64,000 nucleotides of DNA from Dehalococcoidia bacterium (GCA_041390625.1 JAWKPM010000010.1:42514-106513); one strand, 5' to 3'; positions 1 to 64,000 are shown, counted from the first letter of the stretch. The notes: generated from the sequence alone by a model not told the origin. Numbers and translations: made by a program.

Positions 1-1
1 G

Positions 2-586
2 GCGCGGGGGACGTGGTGGAAGTCGCGCGACGTCATCAAGGTCAGCGGCATCGATCAGGTCTCGGAATCAATCACCCGTGTGACGGTCGACGACCTCGGG
101 TACGAAGCGGAGACCGCAGGCAAGCTCTGGTGGGTGCCTTACCGCATCGCGATGGCTTCATCGCAGGGCAACTCTCCCAGTCTGAGCATGCGTGTCCTCG
201 GCATTCCGCTGCCGGTGCCCAATTTCGCGGCGCGGCGCGGCGCGGCGGCCGTCCTGGGTGCGCTGCCGTACTGTCCATTCGCCCTCGACCATCCTTCGAT
301 TGCGTGGCGCGCGATCGATGACACATGCCTCGAGGCGAGCGGCACACAGGGTCGAGCGGGCCCGAAGTTCACGTACGAGATCGACGAGACGGGGCGGGTG
401 ATCGGCATCGCGCCTGAGTCGGCGCGCTTCCTTCCCGGCCAGCGGATGCACCTCCGAACATCAATCGCGAAGTACCACGAGCGAGACGGGGTTCGAGTGC
501 CGGCGGAGGCCACGCTGAACACCTCGGCCGGGCGTGAAACGAAACGGACCGCGATCACGGTGACCGACTCGGCGGTCATCCGATAG
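2..586 (+). CDS. Hypothetical protein, 5'-truncated; the reading frame is open from the window edge
   Basis: Frame 2 is open from base 2 with high GC3. It continues the 168-aa ORF track entry (80..586) upstream without a stop. No recognisable catalytic motif. Confidence 0.45.
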   Translation, partial: ARGTWWKSRDVIKVSGIDQVSESITRVTVDDLGYEAETAGKLWWVPYRIAMASSQGNSPSLSMRVLGIPLPVPNFAARRGAAAVLGALPYCPFALDHPSIAWRAIDDTCLEASGTQGRAGPKFTYEIDETGRVIGIAPESARFLPGQRMHLRTSIAKYHERDGVRVPAEATLNTSAGRETKRTAITVTDSAVIR

Positions 587-617
587 CAGGCCGCGAGCCG
601 AGAGCAAGGAGGCTCGA

Positions 618-1013
618 TTGAGGAGCGACGCGGTGATGCGGGTGGCGCGGCCGACGGACCACCTGAAGGCGGTCGCGGAGATGTACGCGCGCGGGCTGGG
701 CTTCGAGGTGCTGTCCTCGTTCGAGGACCACGAGGGGTTCGACGGGATCATCCTCGGGCGGGCGGGGCAGCCGTATCACCTCGAGTTCACCGCTCAGCGC
801 GGGCACGCGGTGGGGCGGGCACCGACCTCGGATCACCTTCTCGCGTTCTACCTGCCGGACGAGGCGGAGTGGCTCGCGACGTGCGAGCGGATGATCGCGG
901 CGGGGTTCCGGGAGGTCGCCTCGTACAACCCGTACTGGGACCTGCGCGGGCGGACGTTCGAGGACCTCGACGGCTATCACGTCGTGCTGCAAAACGAGGC
1001 GTGGACTCGGTAG
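618..1013 (+). CDS. VOC/glyoxalase-bleomycin-resistance family protein (YycE-like)
   Basis: 131 aa with a TTG start 5 nt after AAGGAGG (607-612). Sequence HLEF...HLLAFYL...YNPYWD is typical of the small VOC fold. Confidence 0.6.
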   Translation: MRSDAVMRVARPTDHLKAVAEMYARGLGFEVLSSFEDHEGFDGIILGRAGQPYHLEFTAQRGHAVGRAPTSDHLLAFYLPDEAEWLATCERMIAAGFREVASYNPYWDLRGRTFEDLDGYHVVLQNEAWTR

Positions 1014-1016
1014 AGG

Positions 1017-1571
1017 TCAGGGCGACCACTCGCGGACCACGCAGTTGTCGAGCTGCTCGCCGCTGAGGTAGCGGAGAAAGCCCGAGTGGCTGACGACGAG
1101 GATGCGCTCCTCCTCGCGGCCTGCGAGCCACGCGCGGAAACGATCGACGCGCTGCTGAAGGAGCTCGCGCGGCTCGATCGGCAGGCCTCGCTCGTCGGGG
1201 GGGCCCCGGTGCCACCACACCTCGGGCAGATGGGCGAAGTCGAGCGCCGGATACGCCTCGGCGAGTGCTGTCGGAGCGCGGCCGACGTCGCAGGCATCGC
1301 CAAGGCGCTCCCGGACGAGGGGATCGACTCGGATGCGGACCTCGGCGTCGCGCACCACACCGAGCGTGGTCTCGATGGCGCGCGTCAGTGGCGAAGTGAC
1401 GACGAGGTCGGGTGCCAGACGGGCGACGTCCCGAGCCGCGGCGGCCACCTGCGCACGACCTCGATCACTGAGCGGGGCGTCGATGATCCCCGGATCGACG
1501 TTCGTGACCTCGTAGCTCTCCTGGAATGTCGAGTGGCCGTGGCGCAGGAGGAAGACTCGCACGGACGCCAC
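1017..1571 (-). CDS. Histidine phosphatase family protein (phosphoglycerate-mutase-like)
   Basis: RVFLLRHGHS (RHG catalytic motif) and VVSHSGF. Start trimmed to a GTG so it does not overlap the upstream gene that ends at 1582. Confidence 0.7.
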   Translation of the reverse strand: MASVRVFLLRHGHSTFQESYEVTNVDPGIIDAPLSDRGRAQVAAAARDVARLAPDLVVTSPLTRAIETTLGVVRDAEVRIRVDPLVRERLGDACDVGRAPTALAEAYPALDFAHLPEVWWHRGPPDERGLPIEPRELLQQRVDRFRAWLAGREEERILVVSHSGFLRYLSGEQLDNCVVREWSP

Positions 1572-1581
1572 GTCTGGACCG

Positions 1582-2196
1582 TCAGCCTCGGGGTCGCGCG
1601 GGGTTGCCGACGACCGTGACGCCGTCCGGAACGTCGCGGGTGACGACCGCGCCGGCACCGACGACGGCGCCGCGACCGATGGTGACGTTCGGCAAGACGA
1701 TCACGCCCGCACCGAGGAACGCGCCTTCGAGGACCTTCACCCCACCGGGGAGCGTGACGCCCGGACCGACCTGGGCACCTTCACCCAGCGTGACGTCGTG
1801 GTCCACGGAGGCGTTGGCGTTGACGATGCTGAAGTCGCCGAGCGTCGCGTTCGGGTGCACGGTCGCGTTGGCGAGGACCGCGACGCCTCGACCGATCGAG
1901 GCGAGCGGCGAGACATAGGCGGCCGGGTGAATGACGCCCTCGACGGTGCGACCGGCCTCGAGCATCTCGCGGGCGAGGCGGACGCGCATCGCGGAGTCGC
2001 CCATGGCGACGACGAAGCTCGCCTCGGGATGCTCACGCCAGGCGTCGGGCACGCCGAGCACCGGGACGCCGTTCTGATCGGGACCCTCGGTCGAGTCGTC
2101 GAGTACACCAGTGACGGTGAGTCCGGCGGCCAGACACGCGTCCATGATCACGCGTCCCTGCCCGCCGTAGCTCATCACCACGATTCGGACGGGCAT
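1582..2196 (-). CDS. Sugar O-acyltransferase, NeuD/PglD family (left-handed beta-helix hexapeptide repeats)
   Basis: Internal ATG at 2196 (MPVRIVVMSYGGQG, Rossmann-like N-terminus) preceded by GGAAG. The C-terminus has hexapeptide repeats (GVAVLANATVHPNATLGDFSIVNANASVDHDVTLG). Confidence 0.75.
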   Translation of the reverse strand: MPVRIVVMSYGGQGRVIMDACLAAGLTVTGVLDDSTEGPDQNGVPVLGVPDAWREHPEASFVVAMGDSAMRVRLAREMLEAGRTVEGVIHPAAYVSPLASIGRGVAVLANATVHPNATLGDFSIVNANASVDHDVTLGEGAQVGPGVTLPGGVKVLEGAFLGAGVIVLPNVTIGRGAVVGAGAVVTRDVPDGVTVVGNPARPRG

Positions 2197-2242
2197 GTGG
2201 CTTCCTCGTACGCCTGTCGAAGCGGTGCTCAGGACGCTCCGG

Positions 2243-2674
2243 TCAGCGGGCCCAGGAGATGACCTTCTCGGGATCGACGATCGCGACGACGCGGCCTTCG
2301 GCGCGGAGGCCGCGGAGGATCTCGTCGTCGGAGGGGGAGGGCTGGCGCGAGCGGTACTTGGCTCGGAGCTTCTTCGCGAGGGCGAGCAGCGAGGCGTCGT
2401 CGTCGACGAAGCGGCAGCGGCCCTCGACGATGACGGTGCGGTAGCCCATCGGGTCATCGATGACGAGCGAGACCTCGGGGCTGCGGCTGAGGAAGCGGTA
2501 CTTGGCGCGGGAGCGGGTGATCGAGACCTCGAAGCGACCGCCCTCGTAGTTGAACCAGACGGGGGTGGCGTGGGGCGGACGGCCCTCGGCGCGGGCGACG
2601 CACATGACGGCGGTGCGGGGCTCGGCGAGGAAGGCGTTGAACTGGTCGGGGATGGTCGCCTGGGAGGTCGTCAT
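2243..2674 (-). CDS. PPOX-class (pyridoxamine 5'-phosphate oxidase-like, possibly F420-dependent) split-barrel protein
   Basis: 143 aa from MTTSQATIPDQFNAFLAEPRTAVMCV...PVWF...RAKYR, the pattern typical of the PPOX/F420-binding family. Only the distal part of the long ORF track entry is used. Confidence 0.6.
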   Translation of the reverse strand: MTTSQATIPDQFNAFLAEPRTAVMCVARAEGRPPHATPVWFNYEGGRFEVSITRSRAKYRFLSRSPEVSLVIDDPMGYRTVIVEGRCRFVDDDASLLALAKKLRAKYRSRQPSPSDDEILRGLRAEGRVVAIVDPEKVISWAR

Positions 2675-2938
2675 GGGCAGCGCAGCTCTCGTCTCGCTCG
2701 GTCTTCTCGCTCGGCCTCCGAAGGGGGCGAGCAGCCTCGAAGTTCGAGTGCAGGTTCGAGCCGCATCGTAGCATCGAGGTGCGGAGGCGCCGGAGGGCCG
2801 ATCCGCCTCGAGCGCTCGCGCTCGGGGGCGACGGACCTCGATCGCCCGTAGGCCCTTCGCCCGTACACTCTTCGAATGTACGGCTACGAGCCTCCAAAGC
2901 CGGTCAGGCCGGGCGGTTGCCGCGACTCGCTGATCATC

Positions 2939-3169
2939 ATGCGAGTGGCCTTCGAGGTGCTGCTGCCGATCGTGGGCGTCGGGATCGCGGCGCTGGCGGT
3001 GGTGGCGGTGGCGGTGGTGCTGTTCTCGTATCACCCGCTGCTGATCTTCCTGCCGGTGGCGGTCGTGATCGGCGCCCTCATGCTGGTGGCGCGTCGCGAT
3101 CGGCGGCTGCAGGCGGAGGAACGACTGCGGGGCGAAGACGGGCCTCGACCGCCGAGCGCGCCTCGATGA
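2939..3169 (+). CDS. Small membrane protein with two TM helices (hypothetical)
   Basis: ATG at 2939 with strong GC3 bias. Very hydrophobic (VAFEVLLPIVGVGIAALAVVAVAVVLF...) with a charged C-terminus. Lies directly upstream of the radical SAM gene. Confidence 0.4.
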   Translation: MRVAFEVLLPIVGVGIAALAVVAVAVVLFSYHPLLIFLPVAVVIGALMLVARRDRRLQAEERLRGEDGPRPPSAPR

Positions 3170-3233
3170 CGGCTCCGAGCGGGGACGCGAGGCGTAGACT
3201 GGCCTCGATGGACCTTGTGACGACGGGAATTCG

Positions 3234-4877
3234 ATGACGGACGTCCGACAGCTGGCACGCGAGCGCCTGGAGCGGGAGCGCGGCTTCACGGTGAAGAACT
3301 GGGGCGGCCGCATCCCGGTCGCGATGGTGTACCCGAACTCGTACTACATCGGGATGTCGAACCTGGCGCTGCAGACGGTGTACGCGCTGTTCAATGCGTA
3401 CGACGACTTCGTGTGCGAGCGCGCCTTCTACGACCCGCCCGGCCGCGGCGGCCAGCACCCCGCACCGATCGTCTCGATGGAGTCGCAGCGCGGCCTCGGC
3501 GACTTCGCCGTCATCGCGTTCACGCTGTCGTACGAGTTCGACTACTTCAACATGGTGCAGGTGCTGAAGAGCGCCGGGATCCCGCTGCGCGCCGAGCAGC
3601 GGGACGAGCGCCATCCCCTCGTGATCGCGGGGGGTGCGTGCATGCTCACGAATCCCGCGGGGGTCGCGCCGTTCCTCGACGCCGCGATCGTGGGCGAGGG
3701 CGAGGAGATCGTGCCGGGCCTCGTGGGGGCGTGGCGCGAGGGGCTGTACGGCGACCGCGACGCCCTCCTCGATGAGATGGCCTCGATTCCCGGGGTGTAC
3801 GTGCCCTCGAGGCCGCCGGTCTTCGGTGCGATCGAACGCCAGTGGGTGCACGACATCGCGGGCACCGAGGCGTACTCGACGATCCTCACGGAGGACACCG
3901 AGCTCTCGAACATGACCCTCATTGAGTGCGCGCGCGGGTGCGGTCGCGGCTGCCGCTTCTGCATCGCTGGTTATGTCTTCCGTCCGCCTCGCTACCGTCC
4001 GACGGACGAGCTGCTGCGGATCGTCGAGCACTCGCTGGAGCACACGGAGCGTGTCGGACTCCTCGGTGCCGCCGTGGCGGACCACCCCGAGCTCTCGGAG
4101 CTCGTGATCCAGGCGCACGCGATGGGCGCGCGCGTCTCGATCTCCTCGCTGCGGGTGGACAACCTGCGGCCCGAGGTGCTGCGCGCGATCGCCGAGGGCG
4201 GCACGAAGACCGTGACGGTGGCGCCCGAAGCCGGGTCCGAGCGCATGCGGCAGGCGATCAACAAGGGCGTCTCGGAGGCGGAGATCCTCGCGGGCGCCTC
4301 GATGGTGGGTGAGTCGGGGGCGGCGCGCTTCAAGCTCTACTTCATGGCGGGGCTGCCGGGCGAAGAGGACGACGACGTCTACGCGATGGCGATGCTCGGC
4401 AACCGGATCAAGGAGCGCCTCGATGCCGCAGGGCGCGGCACGCGCCTCGTGATGTCGGTGAGCCCCCTCGTGCCGAAGCCGTGGACGGCGTACCAGTACC
4501 AGCCGGCGATCGACACCGCGAAGGTGAAGGGCCGGATGGGCATCCTGAAGCAGCACCTGGTGCCGGGCATCGAGCTGCGGGCGGACTCGCCGCTGACGGC
4601 GCGCGTCGACGACGTGCTGTCGCGGGCGGATGCGCGCCTCGCGGACATGCTCGAGGCGATGGAGGACAACTCGCTCGGGTCGTACCGGGCGGCGATCCGC
4701 GAGTTCGGCCTGGATGGCGAATTCCCCTGGGATGGGGAGCGGGCGCCGTGGCACATCGTGGACGTGGGGATGACGGAGCGCTTCCTGCTGCGCGAGATGG
4801 ACAAGCACGAGCGCGTGCGGCGCACGATCCCCTGCCCCCCGCCCGAGGTGGGCTGCAAGCTCTGCGGGGTCTGCTGA
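3234..4877 (+). CDS. Radical SAM domain protein (uncharacterised TIGR03960-like family)
   Basis: 547 aa. Has a CX3CX2C motif (ECARGCGRGCRFC) and a C-terminal cysteine cluster (CPPPEVGCKLCGVC). Confidence 0.8.
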   Translation: MTDVRQLARERLERERGFTVKNWGGRIPVAMVYPNSYYIGMSNLALQTVYALFNAYDDFVCERAFYDPPGRGGQHPAPIVSMESQRGLGDFAVIAFTLSYEFDYFNMVQVLKSAGIPLRAEQRDERHPLVIAGGACMLTNPAGVAPFLDAAIVGEGEEIVPGLVGAWREGLYGDRDALLDEMASIPGVYVPSRPPVFGAIERQWVHDIAGTEAYSTILTEDTELSNMTLIECARGCGRGCRFCIAGYVFRPPRYRPTDELLRIVEHSLEHTERVGLLGAAVADHPELSELVIQAHAMGARVSISSLRVDNLRPEVLRAIAEGGTKTVTVAPEAGSERMRQAINKGVSEAEILAGASMVGESGAARFKLYFMAGLPGEEDDDVYAMAMLGNRIKERLDAAGRGTRLVMSVSPLVPKPWTAYQYQPAIDTAKVKGRMGILKQHLVPGIELRADSPLTARVDDVLSRADARLADMLEAMEDNSLGSYRAAIREFGLDGEFPWDGERAPWHIVDVGMTERFLLREMDKHERVRRTIPCPPPEVGCKLCGVC

Positions 4878-4925
4878 GCGGGGCGCCTCCGCGCGGCGGC
4901 GGCCCGCCTCCGACCGGGACTGCCC

Positions 4926-6005
4926 ATGAAGTGGCTCGCGTTCCTCGGATTCCTGGTTGTGGCCTCGATGGTCGTGGGGTGCCGGGACGAGGACCTCGAC
5001 GGCGTCGAGCGCGCCTCGAGGGTTGCGGCGGCGCGGGCGGAGGCGGCGCGGCTCCACGAGGGGGCCTCGTTCGGGATTCAGCGGTGGAACGAAGTGGACT
5101 CGGTCGAGCCTCTGAACGAGGTGGCGGGGTTCGATGTCGTCGTGCCTCGAGGGTTGCCGGACGGGTTCACCGTCGACTGGGTCGTGGCGCAGCCGCCGGT
5201 CGTCGAGCCGAACGGCGGTCAGACGCTCACGATCGCAGTGGTGGCGGTCTCCGCGCGCGCCCGTGAAGGCGTGATCCAGGTGATCGAATCGAGCCGGCCG
5301 CCCGACGAAACCACTGCAGGCACGCAGGTCGCGATCGGCACGACGGTCGGTCGCCTGAGCTACCCACGCTCGGCGGGGGACGGGAGCCCGTTCGCCCAGG
5401 TGGCGTTCACGGGTTGCGGCCTCGGACTGGGGGTGACGACGTACAACCTCGAGACGGGGCCGACCTTCACTGCCGACGAGGTGGTCATCGTGGCGGAGGC
5501 GACGTTCGAGTCGTGTGACGCGGAGCCCGAGGGCGAGTCCCTCGACACACGCTACTTCGTCATCAAGCGTGACGACGCGGTGCCGGATCTGGCTGCGTTC
5601 GAGGCACAGATGGGCATCGACGTCACGCTGCCGACGTACCTGCCGGAACGCGTGACGCCACGTTTCCTCTACGGGTTCCCGTTGTTGCCCGGAACCGGCA
5701 GCAGGCGCGAGAGCCACAGTGTCGCGACGGTGTACGGGCTTGGAGCGAGCGGATCGTTCGTGCTCGCGCAGGAGAGCGCTCGCAACGAGATGGGCGAGGG
5801 CGAGGGCGTCGATGTTGGAGGCGTGCGGGGACACCTCGCGCGATTCGACCCGGCCGATGGTCGCCCGTGGCGACTGACGTGGGAGGCGTGCGACCTCGCG
5901 TTCTCGCTCGAAGTGCCGTCGTTCGATGGGGTGCCGGGTGCGAGCTCGCTCGCGGACGAGGAGCTGATTCGCATGGCGGCCTCGATCGTCGAGGGATGCG
6001 AATGA
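4926..6005 (+). CDS. Lipoprotein, two-repeat paralog family (LolA/DUF4367-like, tentative), copy 1
   Basis: Signal peptide plus lipobox (LVVASMVVGC). Has two internal repeats with the GFDVV.P.GLP / IDVTLPTYLP motif and a C-terminal ...AASIVEGCE. Paralogous to 7582-8664, 8730-9331 and 9979-10617. Confidence 0.7.
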   Translation: MKWLAFLGFLVVASMVVGCRDEDLDGVERASRVAAARAEAARLHEGASFGIQRWNEVDSVEPLNEVAGFDVVVPRGLPDGFTVDWVVAQPPVVEPNGGQTLTIAVVAVSARAREGVIQVIESSRPPDETTAGTQVAIGTTVGRLSYPRSAGDGSPFAQVAFTGCGLGLGVTTYNLETGPTFTADEVVIVAEATFESCDAEPEGESLDTRYFVIKRDDAVPDLAAFEAQMGIDVTLPTYLPERVTPRFLYGFPLLPGTGSRRESHSVATVYGLGASGSFVLAQESARNEMGEGEGVDVGGVRGHLARFDPADGRPWRLTWEACDLAFSLEVPSFDGVPGASSLADEELIRMAASIVEGCE

Positions 6006-6157
6006 CCTCGATGGGCCGATGGTGCTGAATCCGGGACTCGCGACGATGATCGTGGTAACTGACGAGTCTGACGGGCCTCGGTGGTGCGTCGGGGTCGATC
6101 ACGGCAGGGTGTCGCTTCTCGCCGGATGCGTCGCGCTGCCTCGATGCGGGGTGTCGC

Positions 6158-6805
6158 GTGACACAGTCGCCGGCCGGCACGGACGTTCCTGAGGGCGAGC
6201 TCGCCGACGGCGAACTCGTGCGGGTGGTGTACGTCACGGAGCCGGTGGAGCGGCCGTTCGTCGCGCGAGTGGAACACTCCTCGGCGGAGACGACCTCGAT
6301 CGATCTCTTCCGGCTGCCGGGGCGCCAGACGCCGCCGGGGCGCGGCGAGCCGATCGTGATCGTTGCGGACCACCGCACGCCTCGACGGGCGTTCGAGGCG
6401 CACGTGCTCGCGGTCCGGCCGACGCCGCCTCGAATGGAGGTGACGCGGCCGGTCGAGGCGCAGCGGGACGAGCGACGATCGGCGCCTCGGGTGCCGTACG
6501 TCCTCGAGTTCGAGGGCACCGTGCCGGGCGTCACCGGCGTGGCGAGCACGTTCCGCGGCAAGACGCAGGACCTCAGCCGGCGCGGCGCCGCCCTGAGCGC
6601 GGACATCGACCTCCCCCCGGACACGGAAGTGGCGCTGCACGTCCTGCTCGGCGACGAGAGCCCGCCGCTCGCGGTACAGGCGGTCACCCTGCCTCGGATC
6701 GCGCGCGGACGGGCGCGGGGGGCGCTGCGCGTGCGCTTCACCTCGGGCGATGGCGACGCGTTCGCACGCCTCGAGACGATGCTCGAGCAGGCCTCGGGCT
6801 CCTGA
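6158..6805 (+). CDS. PilZ domain protein (c-di-GMP receptor) with a ~100-aa N-terminal extension
   Basis: GTG start. PilZ signature RRSAPR ... DLSRRGAAL (RxxxR ... D/NxSxxG). Confidence 0.75.
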   Translation: MTQSPAGTDVPEGELADGELVRVVYVTEPVERPFVARVEHSSAETTSIDLFRLPGRQTPPGRGEPIVIVADHRTPRRAFEAHVLAVRPTPPRMEVTRPVEAQRDERRSAPRVPYVLEFEGTVPGVTGVASTFRGKTQDLSRRGAALSADIDLPPDTEVALHVLLGDESPPLAVQAVTLPRIARGRARGALRVRFTSGDGDAFARLETMLEQASGS

Positions 6806-6818
6806 TACCGCTTCGATG

Positions 6819-6839
6819 CCCGCCTCTTCTCGGGGCGGG
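6819..6839 (+). terminator. GC-rich hairpin (CCCGCC-N9-GGCGGG) 14 nt after the PilZ stop; no U-tract
   Basis: Inverted repeat read directly from the sequence. Lacks a T-run, so only terminator-like. Confidence 0.35.
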
Positions 6840-6989
6840 TGGGTTCGATCCCGCGGACCTCGACGCCCGGCCGAAGCGCCATGCATCGGCATCACGAATG
6901 AAGGTATAGACCATCACATTCCTGACGATGATCTGACATCCTGACGTCCATCTGACGTCCATTGCAGGTCGAGTCCGGGAGCGTCCCCC

Positions 6990-7529
6990 ATGCAAGTCGT
7001 GCTCTGCGATACGTGCCACCAACCCCTCGGCGGGCGAACCACCGAGATGCACCTGTTCTTCGGGGAGGCGTTCTCGACGCACGACGGTCGCGCTCGGGTG
7101 GCGCACCGCGGGACCTCGAAGGTGTTCAACCTCTGCCAGGGGTGCGGATCCTGGCTCGAGGGGGCGCTGAAGCACCTGCGCGCCTCACACGACCGCCGCA
7201 CGTCGCCTCGGATTCCCGTTGCCCTGGAAGTGGAGGGCATCGTCCTCGACCGAGCGGGGCTGGCGAGCACGTTCCACGCGCGGACGATCAACCTGAGCCA
7301 GGGCGGCGCCGCGCTTTCGACGAACGTCGACATCCCGGCGGGCACCGAGGTGATGCTCCGCTTCCTCGTTGTCGACAAGTCCTTCGAACTTCGAGCGGTG
7401 GCACTGCCTCGGATCGCACCGAGCGGGGATCCGCCGTTGCGTGTTCGCTTCACGGCGAACGACGACCGAGCGCTGGATTGCCTGGACCAGGTGCTGCGCG
7501 CGGCGGCGTCCGCCTCGAGGGCCGCGTAG
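6990..7529 (+). CDS. Zinc-ribbon-PilZ domain protein (c-di-GMP receptor)
   Basis: N-terminal CDTC...CQGC ribbon, then PilZ motifs RRTSPR ... NLSQGGAAL. Confidence 0.75.
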   Translation: MQVVLCDTCHQPLGGRTTEMHLFFGEAFSTHDGRARVAHRGTSKVFNLCQGCGSWLEGALKHLRASHDRRTSPRIPVALEVEGIVLDRAGLASTFHARTINLSQGGAALSTNVDIPAGTEVMLRFLVVDKSFELRAVALPRIAPSGDPPLRVRFTANDDRALDCLDQVLRAAASASRAA

Positions 7530-7581
7530 GCCCGGCCCGGCTCTACACTCCCCGCCACGATCGCGCAGGCCGGGAGGGCAC

Positions 7582-8664
7582 ATGACCGGGCGGAGCGGGG
7601 CGCTCGCGCTGCTGGGGTGCCTGGCGCTGGCCTCGATGCTCGCGGGGTGCCGCGACGAGGACCTCGATGACGTCGAGCGCGCCTCGAGGAACGAGGCGGC
7701 GCGGGCCGAGGCGGCACGGCTGCACGAGGGCGCCACGTACTTCCTGATGGACGTGGCAGAGCTCGATGGCGCGGCGGCGCTGAGTGCAGCCGTCGGCTTC
7801 GACGTCGTCATGCCCCGGGGGCTGCCGGAGGGCCTCGAGGTGAGCGTGGTCATCGGACAGGCGGCGCAGCCCTTCGATGGCGCGTCGTCGCCGGCACTGG
7901 CGAGCGTGACGATGTTCCGCCGTGGCATTGATGGCCTGGTGCAGCTGCTCGAGCTCGAGGGACCGATGGACCCGAGCACGGCCGGTGAGGACGTCGCCCT
8001 TGGTGACGGCGTCGGGCGCCTCGCGGAAGCAACCGGCGAGGGGTCGCCCGGCCGCTTCACCACGCTGACGTTCGAGGGGTGCGGCCTCACCCTCGCGATC
8101 TCGATGCTCGGGCTCGACGCCGAGGGCCCGCCGATCACGCGCGACCAGGCGATCGCGATGGGCACCGCGACGCGCGCCGGCTGCGCAGAACCGCTCCCGG
8201 AGACACCGGTCGTGCGGTACTTCCAGCAGCGACTGGTCGACCTGCCGGACCGTGCTGCCTTCGACGCGAGGGCGGGCTTCGATGTGGTCCTGCCCTCCTA
8301 CCTGCCGCCCGACGCGATGCCGACGTGGGTGACGGGACAGCCGTTCCTGCCCGGCTTCAACGGGGAGCCGGACGGCCGCGGGGCGCAGGCGGTGTACGGC
8401 CTCGATGGGGGGACGCTGCTGCTGACGGAGGGCACGAGACGCCTCGACGTCTCGGCGGGCACGGTGGTCGCGGTGGGCGACCGCAGCGGGCGGCTGCTGC
8501 GCGAGGCCTCGGAGGACGGGGTGCAGCTGATGCTGGCGTGGGAGGGCTGCGGCCTCGAGTTTGCTCTGACGGCGCTGTCGTTCAACGGGGCCGCGGACGG
8601 GCCGCCGCTCGACGAGACGGAACTCGTGCGCATCGCGGCATCGATGCTCGACGGGTGCGAGTGA
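7582..8664 (+). CDS. Lipoprotein, two-repeat paralog family, copy 2
   Basis: Internal ATG at 7582 preceded by GGGAGGG. Lipobox LASMLAGC. The first 25 mature residues are near-identical to copy 1 (CRDEDLD.VERASR..AARAEAARLHEGA). Repeats GFDVVMPRGLPEG and GFDVVLPSYLPPD. C-terminus IAASMLDGCE. Confidence 0.75.
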   Translation: MTGRSGALALLGCLALASMLAGCRDEDLDDVERASRNEAARAEAARLHEGATYFLMDVAELDGAAALSAAVGFDVVMPRGLPEGLEVSVVIGQAAQPFDGASSPALASVTMFRRGIDGLVQLLELEGPMDPSTAGEDVALGDGVGRLAEATGEGSPGRFTTLTFEGCGLTLAISMLGLDAEGPPITRDQAIAMGTATRAGCAEPLPETPVVRYFQQRLVDLPDRAAFDARAGFDVVLPSYLPPDAMPTWVTGQPFLPGFNGEPDGRGAQAVYGLDGGTLLLTEGTRRLDVSAGTVVAVGDRSGRLLREASEDGVQLMLAWEGCGLEFALTALSFNGAADGPPLDETELVRIAASMLDGCE

Positions 8665-8729
8665 CCTCGTTGGTGCGATTCATCCTCGAGGCGGACGCGA
8701 TGCTGCGCGGGCGGCCGTAGCCTCGAGGC

Positions 8730-9331
8730 ATGCGCGTCGCCTCGACGATCCCGGTGGTGCTGGCCTCGATGATCGTCCTCGGGTGCACGAGCGGCGGGGA
8801 TGGTGTGCCAGTGGCCGAGGACGCGACGTTCGAGTGGTGGGATGGGGAGCAGACGCACGCGCGGGTCCCGATCGAGGGCGGCCTCGATGGGGTGGCGGAG
8901 CGCCTCGAGTTTGAGCGGTGCTGCCCTCGGAACTGCCGCACGGGATGGAGTTGCGCTCCGTGCTCGCGATCGGGATGACGTTCGGCGATCAAACGGCACC
9001 AGGCCTGACCTCGGTGCAGCTCGAACTCCGCGACGACGAGAACGCACACCGTCTGTCGCTCGGGGAGCACCAAACGGAGCCGGGCCGGGGGCCGTCGCTC
9101 GCGTTGAACGGGGCGCGCGACGTCGAGATCGCGGGCGTCCCCGTGCGGCGGCACAATCGACCGCCGGAGCCAGGGTGGCCGGATGGCCTGCGCCTGGCCT
9201 CGTGGGTGGCGTGCGGGCTCGAGTTCGGCCTCGGGGGGCCGTTCACCGAGTTCAGCGGGCCGGAGTTCGAGGCGGTCGTGGCCTCGATCATCGAGGCGTG
9301 TGAGGGAGAGCGAGCCTCGGGGGTGCGTTGA
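8730..9331 (+). pseudogene. Frameshifted paralog of the lipoprotein family (single-repeat form)
   Basis: Signal peptide and lipobox (LASMIVLGC) in frame 3 to ~8900 (..LDGVAERLEFE). The homologous continuation (VLPSELPHGMEL ... VVASIIEACEGE) is in frame 2 (8918-9331). Implies a +/-1 frameshift near 8900-8930. Confidence 0.55.
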
Positions 9332-9425
9332 ACCTGTTCATACGTGATCGTTTCAACGTTGATCATAGTTTAGTGCCTGCTAATGTCACCTCGATGTTTT
9401 GACTGCTGCATCGATGGAGGCAGGT

Positions 9426-9938
9426 ATGCACGTTCGACTGATTCGCATCGGGGCGGTGGCCCTGATGCTCGCGACCGCCCTCGTGTTCGTCGGCTGCTCG
9501 GACGACGAGGCCGACGAGCCGGTGGCAGGCGGCGATCCAACGGCGGCCGCGGATCCCGAGGCCGACCCGGAGGCGGACCCGGTCGCCGGCGGCGGGCACG
9601 AGGTGGGGACGCTCACCAACTTCGACGAGACGGTCGAGGTCGACCTGATGGAGTGGGCCGTGAACCCTGACCGCGCCTCGGTGCCGGCCGGGCTCGTCCG
9701 CTTCGTGGCAACGAACGACGGCAGCGAGGTGCACGAGTTCGTGCTGATCGAGGGCACCTCGAAGGACGGCGAGGAGGTGACGGAGATCGAGGGCATCGCG
9801 CCGGGCGACAGCCGCGAGATTGCCGCCCGCCTCGAGCCGGGGACGTACCAGCTGGCGTGCCTGATCGTGGAGGTCGAGGGCGGTGAGACCGAGGACCACT
9901 ACGACCTCGGGATGCACATCGAGTTCACGGTGGAGTGA
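9426..9938 (+). CDS. Cupredoxin-like lipoprotein (EfeO-N-terminal 'Cup'-like), paralog of 53002-53703
   Basis: ATG at 9426 is 5 nt after GGAGG. Lipobox LVFVGC. The C-terminal ~100 aa align with the EfeU-coupled protein (EWAV.P....AG.VRFVA.N.....HE..L......LEPGTYQLACLI...GE.TEDHY..GMH.EFTVE). Confidence 0.7.
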   Translation: MHVRLIRIGAVALMLATALVFVGCSDDEADEPVAGGDPTAAADPEADPEADPVAGGGHEVGTLTNFDETVEVDLMEWAVNPDRASVPAGLVRFVATNDGSEVHEFVLIEGTSKDGEEVTEIEGIAPGDSREIAARLEPGTYQLACLIVEVEGGETEDHYDLGMHIEFTVE

Positions 9939-9978
9939 GCCCGCGCGCCTCGGCCTTCGATGTAGCATCGAGGGCGTG

Positions 9979-10617
9979 ATGATTGCGCGGTTCGCGGAGT
10001 GGCGGAGCGCCTCGGCGGTGGCCGGGGCGCTCGTCGTCTCCGCGCTGGCCTCGATGGTCGTGGCGTGCTCGGACGGCGGGGACGCTGGTGGCGTGCCGGT
10101 GGCCTCGGATGCCGCATTCATGGTGGTCGAGTCCGACGGGTCGAGACGGGCCGTCGATCACCTCGAGGCGTTGCTCGAGCTGGCAGCGTTCGAGGTGGTG
10201 CTTCCCGCCTCGCTGCCTGAAGGCGTCGAGCTGCAGAGCGCGCAGTTGACGCTGCCCGACCCTCGATTCGAGTCGATGGCGCCCTTCGCCCGAGCGCGCG
10301 CCACGCCGGTGCTTCTCAGCTTTCGGGGCCCCGGCGAGGATGCGGCGCGCGGCTTCGCGGTGATGGAGTACGAGGCCGCCGGCGGCAGTCCGACCACCAT
10401 CGGCGACGCAGGCGCGATCGCCTTCGAGCTGCCCGGTGCCGAGGGTGCTCAACTCCTCGACCTGCCGCTCGATGGCAGGCGAGCGCAGTCGGGGACGTCC
10501 GTCGTGTGGCGCGCGTGTGGCGTCGACTTCGCATTGACAGCGCCGGGGTCAGACGTGATGCCTCGGGAGGAGGTGCTCGACCTCGCGCAGGCGTTCATCA
10601 CGGGGTGCGGGTCGTGA
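9979..10617 (+). CDS. Lipoprotein paralog, single-repeat form (copy 4)
   Basis: Lipobox LASMVVAC. Repeat motif LAAFEVVLPASLPEGVEL. Conserved C-terminus LDLAQAFITGCGS. Confidence 0.7.
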   Translation: MIARFAEWRSASAVAGALVVSALASMVVACSDGGDAGGVPVASDAAFMVVESDGSRRAVDHLEALLELAAFEVVLPASLPEGVELQSAQLTLPDPRFESMAPFARARATPVLLSFRGPGEDAARGFAVMEYEAAGGSPTTIGDAGAIAFELPGAEGAQLLDLPLDGRRAQSGTSVVWRACGVDFALTAPGSDVMPREEVLDLAQAFITGCGS

Positions 10618-10643
10618 GGTCGCGGCTGGGGTAGCATCGCGGC

Positions 10644-11357
10644 ATGACGGCCGTCGTGTCGGAAGTACGTGAGCGGGTGGCGGCGGTGCGTGCGCGCATC
10701 GAGGCGGCGTGCGCGCGGGCGGGGCGCGACCCGGGCGAGGTGACACTCATCGCGGTGTCGAAGACGTTCGGCCTCGATGCGGTGGAGGCGGCGCTCGAGG
10801 CCGGGATCACCGACTTCGGAGAGAACCGGGCGCAGCAGCTGGTGCCGAAGGCGGAAGGCGCGGCCTCGATGGGGTTGCGGCCTCGATGGCACTTCATCGG
10901 ACACCTGCAGCGGAACAAGGCACGCGACGTCGTACCGCACATCGTGGCGCTGCACTCGGTCGACTCGCCACGCCTCGTGACGGCGATCTCGCGAGAAATC
11001 ATGCGCATCGGCGAGCATGGGGCGGCTGCCGATGCGGCAGGGTCGTTGCGCTGTTACCTTGAGGTGAACGTGGCCGGTGAGGCCTCGAAGGAGGGCGTGG
11101 CGCCGGACGCGCTGCCGGCGCTCCTCGAGGCGGCGCGGGCCGCGGACGGCGTCGAGGTCGCGGGGCTGATGACGGTGGCCCCGCTGGCGGCCTCGGCGGA
11201 GGCGGCGCGGCCGGTGTTCGCGGCGCTGCGGGAGCTGGCGAGGTCGCACGGCCTCGATGGGCTCTCGATGGGGATGACGAACGACTTCGAGGTCGCGATC
11301 GAAGAGGGCGCGACCATGGTGCGGGTGGGGCGCGCGATCTTCGGGGAGCGCGACTAG
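10644..11357 (+). CDS. YggS-family pyridoxal-phosphate homeostasis protein (PLPBP)
   Basis: Full-length match to the YggS/PROSC pattern (VTLIAVSKT...GENRAQ...[10 protein letters not shown]...[10 protein letters not shown]). Confidence 0.9.
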
Positions 11358-11399
11358 CCTCGCGATCGGGCCGGGTGAGACGGGACTCGAGGTAGCGTC

Positions 11400-12203
11400 G
11401 TGCGCATCGGCATCATCGGCGGCGGGTTCATGGGCGAGGCGTTCCTGCGCGGCGTGCTGCGCGCGGAGGTGGCCGCGCCCGGCGACATCGCGGTGGCCGA
11501 GATCTCCTCGGCGCGGCGAACGGCGCTGTCCGGGCACGGCGTGCGTGTCACCGACGACCCGCAGAGCGCCTGCATCGGCGCGGACGTGGTGCTGCTGGCG
11601 GTGAAGCCGCAGGACCTCGAGGGGGCGGGGGGCGACCTGCGAGGGGGCATCCCGGCCTCGGCGGTGGTGGTCTCGATCGCGGCCGGCGTGCCCCTCGATG
11701 CGATCGAGCGCTCCACGGGCCATCGCGCGTGCGTGCGGGTCATGCCGAACCTGCCGGCGGCGATCGGCGAGGGCGCGGCCGTCTTCCTGGCCTCGAGCGG
11801 GGTCTCGGAGGCGCAGCGCCGCCACGTGCGCGCGATCCTCGAGGGGGTCGCGACGGCGGTGGTGGAGGTCGACGACGACGAGGCGGTGGACCTCGCGACG
11901 GCGCTGCACGGATCGGGGCCGGCGTACGTGTACCTGCTGATCGAGGCGCTGGTCGACTCGGCGGTGCGGCTCGGCATGAAGCGGCCGGATGCGCTGAAGC
12001 TCGTTCTCGCCACGGTGGCAGGGTCGGCGCGCTACGCCATCGAGACGGGCACGCACCCGACGGAGCTGCGTAACGCGGTGACCTCGCCGGGCGGGACGAC
12101 GGCGGCGGCGCTCTCGGAGCTCGAGGCGGCGGGGCTGCGTGCGGCCATCGATGACGCGGTACAGGCGGCGTTCGACCGCGCGCAGGAACTGGGAGAGTCG
12201 TAG
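11400..12203 (+). CDS. proC: Pyrroline-5-carboxylate reductase
   Basis: GTG start. N-terminal Rossmann IGIIGGGFMG. The C-terminal P5CR signature (GSGPAYVYL...SPGGTT) is present. Confidence 0.9.
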   Translation: MRIGIIGGGFMGEAFLRGVLRAEVAAPGDIAVAEISSARRTALSGHGVRVTDDPQSACIGADVVLLAVKPQDLEGAGGDLRGGIPASAVVVSIAAGVPLDAIERSTGHRACVRVMPNLPAAIGEGAAVFLASSGVSEAQRRHVRAILEGVATAVVEVDDDEAVDLATALHGSGPAYVYLLIEALVDSAVRLGMKRPDALKLVLATVAGSARYAIETGTHPTELRNAVTSPGGTTAAALSELEAAGLRAAIDDAVQAAFDRAQELGES

Positions 12204-12458
12204 ATGGATCAGCTGATCGAGATCATCCGGCTCGGGCTGCAGATCCTGATCTTCGCGATCTTCGCCCGCTCCATCCTCACGTGGTTCCCGATCGACCGGA
12301 ACGGGCCGGTGTTCCAGGCGTTGGACGCGATCACGGAGCCTATCCTCGACCCGCTGCGCCGGGTCATTCCGCTGGTTGGGATGATCGACATCACCCCGAT
12401 GGTGGCGATCCTACTGCTGCTGTTCATCTCCTCGGCGCTGGGCTCGGGGTCTTTCTAA
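12204..12458 (+). CDS. YggT-family membrane protein
   Basis: 84 aa with 2 TM helices and a YggT-like sequence (ILTWFPI...LDPLRRVIP..G.IDI.P). Confidence 0.8.
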   Translation: MDQLIEIIRLGLQILIFAIFARSILTWFPIDRNGPVFQALDAITEPILDPLRRVIPLVGMIDITPMVAILLLLFISSALGSGSF

Positions 12459-12605
12459 CGCCTCGACGGACCAAGAGCGAGGTCGGCCCTGCGGGCCGGC
12501 GTGCCCGCCCACCCACCCTTCCTGCATCGAGGGGCTCCGCCCATGGAACTCCCCGCGGAGCAGGATCCGTTGCGCCCGCGTCCTCCTGCGACTCCTAGAG
12601 CCGAG

Positions 12606-12875
12606 TCAGTCCCTCGAGAGGCGTGCCGCGAGATCGGCGGGCTCGAGGCCCTCGACCTCGACGAGCTTGGTGCGGGCGGTGGCGCCGCTCACGAGGGTGA
12701 TCGCGCCTCGGGGGACGCGGAGGTGGCGCGCGAGGAGGCGGACCAGGGCCTCGTTGGCGCGTCCGTCGACGGGCGGGGCGGTGACGCGCACGCGGAGGGT
12801 GGCGGTTGCGGCCTCGAAGTCGCCGACCTCGTCTCGGGAGGCGCGCGGGGTGAGGCGGACGGTCAGGCGGGCCAC
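12606..12875 (-). CDS. DUF167 (YggU-like) protein
   Basis: GTG start chosen at 12875. Pattern ..VRVTAPPVDGRANEALVRLLARHLRVPRGAITLVSGATARTKLVEVEG is the DUF167 signature. Convergent with the yggS-proC-yggT genes. Confidence 0.6.
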   Translation of the reverse strand: MARLTVRLTPRASRDEVGDFEAATATLRVRVTAPPVDGRANEALVRLLARHLRVPRGAITLVSGATARTKLVEVEGLEPADLAARLSRD

Positions 12876-13020
12876 GGCGTGCCTCGATGCTCCGCGCCTC
12901 GGTGGCCTCGATGGCCCGCTCTTCGACTCGGTGCGGGCTGTGGATAACCCTGTGGATGGGAACTCACGGCCTCGTGGGTAAGTCGTTCGCAACTCGATGC
13001 TGAGTGATGTTCGCATAGAG

Positions 13021-13053
13021 TCGAACACATGTTTGACACCGAACACCCGTTCG
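13021..13053. promoter_or_regulatory. Two tandem Cheo-type LexA/SOS boxes upstream of recA
   Basis: TCGAACACATGTTTGA at 13021-13036 and CGAACACCCGTTCG at 13040-13053, both CGAAC-N4-GTT(C/T)G. They lie ~90-120 nt upstream of the recA ATG. Confidence 0.6.
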
Positions 13054-13140
13054 CATAGTCTCCGACCTGCCCAGCGCAGGACAGGCCGTACCGCGGCCGC
13101 GCCGGCAGGGATACCCTGAGGCACACAAGGAGAGTGAACC

Positions 13141-14292
<1,152 letters not shown>

Positions 14293-14293
14293 G

Positions 14294-14312
14294 CGCCTCG
14301 ACCCTCGAGGCG
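14294..14312 (+). terminator. Hairpin CGCCTCGA-ccc-TCGAGGCG immediately after the recA stop
   Basis: Perfect 8-bp inverted repeat. No T-tract. Lies 7 nt before the next start codon. Confidence 0.3.
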
Positions 14313-14318
14313 AGCTGG

Positions 14319-14855
14319 ATGGCGGGCTGGGCCGAGTTTGCAGGCGGAAGCGCCGAGGTGCTCCGCGTCGCAGATGGAACGACCGACGACCCTCGAGGGC
14401 ACGAGTGGCGCGTCCTCGAGGGTGGTGCGGCCTCGATCGCCGCGGCGGGCGAGCGCCTGCTGGCGGCCTCGCCGGCCGGCATCGCACTCCTGGCGACCGT
14501 CGCACGCGACGGCGGGGCGCGCATTCACCCCTTCATGCCTCGGGTGATCGACGGCGCGCTCGTGGCGTTCGTAATCACGGACTCGCCGAAGCTGCGCGAC
14601 CTCCTCGATGGCCGCCTATGCGCGATCCACTCGGGGCTCGCCGAGGAGGACGAGGAGTTCTGGGTGCGCGGCCGCGGCAGCATCGTTGACGAGCCTCGGA
14701 GGGTGGAGCGGGCCCTCGAAGCGATGGACTGGGCAAAGCCGGAGCTCGAGGTCCTCGTGGAGTTCGACCTCGTGGCGGCCGGCTGGACGCGCTGGCTCGA
14801 CTTCGGGACGCCGCGCCACCGGCCCCTGCACCATCGGTGGCGAGCGGCCTCGTGA
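14319..14855 (+). CDS. Pyridoxamine 5'-phosphate oxidase-like FMN-binding split-barrel protein (hypothetical)
   Basis: 178 aa with PPOX-like N-terminal pattern. The assignment is tentative. Confidence 0.5.
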   Translation: MAGWAEFAGGSAEVLRVADGTTDDPRGHEWRVLEGGAASIAAAGERLLAASPAGIALLATVARDGGARIHPFMPRVIDGALVAFVITDSPKLRDLLDGRLCAIHSGLAEEDEEFWVRGRGSIVDEPRRVERALEAMDWAKPELEVLVEFDLVAAGWTRWLDFGTPRHRPLHHRWRAAS

Positions 14856-14890
14856 CAGCGTCGAGCACCCTCGATGCTCGTGCGCCGAGC

Positions 14891-15211
14891 CTACTGGCCG
14901 GGCGGGCGGAAGGTCGGGGACTTCTTCACGGCCTCGTCCAGCTCCTCGGCGGTCATGAGCACGACCGTCTCGACGGCCACCGTGCCAGTCGCGGCCGCCG
15001 TGAGCGCCACGCTGGCCATCGCCGCGTTGTCGGGCATGTCTACGATGACGTAGATGTCGGTGTCGCCGAAGGCGTAGTAGAGACTCTCGATCTTGCCGCC
15101 CAACGAGCCGACCAGCTGCTCGACCGCTTCGCGGCGACGCGTGCCGCCCTCCTGCAGCAACCCTCGGAGCCCGTCTCCAACGTAGTTGCCTCGAATCAGG
15201 TACCTGGGCAT
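14891..15211 (-). CDS. GYD domain protein
   Basis: MPRYLIRGNYVGDG...GGKIESLYYAFGDTDIYVIVDMPDN is the GYD-family signature. Confidence 0.75.
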   Translation of the reverse strand: MPRYLIRGNYVGDGLRGLLQEGGTRRREAVEQLVGSLGGKIESLYYAFGDTDIYVIVDMPDNAAMASVALTAAATGTVAVETVVLMTAEELDEAVKKSPTFRPPGQ

Positions 15212-15282
15212 GGGAGCCTCCCCGCTGCACCGTCCTCGGTTGGGGCGGTCGTCGCCCTCGTATTACCACAGGGCACGGTCCG

Positions 15283-15825
15283 ATGAGTCCGATGCGACAG
15301 CGGGGCGTGCGCGACCCCTCGACGTACGGGACGCCCGAGGAGGAGGCGCGGCGGGCGCTGAAGAAGGCGGTCGACCTGCTGTCCAGGCGGGGGTACGCGA
15401 CCTCGGAGCTGCGCAAGCGCCTCGAGCGGCAGGGGCCACCGGAGGCCGCGGCCTCGGCGGTCGCACGCCTCGAGGCGGCGGGCTTCCTCGATGACGGCGC
15501 TTGGGCGGCGTCATACGTCGATGGACCTCGAGGGCGGGAGCGGTCGCGGGCGATGCTGCGGCGGGACCTGCGCTCGAAGGGCGTCGAGGACGAGGTGGCG
15601 GCCTCGGCTCTCGCGGAGCACGACGACCGCGCGGCGGCCCTCGAGACGGCGCGGAAGCGCGTGCGGTCGCTCATGCGCCTCGAGCCGGAGGTGCGGGCGC
15701 GAAGGCTGCGCGACTACCTGCTGCGTCGGGGCTTCAGCGGTTCGGTGGTGCGCGCCACGCTCGAGGTCGTGCTGACCTCGGTGCCGGGTGACGACCTCGA
15801 TGGGTTCGCTTCCCTCGGCGAGTAG
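15283..15825 (+). CDS. recX: Regulatory protein RecX
   Basis: Three-helix-repeat RecX pattern (ALKKAVDLLSRRGYATSELRKRL ... AASYVD ... LRRGF). Located downstream of recA. Confidence 0.8.
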   Translation: MSPMRQRGVRDPSTYGTPEEEARRALKKAVDLLSRRGYATSELRKRLERQGPPEAAASAVARLEAAGFLDDGAWAASYVDGPRGRERSRAMLRRDLRSKGVEDEVAASALAEHDDRAAALETARKRVRSLMRLEPEVRARRLRDYLLRRGFSGSVVRATLEVVLTSVPGDDLDGFASLGE

Positions 15826-16006
15826 GTCCTGTCTCGGCTGCCGCAGGGGCATCGGGCCATCGTCCGTCGGGGTATGTCCGCCTCGCTCGGGCCGGTGGGG
15901 AGCGCTACGATAGGCGAGCAGGGCGCCGCCGAGCGCCTTTGCTTGTTATGTCGTCGCGAGTAGCTGCCTTTGAGGCGCTGCTGTTGACCCGAATCGGAGC
16001 ACATCA

Positions 16007-17539
16007 ATGGACAGCATCGTCGTGATCGCGCTCGTGGGCGTGGTCGCGCTGGCGGTCGGAGCCGCAGGCAGCTTCATGTACCTGCGATCCGGCGCCTCGG
16101 GCCTCGTCGCCGACGCGCGTCGCGAGGCGGACCGCCTGCGCGCGGACGCCGAAGCGGACCGCCGGCAGATTCAGGTCGCGGCCCAGGAGGACGCGATCGG
16201 CTACCGCAAGGAGGTCGAGGACGAGCTGCGCGAACAGCGCCGCGAGGCCACGCGCATCGAACGTCGACTCGAGCAGCGCGAGGAAGGCATCGAGCGTCGC
16301 GCGGAGTCGCTGGAGCGCGGCGAGCAGTCCGTGCGGGACCGCGAGAAGCACCTCGAGAACCTCGAGCGCGAGCTGAGCGAGCGAGCAGACGCATCGCGTG
16401 CGGAACTCGAGCGGATCGCCGGGCTGACCATCGATGAGGCGCGGGCGGAGCTCCTCGACGAGCTCGACCTCGAGCTCCGGGACGAGGCGGCCCGCCGGGT
16501 GCGCGCGATGGAGGGCTCGGCGAAGGCGGAGGCCGACGCGCGGGCGCGCAAGCTGCTCGCGACGGTGATGCAGCGCATGACGTCGGAGATCACCTCGGAG
16601 ACGACGGTCTCGGTGGTGCCCATCCCCTCGGAGGAGATCAAGGGCCGCATCATCGGCCGCGAGGGGCGCAACATTCGTGCCTTCGAGGCGGCGACCGGCT
16701 GCGACCTCATCATCGACGACACGCCGGACGTCGTGACCGTCTCAGGCTTCGACCCGGTGCGGCGCGAGGTCGCCCGTATGGCCCTCGCGCGACTGATCCA
16801 GGACGGGCGCATTCAGCCGACGCGCATCGAGGAGGCGGTCGACCGCGCGCGCGCCGAAGTGGACCGCGTCATCCAGGAGGCGGGTGACCAGGCCACCCTC
16901 GATGCCGAGGTGACGGGTCTGCACCCCGAGATCGTGAAGACCCTCGGGCGGCTGCGCTTCCGCTTCTCCTACGGGCAGAACCAGCTGCGGCACTGCATCG
17001 AGACGTCCTGGCTGGCGGCGGCGGTCGCGGCCGAGGTGGGCGCGGACATCGAAGTGGCGCGCGTCGGCGGGCTGCTGCACGACCTCGGCAAGGCGGTAGA
17101 CCGCGAGCAGGAGGGCACACACGCCTCGATTGGCGCAGACATCGCCAAGCGGTTCGGCGTGCCTCGCGAGGTCGTTCACTGCATCGAAGCGCACCACGAA
17201 GAAGTACGGCCAGAGACGACCGAGGCGCTCATCGTGATCATCGCCGACGCCATGTCGGGGAGCCGCCCGGGCGCGCGTCGGGAGTCGGCGGACGAATACG
17301 TGAAGCGCCTCGAGTCTCTGGAGGCGATCGCGAACTCGTTCAACGGCGTGCAGCAGTCCTTCGCCATCCAGGCGGGCCGCGAGGTGCGCATCATCGTCGA
17401 GCCGGAGCGCATCGACGACCTCGAGGCGATGCGGCTCGCGCGCGACGTCTCGAAGAAGATCGAGGAGACGCTGCAGTACCCCGGCGTCATCAAGGTGACG
17501 GTGGTGCGCGAGACGCGGGCGTCAGCGGTCGCGCACTAG
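16007..17539 (+). CDS. rny: Ribonuclease Y
   Basis: N-terminal TM helix, coiled coil, KH domain (IKGRIIGREGRNIRAFE) and HD domain (HCIETSWLAAAVAAEVGADIEVARVGGLLHDLGKA). 510 aa. Confidence 0.95.
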   Translation: MDSIVVIALVGVVALAVGAAGSFMYLRSGASGLVADARREADRLRADAEADRRQIQVAAQEDAIGYRKEVEDELREQRREATRIERRLEQREEGIERRAESLERGEQSVRDREKHLENLERELSERADASRAELERIAGLTIDEARAELLDELDLELRDEAARRVRAMEGSAKAEADARARKLLATVMQRMTSEITSETTVSVVPIPSEEIKGRIIGREGRNIRAFEAATGCDLIIDDTPDVVTVSGFDPVRREVARMALARLIQDGRIQPTRIEEAVDRARAEVDRVIQEAGDQATLDAEVTGLHPEIVKTLGRLRFRFSYGQNQLRHCIETSWLAAAVAAEVGADIEVARVGGLLHDLGKAVDREQEGTHASIGADIAKRFGVPREVVHCIEAHHEEVRPETTEALIVIIADAMSGSRPGARRESADEYVKRLESLEAIANSFNGVQQSFAIQAGREVRIIVEPERIDDLEAMRLARDVSKKIEETLQYPGVIKVTVVRETRASAVAH

Positions 17540-17540
17540 C

Positions 17541-18371
17541 GTGCGGGTCCTCCTCGCCGGCGACGTGGTGGGACGGCCGGGCCGTGATGCGGTCCGGGCG
17601 ATCCTGCCGGGGCTGCGCGAGGAGCTGGGCCTCGACCTCGTGGTGGTGAACGCGGAGAACGCGGCCGCGGGGCGCGGGCTCACGGTGCGCCTCGCGAACG
17701 AGCTCTTTCAGGCCGGGGTCGACGTGCTGACCTCGGGCAACCACATCTTCAACGTGCGCGAATTCGTGCCCGCCCTCGATGGGCCGCTGCCGATCCTGCG
17801 GCCTGCGAACTATCCCGCGGGAGTGCCGGGGCGCGGCGTCCTCGAGGTGGGCGGAGCGACGCCCGTCACGATCGTGAACCTCATGGGGCGCACCTTCATG
17901 CCGGTCGCCGTCGACGACCCGTTCGCCGCCGTCGACACGATCCTCGAGGGGATCGCACCGGGCTCGGTCGTGCTCGTCGACTTCCACGCGGAGGCGACGA
18001 GCGAGAAGCAGGCGCTCGGCTGGTACCTCGATGGCCGCGTCTCGGTGGTGGTGGGGACGCACACGCACGTGCCGACGGCGGACCAGCGCGTGCTGCCGCA
18101 GGGCACGGCGTACGTCTCCGACCTCGGGATGTGCGGAGCGCTCGACTCGGTGATCGGCGACGACGTGACCTCGGTGATCACGCGGTTCACGACGAGCATG
18201 CCGACGCGGCTGCCGCCGGCCGAGGTGCCGCCCGGCGCCGAGGTGATGATCAACGCGGTGGTCGTCGACATCGACGAGACAACGGGGCGGGCGTGGAGCA
18301 TCGAGCGGGTGGACCGCCGCTGCCGCCTCGATGAGGCGGGCGGGGACCTCGAGGGTGGAGGTGGCGCGTGA
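17541..18371 (+). CDS. YmdB-like metallophosphoesterase (TIGR00282 family)
   Basis: GTG start 1 nt after the rny stop. MRVLLAGDVVGRPGR...NAENAAAGRG...TSGNH...GTHTHV. Confidence 0.85.
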   Translation: MRVLLAGDVVGRPGRDAVRAILPGLREELGLDLVVVNAENAAAGRGLTVRLANELFQAGVDVLTSGNHIFNVREFVPALDGPLPILRPANYPAGVPGRGVLEVGGATPVTIVNLMGRTFMPVAVDDPFAAVDTILEGIAPGSVVLVDFHAEATSEKQALGWYLDGRVSVVVGTHTHVPTADQRVLPQGTAYVSDLGMCGALDSVIGDDVTSVITRFTTSMPTRLPPAEVPPGAEVMINAVVVDIDETTGRAWSIERVDRRCRLDEAGGDLEGGGGA

Positions 18372-19228
18372 GCATCGGCGACTTCCACACGCACTCGACG
18401 CGCTCGGACGGGATGCTGACGCCGACACAGCTGGTGGATCTCGCGGCCTCGAGGGGCGTGCGGGTGATGGCGCTCACGGACCACGACACGCTGGACGGCC
18501 TCGACGAGGCGCGCGCGGCGGCGGCGCGACACCCGGGCTTCCTCCTCGTGCCGGGAGTCGAGCTCTCGGCGGACCTGCCGGGGCGCGAGCTGCACATGCT
18601 GGGGCTATTCGTCGACGAGACGAACGAACGGCTGCTGTCGGACCTCGCGCGGTTCCGCGAGGGGCGCATCGAGCGCGGGCGGAGGACCGTCGAGGCCCTC
18701 GAGGCGGCGGGCGTGCCGGTCGACTGGGCGCGAGTGCAGGAGATCGCCGGTGACGCCTCGGTGGGTCGCCCGCACGTGGCGCGCGCGCTCCTCGAGGCGG
18801 GGCACGTCGAGACGATCAACGAGGCGTTCGACCGCTTCCTCGGGCGCGGGCAGCCGGCCTACTTCGAGCGGGAGACGCTGTCGCCCTCGGAGGCGATCGC
18901 CATGATCCGGGGGGCGGGCGGCCTCGCGCTGTTCGCGCACCCCTCCTTCACGAACGAGTACGAGCAGGTGGCGGCGGACCTGGCGGCCGAGGGGCTGTTC
19001 GGCCTGGAGGCCTACTACAAGAACTACGAGCCCGAGCTCGTCGAGTCGCTGCGGGCCATGGCGGAGCGCCTCGGTCTGTTCGCTCTCGGTGGCTCGGACT
19101 ACCACGGGATGGACCGCTCGGACGAGCGTGAGCCGGGCGACATCCCGCTGCCGGACGAGGTGGTGTGGTCGTTCCTCGAGGCGGCGCGGGCGGCGGGGTG
19201 CCGGGTGCCCGAGCCGACGCCGGCCTGA
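18368..19228 (+). CDS. PHP-domain phosphoesterase (TrpH/YciV-like)
   Basis: GTG start that overlaps the upstream stop. IGDFHTHSTRSDG ... ALTDHDT ... GGSDYHG. Confidence 0.85.
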   Translation: MSIGDFHTHSTRSDGMLTPTQLVDLAASRGVRVMALTDHDTLDGLDEARAAAARHPGFLLVPGVELSADLPGRELHMLGLFVDETNERLLSDLARFREGRIERGRRTVEALEAAGVPVDWARVQEIAGDASVGRPHVARALLEAGHVETINEAFDRFLGRGQPAYFERETLSPSEAIAMIRGAGGLALFAHPSFTNEYEQVAADLAAEGLFGLEAYYKNYEPELVESLRAMAERLGLFALGGSDYHGMDRSDEREPGDIPLPDEVVWSFLEAARAAGCRVPEPTPA

Positions 19229-19259
19229 TCGAGGACCGCACCGGAGATTCGAGGTCGCC

Positions 19260-19793
19260 ATGACGACGAGCGCGCAGCCGGGCCCCGAGCAGGTGGTCTA
19301 CTGCGCACGTCACCCGGACGTGGAGACGGCGCTCACGTGCGGGCGCTGCGGGACGCCGATCTGCCCTCGCTGCATGGTGCACACGCCCGGCGGCATCCGA
19401 TGCCCCGACTGCGCGCAGCTGCGCCGGCCGCCGATGTACGAGCTGTCGGCGAGCGACTACCTCAAGGCCGGCGGCGCCGCACTCGTCGTCGGCATGCTGC
19501 TCGGCCTCGTCGGCGCGGTGATCCTGCCGGCAGGCGCGCGCTTCGGGTTCTTCGGTCTGCTCATCGCGTTCTTCGTCGGGACCGGCGCGGGGGCCGTGGT
19601 CGCGGAGGCGATGCAGCGGGTGACCCGCGCGAAGCGCGGGATGGGGATGCAGGCGCTGGCGACGGCGGGCCTCGGCCTGGCATACGTCGAGCGGCTGGTG
19701 CTGAGCGGCGGGCTGGACCTGGCGCTGCAGGACCTGGTCGGCATCCTGATGGTGGCGGTGGCGGTCGGCGCGGCCTGGAGCCGGCTGCGCTAG
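19260..19793 (+). CDS. Membrane protein with N-terminal zinc-ribbon (4 Cys pairs) and 3-4 TM helices
   Basis: MTTS...YCARHPDVETALTCGRCGTPICPRCMVHTPGGIRCPDC, then a hydrophobic C-terminal half. Confidence 0.6.
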   Translation: MTTSAQPGPEQVVYCARHPDVETALTCGRCGTPICPRCMVHTPGGIRCPDCAQLRRPPMYELSASDYLKAGGAALVVGMLLGLVGAVILPAGARFGFFGLLIAFFVGTGAGAVVAEAMQRVTRAKRGMGMQALATAGLGLAYVERLVLSGGLDLALQDLVGILMVAVAVGAAWSRLR

Positions 19794-19830
19794 GCGTCGA
19801 CGGCTCGACGCGCCTCGATGCTCGCCCTCG

Positions 19831-19923
19831 CTAGCCGCTGAGGCGGTCGACGACGGTGAGGATGGCGAGCAGGCCGAGGCAGGAGCCGCTGACGAGGGCG
19901 ACCCGCTTCATCTCTCGCAACAT
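19831..19923 (-). CDS. Possible small hydrophobic peptide (26-30 aa)
   Basis: MLREMKRVALVSGSCLGLLAILTVVDRLSG. Every codon ends in G/C, which is host-like. Weak RBS. It is the distal end of a long spurious ORF that overlaps the tRNA antisense. Confidence 0.25.
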   Translation of the reverse strand: MLREMKRVALVSGSCLGLLAILTVVDRLSG

Positions 19924-20178
19924 GTAGCGTGATTCGCGGGCGGCAGCGGCGACGGCGCGGTCGTGCGCGCCGTGGCGGCCTCGCGAGGCACCCTCGTCAC
20001 CACCGCCCGAGGCAGGCGCGGGCGCGGAGCCCTGGTAGGTGGGCCTCGGTGGGAGGCGGCGCCTCGATGTGGTGCGTCGACGGGGGTTGCTCGACATGGG
20101 TGCCAGTCTACGTCGGGAAGTCGCGAGGCGCGATGGATTGACCGGGGGTGACGCGGATGCCATGATCTCGGCCTCGGC

Positions 20179-20255
20179 GGCCCCGTAGTGTAGCGGCCTA
20201 ACACGCCACCCTGTCACGGTGGAGATCGTCGGTTCGAATCCGATCGGGGTCGCCA
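20179..20255 (+). tRNA. tRNA-Asp (anticodon GTC), CCA encoded
   Basis: Hand-folded cloverleaf. Acceptor GGCCCCG/CGGGGTC (one G.U pair), D-arm GTGT/ACAC, anticodon stem CCACC/GGTGG with loop CTGTCAC, T-arm GTCGG-TTCGAAT-CCGAT. Ends G-CCA. Confidence 0.9.
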
Positions 20256-20290
20256 TAACCCGCTCGGTAGATTCGGCCGCGAGCGGGTTA
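20256..20290 (+). terminator. 11-bp stem hairpin (TAACCCGCTCG ... CGAGCGGGTTA) immediately 3' of tRNA-Asp
   Basis: Perfect inverted repeat read from the sequence. No T-run. Confidence 0.4.
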
Positions 20291-20512
20291 CGATCGGGCT
20301 GACCCTCCTCGGCCCGTCCGGGTCCGCAAATTCATCGACCGCCATCGACCGCTGACCGCCAAGAGGCACCCCTTCGCGCGGCGGAAGTGTGCCAGATGGG
20401 CGAACCACGTGAGCGTTGCTCCCGGCGAACTGGGAGCTTGCGGGCCGATCACTCCTCGGGCTCCCCCGCGGAAATCGCGACACCGAGGCGCGGTCGATCG
20501 CGACGAACGCCG

Positions 20513-21259
20513 CTAGAGCTCGCGATGCGAAAGGCGAATCCCGGCCACCCAGAGTGCGAGAGAGGCGGCCACCGCTCCGACGATCGCCGACCGCACGTAC
20601 TGAGCCGGAGTCGCGTCCGTGAGTAGTCCGAGCATCGCGTTCGCCAGGCGGCCGGGAAGCCACTCGCCGATTGTCGGGACCAGCCCCAGGAGAGAAACGC
20701 CGGCGATCAGGGCGTAGGTGACAACGACGGTGCCGAGCACACCCCTGGCAATGGATGCAGCGAGCGCGACGAGAGAGATGACGAAGGCGAAGTAGAGCGC
20801 CCCATAGAGGGTGCCAAACAGCATGGCCTCCACCCCCAGCGACCCGATAAGCACGCGGGTTTCGTACCAAGCCGCAGCTGTCCCGAGTGCGAACACCACG
20901 GCGGTGGCCGGCGCCCAGACTGCAAAGCGGGCCAGGACGAGCACTTGCATGGATCTCACGCGCGTTCGCAGGAAAGCAGCGAGCTCACTTTCGCCATCGA
21001 ATGCGAACGCACCCGCCGCTGCCGCGATCGCTGTGAGCAGCCCCAGCTGCATGATATTGCCCAGGTATTGCCGGACGCCGTCGGCCGGCACTGCTGCAGT
21101 GACGGTGAGCTGCACGTTGCTACCCAATCGGCTAACGATGTCGGACAAATAGCGCGCAGTGAACGGGCCGAGCAGCCCAAAGAAGATGAACACGACGAGT
21201 AGCGCCGGACCTCGCCAAGTACGTCGCAAGCGGAGCAATTCCAGTCGCCACAGGCTCAC
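20513..21259 (-). CDS. ABC-2 type transporter permease
   Basis: 248 aa with 6 predicted TM helices. Overlaps the upstream ATPase by 4 nt. Confidence 0.75.
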   Translation of the reverse strand: MSLWRLELLRLRRTWRGPALLVVFIFFGLLGPFTARYLSDIVSRLGSNVQLTVTAAVPADGVRQYLGNIMQLGLLTAIAAAAGAFAFDGESELAAFLRTRVRSMQVLVLARFAVWAPATAVVFALGTAAAWYETRVLIGSLGVEAMLFGTLYGALYFAFVISLVALAASIARGVLGTVVVTYALIAGVSLLGLVPTIGEWLPGRLANAMLGLLTDATPAQYVRSAIVGAVAASLALWVAGIRLSHREL

Positions 21260-22128
21260 GTTGTGATCTCCAAGAACACCTCCTCCAGCGACGCCTCACC
21301 CGGGCGGAAACTGACCACACGCGCGTTCGCTCGCGCCAGGGCGGCCGGCAACCCACATTCGGCATCTTCGAGCCGACTAACCGCGACCCGAATCGCACCT
21401 CCCCGGCTGATGTCGACGGAACGCACCCACGGCACGTCTCGGAGAACCTGGGCGACTTGATCGGGGCGATCACGTAACCGCACTAAGTAGTGCGGCGCGG
21501 CCGACCCCGTCAGCAGCTGAGCGAGCGGTCCTTGGTACAAGAGTCGCCCGTTCCGAAGGATCCCGACCGTGTCGCACACCTCCTGCACGTCTGAGAGGAT
21601 GTGGCTGGAGAACACAACTGTCCGGCTGCCCCGCTCGCGAGCGATAAGGTCGAGGACCTCGCGACGCCCCATCGGGTCGAGAGCTGCGGCGGGCTCGTCG
21701 AGCAGGAGCAGCTCCGGGTCTGCCACGAGTGCGGCGGCCAGCCCGAGTCGCTGGAGCATGCCCCGTGAGAAGCCCCCAACCCGACGGTCGAGCGCGTCAG
21801 TGAGCCCAGCCTCGTCGAGCGTTTGCTCGACACGCTCCGGCGGGGGCGTGCCCAATACAAGCGAGTAGGCGAGCGCCACAACCTCGCGGGCTGTGAGCCA
21901 CGGCTCGAACTGCGGGGTGTCAGGCGCGAGGACCACGCGCTCCCGCGGTACGTTGATGCTGCATTCGCCCTCGGTGGGGCGACGAAGACCAGCGAGTATG
22001 GAAAGCAGGGTCGTCTTCCCCGAGCCGTTTGGGCCCACAAGGCCGTAGACGCTGCCGTGTGTGACCTCCATGTCGACACCATCGAGCGCGGCGTGTGCCC
22101 CATATTGCTTTCGTAGTCCCCGCGTCAT
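21256..22128 (-). CDS. ABC transporter ATP-binding protein
   Basis: Internal ATG at 22128. Walker A GPNGSGKTT, signature FSRGMLQRLG, Walker B LLLLDEP. Confidence 0.85.
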   Translation of the reverse strand: MTRGLRKQYGAHAALDGVDMEVTHGSVYGLVGPNGSGKTTLLSILAGLRRPTEGECSINVPRERVVLAPDTPQFEPWLTAREVVALAYSLVLGTPPPERVEQTLDEAGLTDALDRRVGGFSRGMLQRLGLAAALVADPELLLLDEPAAALDPMGRREVLDLIARERGSRTVVFSSHILSDVQEVCDTVGILRNGRLLYQGPLAQLLTGSAAPHYLVRLRDRPDQVAQVLRDVPWVRSVDISRGGAIRVAVSRLEDAECGLPAALARANARVVSFRPGEASLEEVFLEITT

Positions 22129-22133
22129 CACCG

Positions 22134-22322
22134 TCACGCGTGCTGCCTCCCTGCCACGAGGTAGGCAATGCCACCAACCGGTGCCGAAACGAGCAAGATC
22201 ACCAGGGCCCATGCCCACTTCGGGAGATACCGTGCGCCTGAACGCGCTAGCTCATACAGGCAGTACGCATCGAATGCGATGGCAACGATGACGATTGGGA
22301 TCAGGGCCGCGAGCGGCGGCAT
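22134..22322 (-). CDS. PLDc_N-family small membrane protein (PLD-nuclease N-terminal domain), first gene of the ABC-2 operon
   Basis: 62 aa from an ATG 6 nt after AGGAG. PIVIVAIAFDAYCLYELAR...YLPKWAWALVILL...GIAYLVAGR is typical of the PLDc_N domain. Confidence 0.7.
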   Translation of the reverse strand: MPPLAALIPIVIVAIAFDAYCLYELARSGARYLPKWAWALVILLVSAPVGGIAYLVAGRQHA

Positions 22323-22573
22323 GTACAACTCCTGTTCATGTGCAGATGTCAGTCGGGAGGATAGATTCGTATTCCTACGATGATCTGAGAGCAGACTGGA
22401 TCTCACACTCAGGATGGGAGTCTTGGTGGCTCACACCTGCAGCCCGTTTTCACCCGTCCGACTCACGGGATTCAGGTTCCTCTCAGGGTCTAGATCTGAT
22501 GATGGCCGCACGCGACATCGATCCCGGGGGGCGGCCAAGCCATGTTCGCTCCTCTGATTCAGAGGAGGTGAGC

Positions 22574-23302
22574 GTGCGCATCGCGCCATTGATCCATCGC
22601 ATCGGCACGAACAGCATCGTGAACGCCTACCTGCTTGAAGAGGCCGGCGAGGTCACGATCATCGATGCCGGTGTGCCCGGCTACTACGGGGACATCCCCC
22701 GAGAGCTTGCAGCGATGGGGCGGTCGGTCGCGGATGTCCGCGCACTGTTGCTGACGCACGGCCACAGCGATCACATCGGATTCGCCGAGCGGCTGCGTCG
22801 GCAGGACGGCGTACCGGTCTCGGTTCACGAGATCGACGCCTCGCTGGCTCGAGGCGAGGTGCCAAACCCTTCGAAGGGAATGGGCCCGACCAAGTTGGGA
22901 CCGCTCCTCGGCTTCCTGTGGTTCACCATGCTTCACGGTGGATTTCGGACCCCGCAGCTTCGTGAGGTGTCCACGTTCGGGGACGGCGCCACGCTGGACG
23001 TTCCCGGCAGCCCGCGGGTCATCCTGGTTCCGGGGCACACGCCGGGCAGCTCCGCGCTCCACGTTCCGACCCACGACGCACTCTTCGTCGGTGACGCCCT
23101 CGCGACCTACGCGGTGACCACCGGCAAGCGCGGCCCGCAAGTCGCGCCGTTCACAGCCGACGAAGAGACAGCCCTTGCGTCGCTCGGACGCCTCAGGCAC
23201 CTCGACGCCGACCTCGTTCTGCCCGGCCACGGAGATGCGTGGACCGGTGGCGCGGCGGCGGCCGTGGATCAGGTGCGCCAGGAGGTGACGGCCGTCGCCT
23301 GA
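22574..23302 (+). CDS. MBL-fold metallo-hydrolase
   Basis: GTG 5 nt after GAGGAGG. LLTHGHSDHIG (HxHxDH) and later VPGHTPGS. Confidence 0.8.
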   Translation: MRIAPLIHRIGTNSIVNAYLLEEAGEVTIIDAGVPGYYGDIPRELAAMGRSVADVRALLLTHGHSDHIGFAERLRRQDGVPVSVHEIDASLARGEVPNPSKGMGPTKLGPLLGFLWFTMLHGGFRTPQLREVSTFGDGATLDVPGSPRVILVPGHTPGSSALHVPTHDALFVGDALATYAVTTGKRGPQVAPFTADEETALASLGRLRHLDADLVLPGHGDAWTGGAAAAVDQVRQEVTAVA

Positions 23303-23365
23303 GCGACGCGGCGCGGCGCCGCGCGGCGTCGGAAGGCTCTGCCCCCCGAGGAAGGGAGTTCGGCG

Positions 23366-24178
23366 GTGACGACGCTCTTCCCTTGGCTACGAGTGCTGCT
23401 GGCTGTGGCGATCTACGTCGTATTCGCGCTGCTCGCCTCTATCGGCATCAGGCGGGTCGGAGCCGACTTGAAGGACATGCAGGGACGCACCTCGATGGTT
23501 GTGCTGGCGATCGGCGCGCTGGCGAACGTGGCGGTGCTCGCCACGGTGTTGCTGATGCTGGTGCTGCTCGACGGGCGGAGCCTCTCGTCGCTCGGACTCG
23601 ACGTCACGGCACGCGATGCGCTGGTGACAGCGTTCGCGATTGGCGCCATCGCGACGCTGTCAGCCGCGTTCCTGTCGGTGGTCGCACGGAGGACGCAGCA
23701 TCGCGTCCGACTTCTGCGCATCACTCCGTCGGCCACGGCCATGCTCGGAGCGGTGATGATGCTCGGGGTGCTGTTCGTCGTTGCCCTGCAGGAGGAGGTG
23801 GTCTACCGCGGCTACGTGGCCGTGAATCTTCTCGATGAGGGCTGGCTGGTGGTGGCGCTCGCGTCGATCGTCAGCTTCACGGCCATCCACCTGCTGACCA
23901 ATCGCACCAGCCCGGCCCAGGTCGCCAGCTGGCTGCTGGGCGCTTCGGTACTCGTCTGCGCCTACCTCGTCAGTGGCTCGATCTGGGTCGCCGTGACGCT
24001 GCACTTTGCGACGGACGTGACGAACGTGGTCGCGCTAGGAATCGCCGGCCAGTACTCGCTCGTCGAGATCGCGCCTCCGCTCAGCGACCGTGACCGTGTG
24101 ATGTACCGAGGCGCTTTCGCGGTGTCCCTGATCGCGATCCTCATCGGGGCCTTTGGAACGAACGTGAGGATCGGTTAG
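23366..24178 (+). CDS. CPBP-family (CAAX/Abi) intramembrane metalloprotease
   Basis: GTG after GAAGGGAG. Motifs EEVVYRG (EExxxR), FTAIHL and HFATD (second His motif). Multi-TM. Confidence 0.75.
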   Translation: MTTLFPWLRVLLAVAIYVVFALLASIGIRRVGADLKDMQGRTSMVVLAIGALANVAVLATVLLMLVLLDGRSLSSLGLDVTARDALVTAFAIGAIATLSAAFLSVVARRTQHRVRLLRITPSATAMLGAVMMLGVLFVVALQEEVVYRGYVAVNLLDEGWLVVALASIVSFTAIHLLTNRTSPAQVASWLLGASVLVCAYLVSGSIWVAVTLHFATDVTNVVALGIAGQYSLVEIAPPLSDRDRVMYRGAFAVSLIAILIGAFGTNVRIG

Positions 24179-24203
24179 GCACTACAAGTCAAAGGAGGCC
24201 TTG

Positions 24204-24893
24204 ATGGCCAGCCACTCCGCCACAACGACTCGTCGGTCGGTTACCGAGCGTGGGAGGATGTCGATCGAACCGTTCCTGACGTCGATCCCTTTCATCGTTG
24301 CCGGCATCCTCTTCGTCCTCTATCCAGCCGTCAGACCGTTCTCCGACGAGCAAACGATGGACGGCGCGCGAACGTTCGCCTCGGACCGCTGGGTCGTGGC
24401 GCACTCGTTCGCCCTCGCGGGGTTCATCCTGCTCGGGCTTGGACTGCTCGGACTGCGTGACCTCTTGCGCGGATCCGTCAGCGAACGCTGGGCGCAGTGG
24501 GGGCTCGTGGTCGGCTGGTTCGGGGTGGGCCTGACCCTTCCGTACTACGGCGCCGAGGTGTTCGGACTGCACGCGGTGGGCCGTGAGGTGATCGCCCGCA
24601 ACGACGTTGGCCTGATGTCGTTGGTGGACTCGATCCGCTGGGGCGCAGGGATCTGGTTCATCCTGCTGGGGCTCGTCGCGATTGCCGTCGCCGCCCTGCT
24701 GTTTGCCGTCGCGCTCTGGCGAGCGGCCAGTTACGGGCGTTGGGGCGGCGTCGTGCTCGCCACGGCGTTCGCGCTCTACATCCCTCAGTTCGCAGCATCG
24801 CACCCCGTGAGGGTGTTGCACGGGCTGCTCGTCTTCGCCGGCTGCTGGCTCATCGCGCGCGGCGTACTGCGGCAGGCGAGCGGGATGGCGTAG
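24204..24893 (+). CDS. Membrane protein (hypothetical, ~6 TM)
   Basis: ATG 5 nt after AAGGAGG. Hydrophobic throughout. Confidence 0.6.
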   Translation: MASHSATTTRRSVTERGRMSIEPFLTSIPFIVAGILFVLYPAVRPFSDEQTMDGARTFASDRWVVAHSFALAGFILLGLGLLGLRDLLRGSVSERWAQWGLVVGWFGVGLTLPYYGAEVFGLHAVGREVIARNDVGLMSLVDSIRWGAGIWFILLGLVAIAVAALLFAVALWRAASYGRWGGVVLATAFALYIPQFAASHPVRVLHGLLVFAGCWLIARGVLRQASGMA

Positions 24894-25007
24894 CGCTTGC
24901 CCGGCCGCGGTGGGCGTCCCGCCCGATCGGGGTCGCCAGCCCGTCTCGCCTCGACGCTTCACCTACCTCGATGCCGCGCCAGGCGAGCACCGACAGCACG
25001 CAGCGAG

Positions 25008-25283
25008 CTAGTCGGCTTGGCGTCGCTGCCACTCTTCGAGCGTCTTCGCCACCTTCGGGTGCGTGCTGCGGTCAGTTCCGGGCGGTGGCAGCCCGAGATC
25101 CTCACGGAGTACTTCGAGAAGCGCATCACACCACTCGGTCCATGTTCCCGGGTCGGAAGGTACACGCTCGCCCGCCTCCTCCATCGAATCGAGGATTTGC
25201 TCAGTGGTTAGATGGCGCGCCTGATACTGACTCAGGATTTTCAGCATCGCGCGGTAGGCCTGCCAGTCATCGACCATCACCAT
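25008..25283 (-). CDS. Hypothetical acidic protein (91 aa) with atypical low-GC3 codon usage
   Basis: ORF with AAA/AGT/TAT/CTA/CAA codons, unlike the rest of the window. No recognisable motif. Confidence 0.4.
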   Translation of the reverse strand: MVMVDDWQAYRAMLKILSQYQARHLTTEQILDSMEEAGERVPSDPGTWTEWCDALLEVLREDLGLPPPGTDRSTHPKVAKTLEEWQRRQAD

Positions 25284-25637
25284 GCGCTCACCTCAGGGTC
25301 GAAGCCTCTTGCGAACTGGGTCCCACTGAAACAGGACCTCGTTCACACCACCGTTCGTGATGAGAGCGCCAGTTGGACTGTGCCAAATCTCTGCCCAACT
25401 CTGGTCGCCGCCGCACCTCGTAGGTGAGCATAAACATCGACGACCCAGTCCGTGGGCGCGCGGGCAGCGCCCACGACTCGTAGCCCCAAGCGGCGATAAC
25501 GTCGGCGTTCTCGTCGATCCGGTCGCTTCTCGAGCCGAGGCCGTCGTAGGAGACGTACGCCGGGTCATCGGAGCCGTCGATGGCCGCGACGAGGTCGAGG
25601 CCGTCGGGCGCGCTTCCTCGTGCGTCGCGCCCGGCGG

Positions 25638-26707
25638 CTACACGAGGTGGCAGGCGACGCGGTGGCCGGGGGCCTTCTCCTCGAGGACGGGGACCTCTTC
25701 TCGACAGCGGTCGGTCGCGAGGGGGCAGCGCGTGTTGAAGCGGCAGCCGGGGGGCGGGTTCTCGGGGCTGGGGAGGTCGCCTTCGAGGAGGAAGGACTCG
25801 CGCTTCGCCTCGAGCTTCGGGTCGGGCACGGGGATCGCGCTGAGCAGCGCTCGCGTGTATGGGTGCTGCGGGTTCGCGAAGAGGTCGTCGGCGGGGGCCT
25901 CCTCCATGATCAACCCGAGGTACATGACGGCGACACGGTCGGAGATGAAGCGCACGGTCGACATGTCGTGGGAGATGAAGACGTAGGCGAGTCCGAGCTT
26001 CGACTGGAGGTCTCGCAGCAGGTTCACGACCTGCGCGCGCACTGAGACATCGAGGGCACTCGTCGGCTCGTCGGCGACGACGAGGTCGGGGCCGACCGCG
26101 AGGGCGCGCGCGATGCCGACACGCTGGCGCTGGCCGCCGGAGAACTGGCCGGGGTATCGATCGGCGGTCGTGGGGTCGAGGCCGACCTGGTCCATCAGCT
26201 CCTCGACGCGGGCGCGACGCTCCTCTCGACTGCCGATGCGCTGCACGGTGAGGGGCTCGGCGATGCTGGCACCGATCGACATCTTCGGGTCGAGCGAGGC
26301 CATGGGGTCCTGGAAGATCATCTGGACGCGCCGGCGGTAGGCCTTGATGTCGGCCTGCTTGCGGACGGCGGTGATGCCGAGGCTGCTGAGGTAGTCCACG
26401 CCATCGAGGAGGATGCGCCCCTCGGTGGGGGAGTCGAGCTGGACGAGCATGCGGCCCGTCGTGGTCTTGCCGCAGCCGGACTCGCCGACGAGGCCGAGCG
26501 TCTCGCCTCGCTTCAGGGTGAGGTCGACGCCATCGACGGCGCGCACGCGCTTCGTGGGACCGCCGAACCATGACCGCCCGGAGATGAAGTGCTTCTTGAG
26601 GCCCTTCACCTCGAGCAGCGGCGTGTTGCCGCCGGCGGCGGGGATGCGCCCGGCCTCGCGGCTGGGGGGCGGCAGGAAGTCGGTCGCGGTCGTCCTGGGT
26701 GCGGTGG

Positions 26708-26711
<4 letters not shown>
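25638..26711 (-). CDS. Oligopeptide/dipeptide ABC transporter ATP-binding protein (DppF/OppF-like)
   Basis: GTG start (VTTAPR..) in a GTGA overlap with the upstream ATPase stop. Walker [10 protein letters not shown], signature [10 protein letters not shown], and the C-terminal oligopeptide-ABC extension (CRFNTRCP). Confidence 0.9.
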
Positions 26712-27778
<1,067 letters not shown>

Positions 27779-27816
27779 GACGTCGTCCCTTCGTTCGTTC
27801 GTTGCTGCCTCGAGCG

Positions 27817-28707
27817 CTACTTGCGGAGCGACGGGTCGAGCTGCTCGCGGATGCCGTCGGAGAACAGGTGGAGGCTGATCGCCACGACGACGATGGCGAG
27901 GCCCGGGATAGTCGAGATCCACCACGCCTCGCGCAGGTAGTTGCGCCCGTCCGCGACGAGGTTGCCGAGCGACGGCTCGGGCGGCGTGATGCCGAGCCCG
28001 AGGAACGACAGCGCGGCCTCGGCGAGGATGGCATTCGCGGCGTAGATGGTCGCGACGACGACCATCGGAGCCACGGTGTTCGGGAGGACGTGCCTCAACA
28101 GGAGCCACCACGTCGGGGCGTTGCCCATGCGGGCGGCGTCCATGAACGTCCTCGAGCGCATGCCCAGCGCGAGCGAGCGCTGCAGACGGATGGCCGCCGG
28201 CATCGAGGAGATGCCGAGGGCGATGATCAGCTGCGTCGTGCCGCCGCCGAAGACGGCGATGATCCCGATCGCCAGCAGCAGACCGGGAAACGCCAGGAGT
28301 ACGTCGACGAAAGCCGAGATGATGGTGTCGACGCGGCGGCCCATCGTGCCGGCCATGGTGCCGAGGAGGATGCCCATCGACATCGACAGCGTGGCGGCGG
28401 CGAAGCCGATGGTGAGCGACACCTTCAGCCCGGCGATCGTCCTCGAGAAGATGTCGCGCCCGAGCTTGTCGGTGCCGAAGAAGTGCGAGAACGAGGGACC
28501 GGTCAGCGAGTCGGCCACGTTCGGCTTCAACGGGTCCGCAATCGGCAGGATCGGCGCCGTCACCGCGAGCAGCAGGATCGGCAGCAGGATGGCGGCGCCG
28601 AGCGCGTTGTTGCGGTTGCGGAAGAACGACGCGAACGAGCTCTCACGGAGCCAGCCGGACGCCCTCGATGACGGCTGCGTCCTCGCCGTCGAAATGGTCG
28701 TTTGCAT
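27817..28707 (-). CDS. Peptide ABC transporter permease (DppC/OppC-like)
   Basis: 296 aa. BPD-transporter EAA-like loop ([18 protein letters not shown]...). Confidence 0.85.
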
Positions 28708-28734
28708 CGAGCCTGCCTTCCTCGAGAGGTGGAA

Positions 28735-29685
28735 CTACGAGAGCCGCACTCGCGGGTCGACGCGGGTGTAGACGAGATCGGTCACGACGTTCACGACGAC
28801 GAAGATGACCGCGTAACTGAGGATCAGTCCCTGCACGACCGGGTAGTCGCGGCTGTAGATGCTGTTGATGAGCTGCGTGCCCATGCCGGGCAGCGAGAAG
28901 ATCGACTCGGTGATGACGGTGCCGGAGAAGAGCCGCCCGACGCTGAGGCCGGTGATGGTGATGATCGGCAGTGCGGCGTTGGGGAGGGCGTGGCGGAACA
29001 GGATGGACCGCTCGGAGGCGCCCAGCGAGCGCGCCGTGCGGATGTAGTCCTCCTCGAGGGTCTGGAGGACCGAGGTCCTCGTGACGCGCGCCACGGAGGC
29101 GATCTGCGCCGTGCCGAGCACGATGACGGGGAGCGCCAGGCGCTTTGCCATGTAGATGGGGTCACCCCAGTCGATGGGCCCGCTGATCGGGAACCAGCCG
29201 AGCTGCAGCGACAGGAAAAGCATCAGGAGCAGCGAGACCCAGAACGAGGGCAGCGTGTCGATGACCATGGCGAAGACGGTGAGGCCGGAGTCGGCCGCGT
29301 CGTTGCCTCGGTACTTCGCGTAAGCGGCGACGGCGCCCAGCGGCACCGAGATCAGCGTGCCGACGATGATCGCGAGGATGGCGACGATGGCGGTTACCGG
29401 CATCGCGTTCGCGATCACCGTGGTGATCGGCAGGTTCGTGTGGATCGAGTGACCGAGGTCGAAGCGGAAGAGGTCCGTGACGTAGTGCACGTACTGGAGG
29501 AGGAGCGGCTCGTTGAGGCCGAGTCGCTCGCGCAGGCCTTCCAGTGCCTCGGCGCTCATGCCTTCGCCACCGATGTACGCGGCCGGGTCCCCCGGGATCA
29601 TGCGCAGCATCAGGAAGACGAGCGTCACGACACCGGCGATGGCCGGGGCCACGGAGGTCGTACGTCGAATCGCGTAGTTGAGCAT
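28735..29685 (-). CDS. Peptide ABC transporter permease (DppB/OppB-like)
   Basis: MLNYAIRR... N-terminus typical of DppB. ATG at 29685 after AAAGGTG. Confidence 0.85.
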   Translation of the reverse strand: MLNYAIRRTTSVAPAIAGVVTLVFLMLRMIPGDPAAYIGGEGMSAEALEGLRERLGLNEPLLLQYVHYVTDLFRFDLGHSIHTNLPITTVIANAMPVTAIVAILAIIVGTLISVPLGAVAAYAKYRGNDAADSGLTVFAMVIDTLPSFWVSLLLMLFLSLQLGWFPISGPIDWGDPIYMAKRLALPVIVLGTAQIASVARVTRTSVLQTLEEDYIRTARSLGASERSILFRHALPNAALPIITITGLSVGRLFSGTVITESIFSLPGMGTQLINSIYSRDYPVVQGLILSYAVIFVVVNVVTDLVYTRVDPRVRLS

Positions 29686-29699
29686 CGAGGCACCTTTCA

Positions 29700-29736
29700 C
29701 GGGGCCCCTTGCGGGGCCCCGCTTCGGCGGCGGGCT
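29700..29736. promoter_or_regulatory. Two palindromic hairpins between the SBP and permease genes (GGGGCCCC-gcaa-GGGGCCCC; GGCGGGCTC-tag-GAGCCCGCC)
   Basis: Read directly from the sequence. Classic position for an intra-operon attenuator that sets SBP:permease stoichiometry. Confidence 0.35.
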
Positions 29737-31395
29737 CTAGGAGCCCGCCCCGACGTACACCGGGTAGAAGTCGACGTTGGCGAGTCGGTTCACCTGGATG
29801 TTCTTGATCGGTCCCCACGCGGCCCAGAGGTTCGTCGAGGCGCGCGTCGCCATGTAGGCCACGTCGTCGTAGACGAGCTGCTGAGCCTCGTAGTACTTGG
29901 CCAGGCGCTCCTCCGGGTCGAGTGAGGCGCGAGCCTCCTCGAGGAGTCGCGTGACGTCCGGGTTGTCGTACTTCGAGCCGTTGAGGCCGGCCGGGGCCGC
30001 GTTGTCCGGGTGGAGGAACCCGAAGAGCAGCGTGTCCGGGTTGACTGCCGGGTAGAGGCGCCCGGCGAGCTCGAAGTCGCCGGCGTTCCGGCGCTGGTTG
30101 AAGACGGCGGGCTCCACGACGTCGAACTGGAGGTCGATGCCCACCTCGGCGAGCATGGCCTGCTCGAGCAGCGCCGCGTCGTTCACGCCGGTGACGAGCG
30201 AGTGGACCGTGAAGCCATCGGGGTAGCCGGCACCGGCGAGCAGCTCCTTCGCCTGCTCCGGGTCGTAGCCGTACGGCGTGAGATCCGGGTTGTAGACCGG
30301 CATCCACGGCGGCAGGATCGACGACCACGGGCGGGCCGTGCGCGGCGTCAGCTGCTCGACGATCGACGTGTAGTCGATCGCGAGGGCGTAGGCGAGGCGC
30401 ACGTCGCGGCTCTGGAACGGCTCGAAGTCGGCGCCGAACATCGTGACGGAGGTCGCGTAGTCCTCGGACTTCGCGATCTGGACGCCCTCGGTGGCGGCGA
30501 CGCGGTCAATCAGTTCGGTGTTGCCCTGGCCGAGGTTCGACATGACGTCGACCTCGCCGTTGAGGAATGCGGTCTCCGCGGCAGAGACATCGCGGATCAG
30601 CACCCACGTGATCTTGTCGAGGGTCGGACGGCCTCGGAAGTAGCCCTCGTGAGCGAGGAGCACCATCTCGGAGTCCGGCGTCCACGAGTCGATGTAGAAC
30701 GGGCCGGTGCCGACCGGGTTGCGACCGTAGTCGTCGCCGAAGTCCTCGACGGCCTTCTGATTGACGATCTGGCCCTGGTGGTAGTTGCCGACCTGGTAGA
30801 GGAAGTTGCCGTCGGGCTGCTTCAGCTTGATGACCACGGTGTAGTCATCGGTGGCCGTGACAGAGTCGACGTTGTTGAACTCGGCGCGGTACGGGGAGCC
30901 CGTGGCCTCGTCCATGACGCGGTTGTAGGAGTACACGACGTCGGCGGAGGTGAAGGCACCGTAGCCGTGCTGCCACTGGGCGTTGTCGACCAGGTGGAAG
31001 GTGTACTCGAGGCCGTCGTCCGAGATGTCCCACGACTTCGCGAGGTCCGGCATCGGTGCGCCGGTCACCGGGTCGAAGGTGGTGAGACCGCTGTAGATGT
31101 TGAAGGCGATGTTCTCCGTCTCGATGCGGAAGAGGAACGCCGGGTCGAGCGTGCCGGGCTCGAAGTACTGGCGAACCGTGATCTCCTGCACATCGGCGAG
31201 ATCGGCGTCGCCGGCGGCGACCAGCGTGGCGGCGGCGGTCGGCGACTCGGACGCGCCGGCCTCGGGTGTCGAGGTCGACTCTTCCTCGTCGCTGCCGCCA
31301 CAGGCGATGACGAGCGTGGCCACGAACGCGAGTGTCGCGAACGCGAACACTCGAGGTAATCGAGGTAGGCGCAGCGGAATTCGCTGTGCATTCAT
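29737..31395 (-). CDS. Peptide/nickel ABC transporter substrate-binding lipoprotein (SBP family 5)
   Basis: 552 aa with lipobox LVIACGGS. Family-5 SBP length and pattern. Confidence 0.85.
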   Translation of the reverse strand: MNAQRIPLRLPRLPRVFAFATLAFVATLVIACGGSDEEESTSTPEAGASESPTAAATLVAAGDADLADVQEITVRQYFEPGTLDPAFLFRIETENIAFNIYSGLTTFDPVTGAPMPDLAKSWDISDDGLEYTFHLVDNAQWQHGYGAFTSADVVYSYNRVMDEATGSPYRAEFNNVDSVTATDDYTVVIKLKQPDGNFLYQVGNYHQGQIVNQKAVEDFGDDYGRNPVGTGPFYIDSWTPDSEMVLLAHEGYFRGRPTLDKITWVLIRDVSAAETAFLNGEVDVMSNLGQGNTELIDRVAATEGVQIAKSEDYATSVTMFGADFEPFQSRDVRLAYALAIDYTSIVEQLTPRTARPWSSILPPWMPVYNPDLTPYGYDPEQAKELLAGAGYPDGFTVHSLVTGVNDAALLEQAMLAEVGIDLQFDVVEPAVFNQRRNAGDFELAGRLYPAVNPDTLLFGFLHPDNAAPAGLNGSKYDNPDVTRLLEEARASLDPEERLAKYYEAQQLVYDDVAYMATRASTNLWAAWGPIKNIQVNRLANVDFYPVYVGAGS

Positions 31396-31435
31396 ACGGG
31401 CAGTCCCCCTCCGGGTACTTCGCTCGGAACGATGA

Positions 31436-32200
31436 CTAGACGGCGACGAGCTGCTTCACGCCGTTCTTGACGCCGATGGAGTCGAAGTAAGCCTTCGCTT
31501 CCTCGAGGAAGACGACGTCGGCGTACTTCGCGTGCATGTCGAAGAGATTGATGTAGTGCGAGGCCTGGGTGCGGTCGAACGTGCACTCCTCGACGACGCC
31601 CATGCGGAAGCGGAACGTCGCGCCGTCCACGACCGAGGCTCGGACGCACCCGCTGGTGGTCTCGCCACAGGCGATGACGGTGTCGACGCCGAGGTGATTC
31701 AACTGGAACACCAGCGGCGTACCCTGGAAGGCGCTGGCGGCGGCCTTCTCGAGGACGAGGTCACCGGGCTGCGGCGCCACTTCCTCGACGATGACCATCG
31801 ACATGCGCGCCTCTTCCTCGGTGAGGTTCGACGTGCGGTCGCCGCGCGGCTTGCCCTGGCCCTTGCGGGAGCCCCAGTGGCCCATCTGCGTCAGCGGGTT
31901 GAACGAGTCGAAGCCGTGGACGTAGATGATCGGGATCTCGTTCGCGCGGGCCGAGGCGATGAGCTCGACGGTCTTGTCGATGGCTTCCCAGCCCTCGAGG
32001 CCGGTCGAGCCGGGCCACTTCTTGATGGACTCGAAGAGGTCCTCGCGCTCGAGGCCGAGGACGCTGTAGTAGTCGTCGATGACGAGGAGCGCGGGCTTCT
32101 CGCCGAACCCGGAACGGTCATCCCCCTTCTTGCCGAACCCGGACGCGACGATGTGCTGTCGATCGCGCTCGGTCATGTACGATTCCCAGCTTCGAGGCAC
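31436..32200 (-). CDS. Isochorismatase-family cysteine hydrolase
   Basis: ALLVIDDYY (Asp of the triad) and VIACGETTSGCVRASVVDG (catalytic Cys motif). Confidence 0.75.
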   Translation of the reverse strand: MPRSWESYMTERDRQHIVASGFGKKGDDRSGFGEKPALLVIDDYYSVLGLEREDLFESIKKWPGSTGLEGWEAIDKTVELIASARANEIPIIYVHGFDSFNPLTQMGHWGSRKGQGKPRGDRTSNLTEEEARMSMVIVEEVAPQPGDLVLEKAAASAFQGTPLVFQLNHLGVDTVIACGETTSGCVRASVVDGATFRFRMGVVEECTFDRTQASHYINLFDMHAKYADVVFLEEAKAYFDSIGVKNGVKQLVAV

Positions 32201-32634
32201 TTGGAACTCCTTCCCACCACCTGTGTGGAGGTCATGTTCCGTGCGAAGCGTTTCGGTGCTGAGAACCGTCAGTTACGACTCGGTGAATGACTGATAACTC
32301 GCGCGTCTCTCCTCGTTCTCTTGTTCTTGTCGATGTCGTTTCGTCGATGTCACGGACGTTCGTCCCTTCAGTCATCGAAACGATGCTGAAGTGCGTCTGC
32401 GATACGTCGGGCGTCATACAACGTGCTTCGAACGTAGTTCCTTGAGACATCGGAGTAGCGCCGCCGAAGTGTGCGCGCAGCGTCGTTGCAGTCTCTTTGC
32501 AGTCGGCCCGTCATTCGCTCTTCATCCGGCTGTCACCGCCTCGACCTCTGGAGGCAACGCTTCGGGGGGAGTGTGTGCTGGCCAACGCTGACCCCATGGA
32601 GAAGCCATGGAGCGCCCATCAAGGAGGCCATCGA

Positions 32635-33549
32635 ATGACAGCGATGTTGAGCACGATGTACGCGACGGACCGGTTCGACACCTCGAAGGTTCGCTTCATC
32701 GACGTCGACGGGATCCAGACGCGCGTGTACGAGGACGGCAGCGGCCCGACGCTGGTGCTGTTCTCCGGCGGGCAGATCGGATCGCTCTACTCCATCGACT
32801 CGTACAGCCTCAACCTCGAGGCACTCGCGCAGGACCTCCACGTCGTCGCGATCGACAAGATCGGGCAGGGGGCGACGGCGGCGCCCGAGGCGGACGCTGA
32901 CCTCACCTGGGAAGCGACCGTGCAGCACGCGCGGCGCACCATCGAGGTGATGGGCCTCGAGGGGGTGCACCTCGCGGGGCACTCACGCGGCGGGATGCTG
33001 ATCTCGGCGCTGTCGTATGAGCTGGGCGACCTCGTGAAGTCGCTCGTGATCATCGACTCGGGGACGCTCGCCCCGACCGAGCCCGGGCCGAACTTCTACG
33101 GCGAGCTGCCGACGTTCGACCAGGGCACGATGGAGGCCGCGCGCATCGAGCCGGACACGCAGGCGTTCAAGGCCGAGCAGGTCACGGACGACTTCATCGC
33201 GCGGATGCTGGAGCTCTCCCAGGACCCGGCATTCCAGCGCATTCAGGCGCGCATGGAGAGCGGCGGCGCGGAGACGTTCCTCGCAAGCCTCGACGCGGCG
33301 CACGACGCGATCCTCGAGCGGATCGCCGCGGAGGGGCTGCCGGTGCCGACGCTGATGCTGTGGGACTACAACGACAAGTCGGCGCCCGTGACCTCGGGGT
33401 ACAAGCTGGTCGACATCATCTCGCCGAAGACGCCGTTCTTTGAGTTCCACGTCTTCAACCAGGGCGGGCATTACACGTTCCGCGAGAACCCGGAGTCCTT
33501 CAACCGCGTCGTGCGGTCATGGATCCTCGATGTGGAGGCGCGCCCCTAG
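32635..33549 (+). CDS. Alpha/beta-fold hydrolase
   Basis: ATG at 32635, 7 nt after AAGGAGG. Nucleophile elbow GHSRGG. Confidence 0.75.
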   Translation: MTAMLSTMYATDRFDTSKVRFIDVDGIQTRVYEDGSGPTLVLFSGGQIGSLYSIDSYSLNLEALAQDLHVVAIDKIGQGATAAPEADADLTWEATVQHARRTIEVMGLEGVHLAGHSRGGMLISALSYELGDLVKSLVIIDSGTLAPTEPGPNFYGELPTFDQGTMEAARIEPDTQAFKAEQVTDDFIARMLELSQDPAFQRIQARMESGGAETFLASLDAAHDAILERIAAEGLPVPTLMLWDYNDKSAPVTSGYKLVDIISPKTPFFEFHVFNQGGHYTFRENPESFNRVVRSWILDVEARP

Positions 33550-33642
33550 CGCCTCGAAGCTCGCGACCTAGGCCAGAACGCAGCACGGGCGCCCGATGGG
33601 CGCCCGTGTTGCGGCAGCAGCCGCCGGGAGGGAATCGGCAGC

Positions 33643-35151
33643 TTACGGCTCGTTTGGAAGCGGCGGCGTCGTGGTCGGCGGGACGCGGCGGTGCGTCGCC
33701 TGCTCGTAGGCGTAGGCGAACGACATCATGTCGGCGTCCGTGAACGACCGGCCGAGGAACGTGATCCCGGCCGGCAGCCCCGAGGCGGTGAAGCCGGCCG
33801 GCACCGTGATCGAGGGGACGTCCCAGAGGAACGTGTTGATGTGGGGCACGCCCTTCATGTTCACGTAGGGCGGGTTGACGCCATCCTTGATGAGGGTCGG
33901 GGTGTGCTCGACGGTCTTGTGGACGATGGCATCGAGCTGGTGATCGGCCATCACCGTGAGGAGGTTCGCCATCAGCTTCTCGCGGGCGAGGAGGTACTGG
34001 TAGTGCGCCTCGGCGGTCGGCGCGACACGCGGACGGCCGGCGCTGCGGCGGGACCAGACCTCGTCGTAGACGGGGTTCTTCTCGAGGTCGGCCATCGTCG
34101 GATACGGAGGGTTCTTGCTTCGCAGCATCCACTCGAGGAAGTTCGCCTCGCCCGGCGCACCGGCGCGTTTCGCCAGCAGCTCGTTGATGTCGGGAATGAC
34201 GATGGGGTCGACGACGACCGCGCCGGCGGCCGCGAGGTCCTCGACCGCCTGGTCGAAGACGGCCGTGACCTGCTTGAAGTCGTCCGAGTCGGGCTCGGAG
34301 TTGGCGGCGATGCTCTCGCGGATGATGCCGATGCGAGCGCCCTCGAGGCTGCGCGCGTCGAGGAGGGCGGCGTAGGACTCGGGCATGCGGCCCACGGCGT
34401 AGGCGGTCGCCGGGTCCTCGGGGTCGTAGCCCTTCATCACATCGATGAGCCGCGCGGCATCGAGGACGGTGCGGGTGATCGGGCCGAGGGAGCCCTGGCG
34501 CTCGGGGCCGCCGCCGTAGGCGCCGGCGCGACTGACGACGCCAACCGTGGGGCGCATGCCGACGCACGAGTTCCATGCGGACGGACGGCGAATCGAGGCG
34601 AAGCCCTCCTGGCCGATGGTCAGCGTGGCGAAGTTCGCGTTCGCACTGGCACCGGAGCCGCCCGACGAGCCTCCAACCGTGCGCTCGAGGTCGTAGGGGT
34701 TACGCGTCGAGCCGAAGAGCGTGCCATGCGTGTCGCCGCCACCGAGCTCGCCGAGCGTCACCTTCCCAAGGATGATCGCGCCGGCTTCCTTCACCTGCTT
34801 GATGGCCAGGCCGTCGCTGTCCGGGAAGTAGTCCTTGAACAGCACGGAGCCGAGGGTGGTCGGCATCCCCACGGTGTCGACCTGGTCCTTCACGAGGATC
34901 GGGATGCCGTGCAGCGGGCCGGTCGGGCCGCCGTTGGCGCGATACGCCTCGTCTAGCGCCTCGGCCTCGGCGAGCGCGTTCTCGTTGAGGGTGATGATGG
35001 CGTTGATGGCGGGGCCCTGCTGGTCATAGGCCTCGATGCGCGCGAGGTAGAGCTGGACGAGCTCCTTCGCAGAGAGGTCGCCGGCGGCAAATGCCTCGTG
35101 GATGTCGCCGACCGTGGCCTCGAGGAGATGGAACCGGGTCTTCGTGGTCAT
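33643..35151 (-). CDS. Amidase (amidase-signature family)
   Basis: Start MTTKTRF at 35151. GGSSGGSGA signature block and Ser-cisSer-Lys region. Confidence 0.85.
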   Translation of the reverse strand: MTTKTRFHLLEATVGDIHEAFAAGDLSAKELVQLYLARIEAYDQQGPAINAIITLNENALAEAEALDEAYRANGGPTGPLHGIPILVKDQVDTVGMPTTLGSVLFKDYFPDSDGLAIKQVKEAGAIILGKVTLGELGGGDTHGTLFGSTRNPYDLERTVGGSSGGSGASANANFATLTIGQEGFASIRRPSAWNSCVGMRPTVGVVSRAGAYGGGPERQGSLGPITRTVLDAARLIDVMKGYDPEDPATAYAVGRMPESYAALLDARSLEGARIGIIRESIAANSEPDSDDFKQVTAVFDQAVEDLAAAGAVVVDPIVIPDINELLAKRAGAPGEANFLEWMLRSKNPPYPTMADLEKNPVYDEVWSRRSAGRPRVAPTAEAHYQYLLAREKLMANLLTVMADHQLDAIVHKTVEHTPTLIKDGVNPPYVNMKGVPHINTFLWDVPSITVPAGFTASGLPAGITFLGRSFTDADMMSFAYAYEQATHRRVPPTTTPPLPNEP

Positions 35152-35462
35152 GTGTGTCGCCTTCGTCTCAGTGGGGCGTGCGTCGTTTGAGAACGAGGAT
35201 CGAGCAGCGCCGTTGCGGCCCCGTGAACGAGGTGAGACGGACACATGAACTCCGCGTCACGCGACCGTCACGTGCGGGTCGCCGTTGGGTCGCCGACAGG
35301 TCGCGGGGCGACTGCGCGCGGGCTTCAGCCGCGCTTCAGCCGCGCTTCAGCGAGGTTCAGAGGTGGCGTTCGACGCACGACTCTGAGTCATGACGTTAGG
35401 CACCGATGGTGTGAGAATCCCGCTGGGAGCCACGGCGCCTGCGTGCGTCGGTTGAGAACCGC

Positions 35463-36611
35463 ATGAAGCATCCGCAGCACGCGTTCGTCATTGGCGACAT
35501 GGACCTCGTGGCACCGCTCGGCCTCGCCGGGATCGATTGCGTCGCGGTGGCCGGGGCCAGCGAGCCAACTCGATGGTCGCGCTACGTCTGTCGCTCGATC
35601 GACGAACTCGACTCGTGGGCCGATAACGAGGCGATGGCAGACCGCCTCGTCGAGGAGGCCGAGCGCGAGGCGACGCCGCCCGTGCTCTTCTACCAGAGCG
35701 ACCCGAGCGAGCTGATGGTGTCGCGCTATCGCGAGCGCCTGGGCACCTCGATGCGGTTCGTGATCCCGGACGAGACGCTCGTCGAGGACCTCGTTGACAA
35801 GTCTCGGTTCGCGGAGCTGGCGGCTCGCACCGGCCTCGATGTGCCGATCACGGTGACGCTGACGGCGGGGACGCCCCTGCCTCCCGAGCACGAGCTGCCC
35901 TTCCCGCTGGTGGTGAAGCCGTCACTGCGGCGATCAGAGGCGTGGAAGCCGGCCGCCGGGCGCGCCAAGGCGATCGAGGTCGACACGTACGCCGAGCTCG
36001 TCGAACTGTGGCGTGACTTCGACCGGGCGGGCGTCGATATCGTCGCGCAGGAGATCGTGCCCGGGCCCGAGACCGCGATCGAGAGCTACCACGTCTACGT
36101 CGATGAGTCGGGTGCGATCGCCGGCGAGTTCACGGGGCGCAAGATTCGGACGCGCCCGGCGGACTTCGGCATCTCGACCGCCGTCGAGGTCGTCGAGCTG
36201 CCCGACGTGCTTCGGGCGGGCCGCGACGTCATCGAGCGGATCGGCCTCACGGGTGTCGCGAAGCTCGACTTCAAGCGCCGGCCGAACGGCACGCTCGCTC
36301 TCCTCGAGATCAACGCGCGCTTCAGCCTGTGGCACTACCCGGGCGCCGTCGCGGGGGTGAACCTGCCGGCGCTCGTGTACGCCGACCTCACGGGTGAGCC
36401 GCGCCCGGCAGTGAAGCCCGTGCGGCGCGCGGTGCGCTGGGTGAAGCCGTGGCACGACGCGATGGCAGCGCGCGCAGCCGGCATGTCACTGGCAGCCTGG
36501 GTGCGCTTCGTCGGCACGGCGGAGACGCGAAGCGCGGTGACGCTGCGCGATCCGATGGTCATCCTCGGGGCGGCGTTCTACGGGGTGCGGCTGGCGCTCG
36601 GAGCCGAGTAG
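35463..36611 (+). CDS. ATP-grasp domain protein (carboxylate-amine ligase-like)
   Basis: 382 aa. ATP-grasp pattern (LVVKP..., ...LLEINAR...). Confidence 0.65.
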   Translation: MKHPQHAFVIGDMDLVAPLGLAGIDCVAVAGASEPTRWSRYVCRSIDELDSWADNEAMADRLVEEAEREATPPVLFYQSDPSELMVSRYRERLGTSMRFVIPDETLVEDLVDKSRFAELAARTGLDVPITVTLTAGTPLPPEHELPFPLVVKPSLRRSEAWKPAAGRAKAIEVDTYAELVELWRDFDRAGVDIVAQEIVPGPETAIESYHVYVDESGAIAGEFTGRKIRTRPADFGISTAVEVVELPDVLRAGRDVIERIGLTGVAKLDFKRRPNGTLALLEINARFSLWHYPGAVAGVNLPALVYADLTGEPRPAVKPVRRAVRWVKPWHDAMAARAAGMSLAAWVRFVGTAETRSAVTLRDPMVILGAAFYGVRLALGAE

Positions 36612-36639
36612 GCGCCTAGGGAGGGCGCGCCGGGCCGGG

Positions 36640-37368
36640 TTAGCCGTCCTCGCGTGGCACGCGACCGGTGACCTCGAGGGCACGATGCTTCACCCACTTG
36701 AGGCCGAAGTAGCCGACGAGCGTCGGGCGCCGGCGCTTGATGCCGTTGATCACCTCGGCGGCCATGATGTCGCTCTTGCGGGTGCGTCGGGGCGTGGGGC
36801 ATCGCGGCGTGCCGCGCAACGTCTCGAGGATGGTCGGACGGTCCTCGTACTCCGCGACCACGAGATTGAGCTCGTTCGGGCGGTGAAGGTCGGCGCCGTA
36901 GGCGGGTGTCGCGCCGTGGCGGCCGCAGAGCTCGAGGGCGCTGGCGTCCTCGGCGGGACTACAGCGGCCGTTGAACACCTCGATGACGTCGGCGCCGGCG
37001 GCGATCGCCTCGACGTTCGTGTGGCTGCGGTAGGGGTGCGGGAGCCAGATCAGGCCGCCGCGCTCGCGGACGACACGCTGGAGGTCGTCCCAGCGCAGGA
37101 GTCGATCGACCTCGGGCGGCGTGCCGTCCTCGAACGCGACGAGCACGTCACCGAGGTCGGTGCGGATCTCGGCGGCGACAGGGGCGCGCAGCGGCAGGTG
37201 GTCGCGCTCGATGAGCGCTCGCAGCTCGAGCGAACCGGCGAAGCTGTTGTGGTCGCTCACGACGGCCAGCTCGATGCCGCGCTCGATGAGCATGGAGGCG
37301 AGGCGCGGCACGGAGACGGTGCCGTCCCACGAGTGCTCGGTGTGGATGTGCGTGACGGCGCGGCTCAT
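36640..37368 (-). CDS. PHP-domain metal-dependent phosphoesterase
   Basis: HIHTEHSWDG ... VVSDHN ... polymerase/histidinol-phosphatase-type His/Asp motifs. Confidence 0.7.
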   Translation of the reverse strand: MSRAVTHIHTEHSWDGTVSVPRLASMLIERGIELAVVSDHNSFAGSLELRALIERDHLPLRAPVAAEIRTDLGDVLVAFEDGTPPEVDRLLRWDDLQRVVRERGGLIWLPHPYRSHTNVEAIAAGADVIEVFNGRCSPAEDASALELCGRHGATPAYGADLHRPNELNLVVAEYEDRPTILETLRGTPRCPTPRRTRKSDIMAAEVINGIKRRRPTLVGYFGLKWVKHRALEVTGRVPREDG

Positions 37369-37425
37369 CGGCCCGAGCGTACTCGAGCGAAGTTCAACGA
37401 GCAGCGGGCTCGGGCGTGAGCCGGG

Positions 37426-37965
37426 CTAGGACTTCGGCTGGTCCTTGCCGTGCTTGCCGGAGCGGGTGCGCGGGGTCATCTGGTTGTTCGGGGCGCGGCG
37501 ACGGGCGAGGCGTCGACGCTGCTCGGTGTCGACGACGCGCTTCTTGAACTTCAGCGTCTCCTGCTCGACGTAGCCGTCGGTGATGGCCGGCTCGCCCGAG
37601 GCGATGGCGTGCAGCTGCGCCTCGCGGCGACGTTGCAGCTTCTCGTCGAAGGCCTCGCGCTCCTCGATGCTCGGGAGCTGCGGCGGGCCGTTCTTCTCGT
37701 AGACGAGCTCCGGGTGGTCGCCGGGCACTACCGTGCCGCGAATCGGCTGCTGGACTTCCTTGCCGAGGTGCCAGTGCGTGCCTCGGTCGGGGAGGCGGCG
37801 GGGGTAGCCGTCGCGCATCGTGAAGATCTGGAGGTCCGTCGACAGCACGCGCTCGGAGTCGCCGTCGCACTCGGGACACGGTGCGACATCGTTGGCGTCG
37901 CGCAGGCGGCGCAACTGCTCGAAGACGCCGTGGCAATCGGCGCAGTAGTACTCGTAGATGGGCAC
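37426..37965 (-). CDS. FmdB-family zinc-ribbon protein
   Basis: GTG start 6 nt after GGAAGGAG. VPIYEYYCADCHGVFEQL...CPECDG is the FmdB CxxC...CxxC signature. Long basic C-tail. Confidence 0.7.
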   Translation of the reverse strand: MPIYEYYCADCHGVFEQLRRLRDANDVAPCPECDGDSERVLSTDLQIFTMRDGYPRRLPDRGTHWHLGKEVQQPIRGTVVPGDHPELVYEKNGPPQLPSIEEREAFDEKLQRRREAQLHAIASGEPAITDGYVEQETLKFKKRVVDTEQRRRLARRRAPNNQMTPRTRSGKHGKDQPKS

Positions 37966-37994
37966 GATGCGCTCCTTCCGGTGCTTCCCGCAGC

Positions 37995-40409
37995 CTACAC
38001 GGGCTCCGAGGCGACGACGCGATCTGCGAACAGGACCTCGGTCTCCTCGGGGGAGTAGCCGAACTCGCGCAGCAGCTGACGGGTGTGCTGGCCCGCGAGG
38101 ATGCCGGCGCCCGCCCTGGACGGCGTCGCCGACAGCTGGACCAACGGCCCGTGACGCCAATAGGCGCCCCAGCGGAGGTGCTCGACCTCCGCGATGAAGC
38201 CGTTCTCGAGGACGTGATCGCTGGTGTCGAAGAACTCGCCGACGGTGGCGGCGTCCGCGCGAACGCAACCGACGTCCTCGGCGAGCATTGACTCCCACTC
38301 GTCGGCGTCGCGCGCAGCGAAGCACGAGGCGAGGAGGGTGGCGAGCTCCGCGTCGTGCTCACGACGCGCCTCGGCGGTCGCGAAGCGGGCGTCGGCGGCG
38401 AGGACGGGGCCCATCGCCTTCGCGAGCGCCTCCCACTCGCGGTCGGTCAGGCACGCGAGGAACACCCACGTCTCGCCGGCCGCCTGGTAGAGGCGGTACA
38501 GCGCGCCGAGACCATGGAGCTCGGGATCGGCCGTCGGGCGCGGCGCCTTGCCCTCGTACGACACGAAGTCGTCCAGGTTCGCGTAGGCGTTGGCGCCCAT
38601 CATGTTCATCTGCACGTGCTGACCGACGCCGTGCATGCGCTTCGCGAAGAGTCCGAGCATCGCGCCGGTGGCGATCACCATCGAGGTGTTGGGGTCCGGA
38701 TTCACCTCGTTGGCGCGCATGAGGCGTCGAGCGGTCTCGCGCAGCACCTCGACGTCATCGGAGACCGTCATCGCCGCCTCGCCGCCTGCCTGCATGTAGG
38801 CACCGCCGAGGGCCGCGCCGGGGATCGGGTGCGCGTTCGGGCGATGCGCGTACGGGCCGTCCGAGCCGTAGCCGGTCGCGGACACGTAGACGATGCCGGG
38901 GTTCAACTCCTTCACCTGCTCGTAGCCGATGCCGAGGCGCTCGGGCACGCCGGGGCGGTAGTTGTGGATGAGCAGGTCCGCCTTCGCGACGATGCGCTTC
39001 GCGATCTCCTGACCTCGAGGGTCCTTCAGGTCGATCGAGATGCCCTCTTTCGTGGCCGTCGTCTTGGCCGCGCCGGCGCCTTCGAGCATGCCGCGCATCT
39101 GGTCGCCGGCGATGGTCTCGATCTTGATGACGCGCGCCCCGAGGTCGCCGAGCAGCGAGCAGGCGTAGGGCGTCGCGATGATCGTGGCGAGCTCGACGAC
39201 GGTGACGCCCTCGAGGGGGCGCTTGAGCAGCGTGTCGTGCTCGGCGCGGGCCGGGCCGGCCGTGCCGGCGCCGCTCCACGCGGGATCGGCGTGCTCGCCC
39301 GGGCGGGGGATCTCGGCGGAGGGCGCGGCGGGCGTCTCGAGGAGCTTCGCGGCGGGGCCGATCTGCTTCATGTGGCCGAAGTCGCGCGTCTCCACCTCGA
39401 TGACGTTGCCGTTGTGGATCAGCTGCGGGTGTTCGAGGGCGGCCTGCGTGTCCTGGAACTTCTCGCTGGCGACGTTGCCGTTCTCGATGAAGGCGGCCAT
39501 CCACTCATCGGACGTCCGCTCGCGCATGCGCAGGAGGATGCGGTCGCGCAGCTCCTCGCGAGCCTCCTCGGTGTACTGGTTCGGGTTGCCCTGGTAGCGC
39601 TCGTCGGCATAGATGTCGAAGAGCTCGGCGACCTGGATGAATGAGTGGTAGAGGTGCTCGACCAGGTTGCCGAGCTGGATCCACTGACCGTCCTTCGCGA
39701 GCACGGGGTGGTACTGGAGCGTCGGCATGCGGCTGAACTGCGCGTTCGGATCGACGACGAAGCGGTCCGGGAACTTGCGCATCAGCTGGCGCACGAGGAG
39801 CTGGCTCAGGTCGTACGGCATCATGCCCTGCAGCAGGCTGGTCTCCACGACCTGGCCTCGGCCGGTCTCCGCGCGCGCGAGCAGCGCGGCGAGGATGCCG
39901 TGCACGGCCGACTGCGAGGCGACGTGCGTGCCCACCTGGACGTAGGCGTACGCCGGCCCCTCGCGGGGGAGCTGGCCGGCGAAGGTCATCATGCGGCCGG
40001 CCTTGGCCGCGACTACGCCCTCGTAGCCCTTGTAGTTCGCGAGCGGGCCGCGCGGGCCGAAGCCGCTGACGAGGCAGTAGACGAGCGCCGGGTTGAGCGC
40101 GGTCAGGGTGGCGGCGTCCGCACCGAGGCGCTCGAGGGAGGCGGGCCGGCCCGAGGCGACGACGACATCGGCCGAGGCCACGAGATCCTCGAGGGAGCGC
40201 CGTCCGGCGTCAGTGGCGAGGTCGAGCTCGACGCTGCGCTTGCCTCGGAGCCACATCGGTGCGGCAGCGAGGCGGCGGAAGGGATCGCCGCCCGGACGCT
40301 CGACCTTCAGGACGTCGGCGCCGAAGTCGGCCAGGACCATCGTCGCGATGCCGCCGGCGGGGCCGGACGAGAGGTCGAGAACGCGCACATCCTCGAGGAC
40401 GGACGGCAT
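37995..40409 (-). CDS. Fused tandem family-III CoA-transferase (two CaiB/BaiF-like modules, 804 aa)
   Basis: ATG at 40409, 5 nt after GGGAGGAG. Module 1 is VRVLDLSSGPAGGIATMVLADFGADVLKVE. Module 2 is VTVVELATIIATPYACSLLGDLGARVIKIE. Each carries the family-III pattern. Confidence 0.8.
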   Translation of the reverse strand: MPSVLEDVRVLDLSSGPAGGIATMVLADFGADVLKVERPGGDPFRRLAAAPMWLRGKRSVELDLATDAGRRSLEDLVASADVVVASGRPASLERLGADAATLTALNPALVYCLVSGFGPRGPLANYKGYEGVVAAKAGRMMTFAGQLPREGPAYAYVQVGTHVASQSAVHGILAALLARAETGRGQVVETSLLQGMMPYDLSQLLVRQLMRKFPDRFVVDPNAQFSRMPTLQYHPVLAKDGQWIQLGNLVEHLYHSFIQVAELFDIYADERYQGNPNQYTEEAREELRDRILLRMRERTSDEWMAAFIENGNVASEKFQDTQAALEHPQLIHNGNVIEVETRDFGHMKQIGPAAKLLETPAAPSAEIPRPGEHADPAWSGAGTAGPARAEHDTLLKRPLEGVTVVELATIIATPYACSLLGDLGARVIKIETIAGDQMRGMLEGAGAAKTTATKEGISIDLKDPRGQEIAKRIVAKADLLIHNYRPGVPERLGIGYEQVKELNPGIVYVSATGYGSDGPYAHRPNAHPIPGAALGGAYMQAGGEAAMTVSDDVEVLRETARRLMRANEVNPDPNTSMVIATGAMLGLFAKRMHGVGQHVQMNMMGANAYANLDDFVSYEGKAPRPTADPELHGLGALYRLYQAAGETWVFLACLTDREWEALAKAMGPVLAADARFATAEARREHDAELATLLASCFAARDADEWESMLAEDVGCVRADAATVGEFFDTSDHVLENGFIAEVEHLRWGAYWRHGPLVQLSATPSRAGAGILAGQHTRQLLREFGYSPEETEVLFADRVVASEPV

Positions 40410-40471
40410 GGCAGCTCCTCCCGCTGTGCGCGCCCTCGATGGTGGGTCGCGCCTCGTGTGGCTGCGTCGCG

Positions 40472-41386
40472 CTAGGTCGAGCCGCGGAGTCGCGGGTCGA
40501 GCACGTCGCGCAAGGCGTCGCCGAACATGTTCACGCCGAACACGACGACCCCCAGGGCAATCGTGGGTGCGATGAGCATCCACGGCGCAGCGAACATGTA
40601 GGCGCGACCGTCGGACGCGAGCATGCCACCCCACGACGGCGTGGGAGGCGGAACGCCGTAGCCGAGGAAGCTGAGCGACGCCTCGGCAAGGATCACGCCG
40701 CCGAAGCCGATCGAGGCGATAACGATGACCGTCGGCATGATGTTGGGCAGCACGTGCCGCGCCATGATGCGGAGGTCTCGCGCGCCGATCGCGTGCGCGG
40801 CATCGATGTAGGTCTCGTTGAGAATCGAGAGCGTCGCGCCTCGCATGATCCGGCTCTCGACGATCGCGCGTCGGAAGGAGAGAGCGAGGATCACGTTCAG
40901 GAGGCTCGGGCCGAGGATGACCATGATGGCGATCAGGAGGATGAGGTACGGCACGGACTGGATGGTGTCGACGAGCCGCTGGAGCAGGTAGTCGACCCAG
41001 CCGCCGAAGTAGGCGCTGACGATGCCCAGCGCGAGGGCGGGCAACATCGCTGCGAGCGTGACCGATACCCCGACGTACAACGAGGTCCGCGCGCCAAACA
41101 CGATGCGGCTGAAGACGTCGCGACCGAACTGGTCGGTGCCGGCGATGTGGGTGAACGACGGCCCCTCGAGCGCGATCGACTGGTTCGTCTCCAGCGACCC
41201 GAATGGGGCGACGAACTCGGCGAAGACGGCCATCAAGACCAGCAGCACCAGCACGACGGCGCCGAATGCACCCAGGGGCTTGTGCCTCGCGAAGGAGCGT
41301 GCGTAGTCGAGCCAGCGCAGGACCGCGGAACGTTCGCGGATCTGCAGTGAGGAGGCGGTGACCCCGGGCGCGCTCTCGCTGACCAT
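40472..41386 (-). CDS. Peptide-type ABC transporter permease (DppC-like)
   Basis: 304 aa. BPD-transporter motifs. Confidence 0.85.
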   Translation of the reverse strand: MVSESAPGVTASSLQIRERSAVLRWLDYARSFARHKPLGAFGAVVLVLLVLMAVFAEFVAPFGSLETNQSIALEGPSFTHIAGTDQFGRDVFSRIVFGARTSLYVGVSVTLAAMLPALALGIVSAYFGGWVDYLLQRLVDTIQSVPYLILLIAIMVILGPSLLNVILALSFRRAIVESRIMRGATLSILNETYIDAAHAIGARDLRIMARHVLPNIMPTVIVIASIGFGGVILAEASLSFLGYGVPPPTPSWGGMLASDGRAYMFAAPWMLIAPTIALGVVVFGVNMFGDALRDVLDPRLRGST

Positions 41387-41409
41387 CTCGTTGTTCCTCC
41401 CGGTGGCCG

Positions 41410-42360
41410 CTAGCTGTATCGAATGCGGGGGTCGAGCCAGGCGTATGAGACGTCGATGACGAGGTTGGTGAACATCACGAAGAGCCCGATGATCACGACC
41501 ACGCCCTGAACGACTGGGTAGTCACGGTTGCCGATCGCGCTGATGAGCAGGCGTCCGACACCCGGGATGGCGAACACGCTCTCGATGATGACGGACCCGC
41601 CAATCAGGAAGGCGATCTGCAAGCCGAGCAGCGTGACGACCGGGATGAGCGCGTTCTTCAACGCGTGCTTGAGGATCACGGGGAACTGACCGAGGCCCTT
41701 GGCGTGGGCCGTGCGGATGTAGTCCTGGCGCAGCACCTCGAGCATCGTGGTGCGGGTCAGGCGCATGAGCGTCGCTGCCAGGCCGATCGCGAGCACGAGG
41801 GCGGGCAGGATCACAATCTTCAGGTGGGCCACTGGATCCTCGGTGATGCCCACGTAGCGCAGGCTGGGCGAGACGCCCCACCACAGCGCTGGGAAGACCA
41901 CCACGCCCGTCGCAATGGCGAAGCTGGGGACGCTGATCCCGAGGATCGCCGTGCTGCGGAGCGCGTAGTCGAGGAACGAGTCCTGTCTGAGCGCCGATAT
42001 CGCTCCGATCGCGACACCGATGGTCGACCCTACAAGGATGGAGATGATCCCGATCTCGATGGTGGCCCAAGCGCGCCCGACGATGAGCGAGCCGACCGAC
42101 GTGCCAGTCCAGAGCGAGTTGCCGAAGTCGCCCTTCAGGACGCCCCCGACGTAGTTGATGTATCGGATGGGCAGCGGCTTATCGAGGCCGAGCTCGTGCT
42201 CAAGGACGATGCGGCTTTCGGGGTCGTTGCCCAGCTTCTCCTCGAGCATGATGTCGATGATGTCGCCCGGAATCATCTCGATCATGACGACGACGAGCAG
42301 GAGCAACAGCAGGATCGCGGGGACCAGCCCGATGACGCGTCGGATGATGTATTTCGTCAT
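41410..42360 (-). CDS. Peptide-type ABC transporter permease (DppB-like)
   Basis: MTKYIIRRVIG... N-terminus. 316 aa. Confidence 0.85.
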   Translation of the reverse strand: MTKYIIRRVIGLVPAILLLLLLVVVMIEMIPGDIIDIMLEEKLGNDPESRIVLEHELGLDKPLPIRYINYVGGVLKGDFGNSLWTGTSVGSLIVGRAWATIEIGIISILVGSTIGVAIGAISALRQDSFLDYALRSTAILGISVPSFAIATGVVVFPALWWGVSPSLRYVGITEDPVAHLKIVILPALVLAIGLAATLMRLTRTTMLEVLRQDYIRTAHAKGLGQFPVILKHALKNALIPVVTLLGLQIAFLIGGSVIIESVFAIPGVGRLLISAIGNRDYPVVQGVVVIIGLFVMFTNLVIDVSYAWLDPRIRYS

Positions 42361-42658
42361 GCTCGACCGCCTCCGCGCGTGCCGACCACCCTCGATCAGG
42401 GGGTCCGGGTGAGCGGATGCTAGGCATCACGCCGTTGATTGACAAATCACGATTGTTCCACTTCGACGCGATTTCATCGCACGTGTATTCCCCGTCATTA
42501 TACTCGCGCATTTATGACTAGCTCTTGTGATGCAATGCACTACTAGCGTGTTTGCCAGTGCCTTCGGCCGGGCGTATAACCCCCTCTGAAACACGGACGG
42601 CGACAGTCCGCCGAGTAGCGGATCGGCGTCGATCCAGAGGGTCCTGGGAGGGGCAGTC

Positions 42659-44488
42659 ATGGCTGGAGACAACTACTGGACAAGACGCTCGTTCTCACGT
42701 CGCGGTGTCCTGCGGGGCGCGGGCGTGGGCCTGGCGGGCCTGGCCGGTGCTGCGCTCATCGGCTGCGGTAGCGATGACGATGGCGGCTCGGACGGCGGCA
42801 GCAGCGGCGGCGGCGCGACGGCGACGCAGGCGGCTTCATCCGGTGGTGGGGCGAGCGGGAACGGCATCCCCGCGAACGTGACGCGAGCGCCGGGGCTCGA
42901 CCCGAACCAGGGCGAGGCGCCGATCAACGAGTCGAAGGTCGTGCAGGGCGGGACCTTCCGCCGGGCCGAGACGACGACGACCAGCCAGCAGGACCCGGAC
43001 GTCTCGATCGCGGGATCCGACCACGAGTTCATCAACGACCGGCTGGTCTATGCCAACGGGTGGACGCAGGAGCTGACGCCGGACCTCCTCGAGTCGTACG
43101 AGGTCACCGACCCGGACGGCCTCGAAATCGTCTTCAAGCTGCGCCCGGGCATCAAGACGCACGACCGGGAGCCCGTGAACGGCCGCGACTTCACGGCTGA
43201 AGACGTGGCGTACAGCATCAACCGCAAGGTCGGGAACATCGACCCGGAGGCGGCGCAGAAGTACGCGCGTGCGGCACAGCTCGTCGGCCTCGACCACGCC
43301 GAGGCAGTCGACGACCTGACGGTCAAGCTCGTGCTCAACGCGCCGAACGGCTCGATCATGCCGGCGTTCGCGGACCCGCGTTCGCAGATGATCCCGCGCG
43401 AGCAAGATGACATCGGGTACACGGACCCGCTGAAGTTCGTCGGCACCGGTGCATGGATCGAGACCGAGTTCGTCGAGGGCACGCGCCAGGTCTACAAGGC
43501 GCACCCGAACTACTACCGCCAATGGGACGAGGGCGGCCGGCCCGGCATCGACACGTTCGAGATCCTGATCATCGCGGACCGCGCCTCGCAGCTCGCCGCG
43601 TTCACGACGGGCGACACGAGCTTCTTCTCGGGCATCCGCCCGGAGGAAGAGGCTCAGCTCGAGGCGACCGTGAAGGACGCCCTGTGGTACCGCCAGCCGG
43701 GACCCACCTGGGACCACTTCGCGATGAACCTCAACCTGCCGATCTTCGCCGATGACCGCGTCCGGCAGGCGCTGCAGCTCTCGACCGACTTCCCGTCCCT
43801 GGCCGACCCGCTGGGCGCCGGGTGGCTCTACAGCGGTCCGCTGCACGCGCTGTTCCCCGAGGCGCTGTCCTCCGACGAGATCAAGGCGATGCCCGGCTAC
43901 AACCCGGACACCAAGGAAGCCGACATCGCGGAGGCCGTGCGGCTCATGGACGCCGCCGGCTACCACGATGGCGAGGGCCTCAGCTGGGAGAACATCAACT
44001 TCGGCACGAACGGCGGCGACACCGCCATCCGGCAGAAGGACCAGTGGGGCAAGATCTGGCCGCAGATGGACATGAAGCTCCAGGCCATCGCCGACTACGG
44101 CTCGTTCACGAACCTGCTGAACTCCCGTGAGTTCGAGGCTCGTACGTACAACCACACGATGGTGCCGGACGCCGCCATCGACGGCCGGACGTACTACTAC
44201 TCGAGCGGCAGCCGGAACTACCAAGGGTTCAACAAGCCGTGGGCAGACGAGGCGCTGGACAAGATGCTGGCGGCTCAGACCACCGAAGAGCGGAAGGACA
44301 TCATCCGGCCGTTCCAGCTGCAGTACATCCAGGAAGGGCCGCCGCTGCTGCAGCTGCGCGTCCCGCCGGACAAGGTCGTCGCGCACGCGAACTACGGCGG
44401 CCTGGACCTGATGACGGGCGCCTGGACGTACGGCCTCTCGGGCGCGTACGGCGTGGGCCCGCGCTGGTTCTGGCAGACGGAGGCTTAG
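42659..44488 (+). CDS. ABC transporter substrate-binding lipoprotein (SBP family 5) with Tat-type signal
   Basis: RRSFSRRGVLRGAGVGLAGLAGAALIGC (twin-Arg plus lipobox). 609 aa. Divergent from the permease genes. Confidence 0.85.
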   Translation: MAGDNYWTRRSFSRRGVLRGAGVGLAGLAGAALIGCGSDDDGGSDGGSSGGGATATQAASSGGGASGNGIPANVTRAPGLDPNQGEAPINESKVVQGGTFRRAETTTTSQQDPDVSIAGSDHEFINDRLVYANGWTQELTPDLLESYEVTDPDGLEIVFKLRPGIKTHDREPVNGRDFTAEDVAYSINRKVGNIDPEAAQKYARAAQLVGLDHAEAVDDLTVKLVLNAPNGSIMPAFADPRSQMIPREQDDIGYTDPLKFVGTGAWIETEFVEGTRQVYKAHPNYYRQWDEGGRPGIDTFEILIIADRASQLAAFTTGDTSFFSGIRPEEEAQLEATVKDALWYRQPGPTWDHFAMNLNLPIFADDRVRQALQLSTDFPSLADPLGAGWLYSGPLHALFPEALSSDEIKAMPGYNPDTKEADIAEAVRLMDAAGYHDGEGLSWENINFGTNGGDTAIRQKDQWGKIWPQMDMKLQAIADYGSFTNLLNSREFEARTYNHTMVPDAAIDGRTYYYSSGSRNYQGFNKPWADEALDKMLAAQTTEERKDIIRPFQLQYIQEGPPLLQLRVPPDKVVAHANYGGLDLMTGAWTYGLSGAYGVGPRWFWQTEA

Positions 44489-44578
44489 CGCCGACCGGAC
44501 CAGCAACCAACGGGCGAGAGATGTCGAGGCGGCCTGCGGGCCGCCTCGATGCTTGTCTTTCGCGTCTCGAGCCGTGAC

Positions 44579-45601
44579 CTAGTGTGGCAGGTCGTTGGTG
44601 AAGTCGTGGTACATCATGACGCCGAAGCCGCCGCCCATGCCCCACGTGCCGCCTCGATAGGCGGTGATGCTGAGGCTGTGCGTCTCGGAGGTCATGCGGC
44701 TGTCGCCGGTGAAGCGGACGTAGCCGGTGAAGACGTGAGCCTTGTCTACGGTGGCGTGCAGCACGCGCGCCTGCGGTAGGTTGACGGTGTAGTCCCACTG
44801 TCCGACGCCGCCGCCGGCCCACTCCGCGAACTGCGGGAAGTTGGCGTCGGCCGCGTCGATGCTCTCCTGCGTCGCATCGGTGACGGCGAGGCGGGTCGTG
44901 ACGCCCTCGATCTTGTAGCCGGCCATCGGATCGCCGCCGCGAGCTGAGCCCGCGTTGAGCCTCGGGTTGCCGAGGCCGGCGCTGGCTCGGCGCCCAGGGA
45001 TCTGCGTCGAGTTGAGGACCGACTGGTCGCGCAGGGTGTAGCCGAGCATCCAGTCGTGACCTCGACGGGCGGCGGCCTGCTCGACGTCCGGGTAGCGGAC
45101 GTGCAGGGCCTCGCGGGGTGTGAAGATGGTGGACATCATCTGGACGCCCCAGCGGCCGTCGTTGTTCGTGACGGCGTAGATGCCCTCACAGCGCAGGATC
45201 TTGTGCCCGCCCTCGCCGAAGCGGCTGTAGGTCATTGCGAGGCCCGCGCCGACCGGGTTGTAGACGAGCACCTCGATGGAGTCGAGGAGGTCGTAGGCGC
45301 CCGGCTGGATGTGGCTCGCGCCTTCGCCCGAGACGTTGAGGGACTTCGGCGGCGACGCGAGGAACTGTTCGCGCGTCTCGATGACGTCGGCCTCGGTGCC
45401 CTCGTACGTGGCGAAGGGGTAGTGCATGAGGTCGGCGAGCGCCTCGAGGTCGCGCGTGGCGATGGCGGCGAAGAGCTCGGACATGACGCGCAGGCCGTTC
45501 GGCACGGAGTCGCGGTAGAAGACGGGGAAGCGCGCGTCCGGCTGGCCAAGGGGGTGAATGCCCTCGGGCTTCTCGGGGTCGAGCTGCTGCGCGTTGGTCA
45601 C
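44579..45601 (-). CDS. Hypothetical protein (340 aa), unknown family
   Basis: ORF with host-like GC3. No motif recognised. Confidence 0.5.
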   Translation of the reverse strand: MTNAQQLDPEKPEGIHPLGQPDARFPVFYRDSVPNGLRVMSELFAAIATRDLEALADLMHYPFATYEGTEADVIETREQFLASPPKSLNVSGEGASHIQPGAYDLLDSIEVLVYNPVGAGLAMTYSRFGEGGHKILRCEGIYAVTNNDGRWGVQMMSTIFTPREALHVRYPDVEQAAARRGHDWMLGYTLRDQSVLNSTQIPGRRASAGLGNPRLNAGSARGGDPMAGYKIEGVTTRLAVTDATQESIDAADANFPQFAEWAGGGVGQWDYTVNLPQARVLHATVDKAHVFTGYVRFTGDSRMTSETHSLSITAYRGGTWGMGGGFGVMMYHDFTNDLPH

Positions 45602-45658
45602 GACTCGTTCCTCTCGATTCGCCGCTCGATGCGCCTCTCGGAGCGCGCCCGGCGGCGG

Positions 45659-46036
45659 CTACTCGGAATCGGGGCCCGGCGCCTCGAAGACGGTCTGTCC
45701 GGCACCGACACGCATGAGGACGATGAGTTGATCCTCGTCTCCGGGGTTGCTCTCGCGGTGGACGGTGTGCGGCGGCACGACGAAGAAGTCGCCCGGCCCA
45801 CCCTCGATGGTCTGCTCGCCGTTCGGGCCGAACTCGAGACGGGCGTGGCCTTCGAGGATGCGACCGTACGTGGTGTGCTCACCGTGGTGGTGCCAGCCGG
45901 AGACGGTGCCGGGCGCGGTGCGCACCTCGCCCATCCAGAGGTCGTCCTGGGCCAGGGCCTGGCGGCGCTCCATGCCCGGCGTCGGCGGGCCGGCGGCGAG
46001 GTCGCTGTTCGGGATGATGCGGGGCTCGTCAGTCAT
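45659..46036 (-). CDS. Cupin domain protein
   Basis: ATG at 46036, 7 nt after GAGGAGG. G.HHHGEH...PGDFFVVPPHTVH cupin motifs. Confidence 0.75.
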   Translation of the reverse strand: MTDEPRIIPNSDLAAGPPTPGMERRQALAQDDLWMGEVRTAPGTVSGWHHHGEHTTYGRILEGHARLEFGPNGEQTIEGGPGDFFVVPPHTVHRESNPGDEDQLIVLMRVGAGQTVFEAPGPDSE

Positions 46037-46118
46037 CAGCGGTCCTCCTCGGATTCGCTGGGGACCATAGACGCACGTCCCCCTCGGTGCCAGCCCCGGC
46101 GCGGTGCGCCTTCGCGGG

Positions 46119-46841
46119 CTAGGCGCCGAGCTGGCGGGCGAGGTCGACGAGGTCGGTCGCCGTGACATCGAAGGTGACGCCCTCGGCGGGCGGACGGTGG
46201 CGCGCCGGGTCGCCGTACTCGAGCGGCCGCGGGATGTAGGCGGTGCGCATCCCGGCGGCGTTGCGCGCGGCCTCGAGGTCGCCGGGGTGCGCGGCGACCA
46301 TCATGCACTGCTCGCCCGGCAGCCCGAGGAGCCCGCAGGCGCGGCGGTAGCACTCGGGCTCGGGCTTGTAGTGGCCAGTCACTTCCGCGCCGAGCACGAG
46401 GTCCCAGGGCAGGCCGGCGCGCTTCGCCATGTTCACCATCAGCGCGATGTTGCCGTTCGACTGGGTCGCGAGGATGTAGTGCGCCTTGAGCCTCGTGAGG
46501 CCTTCCACGGCGTCGGGCCACGGGTCGAGGCGGTGCCAGGCGAGGGTGAGCTCGTCGAGGTCGGAGGCCGTCAGGCCCTCGATGCCAAGCTCCGCGACGA
46601 CGCGCTCGATGCTCTCGCGATGCAGCACGTCGAGGTTCGCGAAGGGGCGTTCGCCGCTGCGGACCGCCTGCATCGATGGCTGGTAGAGCGCGCGCCAGCG
46701 GTCGGCGACCTCGGCCCAGTCCACGCCCTCGATGCCGCGCCGCTCCGCGAGCGACCGGCCCTCGCGATCGACGCCGGAGCGCCAGTCGACCACGGTGCCG
46801 AAGACGTCGAAGAGCAGCGCGCGGATCGGGGCGTCGGGCAT
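46119..46841 (-). CDS. HAD-superfamily hydrolase, haloacid dehalogenase type II-like
   Basis: ALLFDVFGTVVDW (DxxGT motif I), S/T motif II and K...D motif III. Confidence 0.75.
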   Translation of the reverse strand: MPDAPIRALLFDVFGTVVDWRSGVDREGRSLAERRGIEGVDWAEVADRWRALYQPSMQAVRSGERPFANLDVLHRESIERVVAELGIEGLTASDLDELTLAWHRLDPWPDAVEGLTRLKAHYILATQSNGNIALMVNMAKRAGLPWDLVLGAEVTGHYKPEPECYRRACGLLGLPGEQCMMVAAHPGDLEAARNAAGMRTAYIPRPLEYGDPARHRPPAEGVTFDVTATDLVDLARQLGA

Positions 46842-46997
46842 CGGTTGGCTCCGTTCGAGGAGACAGGGGCTCGCATGGTAGCGCGAAGAGTCGAGCCCGC
46901 CGGGGCTCGAGGTACGCCCCGAAGTCATGACTCGTGCGGCGTCGTTCGGCGTCAGGACGTCTCGTATAAGGACCCGGCAACACGAATGGATTGAGCA

Positions 46998-48311
46998 ATG
47001 AGTGACGTAGCAGTCCCAAACGAGCTGGCGATGCGTCCGGGGGTTCGCCGCGTACAGACGTTCCTCAGCTGGCTGCGGGGAGACCACCCCACTGAGGACG
47101 AAGTTGCCGAGCAGTTCGCGCCCAGTGGCTTCGTCAGCGACACGCCGGCAGCGACACTCCAGAGGCTGGGGCGGTTGCGCGAGCAGCTTGGCGAGTTCGA
47201 GGTCGCCGCGTGGGAGGAGCCCCTCCCCGGGCTCATTGATCTCGAACTCGAGTCGAGCAACGGCCGAACCTCGAGATTGGCCGCGCGCCTGGCGCGGGAC
47301 ACGGACGAGCGGATCATGCGGACCACCTTCCTGCCGAAGCCCCCGGGGTTCATCGTCCGAGCGCCCCGGGAAGACGAGGTCGCCCAGCTCGCCGCCATCG
47401 ACGCCGAAACGCCGATTCTCGTGGGCGAGGTGGCGATCGTGTACGAGCGGGACCCCTCCGACTACTTCGCAGACGAGCGCCTCATGGGCGACGGCGCCGA
47501 CTTCGGCGTGATGGAGCAAGATGGCCGCGTTGTCGGTGTGTGCTGCCTCGCCACTCGAGACGTGATGATCGGCGGGGTTCGCCGGCGTGCCGCGGCCTAT
47601 ACCCGAGCCCGGGTGGCGCCAGCCGTACAAGGCGGCGGTGCGCGCGGGCACATGCAGTTCTTCGGATTCTTCAACGAAACGCGCCGGGAGTGCGACTTCT
47701 CCTACGCCATCATCGCGATGGGGAACGAGGCGATGCTCAGAGCGGGCACCCGCACCGGAACGGATGGCGTCCCGCAGCGAGCGGTGCTCGACACGTCGAC
47801 GGGCGCGGCTTCAAGCATGGGACGCTCGGGGACTGCACAGGACGGCGCGCACATCGCCCGGCTGCTGAACGCAGCGCACGAGGGCGAGGAGTTCTTCCTG
47901 CCCTACACGGCCCAGAGCCTCGAGGCCCGGTTGAGCATGGCGCCAGACCTCTACTCGTGGTCGAGCTTCCGAGTGAGCGACCGTGCCGTCATCGGCGTAC
48001 GGCCGCACACCTTCCGCGTCCACCGCCGCGAGGGCGACGGACCGGAGAGCCTGGACACGCGTGCGCTGTGCCTCGACTACGGCTTCGAACCGGACGCCGA
48101 GGCGGAGTTCGAGGAACTCCTGCGCGGTGTCCTCCACGAGCTCGCCGAGAACGGCGACACCGACCTCAGCCTGTTCACCTCGGAGCCCTCGCGAGGCTAC
48201 GAGCTCGTCTCGGGCATGGCGAAGCGGATGGAACCGTATCTGGTGCAGCTGCCGCGGCGGGACGGCGACTCGGGACCGCGTAGCGTGTATGTGGACCAGA
48301 TCTACTTCTAG
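46998..48311 (+). CDS. Hypothetical protein (437 aa), possibly GNAT-fold
   Basis: The central region is GNAT-like, but no firm motif. The assignment is tentative. Confidence 0.45.
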   Translation: MSDVAVPNELAMRPGVRRVQTFLSWLRGDHPTEDEVAEQFAPSGFVSDTPAATLQRLGRLREQLGEFEVAAWEEPLPGLIDLELESSNGRTSRLAARLARDTDERIMRTTFLPKPPGFIVRAPREDEVAQLAAIDAETPILVGEVAIVYERDPSDYFADERLMGDGADFGVMEQDGRVVGVCCLATRDVMIGGVRRRAAAYTRARVAPAVQGGGARGHMQFFGFFNETRRECDFSYAIIAMGNEAMLRAGTRTGTDGVPQRAVLDTSTGAASSMGRSGTAQDGAHIARLLNAAHEGEEFFLPYTAQSLEARLSMAPDLYSWSSFRVSDRAVIGVRPHTFRVHRREGDGPESLDTRALCLDYGFEPDAEAEFEELLRGVLHELAENGDTDLSLFTSEPSRGYELVSGMAKRMEPYLVQLPRRDGDSGPRSVYVDQIYF

Positions 48312-48551
48312 GCGAATCCCGTGTGCCGCCCGTGCGGCTCAGCGACAGGGGGCGCAGCGGCTAGGCGCGGCGGAGGCTGACGACGAGGGTGGAGATGACG
48401 GTCGCCGGGAGGAGCCACTCCGCGAGGGTGACGGCATCGGCGTGGACGAGGAGGGAGCCCAGCACGAGGGCGCCCGTTCCGCCGATCGCAAGCACGACCG
48501 AGTCGCCGACGATGAAGTCGTACCAGAAGCGCCCGAAGGCGAAGACGTACC

Positions 48552-49325
48552 TTATAGCGTCGCCTCCGGGCTGAGCGCCGGCACCGACGTCGCGCCGCGC
48601 TTCAGGTAGGTGATGAGCAGCCACGCGACCGCGGTGTAGAGACCCACCAGCACGAGGATCGTCCAGTCGCCCAGGGTCCATTCGACGCCGATGCCCTCGC
48701 CGCCCCAGAACGTGCCAAACGCAACGAGCATGAGCCCGACGGTGAACTTGATCGTGTTCTCCGGCACGCGCGTGAGCGGCCTGTGCACCACGAGACCCAC
48801 CACGGCGACGAGGGCGAAGGCCAGGGCCGCACCGAGCGCGCTCCAGCCGAGTGCATTCTCCCGGTTGGCGGCAAACGTGAGGACGATGAAGGCGACCTCT
48901 AGGCCCTCGAGGAAGACGCCTTTGAAGGCGACGACGAAGCCCGTCCAGTCGATGTCGGTCGTCGACGGAGTAGCCGCGGAGCCTCGAAGCAGCGCGACCT
49001 CCTCCTCGAAGATCGCCGCCTCGTCGTGCTTCGCCTTCACGCCGGCAGCGCGCATGATCGCCTTGCGGAGCCACTGCAGGCCGAAGACGAGCAGTAGCAC
49101 CCCGATCAGGGTCTGCAGGCCTTCGATCGGGATGACCTGCACGAGCGCGGGGCCGAGGGCCAGCACGACCACCGTGAGCGCGACCGACGCCAGTGCCGTC
49201 CCGAGGAAGGCAGTGCGCCAGCCGTTGGTGAGGGCAACAGCGAGGACGATGGTCAGCGCCTCGACGGCCTCGACGGCGGAGGCGAGGAAGACCGCGACGA
49301 CGACCAGGGCGATCTCGTGGCTCAT
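48552..49325 (-). CDS. Membrane protein with two internally repeated ExxE-containing halves (possible cation transporter)
   Basis: ATGA overlap with the upstream ChrB-like gene. N-half SAVEAVEALTIV and C-half FLEGLEVAFIV. About 6 TM helices. Confidence 0.55.
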   Translation of the reverse strand: MSHEIALVVVAVFLASAVEAVEALTIVLAVALTNGWRTAFLGTALASVALTVVVLALGPALVQVIPIEGLQTLIGVLLLVFGLQWLRKAIMRAAGVKAKHDEAAIFEEEVALLRGSAATPSTTDIDWTGFVVAFKGVFLEGLEVAFIVLTFAANRENALGWSALGAALAFALVAVVGLVVHRPLTRVPENTIKFTVGLMLVAFGTFWGGEGIGVEWTLGDWTILVLVGLYTAVAWLLITYLKRGATSVPALSPEATL

Positions 49326-49915
49326 GGAGCGGACCTCCGCATCGGCGTGACGCGGCCCTCGACGGGTGCGGGCGCATCGGCGGCGGTGGCGCCCTCGTTC
49401 CCCTCGTACGCGTTCTCGAGGTAGCGCTCCAGACGCGCAGCGGCAGCCTCGACGGCCGCCTCGGCCTCGCTGCGGGCGGCCACGCCACCGAGGTCGCGGC
49501 GAACGACGCGCGCCAGCTGGCGCCTCACCTTGTCGAGCTCCTCCTCGAGGCTCTCGACCTCGGCAAAGCGGTAGTCGCCGTCGTCGTCCTCCTGCGCGAT
49601 GTGGGCGGCCAGCTTGCGGGCGCTCTTGATGACCTGCAGGTACTCCTCGTGGCGGGCCGCGCCGAACGCGTCGTCAACGGTGGCGCGATCGACCTCGGTG
49701 AGCGCGGCGGCACGGAACGAGACGGCGAGACCGCCGCCCTGCGTCACGCGCTCGGTAAGGCGTTCGAGCAGCTCGACGTACTCGGCGCGCTCGGGCAGCG
49801 CGTAGAGGCCACTACCGATGCCGACGGCACCGTGCTGCCTGAGCTCGCGCCAGACGGCGACACGCAAGGCGCTGGGCTGCGACGGCACGCGGTAGGAGAA
49901 GAGCAGCCATTGCAC
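49322..49915 (-). CDS. ChrB N-terminal domain protein (chromate-resistance regulator-like)
   Basis: MQWLLFSYRVPSQPSALRVAVWRELRQHGAV...GLYALP is the ChrB-domain N-terminal signature. Confidence 0.65.
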   Translation of the reverse strand: MQWLLFSYRVPSQPSALRVAVWRELRQHGAVGIGSGLYALPERAEYVELLERLTERVTQGGGLAVSFRAAALTEVDRATVDDAFGAARHEEYLQVIKSARKLAAHIAQEDDDGDYRFAEVESLEEELDKVRRQLARVVRRDLGGVAARSEAEAAVEAAAARLERYLENAYEGNEGATAADAPAPVEGRVTPMRRSAP

Positions 49916-50074
49916 CGGGACACCTCATTCGTAACCGACGCTACTCTAGCACCGTAACCGCCGTTACATCGGTCTCGAATCTCTCCCCAGGTTCAAGTTT
50001 GGTGAAATCTCGCGGCTGGGGCCGCTCGGGGTCCGCGCGTGGATTCGGGTCCTCGCGCGGTCGATACTCGATGC

Positions 50075-51355
50075 ATGCGTGCGAAGCGATTCGGGACGTG
50101 GCTGGCCGCGCTCGCGCTTGTCCTCACCGCCGTTGTGGCCTCGTGGGTGGCAACGCCGGCGGGGACGGTCGAGGCCGACGGCGGATCGCTGACGGGCGAG
50201 GTGCCGAGGCCGGGCAGCATCGGGCTGTTGGTGTGGTCCGGTGGAGGCCTCGACGAACTCGAAGCGGCGGCCTCGGGCGGCGGCTGCGAGCTGCGCTCGC
50301 TCTGGACCGCCGAGGGCGGGCGCCTCGTGGGGTACATCGTCGGCGCGCCGGAGGCGGTGAACCGCTCCTTCCTCGGCTGGCACCCGTCGCGCATCCTCGA
50401 CGTGAACACGCCGGTGATCCTCGTGTGCCGCCCGGCGGGCAGCTCCTCAGGCGGTGGCTCGAGCGGCGGGGGCGGCGGCTCGACCTCGGGCGCGGCATGG
50501 CACACGGGCGCGCCGAGCTGCCCGGTCTTCCCTTCGACGAACGCGTGGAACACGGACATCTCGACGGCGCCCGTGCATCCTCAGTCCGCGGAGTGGATCG
50601 CCTCCGTCGGCCTCGGCGGGCACATGCACCCGGACTTCGGGACGGTGTGGCAGGGCGCGCCGATCGGGATTCCCTACGTCGTGGTGACAGGCGACGTGCC
50701 GCTGGCCTCGGTGAGCTTCGACTACGCAGACGAGAGCGACCCGGGGCCGTACCCCATCCCCTCGGACGTGCCGATCGAGGCCGGGTCGGACTCGCACGTC
50801 CTGGTCGTCGACGACCGCACGTGCACGCTGTACGAGCTCTTCGCGGCCGAGCAGCAGGCGGTCAACCGCTGGCATGCGGGCTCCGGCGCGGTCTTCGACC
50901 TGACCTCGAACGCGCTGCGGCCCGACTCGTGGACCTCGGCCGATGCGGCGGGGCTGCCGATCTTCCCCGGCCTCGTGCGGTACGACGAGGTGACGGCGGG
51001 CGCGATCACCCACGCGCTGCGTTTCACCGCGAGCCGCACACAGCGCGCCTATCTGCACCCGGCGACGCACTGGGCCTCGAGCACCGAAGACGCCTCGGTG
51101 CCGCCGATGGGCGCGCGGTTCCGCATGCGCGCCTCGTACGACTGCTCGGGGTACAGCACCGAGGTGCAGGTGATCTGCGACGCGCTGAAGCGCTACGGAA
51201 TGCTACTCGCCGACAACGGGAGCAACTGGTACCTGAGCGGCGCGCCCGACCCTCGATGGGACGACGAGGCGCTGCGTGACCTGCGATCGATCCCGGGCAG
51301 CGCCTTCGAGGTCGTGGACACCGGGCAGCGCCTGCACACGCCGGCGAACCCCTAG
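50075..51355 (+). CDS. Secreted two-domain protein (hypothetical)
   Basis: Signal peptide MRAKRFGTWLAALALVLTAVVASWVA. Gly/Ser linker (SSGGGSSGGGGGS) between an N-domain and a ~280-aa C-domain. Confidence 0.6.
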   Translation: MRAKRFGTWLAALALVLTAVVASWVATPAGTVEADGGSLTGEVPRPGSIGLLVWSGGGLDELEAAASGGGCELRSLWTAEGGRLVGYIVGAPEAVNRSFLGWHPSRILDVNTPVILVCRPAGSSSGGGSSGGGGGSTSGAAWHTGAPSCPVFPSTNAWNTDISTAPVHPQSAEWIASVGLGGHMHPDFGTVWQGAPIGIPYVVVTGDVPLASVSFDYADESDPGPYPIPSDVPIEAGSDSHVLVVDDRTCTLYELFAAEQQAVNRWHAGSGAVFDLTSNALRPDSWTSADAAGLPIFPGLVRYDEVTAGAITHALRFTASRTQRAYLHPATHWASSTEDASVPPMGARFRMRASYDCSGYSTEVQVICDALKRYGMLLADNGSNWYLSGAPDPRWDDEALRDLRSIPGSAFEVVDTGQRLHTPANP

Positions 51356-52287
51356 CGCACGGCCTCGATGCCCCCGCCCGCCGTCTTGCGGGCGTAGACC
51401 TGCTCGCCGCGTGCCTCCGGCTCGAACGCGAGGTCGGACCAGCGTGGATCGCGTCTCAGCTCGTCGACCATCCGCACCTCACCCGGCAACGCGGGCGTGA
51501 CGTGGAAGACGAAGCACCCGTCGGCCTTCACAGCCGGCCACCAGCGGCGGAAGAGGCTCCATGCCAGCTCATAGTCGGGGCTGCAGTGCAGGAGCACGAG
51601 GTCGAACGACTCCCGCTCGAGGTCGTATTCGAGCGCGTCGGCCAGCAGTACCTCGGCACGATCTTCAAGGCGAAAGCGCTTCAGAGCGCGATGGAGGGCC
51701 TCGTCATACTCGGTCTGACCACCGGCAGCATCGTTGTCGAGCGACACGACGTGACCGCCCGCGGCCGCCAGCAGGAGGGTCGTGCCACCCTTGTACCGCC
51801 CGAGCTCGGCGACGCGCGGGGACTCCATGTGGGCGACGCGGCGGTAGAGGTCGGCCGCCTGGTCGAAGCGGAGCTGGCTGAGCGAGTAGTTGACCGCGCT
51901 CGACTCGAAGAGCCAGCTGCAGTCCTCGAAGCCGCGAATCGCATCGAGGTCGGTCGGCACCTGACGGTCGAAGTCGGCCTCGACGACCTGACGCCACTGG
52001 AGGTCGGAGACGAGCTCGCGTTCCGTGCTCGGATCGGCGAGCAGGCAGCGGATCACCTCGCGCCTCAGCAGGGCGGGACGCAGGAGGGTCCGCTCAACCG
52101 AGCGCACGACGCGCTTCGCCGAGTCCATCGCGCGACGGGTGAACGACGGCCCGACCAAGCCGTGCAGGAATGAAGCCGAGAGTGATGGGGTGCTCATGGC
52201 ACTTACCACGTTACCCACGTCGGACCCGAACTCGACTGAACCGCTCCTGAGCCTGCGCTGAATCCGCGGCAGCCGATCCCGCTTCAC
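51352..52287 (-). CDS. Class I SAM-dependent methyltransferase (macrocin-O-methyltransferase/CmcI-like)
   Basis: ..VAELGRYKGGTTLLLAAAGG.VVSLDND.. Rossmann SAM motif. The start is uncertain (the alternative ATG at 52197 is possibly the true start). Confidence 0.6.
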   Translation of the reverse strand: MKRDRLPRIQRRLRSGSVEFGSDVGNVVSAMSTPSLSASFLHGLVGPSFTRRAMDSAKRVVRSVERTLLRPALLRREVIRCLLADPSTERELVSDLQWRQVVEADFDRQVPTDLDAIRGFEDCSWLFESSAVNYSLSQLRFDQAADLYRRVAHMESPRVAELGRYKGGTTLLLAAAGGHVVSLDNDAAGGQTEYDEALHRALKRFRLEDRAEVLLADALEYDLERESFDLVLLHCSPDYELAWSLFRRWWPAVKADGCFVFHVTPALPGEVRMVDELRRDPRWSDLAFEPEARGEQVYARKTAGGGIEAVR

Positions 52288-52488
52288 GAGGGTGACGAAG
52301 ACCGGCCCCGAAGGCCGGCGGCTCGCCGTTCAATCTCGGTGTCGGCGTGGCAGTCGGAACGGACGAAGTGCGGCGATCTGCCTCGGAAGACGCAATCGAC
52401 CCTTTACTGGCCGGGCATACCTGCTACCGATGCCATATATTCAAGCGCCTCGTCAGCGGAGACACTCCGCCCCGCGAGGAGGTGCCGC

Positions 52489-52989
52489 ATGTCATTCCTG
52501 AGCGCTGACCAGCAGGCGCTGGCAACCGAGATCGGAACCATGCTCACCGAGCGTGGCGAGCGGGTGGCCGTCGCGGAGTCGACGACGGGCGGGCTGATCT
52601 CAGCGGCGCTGCTGTGGGTGCCGGGCGCCTCGAGGTACTTCGCGGGGGGTGGGGTCGTCTACACGCTGAACTCGCGCATCGCGCTGGCGGGGGTGTCGCC
52701 CGAGCAGTACGAGAACTATCGAGGGACGACGCCGGAGATGCTGGCGGACCTTGCGGAGTCGATGCGCGCGCGGCTCGAGGCGGCGTGGGGCATCGGCGAG
52801 TCCGGGCTGGCGGGGCCGGGACCGGGGCGCTCAGGCGCGCCGGCGGGGCGCACGACGCTGGCGGTGGCGGGGCCGGTCAGCCGCACCTCGGTGATCGAGA
52901 CGGGCATCGATGATCGCGGCGAGAACATGTCGCGCTTCCTGACGGAGGCGCTGACCTTCTTCCGCGACGCCGTCCGCGAGGCCTCGTAG
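52489..52989 (+). CDS. CinA C-terminal domain protein (nicotinamide-nucleotide amidohydrolase PncC-like)
   Basis: ATG 6 nt after GAGGAGG. VAVAESTTGGLISAAL... Confidence 0.8.
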   Translation: MSFLSADQQALATEIGTMLTERGERVAVAESTTGGLISAALLWVPGASRYFAGGGVVYTLNSRIALAGVSPEQYENYRGTTPEMLADLAESMRARLEAAWGIGESGLAGPGPGRSGAPAGRTTLAVAGPVSRTSVIETGIDDRGENMSRFLTEALTFFRDAVREAS

Positions 52990-53001
52990 CTCGAGCGCGT
53001 C

Positions 53002-53703
53002 CTACTCGACGGTGAACTCCGTGTGCATGCCGGAGGCGTAGTGGTCCTCGGTTGAGCCGGCCTCGCCCGGGGCGATCAGACAGGCCAGCTGGTAGGTACC
53101 GGGCTCGAGGGTGGCGACGACCTCGCCGCTCTGGCCCGGCTCGAGGCCCTCGACCTCGGCGATCTCGAAGCGCTCGCCGTTCTCGCCGATCGCGAGGATG
53201 GCGAGCTCGTGGGTCATCGTCTCCGACTCGTTGTGGGCGACGAAGCGGACCGTGCCGGCCTCGACGCTCGGCGCGCTCGGGGTGACGCTCCACTCGGCGA
53301 GCGCGACATCGATGGACGCGGTTGCGGCGGACGGATCCACGGCGGCGCTGCCTTCGCCGGCGACGAGCTCGATGATGGTCGTCGGTCCGTCCGGGCTGTA
53401 GCACTTCACGAGGTAGGTGGCGTCGGTCGCGTCCGGCACCGTGTAGTCGATGTGCCTCGTGCGGCCGTCGGGCACGAGGACTTCCTCGATGCGGGTGCCC
53501 TCGATGCCCTCGAACTCGCGGTCGGCGTTGGCGTGGTTGTTCACGTTGAACGTGATCGCCTCGCCCGGGGTGACGGCGACGGTGGCAGGCGCGCAGGCCT
53601 CGGGTTCGACCTCGATGTCGATTTCTCGGCCCTCGGCGCTGCTGCTGCAGGCGAGAGTGACGATGGCGGTCAGTGCGAGGAGGGTCGCGACGAAGCGCTT
53701 CAT
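53002..53703 (-). CDS. Cupredoxin-like lipoprotein coupled to the FTR1 permease (EfeO-Cup/P19-like role)
   Basis: MKRFVATLLALTAIVTLACSS lipobox. ATGA overlap with the upstream permease stop. Paralog of 9426-9938 (shared C-terminal LEPGTYQLACLI...TEDHY.SGMHTEFTVE). Confidence 0.7.
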   Translation of the reverse strand: MKRFVATLLALTAIVTLACSSSAEGREIDIEVEPEACAPATVAVTPGEAITFNVNNHANADREFEGIEGTRIEEVLVPDGRTRHIDYTVPDATDATYLVKCYSPDGPTTIIELVAGEGSAAVDPSAATASIDVALAEWSVTPSAPSVEAGTVRFVAHNESETMTHELAILAIGENGERFEIAEVEGLEPGQSGEVVATLEPGTYQLACLIAPGEAGSTEDHYASGMHTEFTVE

Positions 53704-54596
53704 CGGGCGTGCTGCCTTTCGGAGTCCCCGGCGTGTCCGCTCGGGGTCGGAGTTTCGTTGGTACCGGCCGGGGCCGGCATGAGCCGCGTGGTCGGATGCG
53801 GCCAGAAGAGGAAGAACGCGACGCCGGAGACCAGGTAGCCCCAGAAGAGCGCGATCTGACCCCAGGTGGGCGCCGGGTCGTAGCCCAGCAGGGTGTGGAA
53901 GAACTTGCCGGAGGCGTCGGTGAGCGACAGCCAGGAGTCCGTGTCCCACGGGCGGCTGCCGAGGTTCGCGATGAAACCGGACTCCTGGAGCTCCGCGATG
54001 CCGTTCGAGACCATGCCGGCCGCGATCACGAGGACGGCGATGCCGCTCACGGTGAAGAACTGGCGGAGCGGGAGGCGATGCGAGCCTCGGTAGACGACGT
54101 AGCCGAGGGCTGCCGCCACGGCAAAACCCGCCACGGCGCCGAACCAGAACATCGCGGGCGAGCCAGAGGCTGTCGTTGAGCCGGCGAAGAGGAAGACCCC
54201 GGTCTCGATGCCCTCGCGCATGACGGAGAGGAAGGCGAGGCCGGCGAGCCCCCACCTCGATGAGCCGGAGAGCGCGACGTTGACCTGGCGGCGCAGCTCG
54301 GCGCCGATGCCGGCTGCCTGGCGGCGCATCCAGAACACCATCCAGGTCAGGACAACGACGGCGACGAGCATCATCACGCCCTCGAAGGCCTCGCTGGCGG
54401 CGGGCGAGAGGTCACGCGATGTCACCTCGAGGGCGACGACGACGACCGAGGAGAGGGCGACCGCGAGCCCGGCGCCGAGCCAGACCCGACCGAAGTGGGC
54501 GCGGTTGCCCGTGCGAGCGAGGTAGCCCAGGACGATCGCCAGCACGAGCGCGATCTCGAAGCCCTCGCGAAGCGTGATGAGGAATGAGAACAGCAA
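53700..54596 (-). CDS. FTR1/EfeU-family high-affinity iron permease
   Basis: Two REXXE motifs (LREGFEIALVL and VMREGIETGVFL). 7 TM helices. Confidence 0.85.
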   Translation of the reverse strand: MLFSFLITLREGFEIALVLAIVLGYLARTGNRAHFGRVWLGAGLAVALSSVVVVALEVTSRDLSPAASEAFEGVMMLVAVVVLTWMVFWMRRQAAGIGAELRRQVNVALSGSSRWGLAGLAFLSVMREGIETGVFLFAGSTTASGSPAMFWFGAVAGFAVAAALGYVVYRGSHRLPLRQFFTVSGIAVLVIAAGMVSNGIAELQESGFIANLGSRPWDTDSWLSLTDASGKFFHTLLGYDPAPTWGQIALFWGYLVSGVAFFLFWPHPTTRLMPAPAGTNETPTPSGHAGDSERQHAR

Positions 54597-54643
54597 TGGA
54601 TGCCCCCGCGGCAGCCGTCACGCTGTATCAGCAGCGTCACGTT

Positions 54644-54658
54644 GTTAGCATGACCTAC
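54644..54658. promoter_or_regulatory. Candidate DtxR/IdeR-type iron box upstream of the FTR1 operon
   Basis: On the gene strand it reads TAGGTCATGCTAACA, which matches 13 of 17 positions of TAGGTTAGGCTAACCTA. It lies in a lower-GC promoter region. Confidence 0.3.
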
Positions 54659-54792
54659 CTTCCGTCTATTGTCGAACCTACCACAAGGGAAATGTGTGTC
54701 CCCCACGAGGCACGCAGAGGGCCCCCTCCTCGTGAGGAGGTCGGCGATGGGCGCGGCCGCGGGGCCTGAAGGGTCGAGGTCGCGGGGGAGCG

Positions 54793-55698
54793 CTAGTCCT
54801 CGGAGCCGCGGAGGAACTGCTCGATGTCGCGCAGCAGCTCATCGGGAGCGGGCAGCTCGGCTGTCTCGCCCTCGGCGGGCGTGGGGCCACCGCCGGCGGC
54901 CGCGACGACCGAGTCGTACTGGTCCTCCATCTGCTCGACGGCGCGACGGAGGTCGCTGGAGCGCTCCATCTCCTCGTTCGCGCGCTCGCGCAGTTCGTCG
55001 GCGTGCTGGCGCAGCTCGTCCATCGAGGTCTCGGTGCCGGCGATGCGGTCGAGGGCCTCGGTGAGGGCGACCATCGCGAAGGGGTTGGGCACGACGCCGA
55101 GGTAGTTCGGGACGATCGCGCCGAGGCCGGCCGTCACGCCGCCGGACTGTGCGAAGAGCGTGCTGACGAGGCCACCGAAGTCGACGGGGCCCTCGTAGCG
55201 GGTGATCTGCGGGGTGCGACCGAGCCTCGATGCGACCGCCTCGTCGTTGGTGGTGAGGCGGATGATCGAGGGCTTCGTGTGCGGCACGGGCGCGGGCCAG
55301 GTGCGGAGGACGACGAGCGACCCCACCTTGTGCTCGGTGAGCAGGGCGACGATCGAGCCGGCGAAGGCGGGCCAGCGCAGGTGCGGCTCGATGCCGGCGA
55401 GCGTCAGGATGTCGGGCCGGTCGGGGCTCGAGGGGAGCAGTCGCACCTCGTTCTGCGGCCAGTCGACGACGCGTTCGTCATCGACGAGTCGCACGGTCGG
55501 GGGCATGACGGTGAAGTCGTAGAACTCGTCGGGCGGTATGTCTGCGACCACCTCGGCGTGGTGGGCGAGCTCGAACTGGTTCAGGGTGGCGGCGGCCGTC
55601 GAGTTGTAGCCGTTCTTGCGGATGAACGTCAGGATGGCGATCGGGTCGCGCAGCTCGCCGAGCTCACGACGCAACTGCAGGGACGAACGTTCGAGCAT
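54793..55698 (-). CDS. PAC2-family protein
   Basis: 301 aa. PAC2 pattern with a charged C-terminal tail. Confidence 0.7.
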   Translation of the reverse strand: MLERSSLQLRRELGELRDPIAILTFIRKNGYNSTAAATLNQFELAHHAEVVADIPPDEFYDFTVMPPTVRLVDDERVVDWPQNEVRLLPSSPDRPDILTLAGIEPHLRWPAFAGSIVALLTEHKVGSLVVLRTWPAPVPHTKPSIIRLTTNDEAVASRLGRTPQITRYEGPVDFGGLVSTLFAQSGGVTAGLGAIVPNYLGVVPNPFAMVALTEALDRIAGTETSMDELRQHADELRERANEEMERSSDLRRAVEQMEDQYDSVVAAAGGGPTPAEGETAELPAPDELLRDIEQFLRGSED

Positions 55699-55848
55699 GG
55701 TGACGGGCCTCCCGCCGGCCTCGATACCGGCAACCGGGCATCGAGGTCCATCCCCAAGTGTGGTCGAGCGCGGTGATGGCGTCGAGAGGGAAGGCCCGCA
55801 CGGCTTCGGACGGCCCGCGTCAGCCCTCGGCGAGGTCTCCCGAAGGTG

Positions 55849-56244
55849 CTAGTTCGTGGCGGGCGCGGGATCGCCGAGGGCGGGCGCGCTCGTGCGGCGG
55901 TCCTTCGAGCGCGAGGCCGGCGCCGGCGCGGCGGCTGCGCGGTACCGCGAGATGGCGCGGTCGAGGAGGGTCTCGGCGAGGGTCAACGCCTCGATCTCAG
56001 CGCGGGCGGAGGCGCGGAGGCGGTCGGTACGCACCAGCTCGACGACACCTTCGACATCGAGGGCCAGTCGGTCACCGGCGTCGGTGCGCTGGAGCGGCGC
56101 CGGGCGTTGGCGGCGCAGGTGCGGCCTCGGGAGGCTGACGCGCGAGCGGCCGAGAGAGATGGCGCCCAGCAGCAGCACGACGAGCGTCGCGGCGCCGCCG
56201 GCGGCGGCGATCACGAGGGGACCGCTCAGCGTTCCTTCGTCCAC
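55849..56244 (-). CDS. Membrane-anchored hypothetical protein (N-terminal TM, C-terminal helix)
   Basis: GTG 6 nt after GGGAG. LVIAAAGGAATLVVLLLGAISL is a single TM segment. Confidence 0.45.
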   Translation of the reverse strand: MDEGTLSGPLVIAAAGGAATLVVLLLGAISLGRSRVSLPRPHLRRQRPAPLQRTDAGDRLALDVEGVVELVRTDRLRASARAEIEALTLAETLLDRAISRYRAAAAPAPASRSKDRRTSAPALGDPAPATN

Positions 56245-56413
56245 AGTCGACTCCCGCCGAGGCGCGTCGAGCGCCAGCGCCCCGCCTCGGATGTCCGAGC
56301 GCGGGGCTGCCAATCAGTCACGTTGTCCACGGGACTTGTACACGGTGGCGGGAGCGGTTGTCCACAACGATTCGTGGACCGGCGCGGCGGGGCGCCCTCG
56401 GGACGAAGCCGGG

Positions 56414-56728
56414 CTAGGCGGCCTCGTCGGAGAGGCGGAAGTCGCCGCGCTGGCGGGCGAGCGAGCGCTCGAGGCTCGCGACCTCGCCATCGACGGGCGG
56501 CTTCTCCGGCGCGGCATCCGAGGCCCACTCGGCGGACTCGGTGCTGTTCGGGAACTGCTTCTCCTCGTTGCAGGAGCGGCAGCGACCGAGGCTGAACGGG
56601 CCGTTCGGCGGCTCAATCACCCAGTGATGGGCGTGGGAGGGCCGGATGGGAACGGGCACAGCCTCGGTCGCCGGCGCGGTGACCGCCTCGGCGGTCGCGA
56701 TGGAGTCGACTGGGGTGGGAGCGTCCAA
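56414..56728 (-). CDS. Hypothetical CxxC-containing small protein
   Basis: 104 aa. HHWVIEPPNGPFSLGRCRSCNEEKQFPNS. Confidence 0.45.
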   Translation of the reverse strand: MDAPTPVDSIATAEAVTAPATEAVPVPIRPSHAHHWVIEPPNGPFSLGRCRSCNEEKQFPNSTESAEWASDAAPEKPPVDGEVASLERSLARQRGDFRLSDEAA

Positions 56729-56773
56729 CGACTCAATCCTCTCGATTGTGGCGGGTGGTCCTGGCGCGGCCGG

Positions 56774-57826
56774 CTAGAAGCCGAAGCCGCTGGTCATGAG
56801 CTCGGTCACGTCGGTGACCTCGCCCGGGGACGGCAGCGTTACGTCGACCGGAACGCCGAAGTCGAAGAAGTCGTAGCGGAACTCGAAGCGGGCGCCGGCA
56901 GCGCTCGGGTCGAAGACGCCGAGGTCGAGGTTCATGGCGAAGCGGCGCGTCAGGCCGTCGGAGTCGACCCACACCTCGAGGGGCAGCACGAAGTCGAACA
57001 TGCCCATCTGCTCGTACTGCCACTCGAGCTGGCTCTGCATCGAGGGGTCGATGAGCTCGAACAGCTTCTCGAAGGAGAGCGTGCCGGCCCAGTGGGTCGT
57101 CGGGACGCCGCGCACGTCCTCGAAGCCGACCTCCTCGAAGGAGTCGAGCAGGTCGAGGAGCGGGAGGAAGCTATTCGGGCCGTAGGCGAACGCGTTCTCG
57201 AGACCCGAGCCCTGCAGCCCCTCGAGGGGGACGGCGTTCGTGGGCGCAGCCATCGAGATCCACGGGGTATCGACGCCGAACGCCGTGCCGAAGAAGGGCG
57301 CGTACATGTAGGTCGTGGTGCCGTCGGTGACGACCTCGAAGGTGCCGTTGCCGAACATCGCATCGAGCTCGGCGGCCTCGGCGGCGGTGAGCTCGTAGCG
57401 GAGCGCGTCGAACAGGCTCGAGAAGTCCATGCTCATGTGGCTGCGGCCACTGACGAGGTCGGTCGCCCCCTCGCCGGAGAAGGTCATGGCGCCACCAGGG
57501 AAGTCCGGAATGCCGCCGATCGACATCGCGAAGTCGTAGTGCATGGTCTGCTGGGCGAAGGCGACCTCGGCGGCACGTCGTGCGACCTCGATCTGCGCAG
57601 CGGCCTCGGCGGGCGACTTCTCGCCGGTGGCGGCGCGCACGCCGGCGCCGGACGAGGCCGGCGAGCTCGTGGCATTCGCAGCGGACGGCGCAGTCGAGGA
57701 CGCGCCCTCGGTGGCGGCGGCGGCCTCGGGTGACGGCGACGGCGTCGAGGTGGCCTCGGAGCCGCCGGTGCAGGCGGCGAGCAGGAGGGCCAGCCCCCCG
57801 AGGAGGGCGGTCGTGGTTCGTCGCAT
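56774..57826 (-). CDS. Lipoprotein (hypothetical) with Ser/Ala/Thr-rich linker
   Basis: MRRTTTALLGGLALLLAACTGGS lipobox. ATG after GGGAAGG. Confidence 0.65.
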   Translation of the reverse strand: MRRTTTALLGGLALLLAACTGGSEATSTPSPSPEAAAATEGASSTAPSAANATSSPASSGAGVRAATGEKSPAEAAAQIEVARRAAEVAFAQQTMHYDFAMSIGGIPDFPGGAMTFSGEGATDLVSGRSHMSMDFSSLFDALRYELTAAEAAELDAMFGNGTFEVVTDGTTTYMYAPFFGTAFGVDTPWISMAAPTNAVPLEGLQGSGLENAFAYGPNSFLPLLDLLDSFEEVGFEDVRGVPTTHWAGTLSFEKLFELIDPSMQSQLEWQYEQMGMFDFVLPLEVWVDSDGLTRRFAMNLDLGVFDPSAAGARFEFRYDFFDFGVPVDVTLPSPGEVTDVTELMTSGFGF

Positions 57827-58116
57827 GCCGGGCGTCCTTCCCTTGCACGCGCGCCTCGATAGACGCGCGGCCTCCGATGCGCCTGCGCGCCTCGTCGGTT
57901 TCGTGATACTCGGCGTGGGTGGCGGACGACTGAAGCGAAATCGGTCGGCGGAAATGTATGACGATCGGCAACGAGCGCAGGGCGTCCGTGTCGATGAGCG
58001 ACTCGCCCGCGGCGTTGGGCAGTGCGCGGGCCTCGGGATCGACACGGGGCGAACCGTGCGGTTCGCCCCGTGCGTTCGATGCGTGAACGAGCCTCGATGG
58101 CCCGACGTGGCCTCGG

Positions 58117-58557
58117 CTAGTCCTTACGACTCGGGAGGATGACGTCGGCGGTGCCCTGCAGGGGGCGCTCGCCGCGCTCGTTCTCGAAGAAGACGTCCAT
58201 GCGGATGGTGCCCTCGCCGTCGCCGGGGATGGTGTCGGTCACCAGACCGAGGGCGCGCAGCTTGTCGCCGTGCAGCACGGAGCGCCGGAAGGAGACCTCC
58301 ATGTGCCCGATGCGGCCCTCCTGGCCGGCGAAGTCGTTGAGGACGCGCGACATGAGGTCGAGCTGCATCACGCCCGGCACGATCATGCCCGGCATGCCGT
58401 CGCGCTTGGCGATCTCCGGGTCGTTGAAGCGATTCGGGCCTGCGAGGCGGCTGCCGGGGATCCCGAGGTACTTCAGGACCTTCGGCGTCTCCATCACGAG
58501 CTGCTCGTCGAACTCGTCGCCGGGGTCGATGTCGTCGAAGTAGCGCTGCTCTGCCAT
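58117..58557 (-). CDS. MaoC-like hotdog-fold dehydratase (HadB-like subunit)
   Basis: 146 aa hotdog protein. Overlaps/abuts the upstream hotdog gene. Confidence 0.7.
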   Translation of the reverse strand: MAEQRYFDDIDPGDEFDEQLVMETPKVLKYLGIPGSRLAGPNRFNDPEIAKRDGMPGMIVPGVMQLDLMSRVLNDFAGQEGRIGHMEVSFRRSVLHGDKLRALGLVTDTIPGDGEGTIRMDVFFENERGERPLQGTADVILPSRKD

Positions 58558-58559
58558 CG

Positions 58560-59021
58560 TTACACCTCCCGCCGGACGAACGAGGTCTCGGTCGCGACAA
58601 CCGGGGTGCCGTCCTGGTTGCGGTACTCGGTGCGACGCACCTCGAAGACCATCGAACCGGTGCGGCCGGTCTTCGCGTAGACCTCCTTCACCTGGTTGTA
58701 GGCGGTGACGGTGTCGCCGACACGGAGCGGCGCGAGGCTCTCGATGCGCTCGCCGGCGTGGAACGCGACGCCCGGGAACTGAATCTTCGCGTCGAGCCCG
58801 CGCTCGAGCTGGACCGCGTGCACGAGGCCGGGAGGCGCCGTCAGGGCCCCGTACGGGCCCTTCGCCGCAGCCTCGGGATCGGTGTGGAGCGGGCTGGTCT
58901 CGCCCACGGCCTCGCAGTAGGCCGCGATCTGCTCAGCGGTCACGGTGAAGGAGCCGACCTCGACTTCCTTCCCGATCACGCTCTCGTCGTAGGTCAGCCC
59001 GGGTACCTGGTCTGCCGTCAT
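58560..59021 (-). CDS. MaoC-like hotdog-fold protein (HadA-like subunit)
   Basis: ATG at 59021, 5 nt after AAGGGGG. 153 aa. Confidence 0.7.
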   Translation of the reverse strand: MTADQVPGLTYDESVIGKEVEVGSFTVTAEQIAAYCEAVGETSPLHTDPEAAAKGPYGALTAPPGLVHAVQLERGLDAKIQFPGVAFHAGERIESLAPLRVGDTVTAYNQVKEVYAKTGRTGSMVFEVRRTEYRNQDGTPVVATETSFVRREV

Positions 59022-59296
59022 CGATGCCCCCTTCTCGCGGCGGTGCACGTGCGAATTCGCGCCCACCGCGGCTTCGGCGGCATGGTAGCGGCCTCGACCA
59101 CACCTGTGGAGCGGTTGACGGTCCTCGAACCGGGCCCGTTCGAGGCCTCATGGGCCGTCTGCGGCGGCGCAGGAATACGGAATCATCCGGAATCTGCCGA
59201 CTCTCTGAGTATGCGTCCGTGAACCGGGACCTTCGGGACCCGGGCGGCGCGTACCTCGAGGCCTGCGCGGGCAGGCTCGCCGTCGAGAGGCCGACC

Positions 59297-60922
59297 GTGA
59301 CCGAGCTGCAGCGCCTGCTGGAACCGAAGCGCCGAGGACGGCGGCCGGACGACCACGAGCCGCTGCGTTGCCTCGCGATCGACGCGCAGGGCGGGCCGTC
59401 GCGCGAGATGGCGAAGCTCCTCGACAAGACCGACCAGCGCTGGATCCTCGACCGTGCCGAGCGGCTCCCGACCGCCCTCGAGGCGCTGAGCTCGGGCGAG
59501 TTCCACATCGTGCTGGCACATGTGCGGCAGCCGGACGGCCAGGTGCTGAACGCGTTGCAGCGGATGCGCCAGGTCGCGCCGGAGACCGCGGTCCTCGTGC
59601 TGACCGAGTTCGCGCCTCAGGCGTTCGCGGAGCAGGCGCTCGGGCAGGGGGCGCAGGACGTACTGCAGCGCTCCAAGCTGGACGCCTCGACGCTCGCGCA
59701 CGCGATTCGGTACTCGATCGAGCGGCAGCGGATTCGCGGCCTGTACGAGCGGGAGCTGTGGTCGGCCTCGATCCTGCACATGGACTACCTGAGCATCGTG
59801 TCGAACAGCGCCGACGCGATCCTGATCCTCAACCAGGGAGGCAGCGTCGAGTTCCTGAACCCGGCGGCGGAGTCGATGTTCGGCGTACGGGCGGCAGAGG
59901 CGATCGGACGGCCGTGCCCCTTCGGGCAGGTCACGAGCGACTCCTTCGAGATCGAGGTGCCGGACCGCGAGGGGCGCCCGCGCCAGGCCGAGGTGCAGTC
60001 CGTCGAGACCTCGTGGCGGGGCCTCGACGCGACGCTCGCGGTGGTGCGCGACATCACGGACCGACGCGCCCTCGAGCTGCAGCTCGGGCAGGCGCAGAAG
60101 CTCGAGTCGGTCGGTCGCCTCGCGGCCGGCATCGCCCACGAGATCAACACGCCGACGCAGTTCATCACCGACAACGTGAAGTACCTGCGCGGCGTCTTCG
60201 AGCGGTTCGTGCCGGCCGTCGCGGCCGCGGAGTCGCTGCTCGAGGCGGCGGAGGCCGGCCCCCTCGATCAAGGCGCGCTCGAGGAGCTGCGCACCTCGGT
60301 GGCGGCGGCACGCCTCGAGGACGCGCGCGAGGAAGTACCGGAGGCGTTCGAGGACAGCCTCGATGGGCTCAAGCAGGTGGCGCGCATCGTGGGTGCGATG
60401 AAGGTGTTCGCGCACCCGGGATCCGAGGAGAAGACGGGCGTCGATCTGCGCCAGGCGATCGAGAGCACGGTCGCCGTCGCTCGCCACGAGTGGCGCGACG
60501 TCGCGGACGTCGAGCTCGACATCGAGGAGACGCTACCGACGGTGCCGGCGATGGGCGGCGACCTGAACCAGGTCATCCTCAACCTCATCGTGAACGCCAG
60601 CCAGGCGATCGAGGACCGGCCGAACTGCACCGAGCGCGGCCGCATCGACATCCGGGCGCACCGCCGGGGCGACTGGGTGGAGATGTGCGTCTCCGACAAC
60701 GGCGTCGGCATCCCGGACGAGAACCGGAAGCACATCTTCGATCCCTTCTTCACGACGAAGGAGGTCGGTCGCGGGACCGGGCAGGGGCTCTCGATCAGCC
60801 GGACGATCGTGGTGGAGCGGCATGGCGGGATGCTCGACGTGGCCTCGAAGCCGGGCGAAGGCTCGACGTTCACGGTGCGCCTGCCGCTGACGGAGGAGGC
60901 CGCGCTCCAGGGCGCGGCGTAG
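59297..60922 (+). CDS. Sensor histidine kinase with N-terminal pseudo-receiver and PAS domains
   Basis: GTG 6 nt after GAGAGG (alternative ATG at 59408). The REC-like N-terminus has Ala where the phospho-Asp should be (FHIVLAHV). PAS domain. H-box LAAGIAHEINTP. N, G1 and G2 boxes (DNGVGIP, GTGQGLSIS). Confidence 0.8.
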   Translation: MTELQRLLEPKRRGRRPDDHEPLRCLAIDAQGGPSREMAKLLDKTDQRWILDRAERLPTALEALSSGEFHIVLAHVRQPDGQVLNALQRMRQVAPETAVLVLTEFAPQAFAEQALGQGAQDVLQRSKLDASTLAHAIRYSIERQRIRGLYERELWSASILHMDYLSIVSNSADAILILNQGGSVEFLNPAAESMFGVRAAEAIGRPCPFGQVTSDSFEIEVPDREGRPRQAEVQSVETSWRGLDATLAVVRDITDRRALELQLGQAQKLESVGRLAAGIAHEINTPTQFITDNVKYLRGVFERFVPAVAAAESLLEAAEAGPLDQGALEELRTSVAAARLEDAREEVPEAFEDSLDGLKQVARIVGAMKVFAHPGSEEKTGVDLRQAIESTVAVARHEWRDVADVELDIEETLPTVPAMGGDLNQVILNLIVNASQAIEDRPNCTERGRIDIRAHRRGDWVEMCVSDNGVGIPDENRKHIFDPFFTTKEVGRGTGQGLSISRTIVVERHGGMLDVASKPGEGSTFTVRLPLTEEAALQGAA

Positions 60923-60932
60923 GGAGGACACG

Positions 60933-62135
60933 ATGACCAGACGTCGAGTCCTGTTCGTCGACGACGAGCCTCGTGTGCTGCGAGGTCTGCGGCGTCTGCT
61001 CGACCCGATGCGGGACGAGTGGGAAATCTCCTTCGCGGAGTCGGGCGCCGAGGCCCTCGACAAGCTGAGCGAGGCCGAGTTCGATGCCGTCGTCACCGAC
61101 ATGCGCATGCCGGGCATGGATGGCGCCGAGCTGCTGCACGAGGTGCTGCGCCGCCACCCACACACCGTGCGCATCGTGCTGTCCGGTCAGTCCGACCAGG
61201 AGACGCGGCTGCGCGCGGCCGGCCCGACGCACCAGTTCCTCACGAAGCCCTGCGACGAAGAGACGCTGCGGCGCACCCTCACCCGGGCGTGCGACCTGCG
61301 CGATCTGCTGCGTCGCGACTCCCTGCGCAGGCTCGTGGGGCAGCTGAAGACGCTGCCGAGCCTCGGGACGGTGCAGCGCGACCTGCGCACGGAGCTGATG
61401 TCGCCCGACCCCTCAATGCGGAAGGTGGGGGATCTCATCTCGCAGGACGTCGCGATGACGGCGAAGGTCCTGCAGCTCGTGAACTCGTCCTTCTTCGGCG
61501 CGCCGAAGCGCGTGGGCTCGGTGTCCGAGGCCGTGCTGATGCTCGGGCTGAACGTCATCCGCGACCTGATGCTGACCGAGTCCGTCTTCGGGGCGTACAT
61601 GGCCGACGGCGCGCTCGAGCTCGTCGAGCCGATTCGCGACCACAGCGACTTCGTGGGCGGCCTCGCGTACGAGATCGCGGCCGCCGAGGGCGCCGACCTG
61701 CAGGTGCGCGGCGACGCGCAACTCGCGGGACAGCTGCACGATGCCGGCGCGCTCGTGCTCGCGGCGAACATGCCGATGGAGTTCCGCAAGGCGGCGGCCG
61801 TCGCGCGCATGCGCAACATCGAGCGTTGGCAGGGCGAGGTTGAGCTCTTCGGCGCCGACCACGGCGAGGTGGGCGCGTACCTCCTCGGCATCTGGGGCAT
61901 CCCCGACCCGATCGTGGAGGCCGTGGCGTTCCACCACCGCCCGGCGCAGGCGCCGACGCATGGCTTCACGCCGCTCACCGCCGTGCACGTCGCCGACGCG
62001 CTGGCTCACGAGGTCGACGGGCAGGATGACTCCGTGCTCGTCACCTCGGTGGACGAGGAGTACCTCGAGCGGCTGGGGCTGCTCGACCGCCTCGATGGCT
62101 GGCGACTGCTCGCACTCAAGCGCAAGGCCGCCTAA
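60933..62135 (+). CDS. Response regulator, REC + HDOD output domain
   Basis: VLFVDDEP...DAVVTDMRMPGMDG (phospho-Asp context) followed by an HDOD-like domain. Confidence 0.8.
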   Translation: MTRRRVLFVDDEPRVLRGLRRLLDPMRDEWEISFAESGAEALDKLSEAEFDAVVTDMRMPGMDGAELLHEVLRRHPHTVRIVLSGQSDQETRLRAAGPTHQFLTKPCDEETLRRTLTRACDLRDLLRRDSLRRLVGQLKTLPSLGTVQRDLRTELMSPDPSMRKVGDLISQDVAMTAKVLQLVNSSFFGAPKRVGSVSEAVLMLGLNVIRDLMLTESVFGAYMADGALELVEPIRDHSDFVGGLAYEIAAAEGADLQVRGDAQLAGQLHDAGALVLAANMPMEFRKAAAVARMRNIERWQGEVELFGADHGEVGAYLLGIWGIPDPIVEAVAFHHRPAQAPTHGFTPLTAVHVADALAHEVDGQDDSVLVTSVDEEYLERLGLLDRLDGWRLLALKRKAA

Positions 62136-62173
62136 CGGCGGCCCTGCGGCTTAGTCAAGACTGGCTGGCGGCG

Positions 62174-63745
62174 CTACAGCGTCGGCGGGGCCTCGGGCTG
62201 GTCCGTCGGTGGCGCCTCGGACGGGGCGGGCGCCGGCGGGATGATGGCATCGCGCACCGAGCTGCCGCCGGGGATCTCACCCTTCCGCACGAGGCCGATC
62301 AGATCGACCAGTGTGACGCCGATGGTCTGCTTGAGCGCCTCGTCGGTGGCCATCAGCGCCTGCGGCGTGAGACCGAAGAGCTGATGCACCGGCGAGTCGG
62401 CGCCGTTCGAGCCGGAGCCGTTGCCACCGAAGTTCACGAGCCGGATCTCGTTCACCTGGCCGATCGGTGAGGCCGCGGCCGTCACGATCTCGGGCAGGCG
62501 GTCGATGAGGTCCGTCGAGAGCTGCACGCGGATCGCCTCGTCGGAGTACTGCTTCAGGGCCTCGGCGCGCTCGGCGAGACCGTTCGCCTCGGCGACAAGC
62601 TTGGCCTGCGTGGCGAACGCCTCGGCGTCACCCTTGTCGCGTGTCCCCTGCGCCTCACCCTCGGCCTCGAGGACGGTGGCGCGCTTGGTGGCGTCGGCGC
62701 GGCGGATGCGGGCCTCGGCCTCCGCCTCGGCGGCGAGGATCTGAGCCTGCTTGCGCGCCTCCGCCTCGAGGATCTGGCGCTGCTTCTCCGCCTCGGCGAT
62801 GGCGACCACCTCGGCCTCGAGCTCCTGGCGGCGCTGCTGTGCGCGGCGCTGCGCGAGGTGCGTCTCCGCCTCGGCAACCTGCTGCTTCGCCTCGGCCTCC
62901 GCCTGCTCGGCGGCCTGGAGGGCGCGCGCCTGCTCCGCGGTGGTGAGCGCCTGGTACTGCGCCATTTGCACGTCGCGGTTCTTCACAGCCTCGGCGATGG
63001 AGGCGTCGGCATCGGCGTTGGCGCGCTCCGCCTGCTGGCGGGCGTTTGCCTCGCGAACACTGGCCTCGCGGTCGGCGTCAGCCTCGCCGATGCGAGCGTC
63101 GCGCTTGACCTCGGCCGTGCGCTTGCGACCGAGCGCGTCGAGGTAGCCGACCTCGTCGCTGATCTCGCGCAGCGTGAGCGTGTCGAGGGTGATGCCCATC
63201 TGGGAGAGCTCGGCCTGGGCCTGCTCGGCGATCTGGGACTGGAAGGCCGTGCGGTCCTGGTAGATCTCTTCCGGCGTCAGCTGGCCGCAGACGCCTCGCA
63301 GGTGGCCCTCGAGGACGGCCTGGACGTCGCGCTCGATCTCCTCGCGACGGCGGCCGAGGTAGCGCTCGGCAGCGTTCATGATGCCGAGGTCGTCACTCGA
63401 GACCTTGAAGAGTGCGGTGCCCACCACTGTCAGCGGCACGCCCTCCTTCGAGATCGCATTGTGGGTACGGACCTCGGTGCTGATGACGTGCAGCGACATG
63501 CGCTGGTACTGCTCGACGATCGGGAAGACGAACGCGCCACCGTTGCGGACGATGCGGTAGCCGACCGTCTGGCGGCTGCCGTCAGCGCCTCGAATGTTGT
63601 GGCGGCGGCCCGAGATGACGATGACCTCGTCCGGCCCGGCGCGGCGGTAGCGGTTGGCCCAGGTGCCGAGGATCGCCGCGAAGACGACGACCAGGATCGA
63701 GACGATGACGCCGATGCCGGCGTTCAGACCCACATCGAAGTTCAC
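62174..63745 (-). CDS. Flotillin-family SPFH/band-7 protein (FloT/YuaG-like)
   Basis: GTG start in a GTGA overlap with the NfeD-like stop. N-terminal hairpin, SPFH domain, and a long Ala/Glu-rich coiled coil (EA repeats). Confidence 0.85.
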   Translation of the reverse strand: MNFDVGLNAGIGVIVSILVVVFAAILGTWANRYRRAGPDEVIVISGRRHNIRGADGSRQTVGYRIVRNGGAFVFPIVEQYQRMSLHVISTEVRTHNAISKEGVPLTVVGTALFKVSSDDLGIMNAAERYLGRRREEIERDVQAVLEGHLRGVCGQLTPEEIYQDRTAFQSQIAEQAQAELSQMGITLDTLTLREISDEVGYLDALGRKRTAEVKRDARIGEADADREASVREANARQQAERANADADASIAEAVKNRDVQMAQYQALTTAEQARALQAAEQAEAEAKQQVAEAETHLAQRRAQQRRQELEAEVVAIAEAEKQRQILEAEARKQAQILAAEAEAEARIRRADATKRATVLEAEGEAQGTRDKGDAEAFATQAKLVAEANGLAERAEALKQYSDEAIRVQLSTDLIDRLPEIVTAAASPIGQVNEIRLVNFGGNGSGSNGADSPVHQLFGLTPQALMATDEALKQTIGVTLVDLIGLVRKGEIPGGSSVRDAIIPPAPAPSEAPPTDQPEAPPTL

Positions 63746-64000
63746 GAGACATCCTCCACTGCCGCGACGATGCATTCGCCCGCCACGACCGACTGGACGG
63801 TCACGAGCTCACCGGCGCCGATCGCCTGGTGGCTTCCCGAACGGGCGGCAGCGGAGTGCGTGCCACCCGCGCGTTCGAACTGGATACGTCCGACACCCGC
63901 CGCGGGGATCGCGAGCGTGACGCGGACCTGCGCGCCGATGAGATCGGCGAGCGCGAAGTTGGAGGAGACCTCCTGCTTCATGAAGAAGCGCGTCATGGCG
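63742..64000 (-). CDS. NfeD-like protein (OB-fold C-terminal domain), probably 5'-truncated by the window edge
   Basis: C-terminal beta-barrel pattern (GAQVRV...GRIQFERAGGTHSAAARSG...GELVTVQSVVAGE). The frame is still open at base 64000. Classic nfeD-floT pairing. Confidence 0.6.
   Translation of the reverse strand, partial: AMTRFFMKQEVSSNFALADLIGAQVRVTLAIPAAGVGRIQFERAGGTHSAAARSGSHQAIGAGELVTVQSVVAGECIVAAVEDVS

Follow-up and report, generated by a model that had tools for sequence, protein, structure and literature searches.

A foreign-looking patchwork of 5.2 kb sits between the tRNA-Asp gene and the peptide-transporter (opp) operon of an uncultured Dehalococcoidia bacterium (Chloroflexota), raising the question of how it came to be there and what it encodes. 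It was analyzed within a window of 64,000 nucleotides (GCA_041390625.1, JAWKPM010000010.1:42514-106513), to which all coordinates refer. An earlier note had proposed a horizontally acquired island beside the tRNA gene. The horizontal origin has gained support from third-codon-position GC (GC3), from control modules in other genomes, from a repeat of the tRNA end and from the absence of the block in relatives; however, the region is not one clean island, because it comprises three compositional sub-blocks (A, B, and C), carries its repeat internally and is preceded by an ancestral hairpin and ~110–140 nt of ancestral sequence. The best reading is that of an old, integrase-less, accreted islet. 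The DNA from ~20397 to 25637 is probably a small mosaic of horizontally derived segments, assembled from the three sub-blocks and devoid of an integrase, in which the distal copy of the repeat would be an attR scar.

Organization of the locus

The features of the locus are collected in Table 1. Both the tRNA-Asp gene and the hairpin that follows it, described in the earlier note as having an 11-bp stem, were borne out. The hairpin has a predicted folding energy of −21.4 kcal/mol and is common, by alignment, to the window and its relatives L083, L085, and L086. Homology of the spacer to L083, the closest relative, ends at 20366 in blastn and reaches ~20395 in a global alignment. The anomalous stretch runs from ~20397, its first gene ending at 20513 directly 3′ of the tRNA-Asp gene (20179–20255), to 25637; the right end, formerly placed at 25400, has been moved up to the native OppF-like gene, which has a GC3 of 0.92.

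Pfam searches agreed with the gene content as first listed (a PLDc_N protein, an ABC exporter, an MBL hydrolase, a CPBP protein, and membrane proteins). All sizeable ORFs of the block (at least 85 aa) were assigned, and neither Pfam nor NCBIfam searches found an integrase, excisionase, transposase, or transfer gene among them, confirming the lack of an integrase reported previously. Matches of the block to plasmids and phages amounted to nothing past generic ABC and MBL similarity.

Table 1. Features of the tRNA-Asp–opp interval, with coordinates in the window.
Feature	Coordinates	Strand	Remarks
tRNA-Asp (GTC)	20179..20255	+	ARAGORN; Rfam RF00005, 62.9 bits; anchor of the variable region
Repeat, left copy (16 nt)	20240..20255	+	CCGATCGGGGTCGCCA; last 16 nt of tRNA-Asp
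Ancestral spacer	20256..20397	+	Includes the 11-bp-stem hairpin (20256–20290); ~110–140 nt collinear with L083
Permease-like membrane protein (A)	20513..21259	-	248 aa; 226-aa form at NCBI (R3C39_11630)
ABC transporter ATPase, DrrA-like type (A)	21256..22131	-	ABC_tran, 97 bits
PLDc_N micro-protein (A)	22134..22322	-	62 aa; two predicted TM helices; first gene of the operon; PF13396, 30 bits (cut-off 23)
Divergent intergenic region	22323..22573		Presumed promoters; lowest GC of the block (0.56–0.57)
MBL-fold metallo-hydrolase (B)	22574..23302	+	Lactamase_B, 110 bits; HxHxDH motif intact
CPBP/Rce1-like intramembrane protease (B)	23366..24178	+	PF02517, 45 bits
Polytopic membrane protein (B)	24204..24893	+	~229 aa; unnamed family; conserved partner of the MBL; 211-aa form from 24258 at NCBI (R3C39_11655)
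Repeat, right copy (16 nt)	24923..24938	+	Exact, direct orientation; between B and C; candidate attR scar
91-aa helical protein (C)	25008..25283	-	R3C39_11660; candidate orphan immunity gene; start 4 nt past the end of the Rhs-fragment ORF
Truncated Rhs/YD-repeat toxin-core fragment (C)	25288..25632	-	Similarity spans 25393–25602
OppF-like ATPase	25638..26780	-	ABC_tran + oligo_HPY; closing gene of the native opp operon; right-hand boundary

Base composition and codon usage

The block had been judged by eye to have a GC content of 60–65% against more than 70% elsewhere. It is indeed lower than the rest of the window, but the measured figures are 0.658 and 0.697, and the divergent promoter region is richer in GC than the ~50% first suggested (Table 1). 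Overall GC does not set the block apart: across 28.3–33.5 kb, the native opp region forms a 5.2-kb window that is equally low (0.658) despite a GC3 of 0.92–0.93. What does discriminate is GC3. For the 52 genes measuring 100 aa or more that lie outside the block, GC3 averages 0.899 (sd 0.036, minimum 0.804), a distribution from which the block genes differ (Mann-Whitney P = 1.9e-5). In sub-block A the values are 0.71 for the PLDc_N gene and 0.76 for both ATPase and permease; in sub-block B, 0.81 (MBL), 0.85 (CPBP), and 0.87 (membrane protein); and in sub-block C, 0.71 for the 91-aa gene and 0.74 for the ORF at 25288–25632. Six block ORFs hence occupy the range 0.71–0.81, five of them falling below all 52 other genes, while the CPBP and membrane protein genes lie within the low tail of native genes. 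Because GC3 separates the block genes from the rest, with values that differ within the block, the compositional anomaly is real but heterogeneous. GC and codon statistics are not uniform across the window, the anomaly being carried by GC3, and the rare codons AAA, AGT, TAT, CTA, and CAA pointed out earlier in 25008–25283 were confirmed, each reaching at most 1.7 per 1000 codons elsewhere in the window.

Low GC3 is not intrinsic to these gene families: in other genomes, the composition of the same modules is that of native genes. The orthologous ABC trio of L108 has a GC3 of 0.95–0.96 among neighbors at 0.94–0.98, and the membrane/MBL pair resembles its neighbors in GC3 in both L081 and L082. 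The nearest homologues of the MBL and membrane protein are those of L081 (70% and 68% identity, respectively), whose genome has a GC3 of ~0.8, similar to that of sub-block B.

Comparison with relatives

The order RNase Y-YmdB-PHP-tRNA-Asp is kept in six relatives (L001, L002, L003, L083, L085, and L086), and the offset of the tRNA gene after YmdB/PHP is identical in these and in L016, which is syntenic as well but has a contig that stops 286 nt past the tRNA. Downstream of tRNA-Asp, the genes differ in each of the six. The comparison with relatives that the earlier note had called for accordingly found the block missing at this site in all six genomes with upstream synteny, which are only 65–84% identical to the window at the nucleotide level. 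The best comparator, L083, reaches 84% on a 3.8-kb contig that stops 1.4 kb past the tRNA, and the others 65–75%; because the relatives are this distant, loss of downstream synteny is expected anyway. In L083, divergence sets in 110–140 nt past the tRNA, where an IS1380-type transposase is encoded.

It is unlikely, in our view, that the region is instead a native, vertically inherited, and fast-evolving accessory region in which weak expression or relaxed selection would account for the low GC3, the repeat is coincidental, and the loss of synteny is ordinary divergence. Such an origin would agree with the downstream rearrangement expected at these distances, with the occurrence of permease homologues in other Dehalococcoidia MAGs (P0128), with the position of the CPBP and membrane protein genes inside the native GC3 range and with the lack of a mobility gene. 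It is at odds with the five ORFs that lie under all 52 other genes in GC3 and with the normal GC3 of the same families in other genomes. Furthermore, the repeat would have to be a chance match of P ~7e-4 or lower, and the truncated Rhs gene that adjoins the opp stop codon is no conserved native gene but the product of a rearrangement.

A direct repeat of the tRNA-Asp 3′ end

The left copy of the repeat, with the arms of the tRNA mapped by sequence reading, consists of the 3′ strands of the T-stem and acceptor stem, the discriminator base, and CCA; it begins at the border of T-loop and T-stem and ends at the final base of the tRNA. A match of at least 16 nt has a P of 7e-4 in 3000 dinucleotide shuffles and an analytic expectation of 1.6e-5 per 10 kb. 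Gapped extension of the repeat scores 33 versus a maximum of 26 among 484 real-sequence controls, and elsewhere in the window no match exceeds 11 nt. A second copy is absent from every relative checked. The tRNA 3′ end is indeed repeated in direct orientation, as the earlier note had proposed to look for near 25.3–25.6 kb, but at 24923–24938. No copy was found at 25.3–25.7 kb, the right-hand edge included, and the single distal one is internal to the anomalous stretch, which ends at 25637. After this copy there is no intact hairpin, just a degenerate echo of 10 nt.

In Campbell-type integration, island DNA directly follows the tRNA gene and native flanking sequence follows attR. As the hairpin and the ~110–140 nt after the tRNA are ancestral, a simple recent integration at the tRNA end does not fit. 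It is improbable that 20256–24922 entered as a single cis-mobilizable island through one recombination at the tRNA-Asp 3′ end, subsequently losing its integrase and retaining the repeats as attL and attR sites usable in trans. The exact 16-nt repeat is anchored on the tRNA terminus, and between its copies are six intact genes without an integrase, an arrangement of the kind by which CIMEs are defined (Guedon et al., 2017; PMC5704250). Nevertheless, the sequence next to the putative attL is not island DNA, since the hairpin and adjoining spacer are ancestral; the two operons between the repeats differ in GC3 (0.71–0.76 versus 0.81–0.87); anomalous DNA goes on past the right repeat; and the repeat does not include the T-loop, where crossover usually takes place. 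Modules A and B are, moreover, unlinked elsewhere, occurring separately and, in one genome, 240 kb apart, so the block is composite.

We infer that the accreted islet accumulated as a mosaic at a variable site just 3′ of the ancestral terminator hairpin that follows tRNA-Asp. The copy at 24923–24938 would be the attR scar left when DNA once integrated site-specifically at the tRNA, an event that may have been followed by accretion and decay, as in cis-mobilizable elements and the tandem ssrA islands of Dehalococcoides.

Predicted functions of the sub-blocks

The operon of sub-block A most likely encodes an ABC-2/DrrAB-type exporter driven by ATP, in which the micro-protein may be an accessory or regulatory membrane subunit. 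The ATPase scores under the cut-offs of the DrrA models (22.1 bits against 27.4 for DrrA1-3_C; 168 against 312 for TIGR01188 drrA) and is 76% identical to its L108 orthologue; the PLDc_N protein is 73% identical to that of L108, likewise the first in a three-gene operon. The GTG start of the permease-like gene overlaps the ATPase stop by 4 nt, and its product, which has no Pfam or NCBIfam match (ABC2_membrane included), has 295 homologues, many of them named ‘ABC-2 type transport system permease’ by JGI. The divergent intergenic region showed no sigma-70-like site and no Rfam match. The order PLDc_N-ATPase-permease resembles that of yxlE-yxlF-yxlG in the Bacillus subtilis sigY operon, where the gene for a PLDc_N-type protein of ~60 aa lies directly upstream of those for an ABC ATPase and an ABC-2 permease; unlike that operon, the locus has no ECF sigma factor or YxlC/D-like gene.

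At the core of sub-block B lies a membrane-protein/MBL pair that is widely conserved, to which the CPBP gene was most likely added locally. The MBL, with a likely GTG start at 22574 after a GAGGAGG site, is 64–70% identical to MBLs paired with the same membrane family in L081, L082, L104, and L106. An orthologous MBL follows the membrane protein with a 4-nt overlap in four of the six contexts examined; the fifth breaks off inside an MBL-matching gene and L105 has no MBL. The membrane protein has more than 1000 homologues and no Pfam match, and its AlphaFold model (pLDDT 95.9) is a helical bundle without a specific relative in the PDB. The CPBP motifs EExxxR, FxxxH, and HxxxD were read from the translation, and the gene is not part of the membrane-protein/MBL pairs or the PLDc_N-ABC-permease trio examined elsewhere. 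Sub-block B is most likely a membrane-anchored hydrolase module, the substrate of which may be a small molecule or envelope-associated.

Some Abi/CPBP proteins serve bacteriocin immunity in Firmicutes, and the earlier note saw exporter/immunity-like content in the block. With the catalytic motifs of the CPBP protein intact and a lantibiotic-protection ABC subunit as the second-best NCBIfam match of the ATPase, a functional self-protection island combining ABC-2 exporter and protease could be envisaged, but it is very improbable: Pfam and NCBIfam searches of 20256–25637 gave no bacteriocin precursor, modification, biosynthesis, or dedicated export gene, the ATPase scores 156 bits against TIGR03740 (cut-off 309.75), PADLOC yields generic ATPase similarity only, the CPBP gene is outside both conserved modules elsewhere, and those modules recur as separate ordinary chromosomal units.

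The Rhs-like nature of sub-block C went unrecognized by the earlier reader. Residues 11–72 of the Rhs fragment match Rhs-core proteins; a phmmer search of 1.84 billion representatives returned 18 matches (best E = 1.3e-11), and the fragment has 61% identity over 64 aa to residues 50–112 of P0246 (tblastn, BLASTP), a protein that carries TEN_YD-shell. TIGR03696 (Rhs_assc_core) was found at 74–82 bits in all six homologues of the fragment tested, of which one contains a Colicin_E5 toxin domain in addition and another RHS_repeat. The ORF in the window itself reached no family model and has neither TIGR03696 nor a toxin domain even at E up to 1; it lacks the DPxGRF motif, and no further similarity was found in any frame, nor a full-length rhs gene in the window. 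The Rhs-like similarity starts within a few nucleotides of the stop codon of the OppF-like gene. The adjacent 91-aa protein is not a membrane protein but a soluble, helical one, and its gene has a GC content of 0.61. It has two homologues among 5.8 billion proteins and belongs to no Pfam, NCBIfam, or PADLOC family and no known immunity family; its structure model (pLDDT 60) is too poor for comparison.

We infer from position and similarity that sub-block C represents what is left of the 3′ part of an Rhs/YD polymorphic-toxin gene, with a gene in immunity position after it, so that the two would form a genuine toxin/immunity remnant in which the 91-aa protein is the candidate immunity factor. 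Orphan Rhs/YD toxin-immunity modules likewise pair a fragment of the rhs core 3′ end with a co-oriented gene that is small, low in GC, and lineage-restricted; in the window, however, the fragment stops ~22 residues into the Rhs-associated core, short of the DPxGRF cleavage motif and toxin domain.

Relationship to known elements

The ssrA islands of Dehalococcoides include tandem islands without integration genes that have been read as cis-mobilizable or as fixed remnants (McMurdie et al., 2011; PMC3146451). As in those islands, DNA that is low in GC, breaks synteny, and lacks integration genes lies downstream of the gene for a small stable RNA, together with a short direct repeat of the 3′ end of that gene (20 bp in the ssrA islands, 16 nt in the window), and both hosts belong to the class Dehalococcoidia in its broad sense. 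The islet differs in its target (tRNA-Asp rather than ssrA), in its size (~5 kb versus tens of kb), in having neither a DsiB serine-recombinase module nor rdhA cargo, and in having one distal repeat only, with an ancestral flank on the RNA-proximal side. CIMEs possess no integration or transfer genes but have kept functional attL and attR sites and can be mobilized by related elements, and their tandem accretion at tRNA genes has been described (Guedon et al., 2017; PMC5704250). The window shares with them the absence of such genes and the att-like repeats at a tRNA 3′ end, together with the tandem accretion with decayed elements proposed here; its candidate left site, by contrast, is the tRNA end followed by native sequence, and no partner ICE or IME is known.

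Conclusion

The islet beside tRNA-Asp is an ordinary kind of genome variation and not a new system. Within it, sub-block C resembles a toxin-deleted ‘orphan’ module, which could still protect its host from the toxin of a relative.

Composition and limits of the islet

The block between tRNA-Asp and the opp operon, whose genes carry locus tags R3C39_11630 to 11660 in an NCBI MAG labelled 'Dehalococcoidia bacterium', lies downstream of a conserved housekeeping row of RecA, a GYD protein, RNase Y, YmdB and a PHP phosphoesterase. An earlier note had singled it out for its lower GC content. The dip is real (0.658 in 20256-25400 against 0.697 in the remainder of the window) but smaller than had been estimated by eye, and it is not unique; 5.2-kb windows starting at 28.0-28.8 kb have bulk GC equal to that of the block (0.658-0.660). 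Region 28000-33500 comprises the native opp operon with adjoining genes, which owe their low GC to codon positions 1 and 2 and have a third-position GC (GC3) of 0.92-0.93, cautioning against the use of bulk GC alone here. Computed codon statistics are nevertheless not uniform, as GC3 separates the block genes from the others (Mann-Whitney P = 1.9e-5), the 52 genes that lie outside it and encode 100 aa or more averaging 0.899 (sd 0.036, minimum 0.804). In this 69% GC genome bulk GC misleads, and it is GC3 that tells foreign from native DNA. The rare codons listed previously for the 91-aa gene are indeed used there; the divergent promoter, put at about 50% GC, lies in an intergenic region that measured 0.56-0.57. 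The lowest GC3 values outside the block (0.80-0.84) occur in genes flanking a second tRNA, tRNA-Val, namely a DUF6544 fragment, a histidine phosphatase and a PNPOx-like protein. Limits of the islet could be refined to about 20397-25637.

Features of the islet, its surroundings and compared loci
Feature	Coordinates	Strand	GC3	Remark
Genes flanking tRNA-Val	80-3313		0.80-0.84	
tRNA-Val	1791-1872			
tRNA-Asp(GTC)	20179-20255			after housekeeping row
Hairpin	20256-20290			11-bp stem
Sub-block A: PLDc_N micro-protein, ABC ATPase, permease	20513-22322	minus	0.71, 0.76, 0.76	three genes overlapping or nearly abutting; conserved as a unit in L108
Sub-block B	22574-24893	plus		
MBL hydrolase	22574-23302	plus	0.81	
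CPBP protease	23366-24178	plus	0.85	
Polytopic membrane protein	24204-24893	plus	0.87	
Right repeat copy	24923-24938			
Sub-block C: 91-aa gene	25008-25283	minus	0.71	
Sub-block C: Rhs/YD fragment ORF	25288-25632	minus	0.74	
opp-type peptide ABC importer operon	from 25638	minus	0.92 (OppF)	downstream of islet
L083, IS1380-type DDE transposase	2894-3730	minus		
L085, first ORF past tRNA-Asp	11851-13110	plus	0.73	419 aa
L108, orthologue of sub-block A	5935-7747		0.95-0.96	
L112, membrane-protein homologue	651-1235			

Low GC3 is not inherent to the gene families of the block. The L108 operon, whose products are 73% (PLDc_N), 76% (ATPase) and 63% (permease) identical to those of sub-block A, resembles its own neighbours (0.94-0.98), and membrane-protein/MBL pairs at three further loci (L081, L082, and L104) likewise match theirs. 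Among MBL/membrane pairs, the one closest to that of the window (L081; 70% and 68% identity) resides in a genome with a GC3 of about 0.8, akin to that of sub-block B. Taken together, the native-like orthologues elsewhere and the composition of the L081 genome point to import of the modules from lower-GC3 donors.

The site downstream of tRNA-Asp

The order RNase Y-YmdB-PHP-tRNA-Asp is kept at equal spacing in all six relatives with informative downstream sequence (L001, L002, L003, L083, L085, and L086), and also in L016, where the contig stops 286 nt past the tRNA. What follows the tRNA differs: an iron-siderophore-type ABC system in L001, a methyltransferase and STAND ATPase in L002, an F420H2 quinone reductase and EutA in L003, an uncharacterised protein and acyl-CoA dehydrogenase in L085, and a transposase in L083. 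Neither block genes nor the opp operon of the window were found in any of the six; the comparators are distant, and downstream synteny loss alone is thus weak evidence. YmdB is only 71-73% identical to that of the nearest species-level GTDB relatives. The closest relative, L083 (84% nucleotide identity; PHP 93% at the amino acid level), shares collinear sequence with window positions 17861-20366 in blastn, or as far as about 20395 in global alignment, and is unrelated beyond. Its transposase (DDE_Tnp_1_4, 138 bits), located some 540 nt downstream of tRNA-Asp, indicates that mobile DNA was taken up at the equivalent site in that lineage too. The first ORF past tRNA-Asp in L085, without a Pfam match, has lower GC3 than the larger ORFs further downstream (mostly 0.86-0.89) and may represent another foreign insert at this site.

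The 11-bp hairpin noted earlier was confirmed by folding. It is conserved directly 3' of tRNA-Asp in the window, L083, L085 and L086 (alignment A1) and is therefore ancestral; in L085 and L086 it is kept although the tRNA itself has diverged. Its conservation suggests selection for a role in termination or processing. An Rfam scan of 19.7-26 kb returned nothing besides the tRNA, and promoter and terminator scans gave no signal exceeding shuffle expectation.

A repeat of the tRNA-Asp end

The final 16 nt of tRNA-Asp, CCGATCGGGGTCGCCA, recur as an exact copy in direct orientation, beginning 30 nt past the stop codon of the membrane-protein gene. A repeat of the tRNA end had been anticipated at the right edge of the block; it exists, but inside the islet, with nothing near 25.3-25.7 kb. 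When the 10 kb downstream was shuffled 3000 times with dinucleotide composition preserved, matches of 16 nt or more, wherever in the tRNA, arose at a frequency of 7e-4; analytically, 1.6e-5 is expected for this 16-mer, and the longest tRNA match elsewhere in the window is 11 nt. Gapped alignment carries the similarity slightly into the start of the hairpin, with a score of 33; the highest score among 484 real-sequence controls was 26. With arms read from the tRNA sequence, the repeat spans exactly from the T-loop/T-stem border to CCA, the kind of segment duplicated on integration into tRNA and tmRNA genes, as shown for ssrA (PMC3146451). No second copy was found in the relatives; a 25-mer of the tRNA end, allowing up to 3 mismatches, matched only the tRNA itself, and a search of IMG/VR with the 3' 23-mer for an attP-bearing element gave no match. 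Block DNA matched only generic ABC and MBL segments of plasmids (65-76% identity) and no phages.

These observations probably reflect an old islet, integrase-less as the earlier note had recognized, that accreted at a variable site after tRNA-Asp, in which case one att-like scar would survive between sub-blocks B and C. A native, fast-evolving region bearing the repeat by chance would also account for the loss of synteny among distant comparators; given the foreign GC3 and the repeat, we think this unlikely. It is less likely still that the islet is a single clean cis-mobilizable element (CIME) bounded by the two 16-nt repeats, since Campbell-type integration at a tRNA end predicts island DNA after the tRNA and native flank after attR, which is not what is observed, and the hairpin that follows the tRNA is ancestral.

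Three modules

The islet is composite, comprising three modules; on one 1.87-Mb contig, homologues of sub-block A are 240 kb away from those of sub-block B. Pfam assignments made previously were reproduced. Sub-block A most likely encodes an exporter of ABC-2/DrrAB-like type, in which the PLDc_N protein would be an accessory subunit, and its permease family has no Pfam model. The operon presumably resembles yxlEFG of B. subtilis; nothing usable was found in the literature on yxlE or on PLDc_N with ABC transporters. Co-travel of the opp operon with the permease, prompted by locus L110, was dropped, since genes are arranged differently there and share just 36-39% identity.

Sub-block B most likely encodes, as predicted from sequence, an MBL hydrolase that is coupled to the membrane and supplemented by a CPBP protease. 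In four of six contexts elsewhere its orthologues form a translationally coupled pair, membrane protein then MBL; a fifth ends mid-gene, that gene also matching MBL, and L105 lacks an MBL. In the window the order is reversed, with the CPBP gene in between. Catalytic motifs are intact (those of the ATPase; HxHxDH in MBL; EExxxR, FxxxH and HxxxD in CPBP); these are taken to be working genes rather than debris. The membrane-protein family, usually coupled to the orthologous MBL (L081, L082, L104, L106, and L107), has more than 1000 members and no Pfam model, with a TLPxYGAE motif among its roughly 37 invariant positions; its AlphaFold model is a confident helical bundle (pLDDT 95.9) with only generic helical-bundle matches in the PDB. 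A homologue with 45% identity (L112) sits close to where a 47-kb contig ends, one classed as viral by IMG/VR (IMGVR_UViG_2926398486_000003) and may lie in a prophage flank.

Sub-block C had escaped the first reading. Its ORF, which immediately follows the stop codon of OppF and is separated by 4 nt from the 91-aa gene, matched 18 Rhs/YD proteins among 1.84 billion representatives (best E = 1.3e-11, 61-64% identity over residues 11-72). The Rhs-associated core TIGR03696 was present in all six homologues tested (74-82 bits; cut-off 32.5), with a terminal Colicin_E5 nuclease, RHS_repeat and TEN_YD-shell in one each. Similarity (25602-25393) covers the last YD repeats and first ~22 residues of the core, followed by divergence; this partial match, and the lack of a DPxGRF motif, toxin domain or family match of its own, indicate a stump that has lost both ends. 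The 91-aa protein has only 2 homologues among 5.8 billion proteins, belongs to no known family and gave a structure model too uncertain for structure search (pLDDT 60); weak matches to IS66 (E = 0.009) and Rap1_C were taken as noise. Judging only from its immunity position, it is a tentative candidate for an orphan immunity gene, a proposal close to evenly balanced but falling short of that. Sub-block C is predicted to be a toxin-less immunity remnant; as no terminator was detected, it is possibly transcribed by read-through from the opp operon.

The earlier view of a horizontally acquired island with exporter and immunity-like content holds in part, for acquisition (foreign GC3 and the repeat). 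Its reading as bacteriocin self-protection is very improbable: although exporter and CPBP genes are present, no bacteriocin gene is linked, the ATPase scores far below the lantibiotic-protection cut-off, and PADLOC found generic ATPase similarity only.

Implications

Replacing a speculative 'bacteriocin immunity' label by three concrete modules is of value mainly for annotation, and the membrane-protein/MBL pair and PLDc_N-ABC trio are widespread modules. An accreted islet of this kind is comparable to decayed or cis-mobilizable islands at tRNA genes (PMC5704250) and at Dehalococcoides ssrA (PMC3146451). Should the repeat prove to be a genuine att scar, tRNA-Asp would rank beside ssrA among the integration hotspots of Dehalococcoidia.

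This class is known almost only from MAGs. A bolder scenario, which we regard as rather unlikely, is that the 91-aa protein founds a new Chloroflexota Rhs/YD immunity family orphaned by toxin deletion, that the repeat marks a tRNA-Asp-specific family of integrative elements in non-Dehalococcoides Dehalococcoidia, still moving integrase-less cargo in cis, and that, separately, the membrane-protein/MBL pair may constitute a hydrolase system, so far uncharacterised, that is coupled to the membrane. The Rhs stump and orphan gene hint that these uncultured bacteria compete through toxins that are contact-dependent or secreted.
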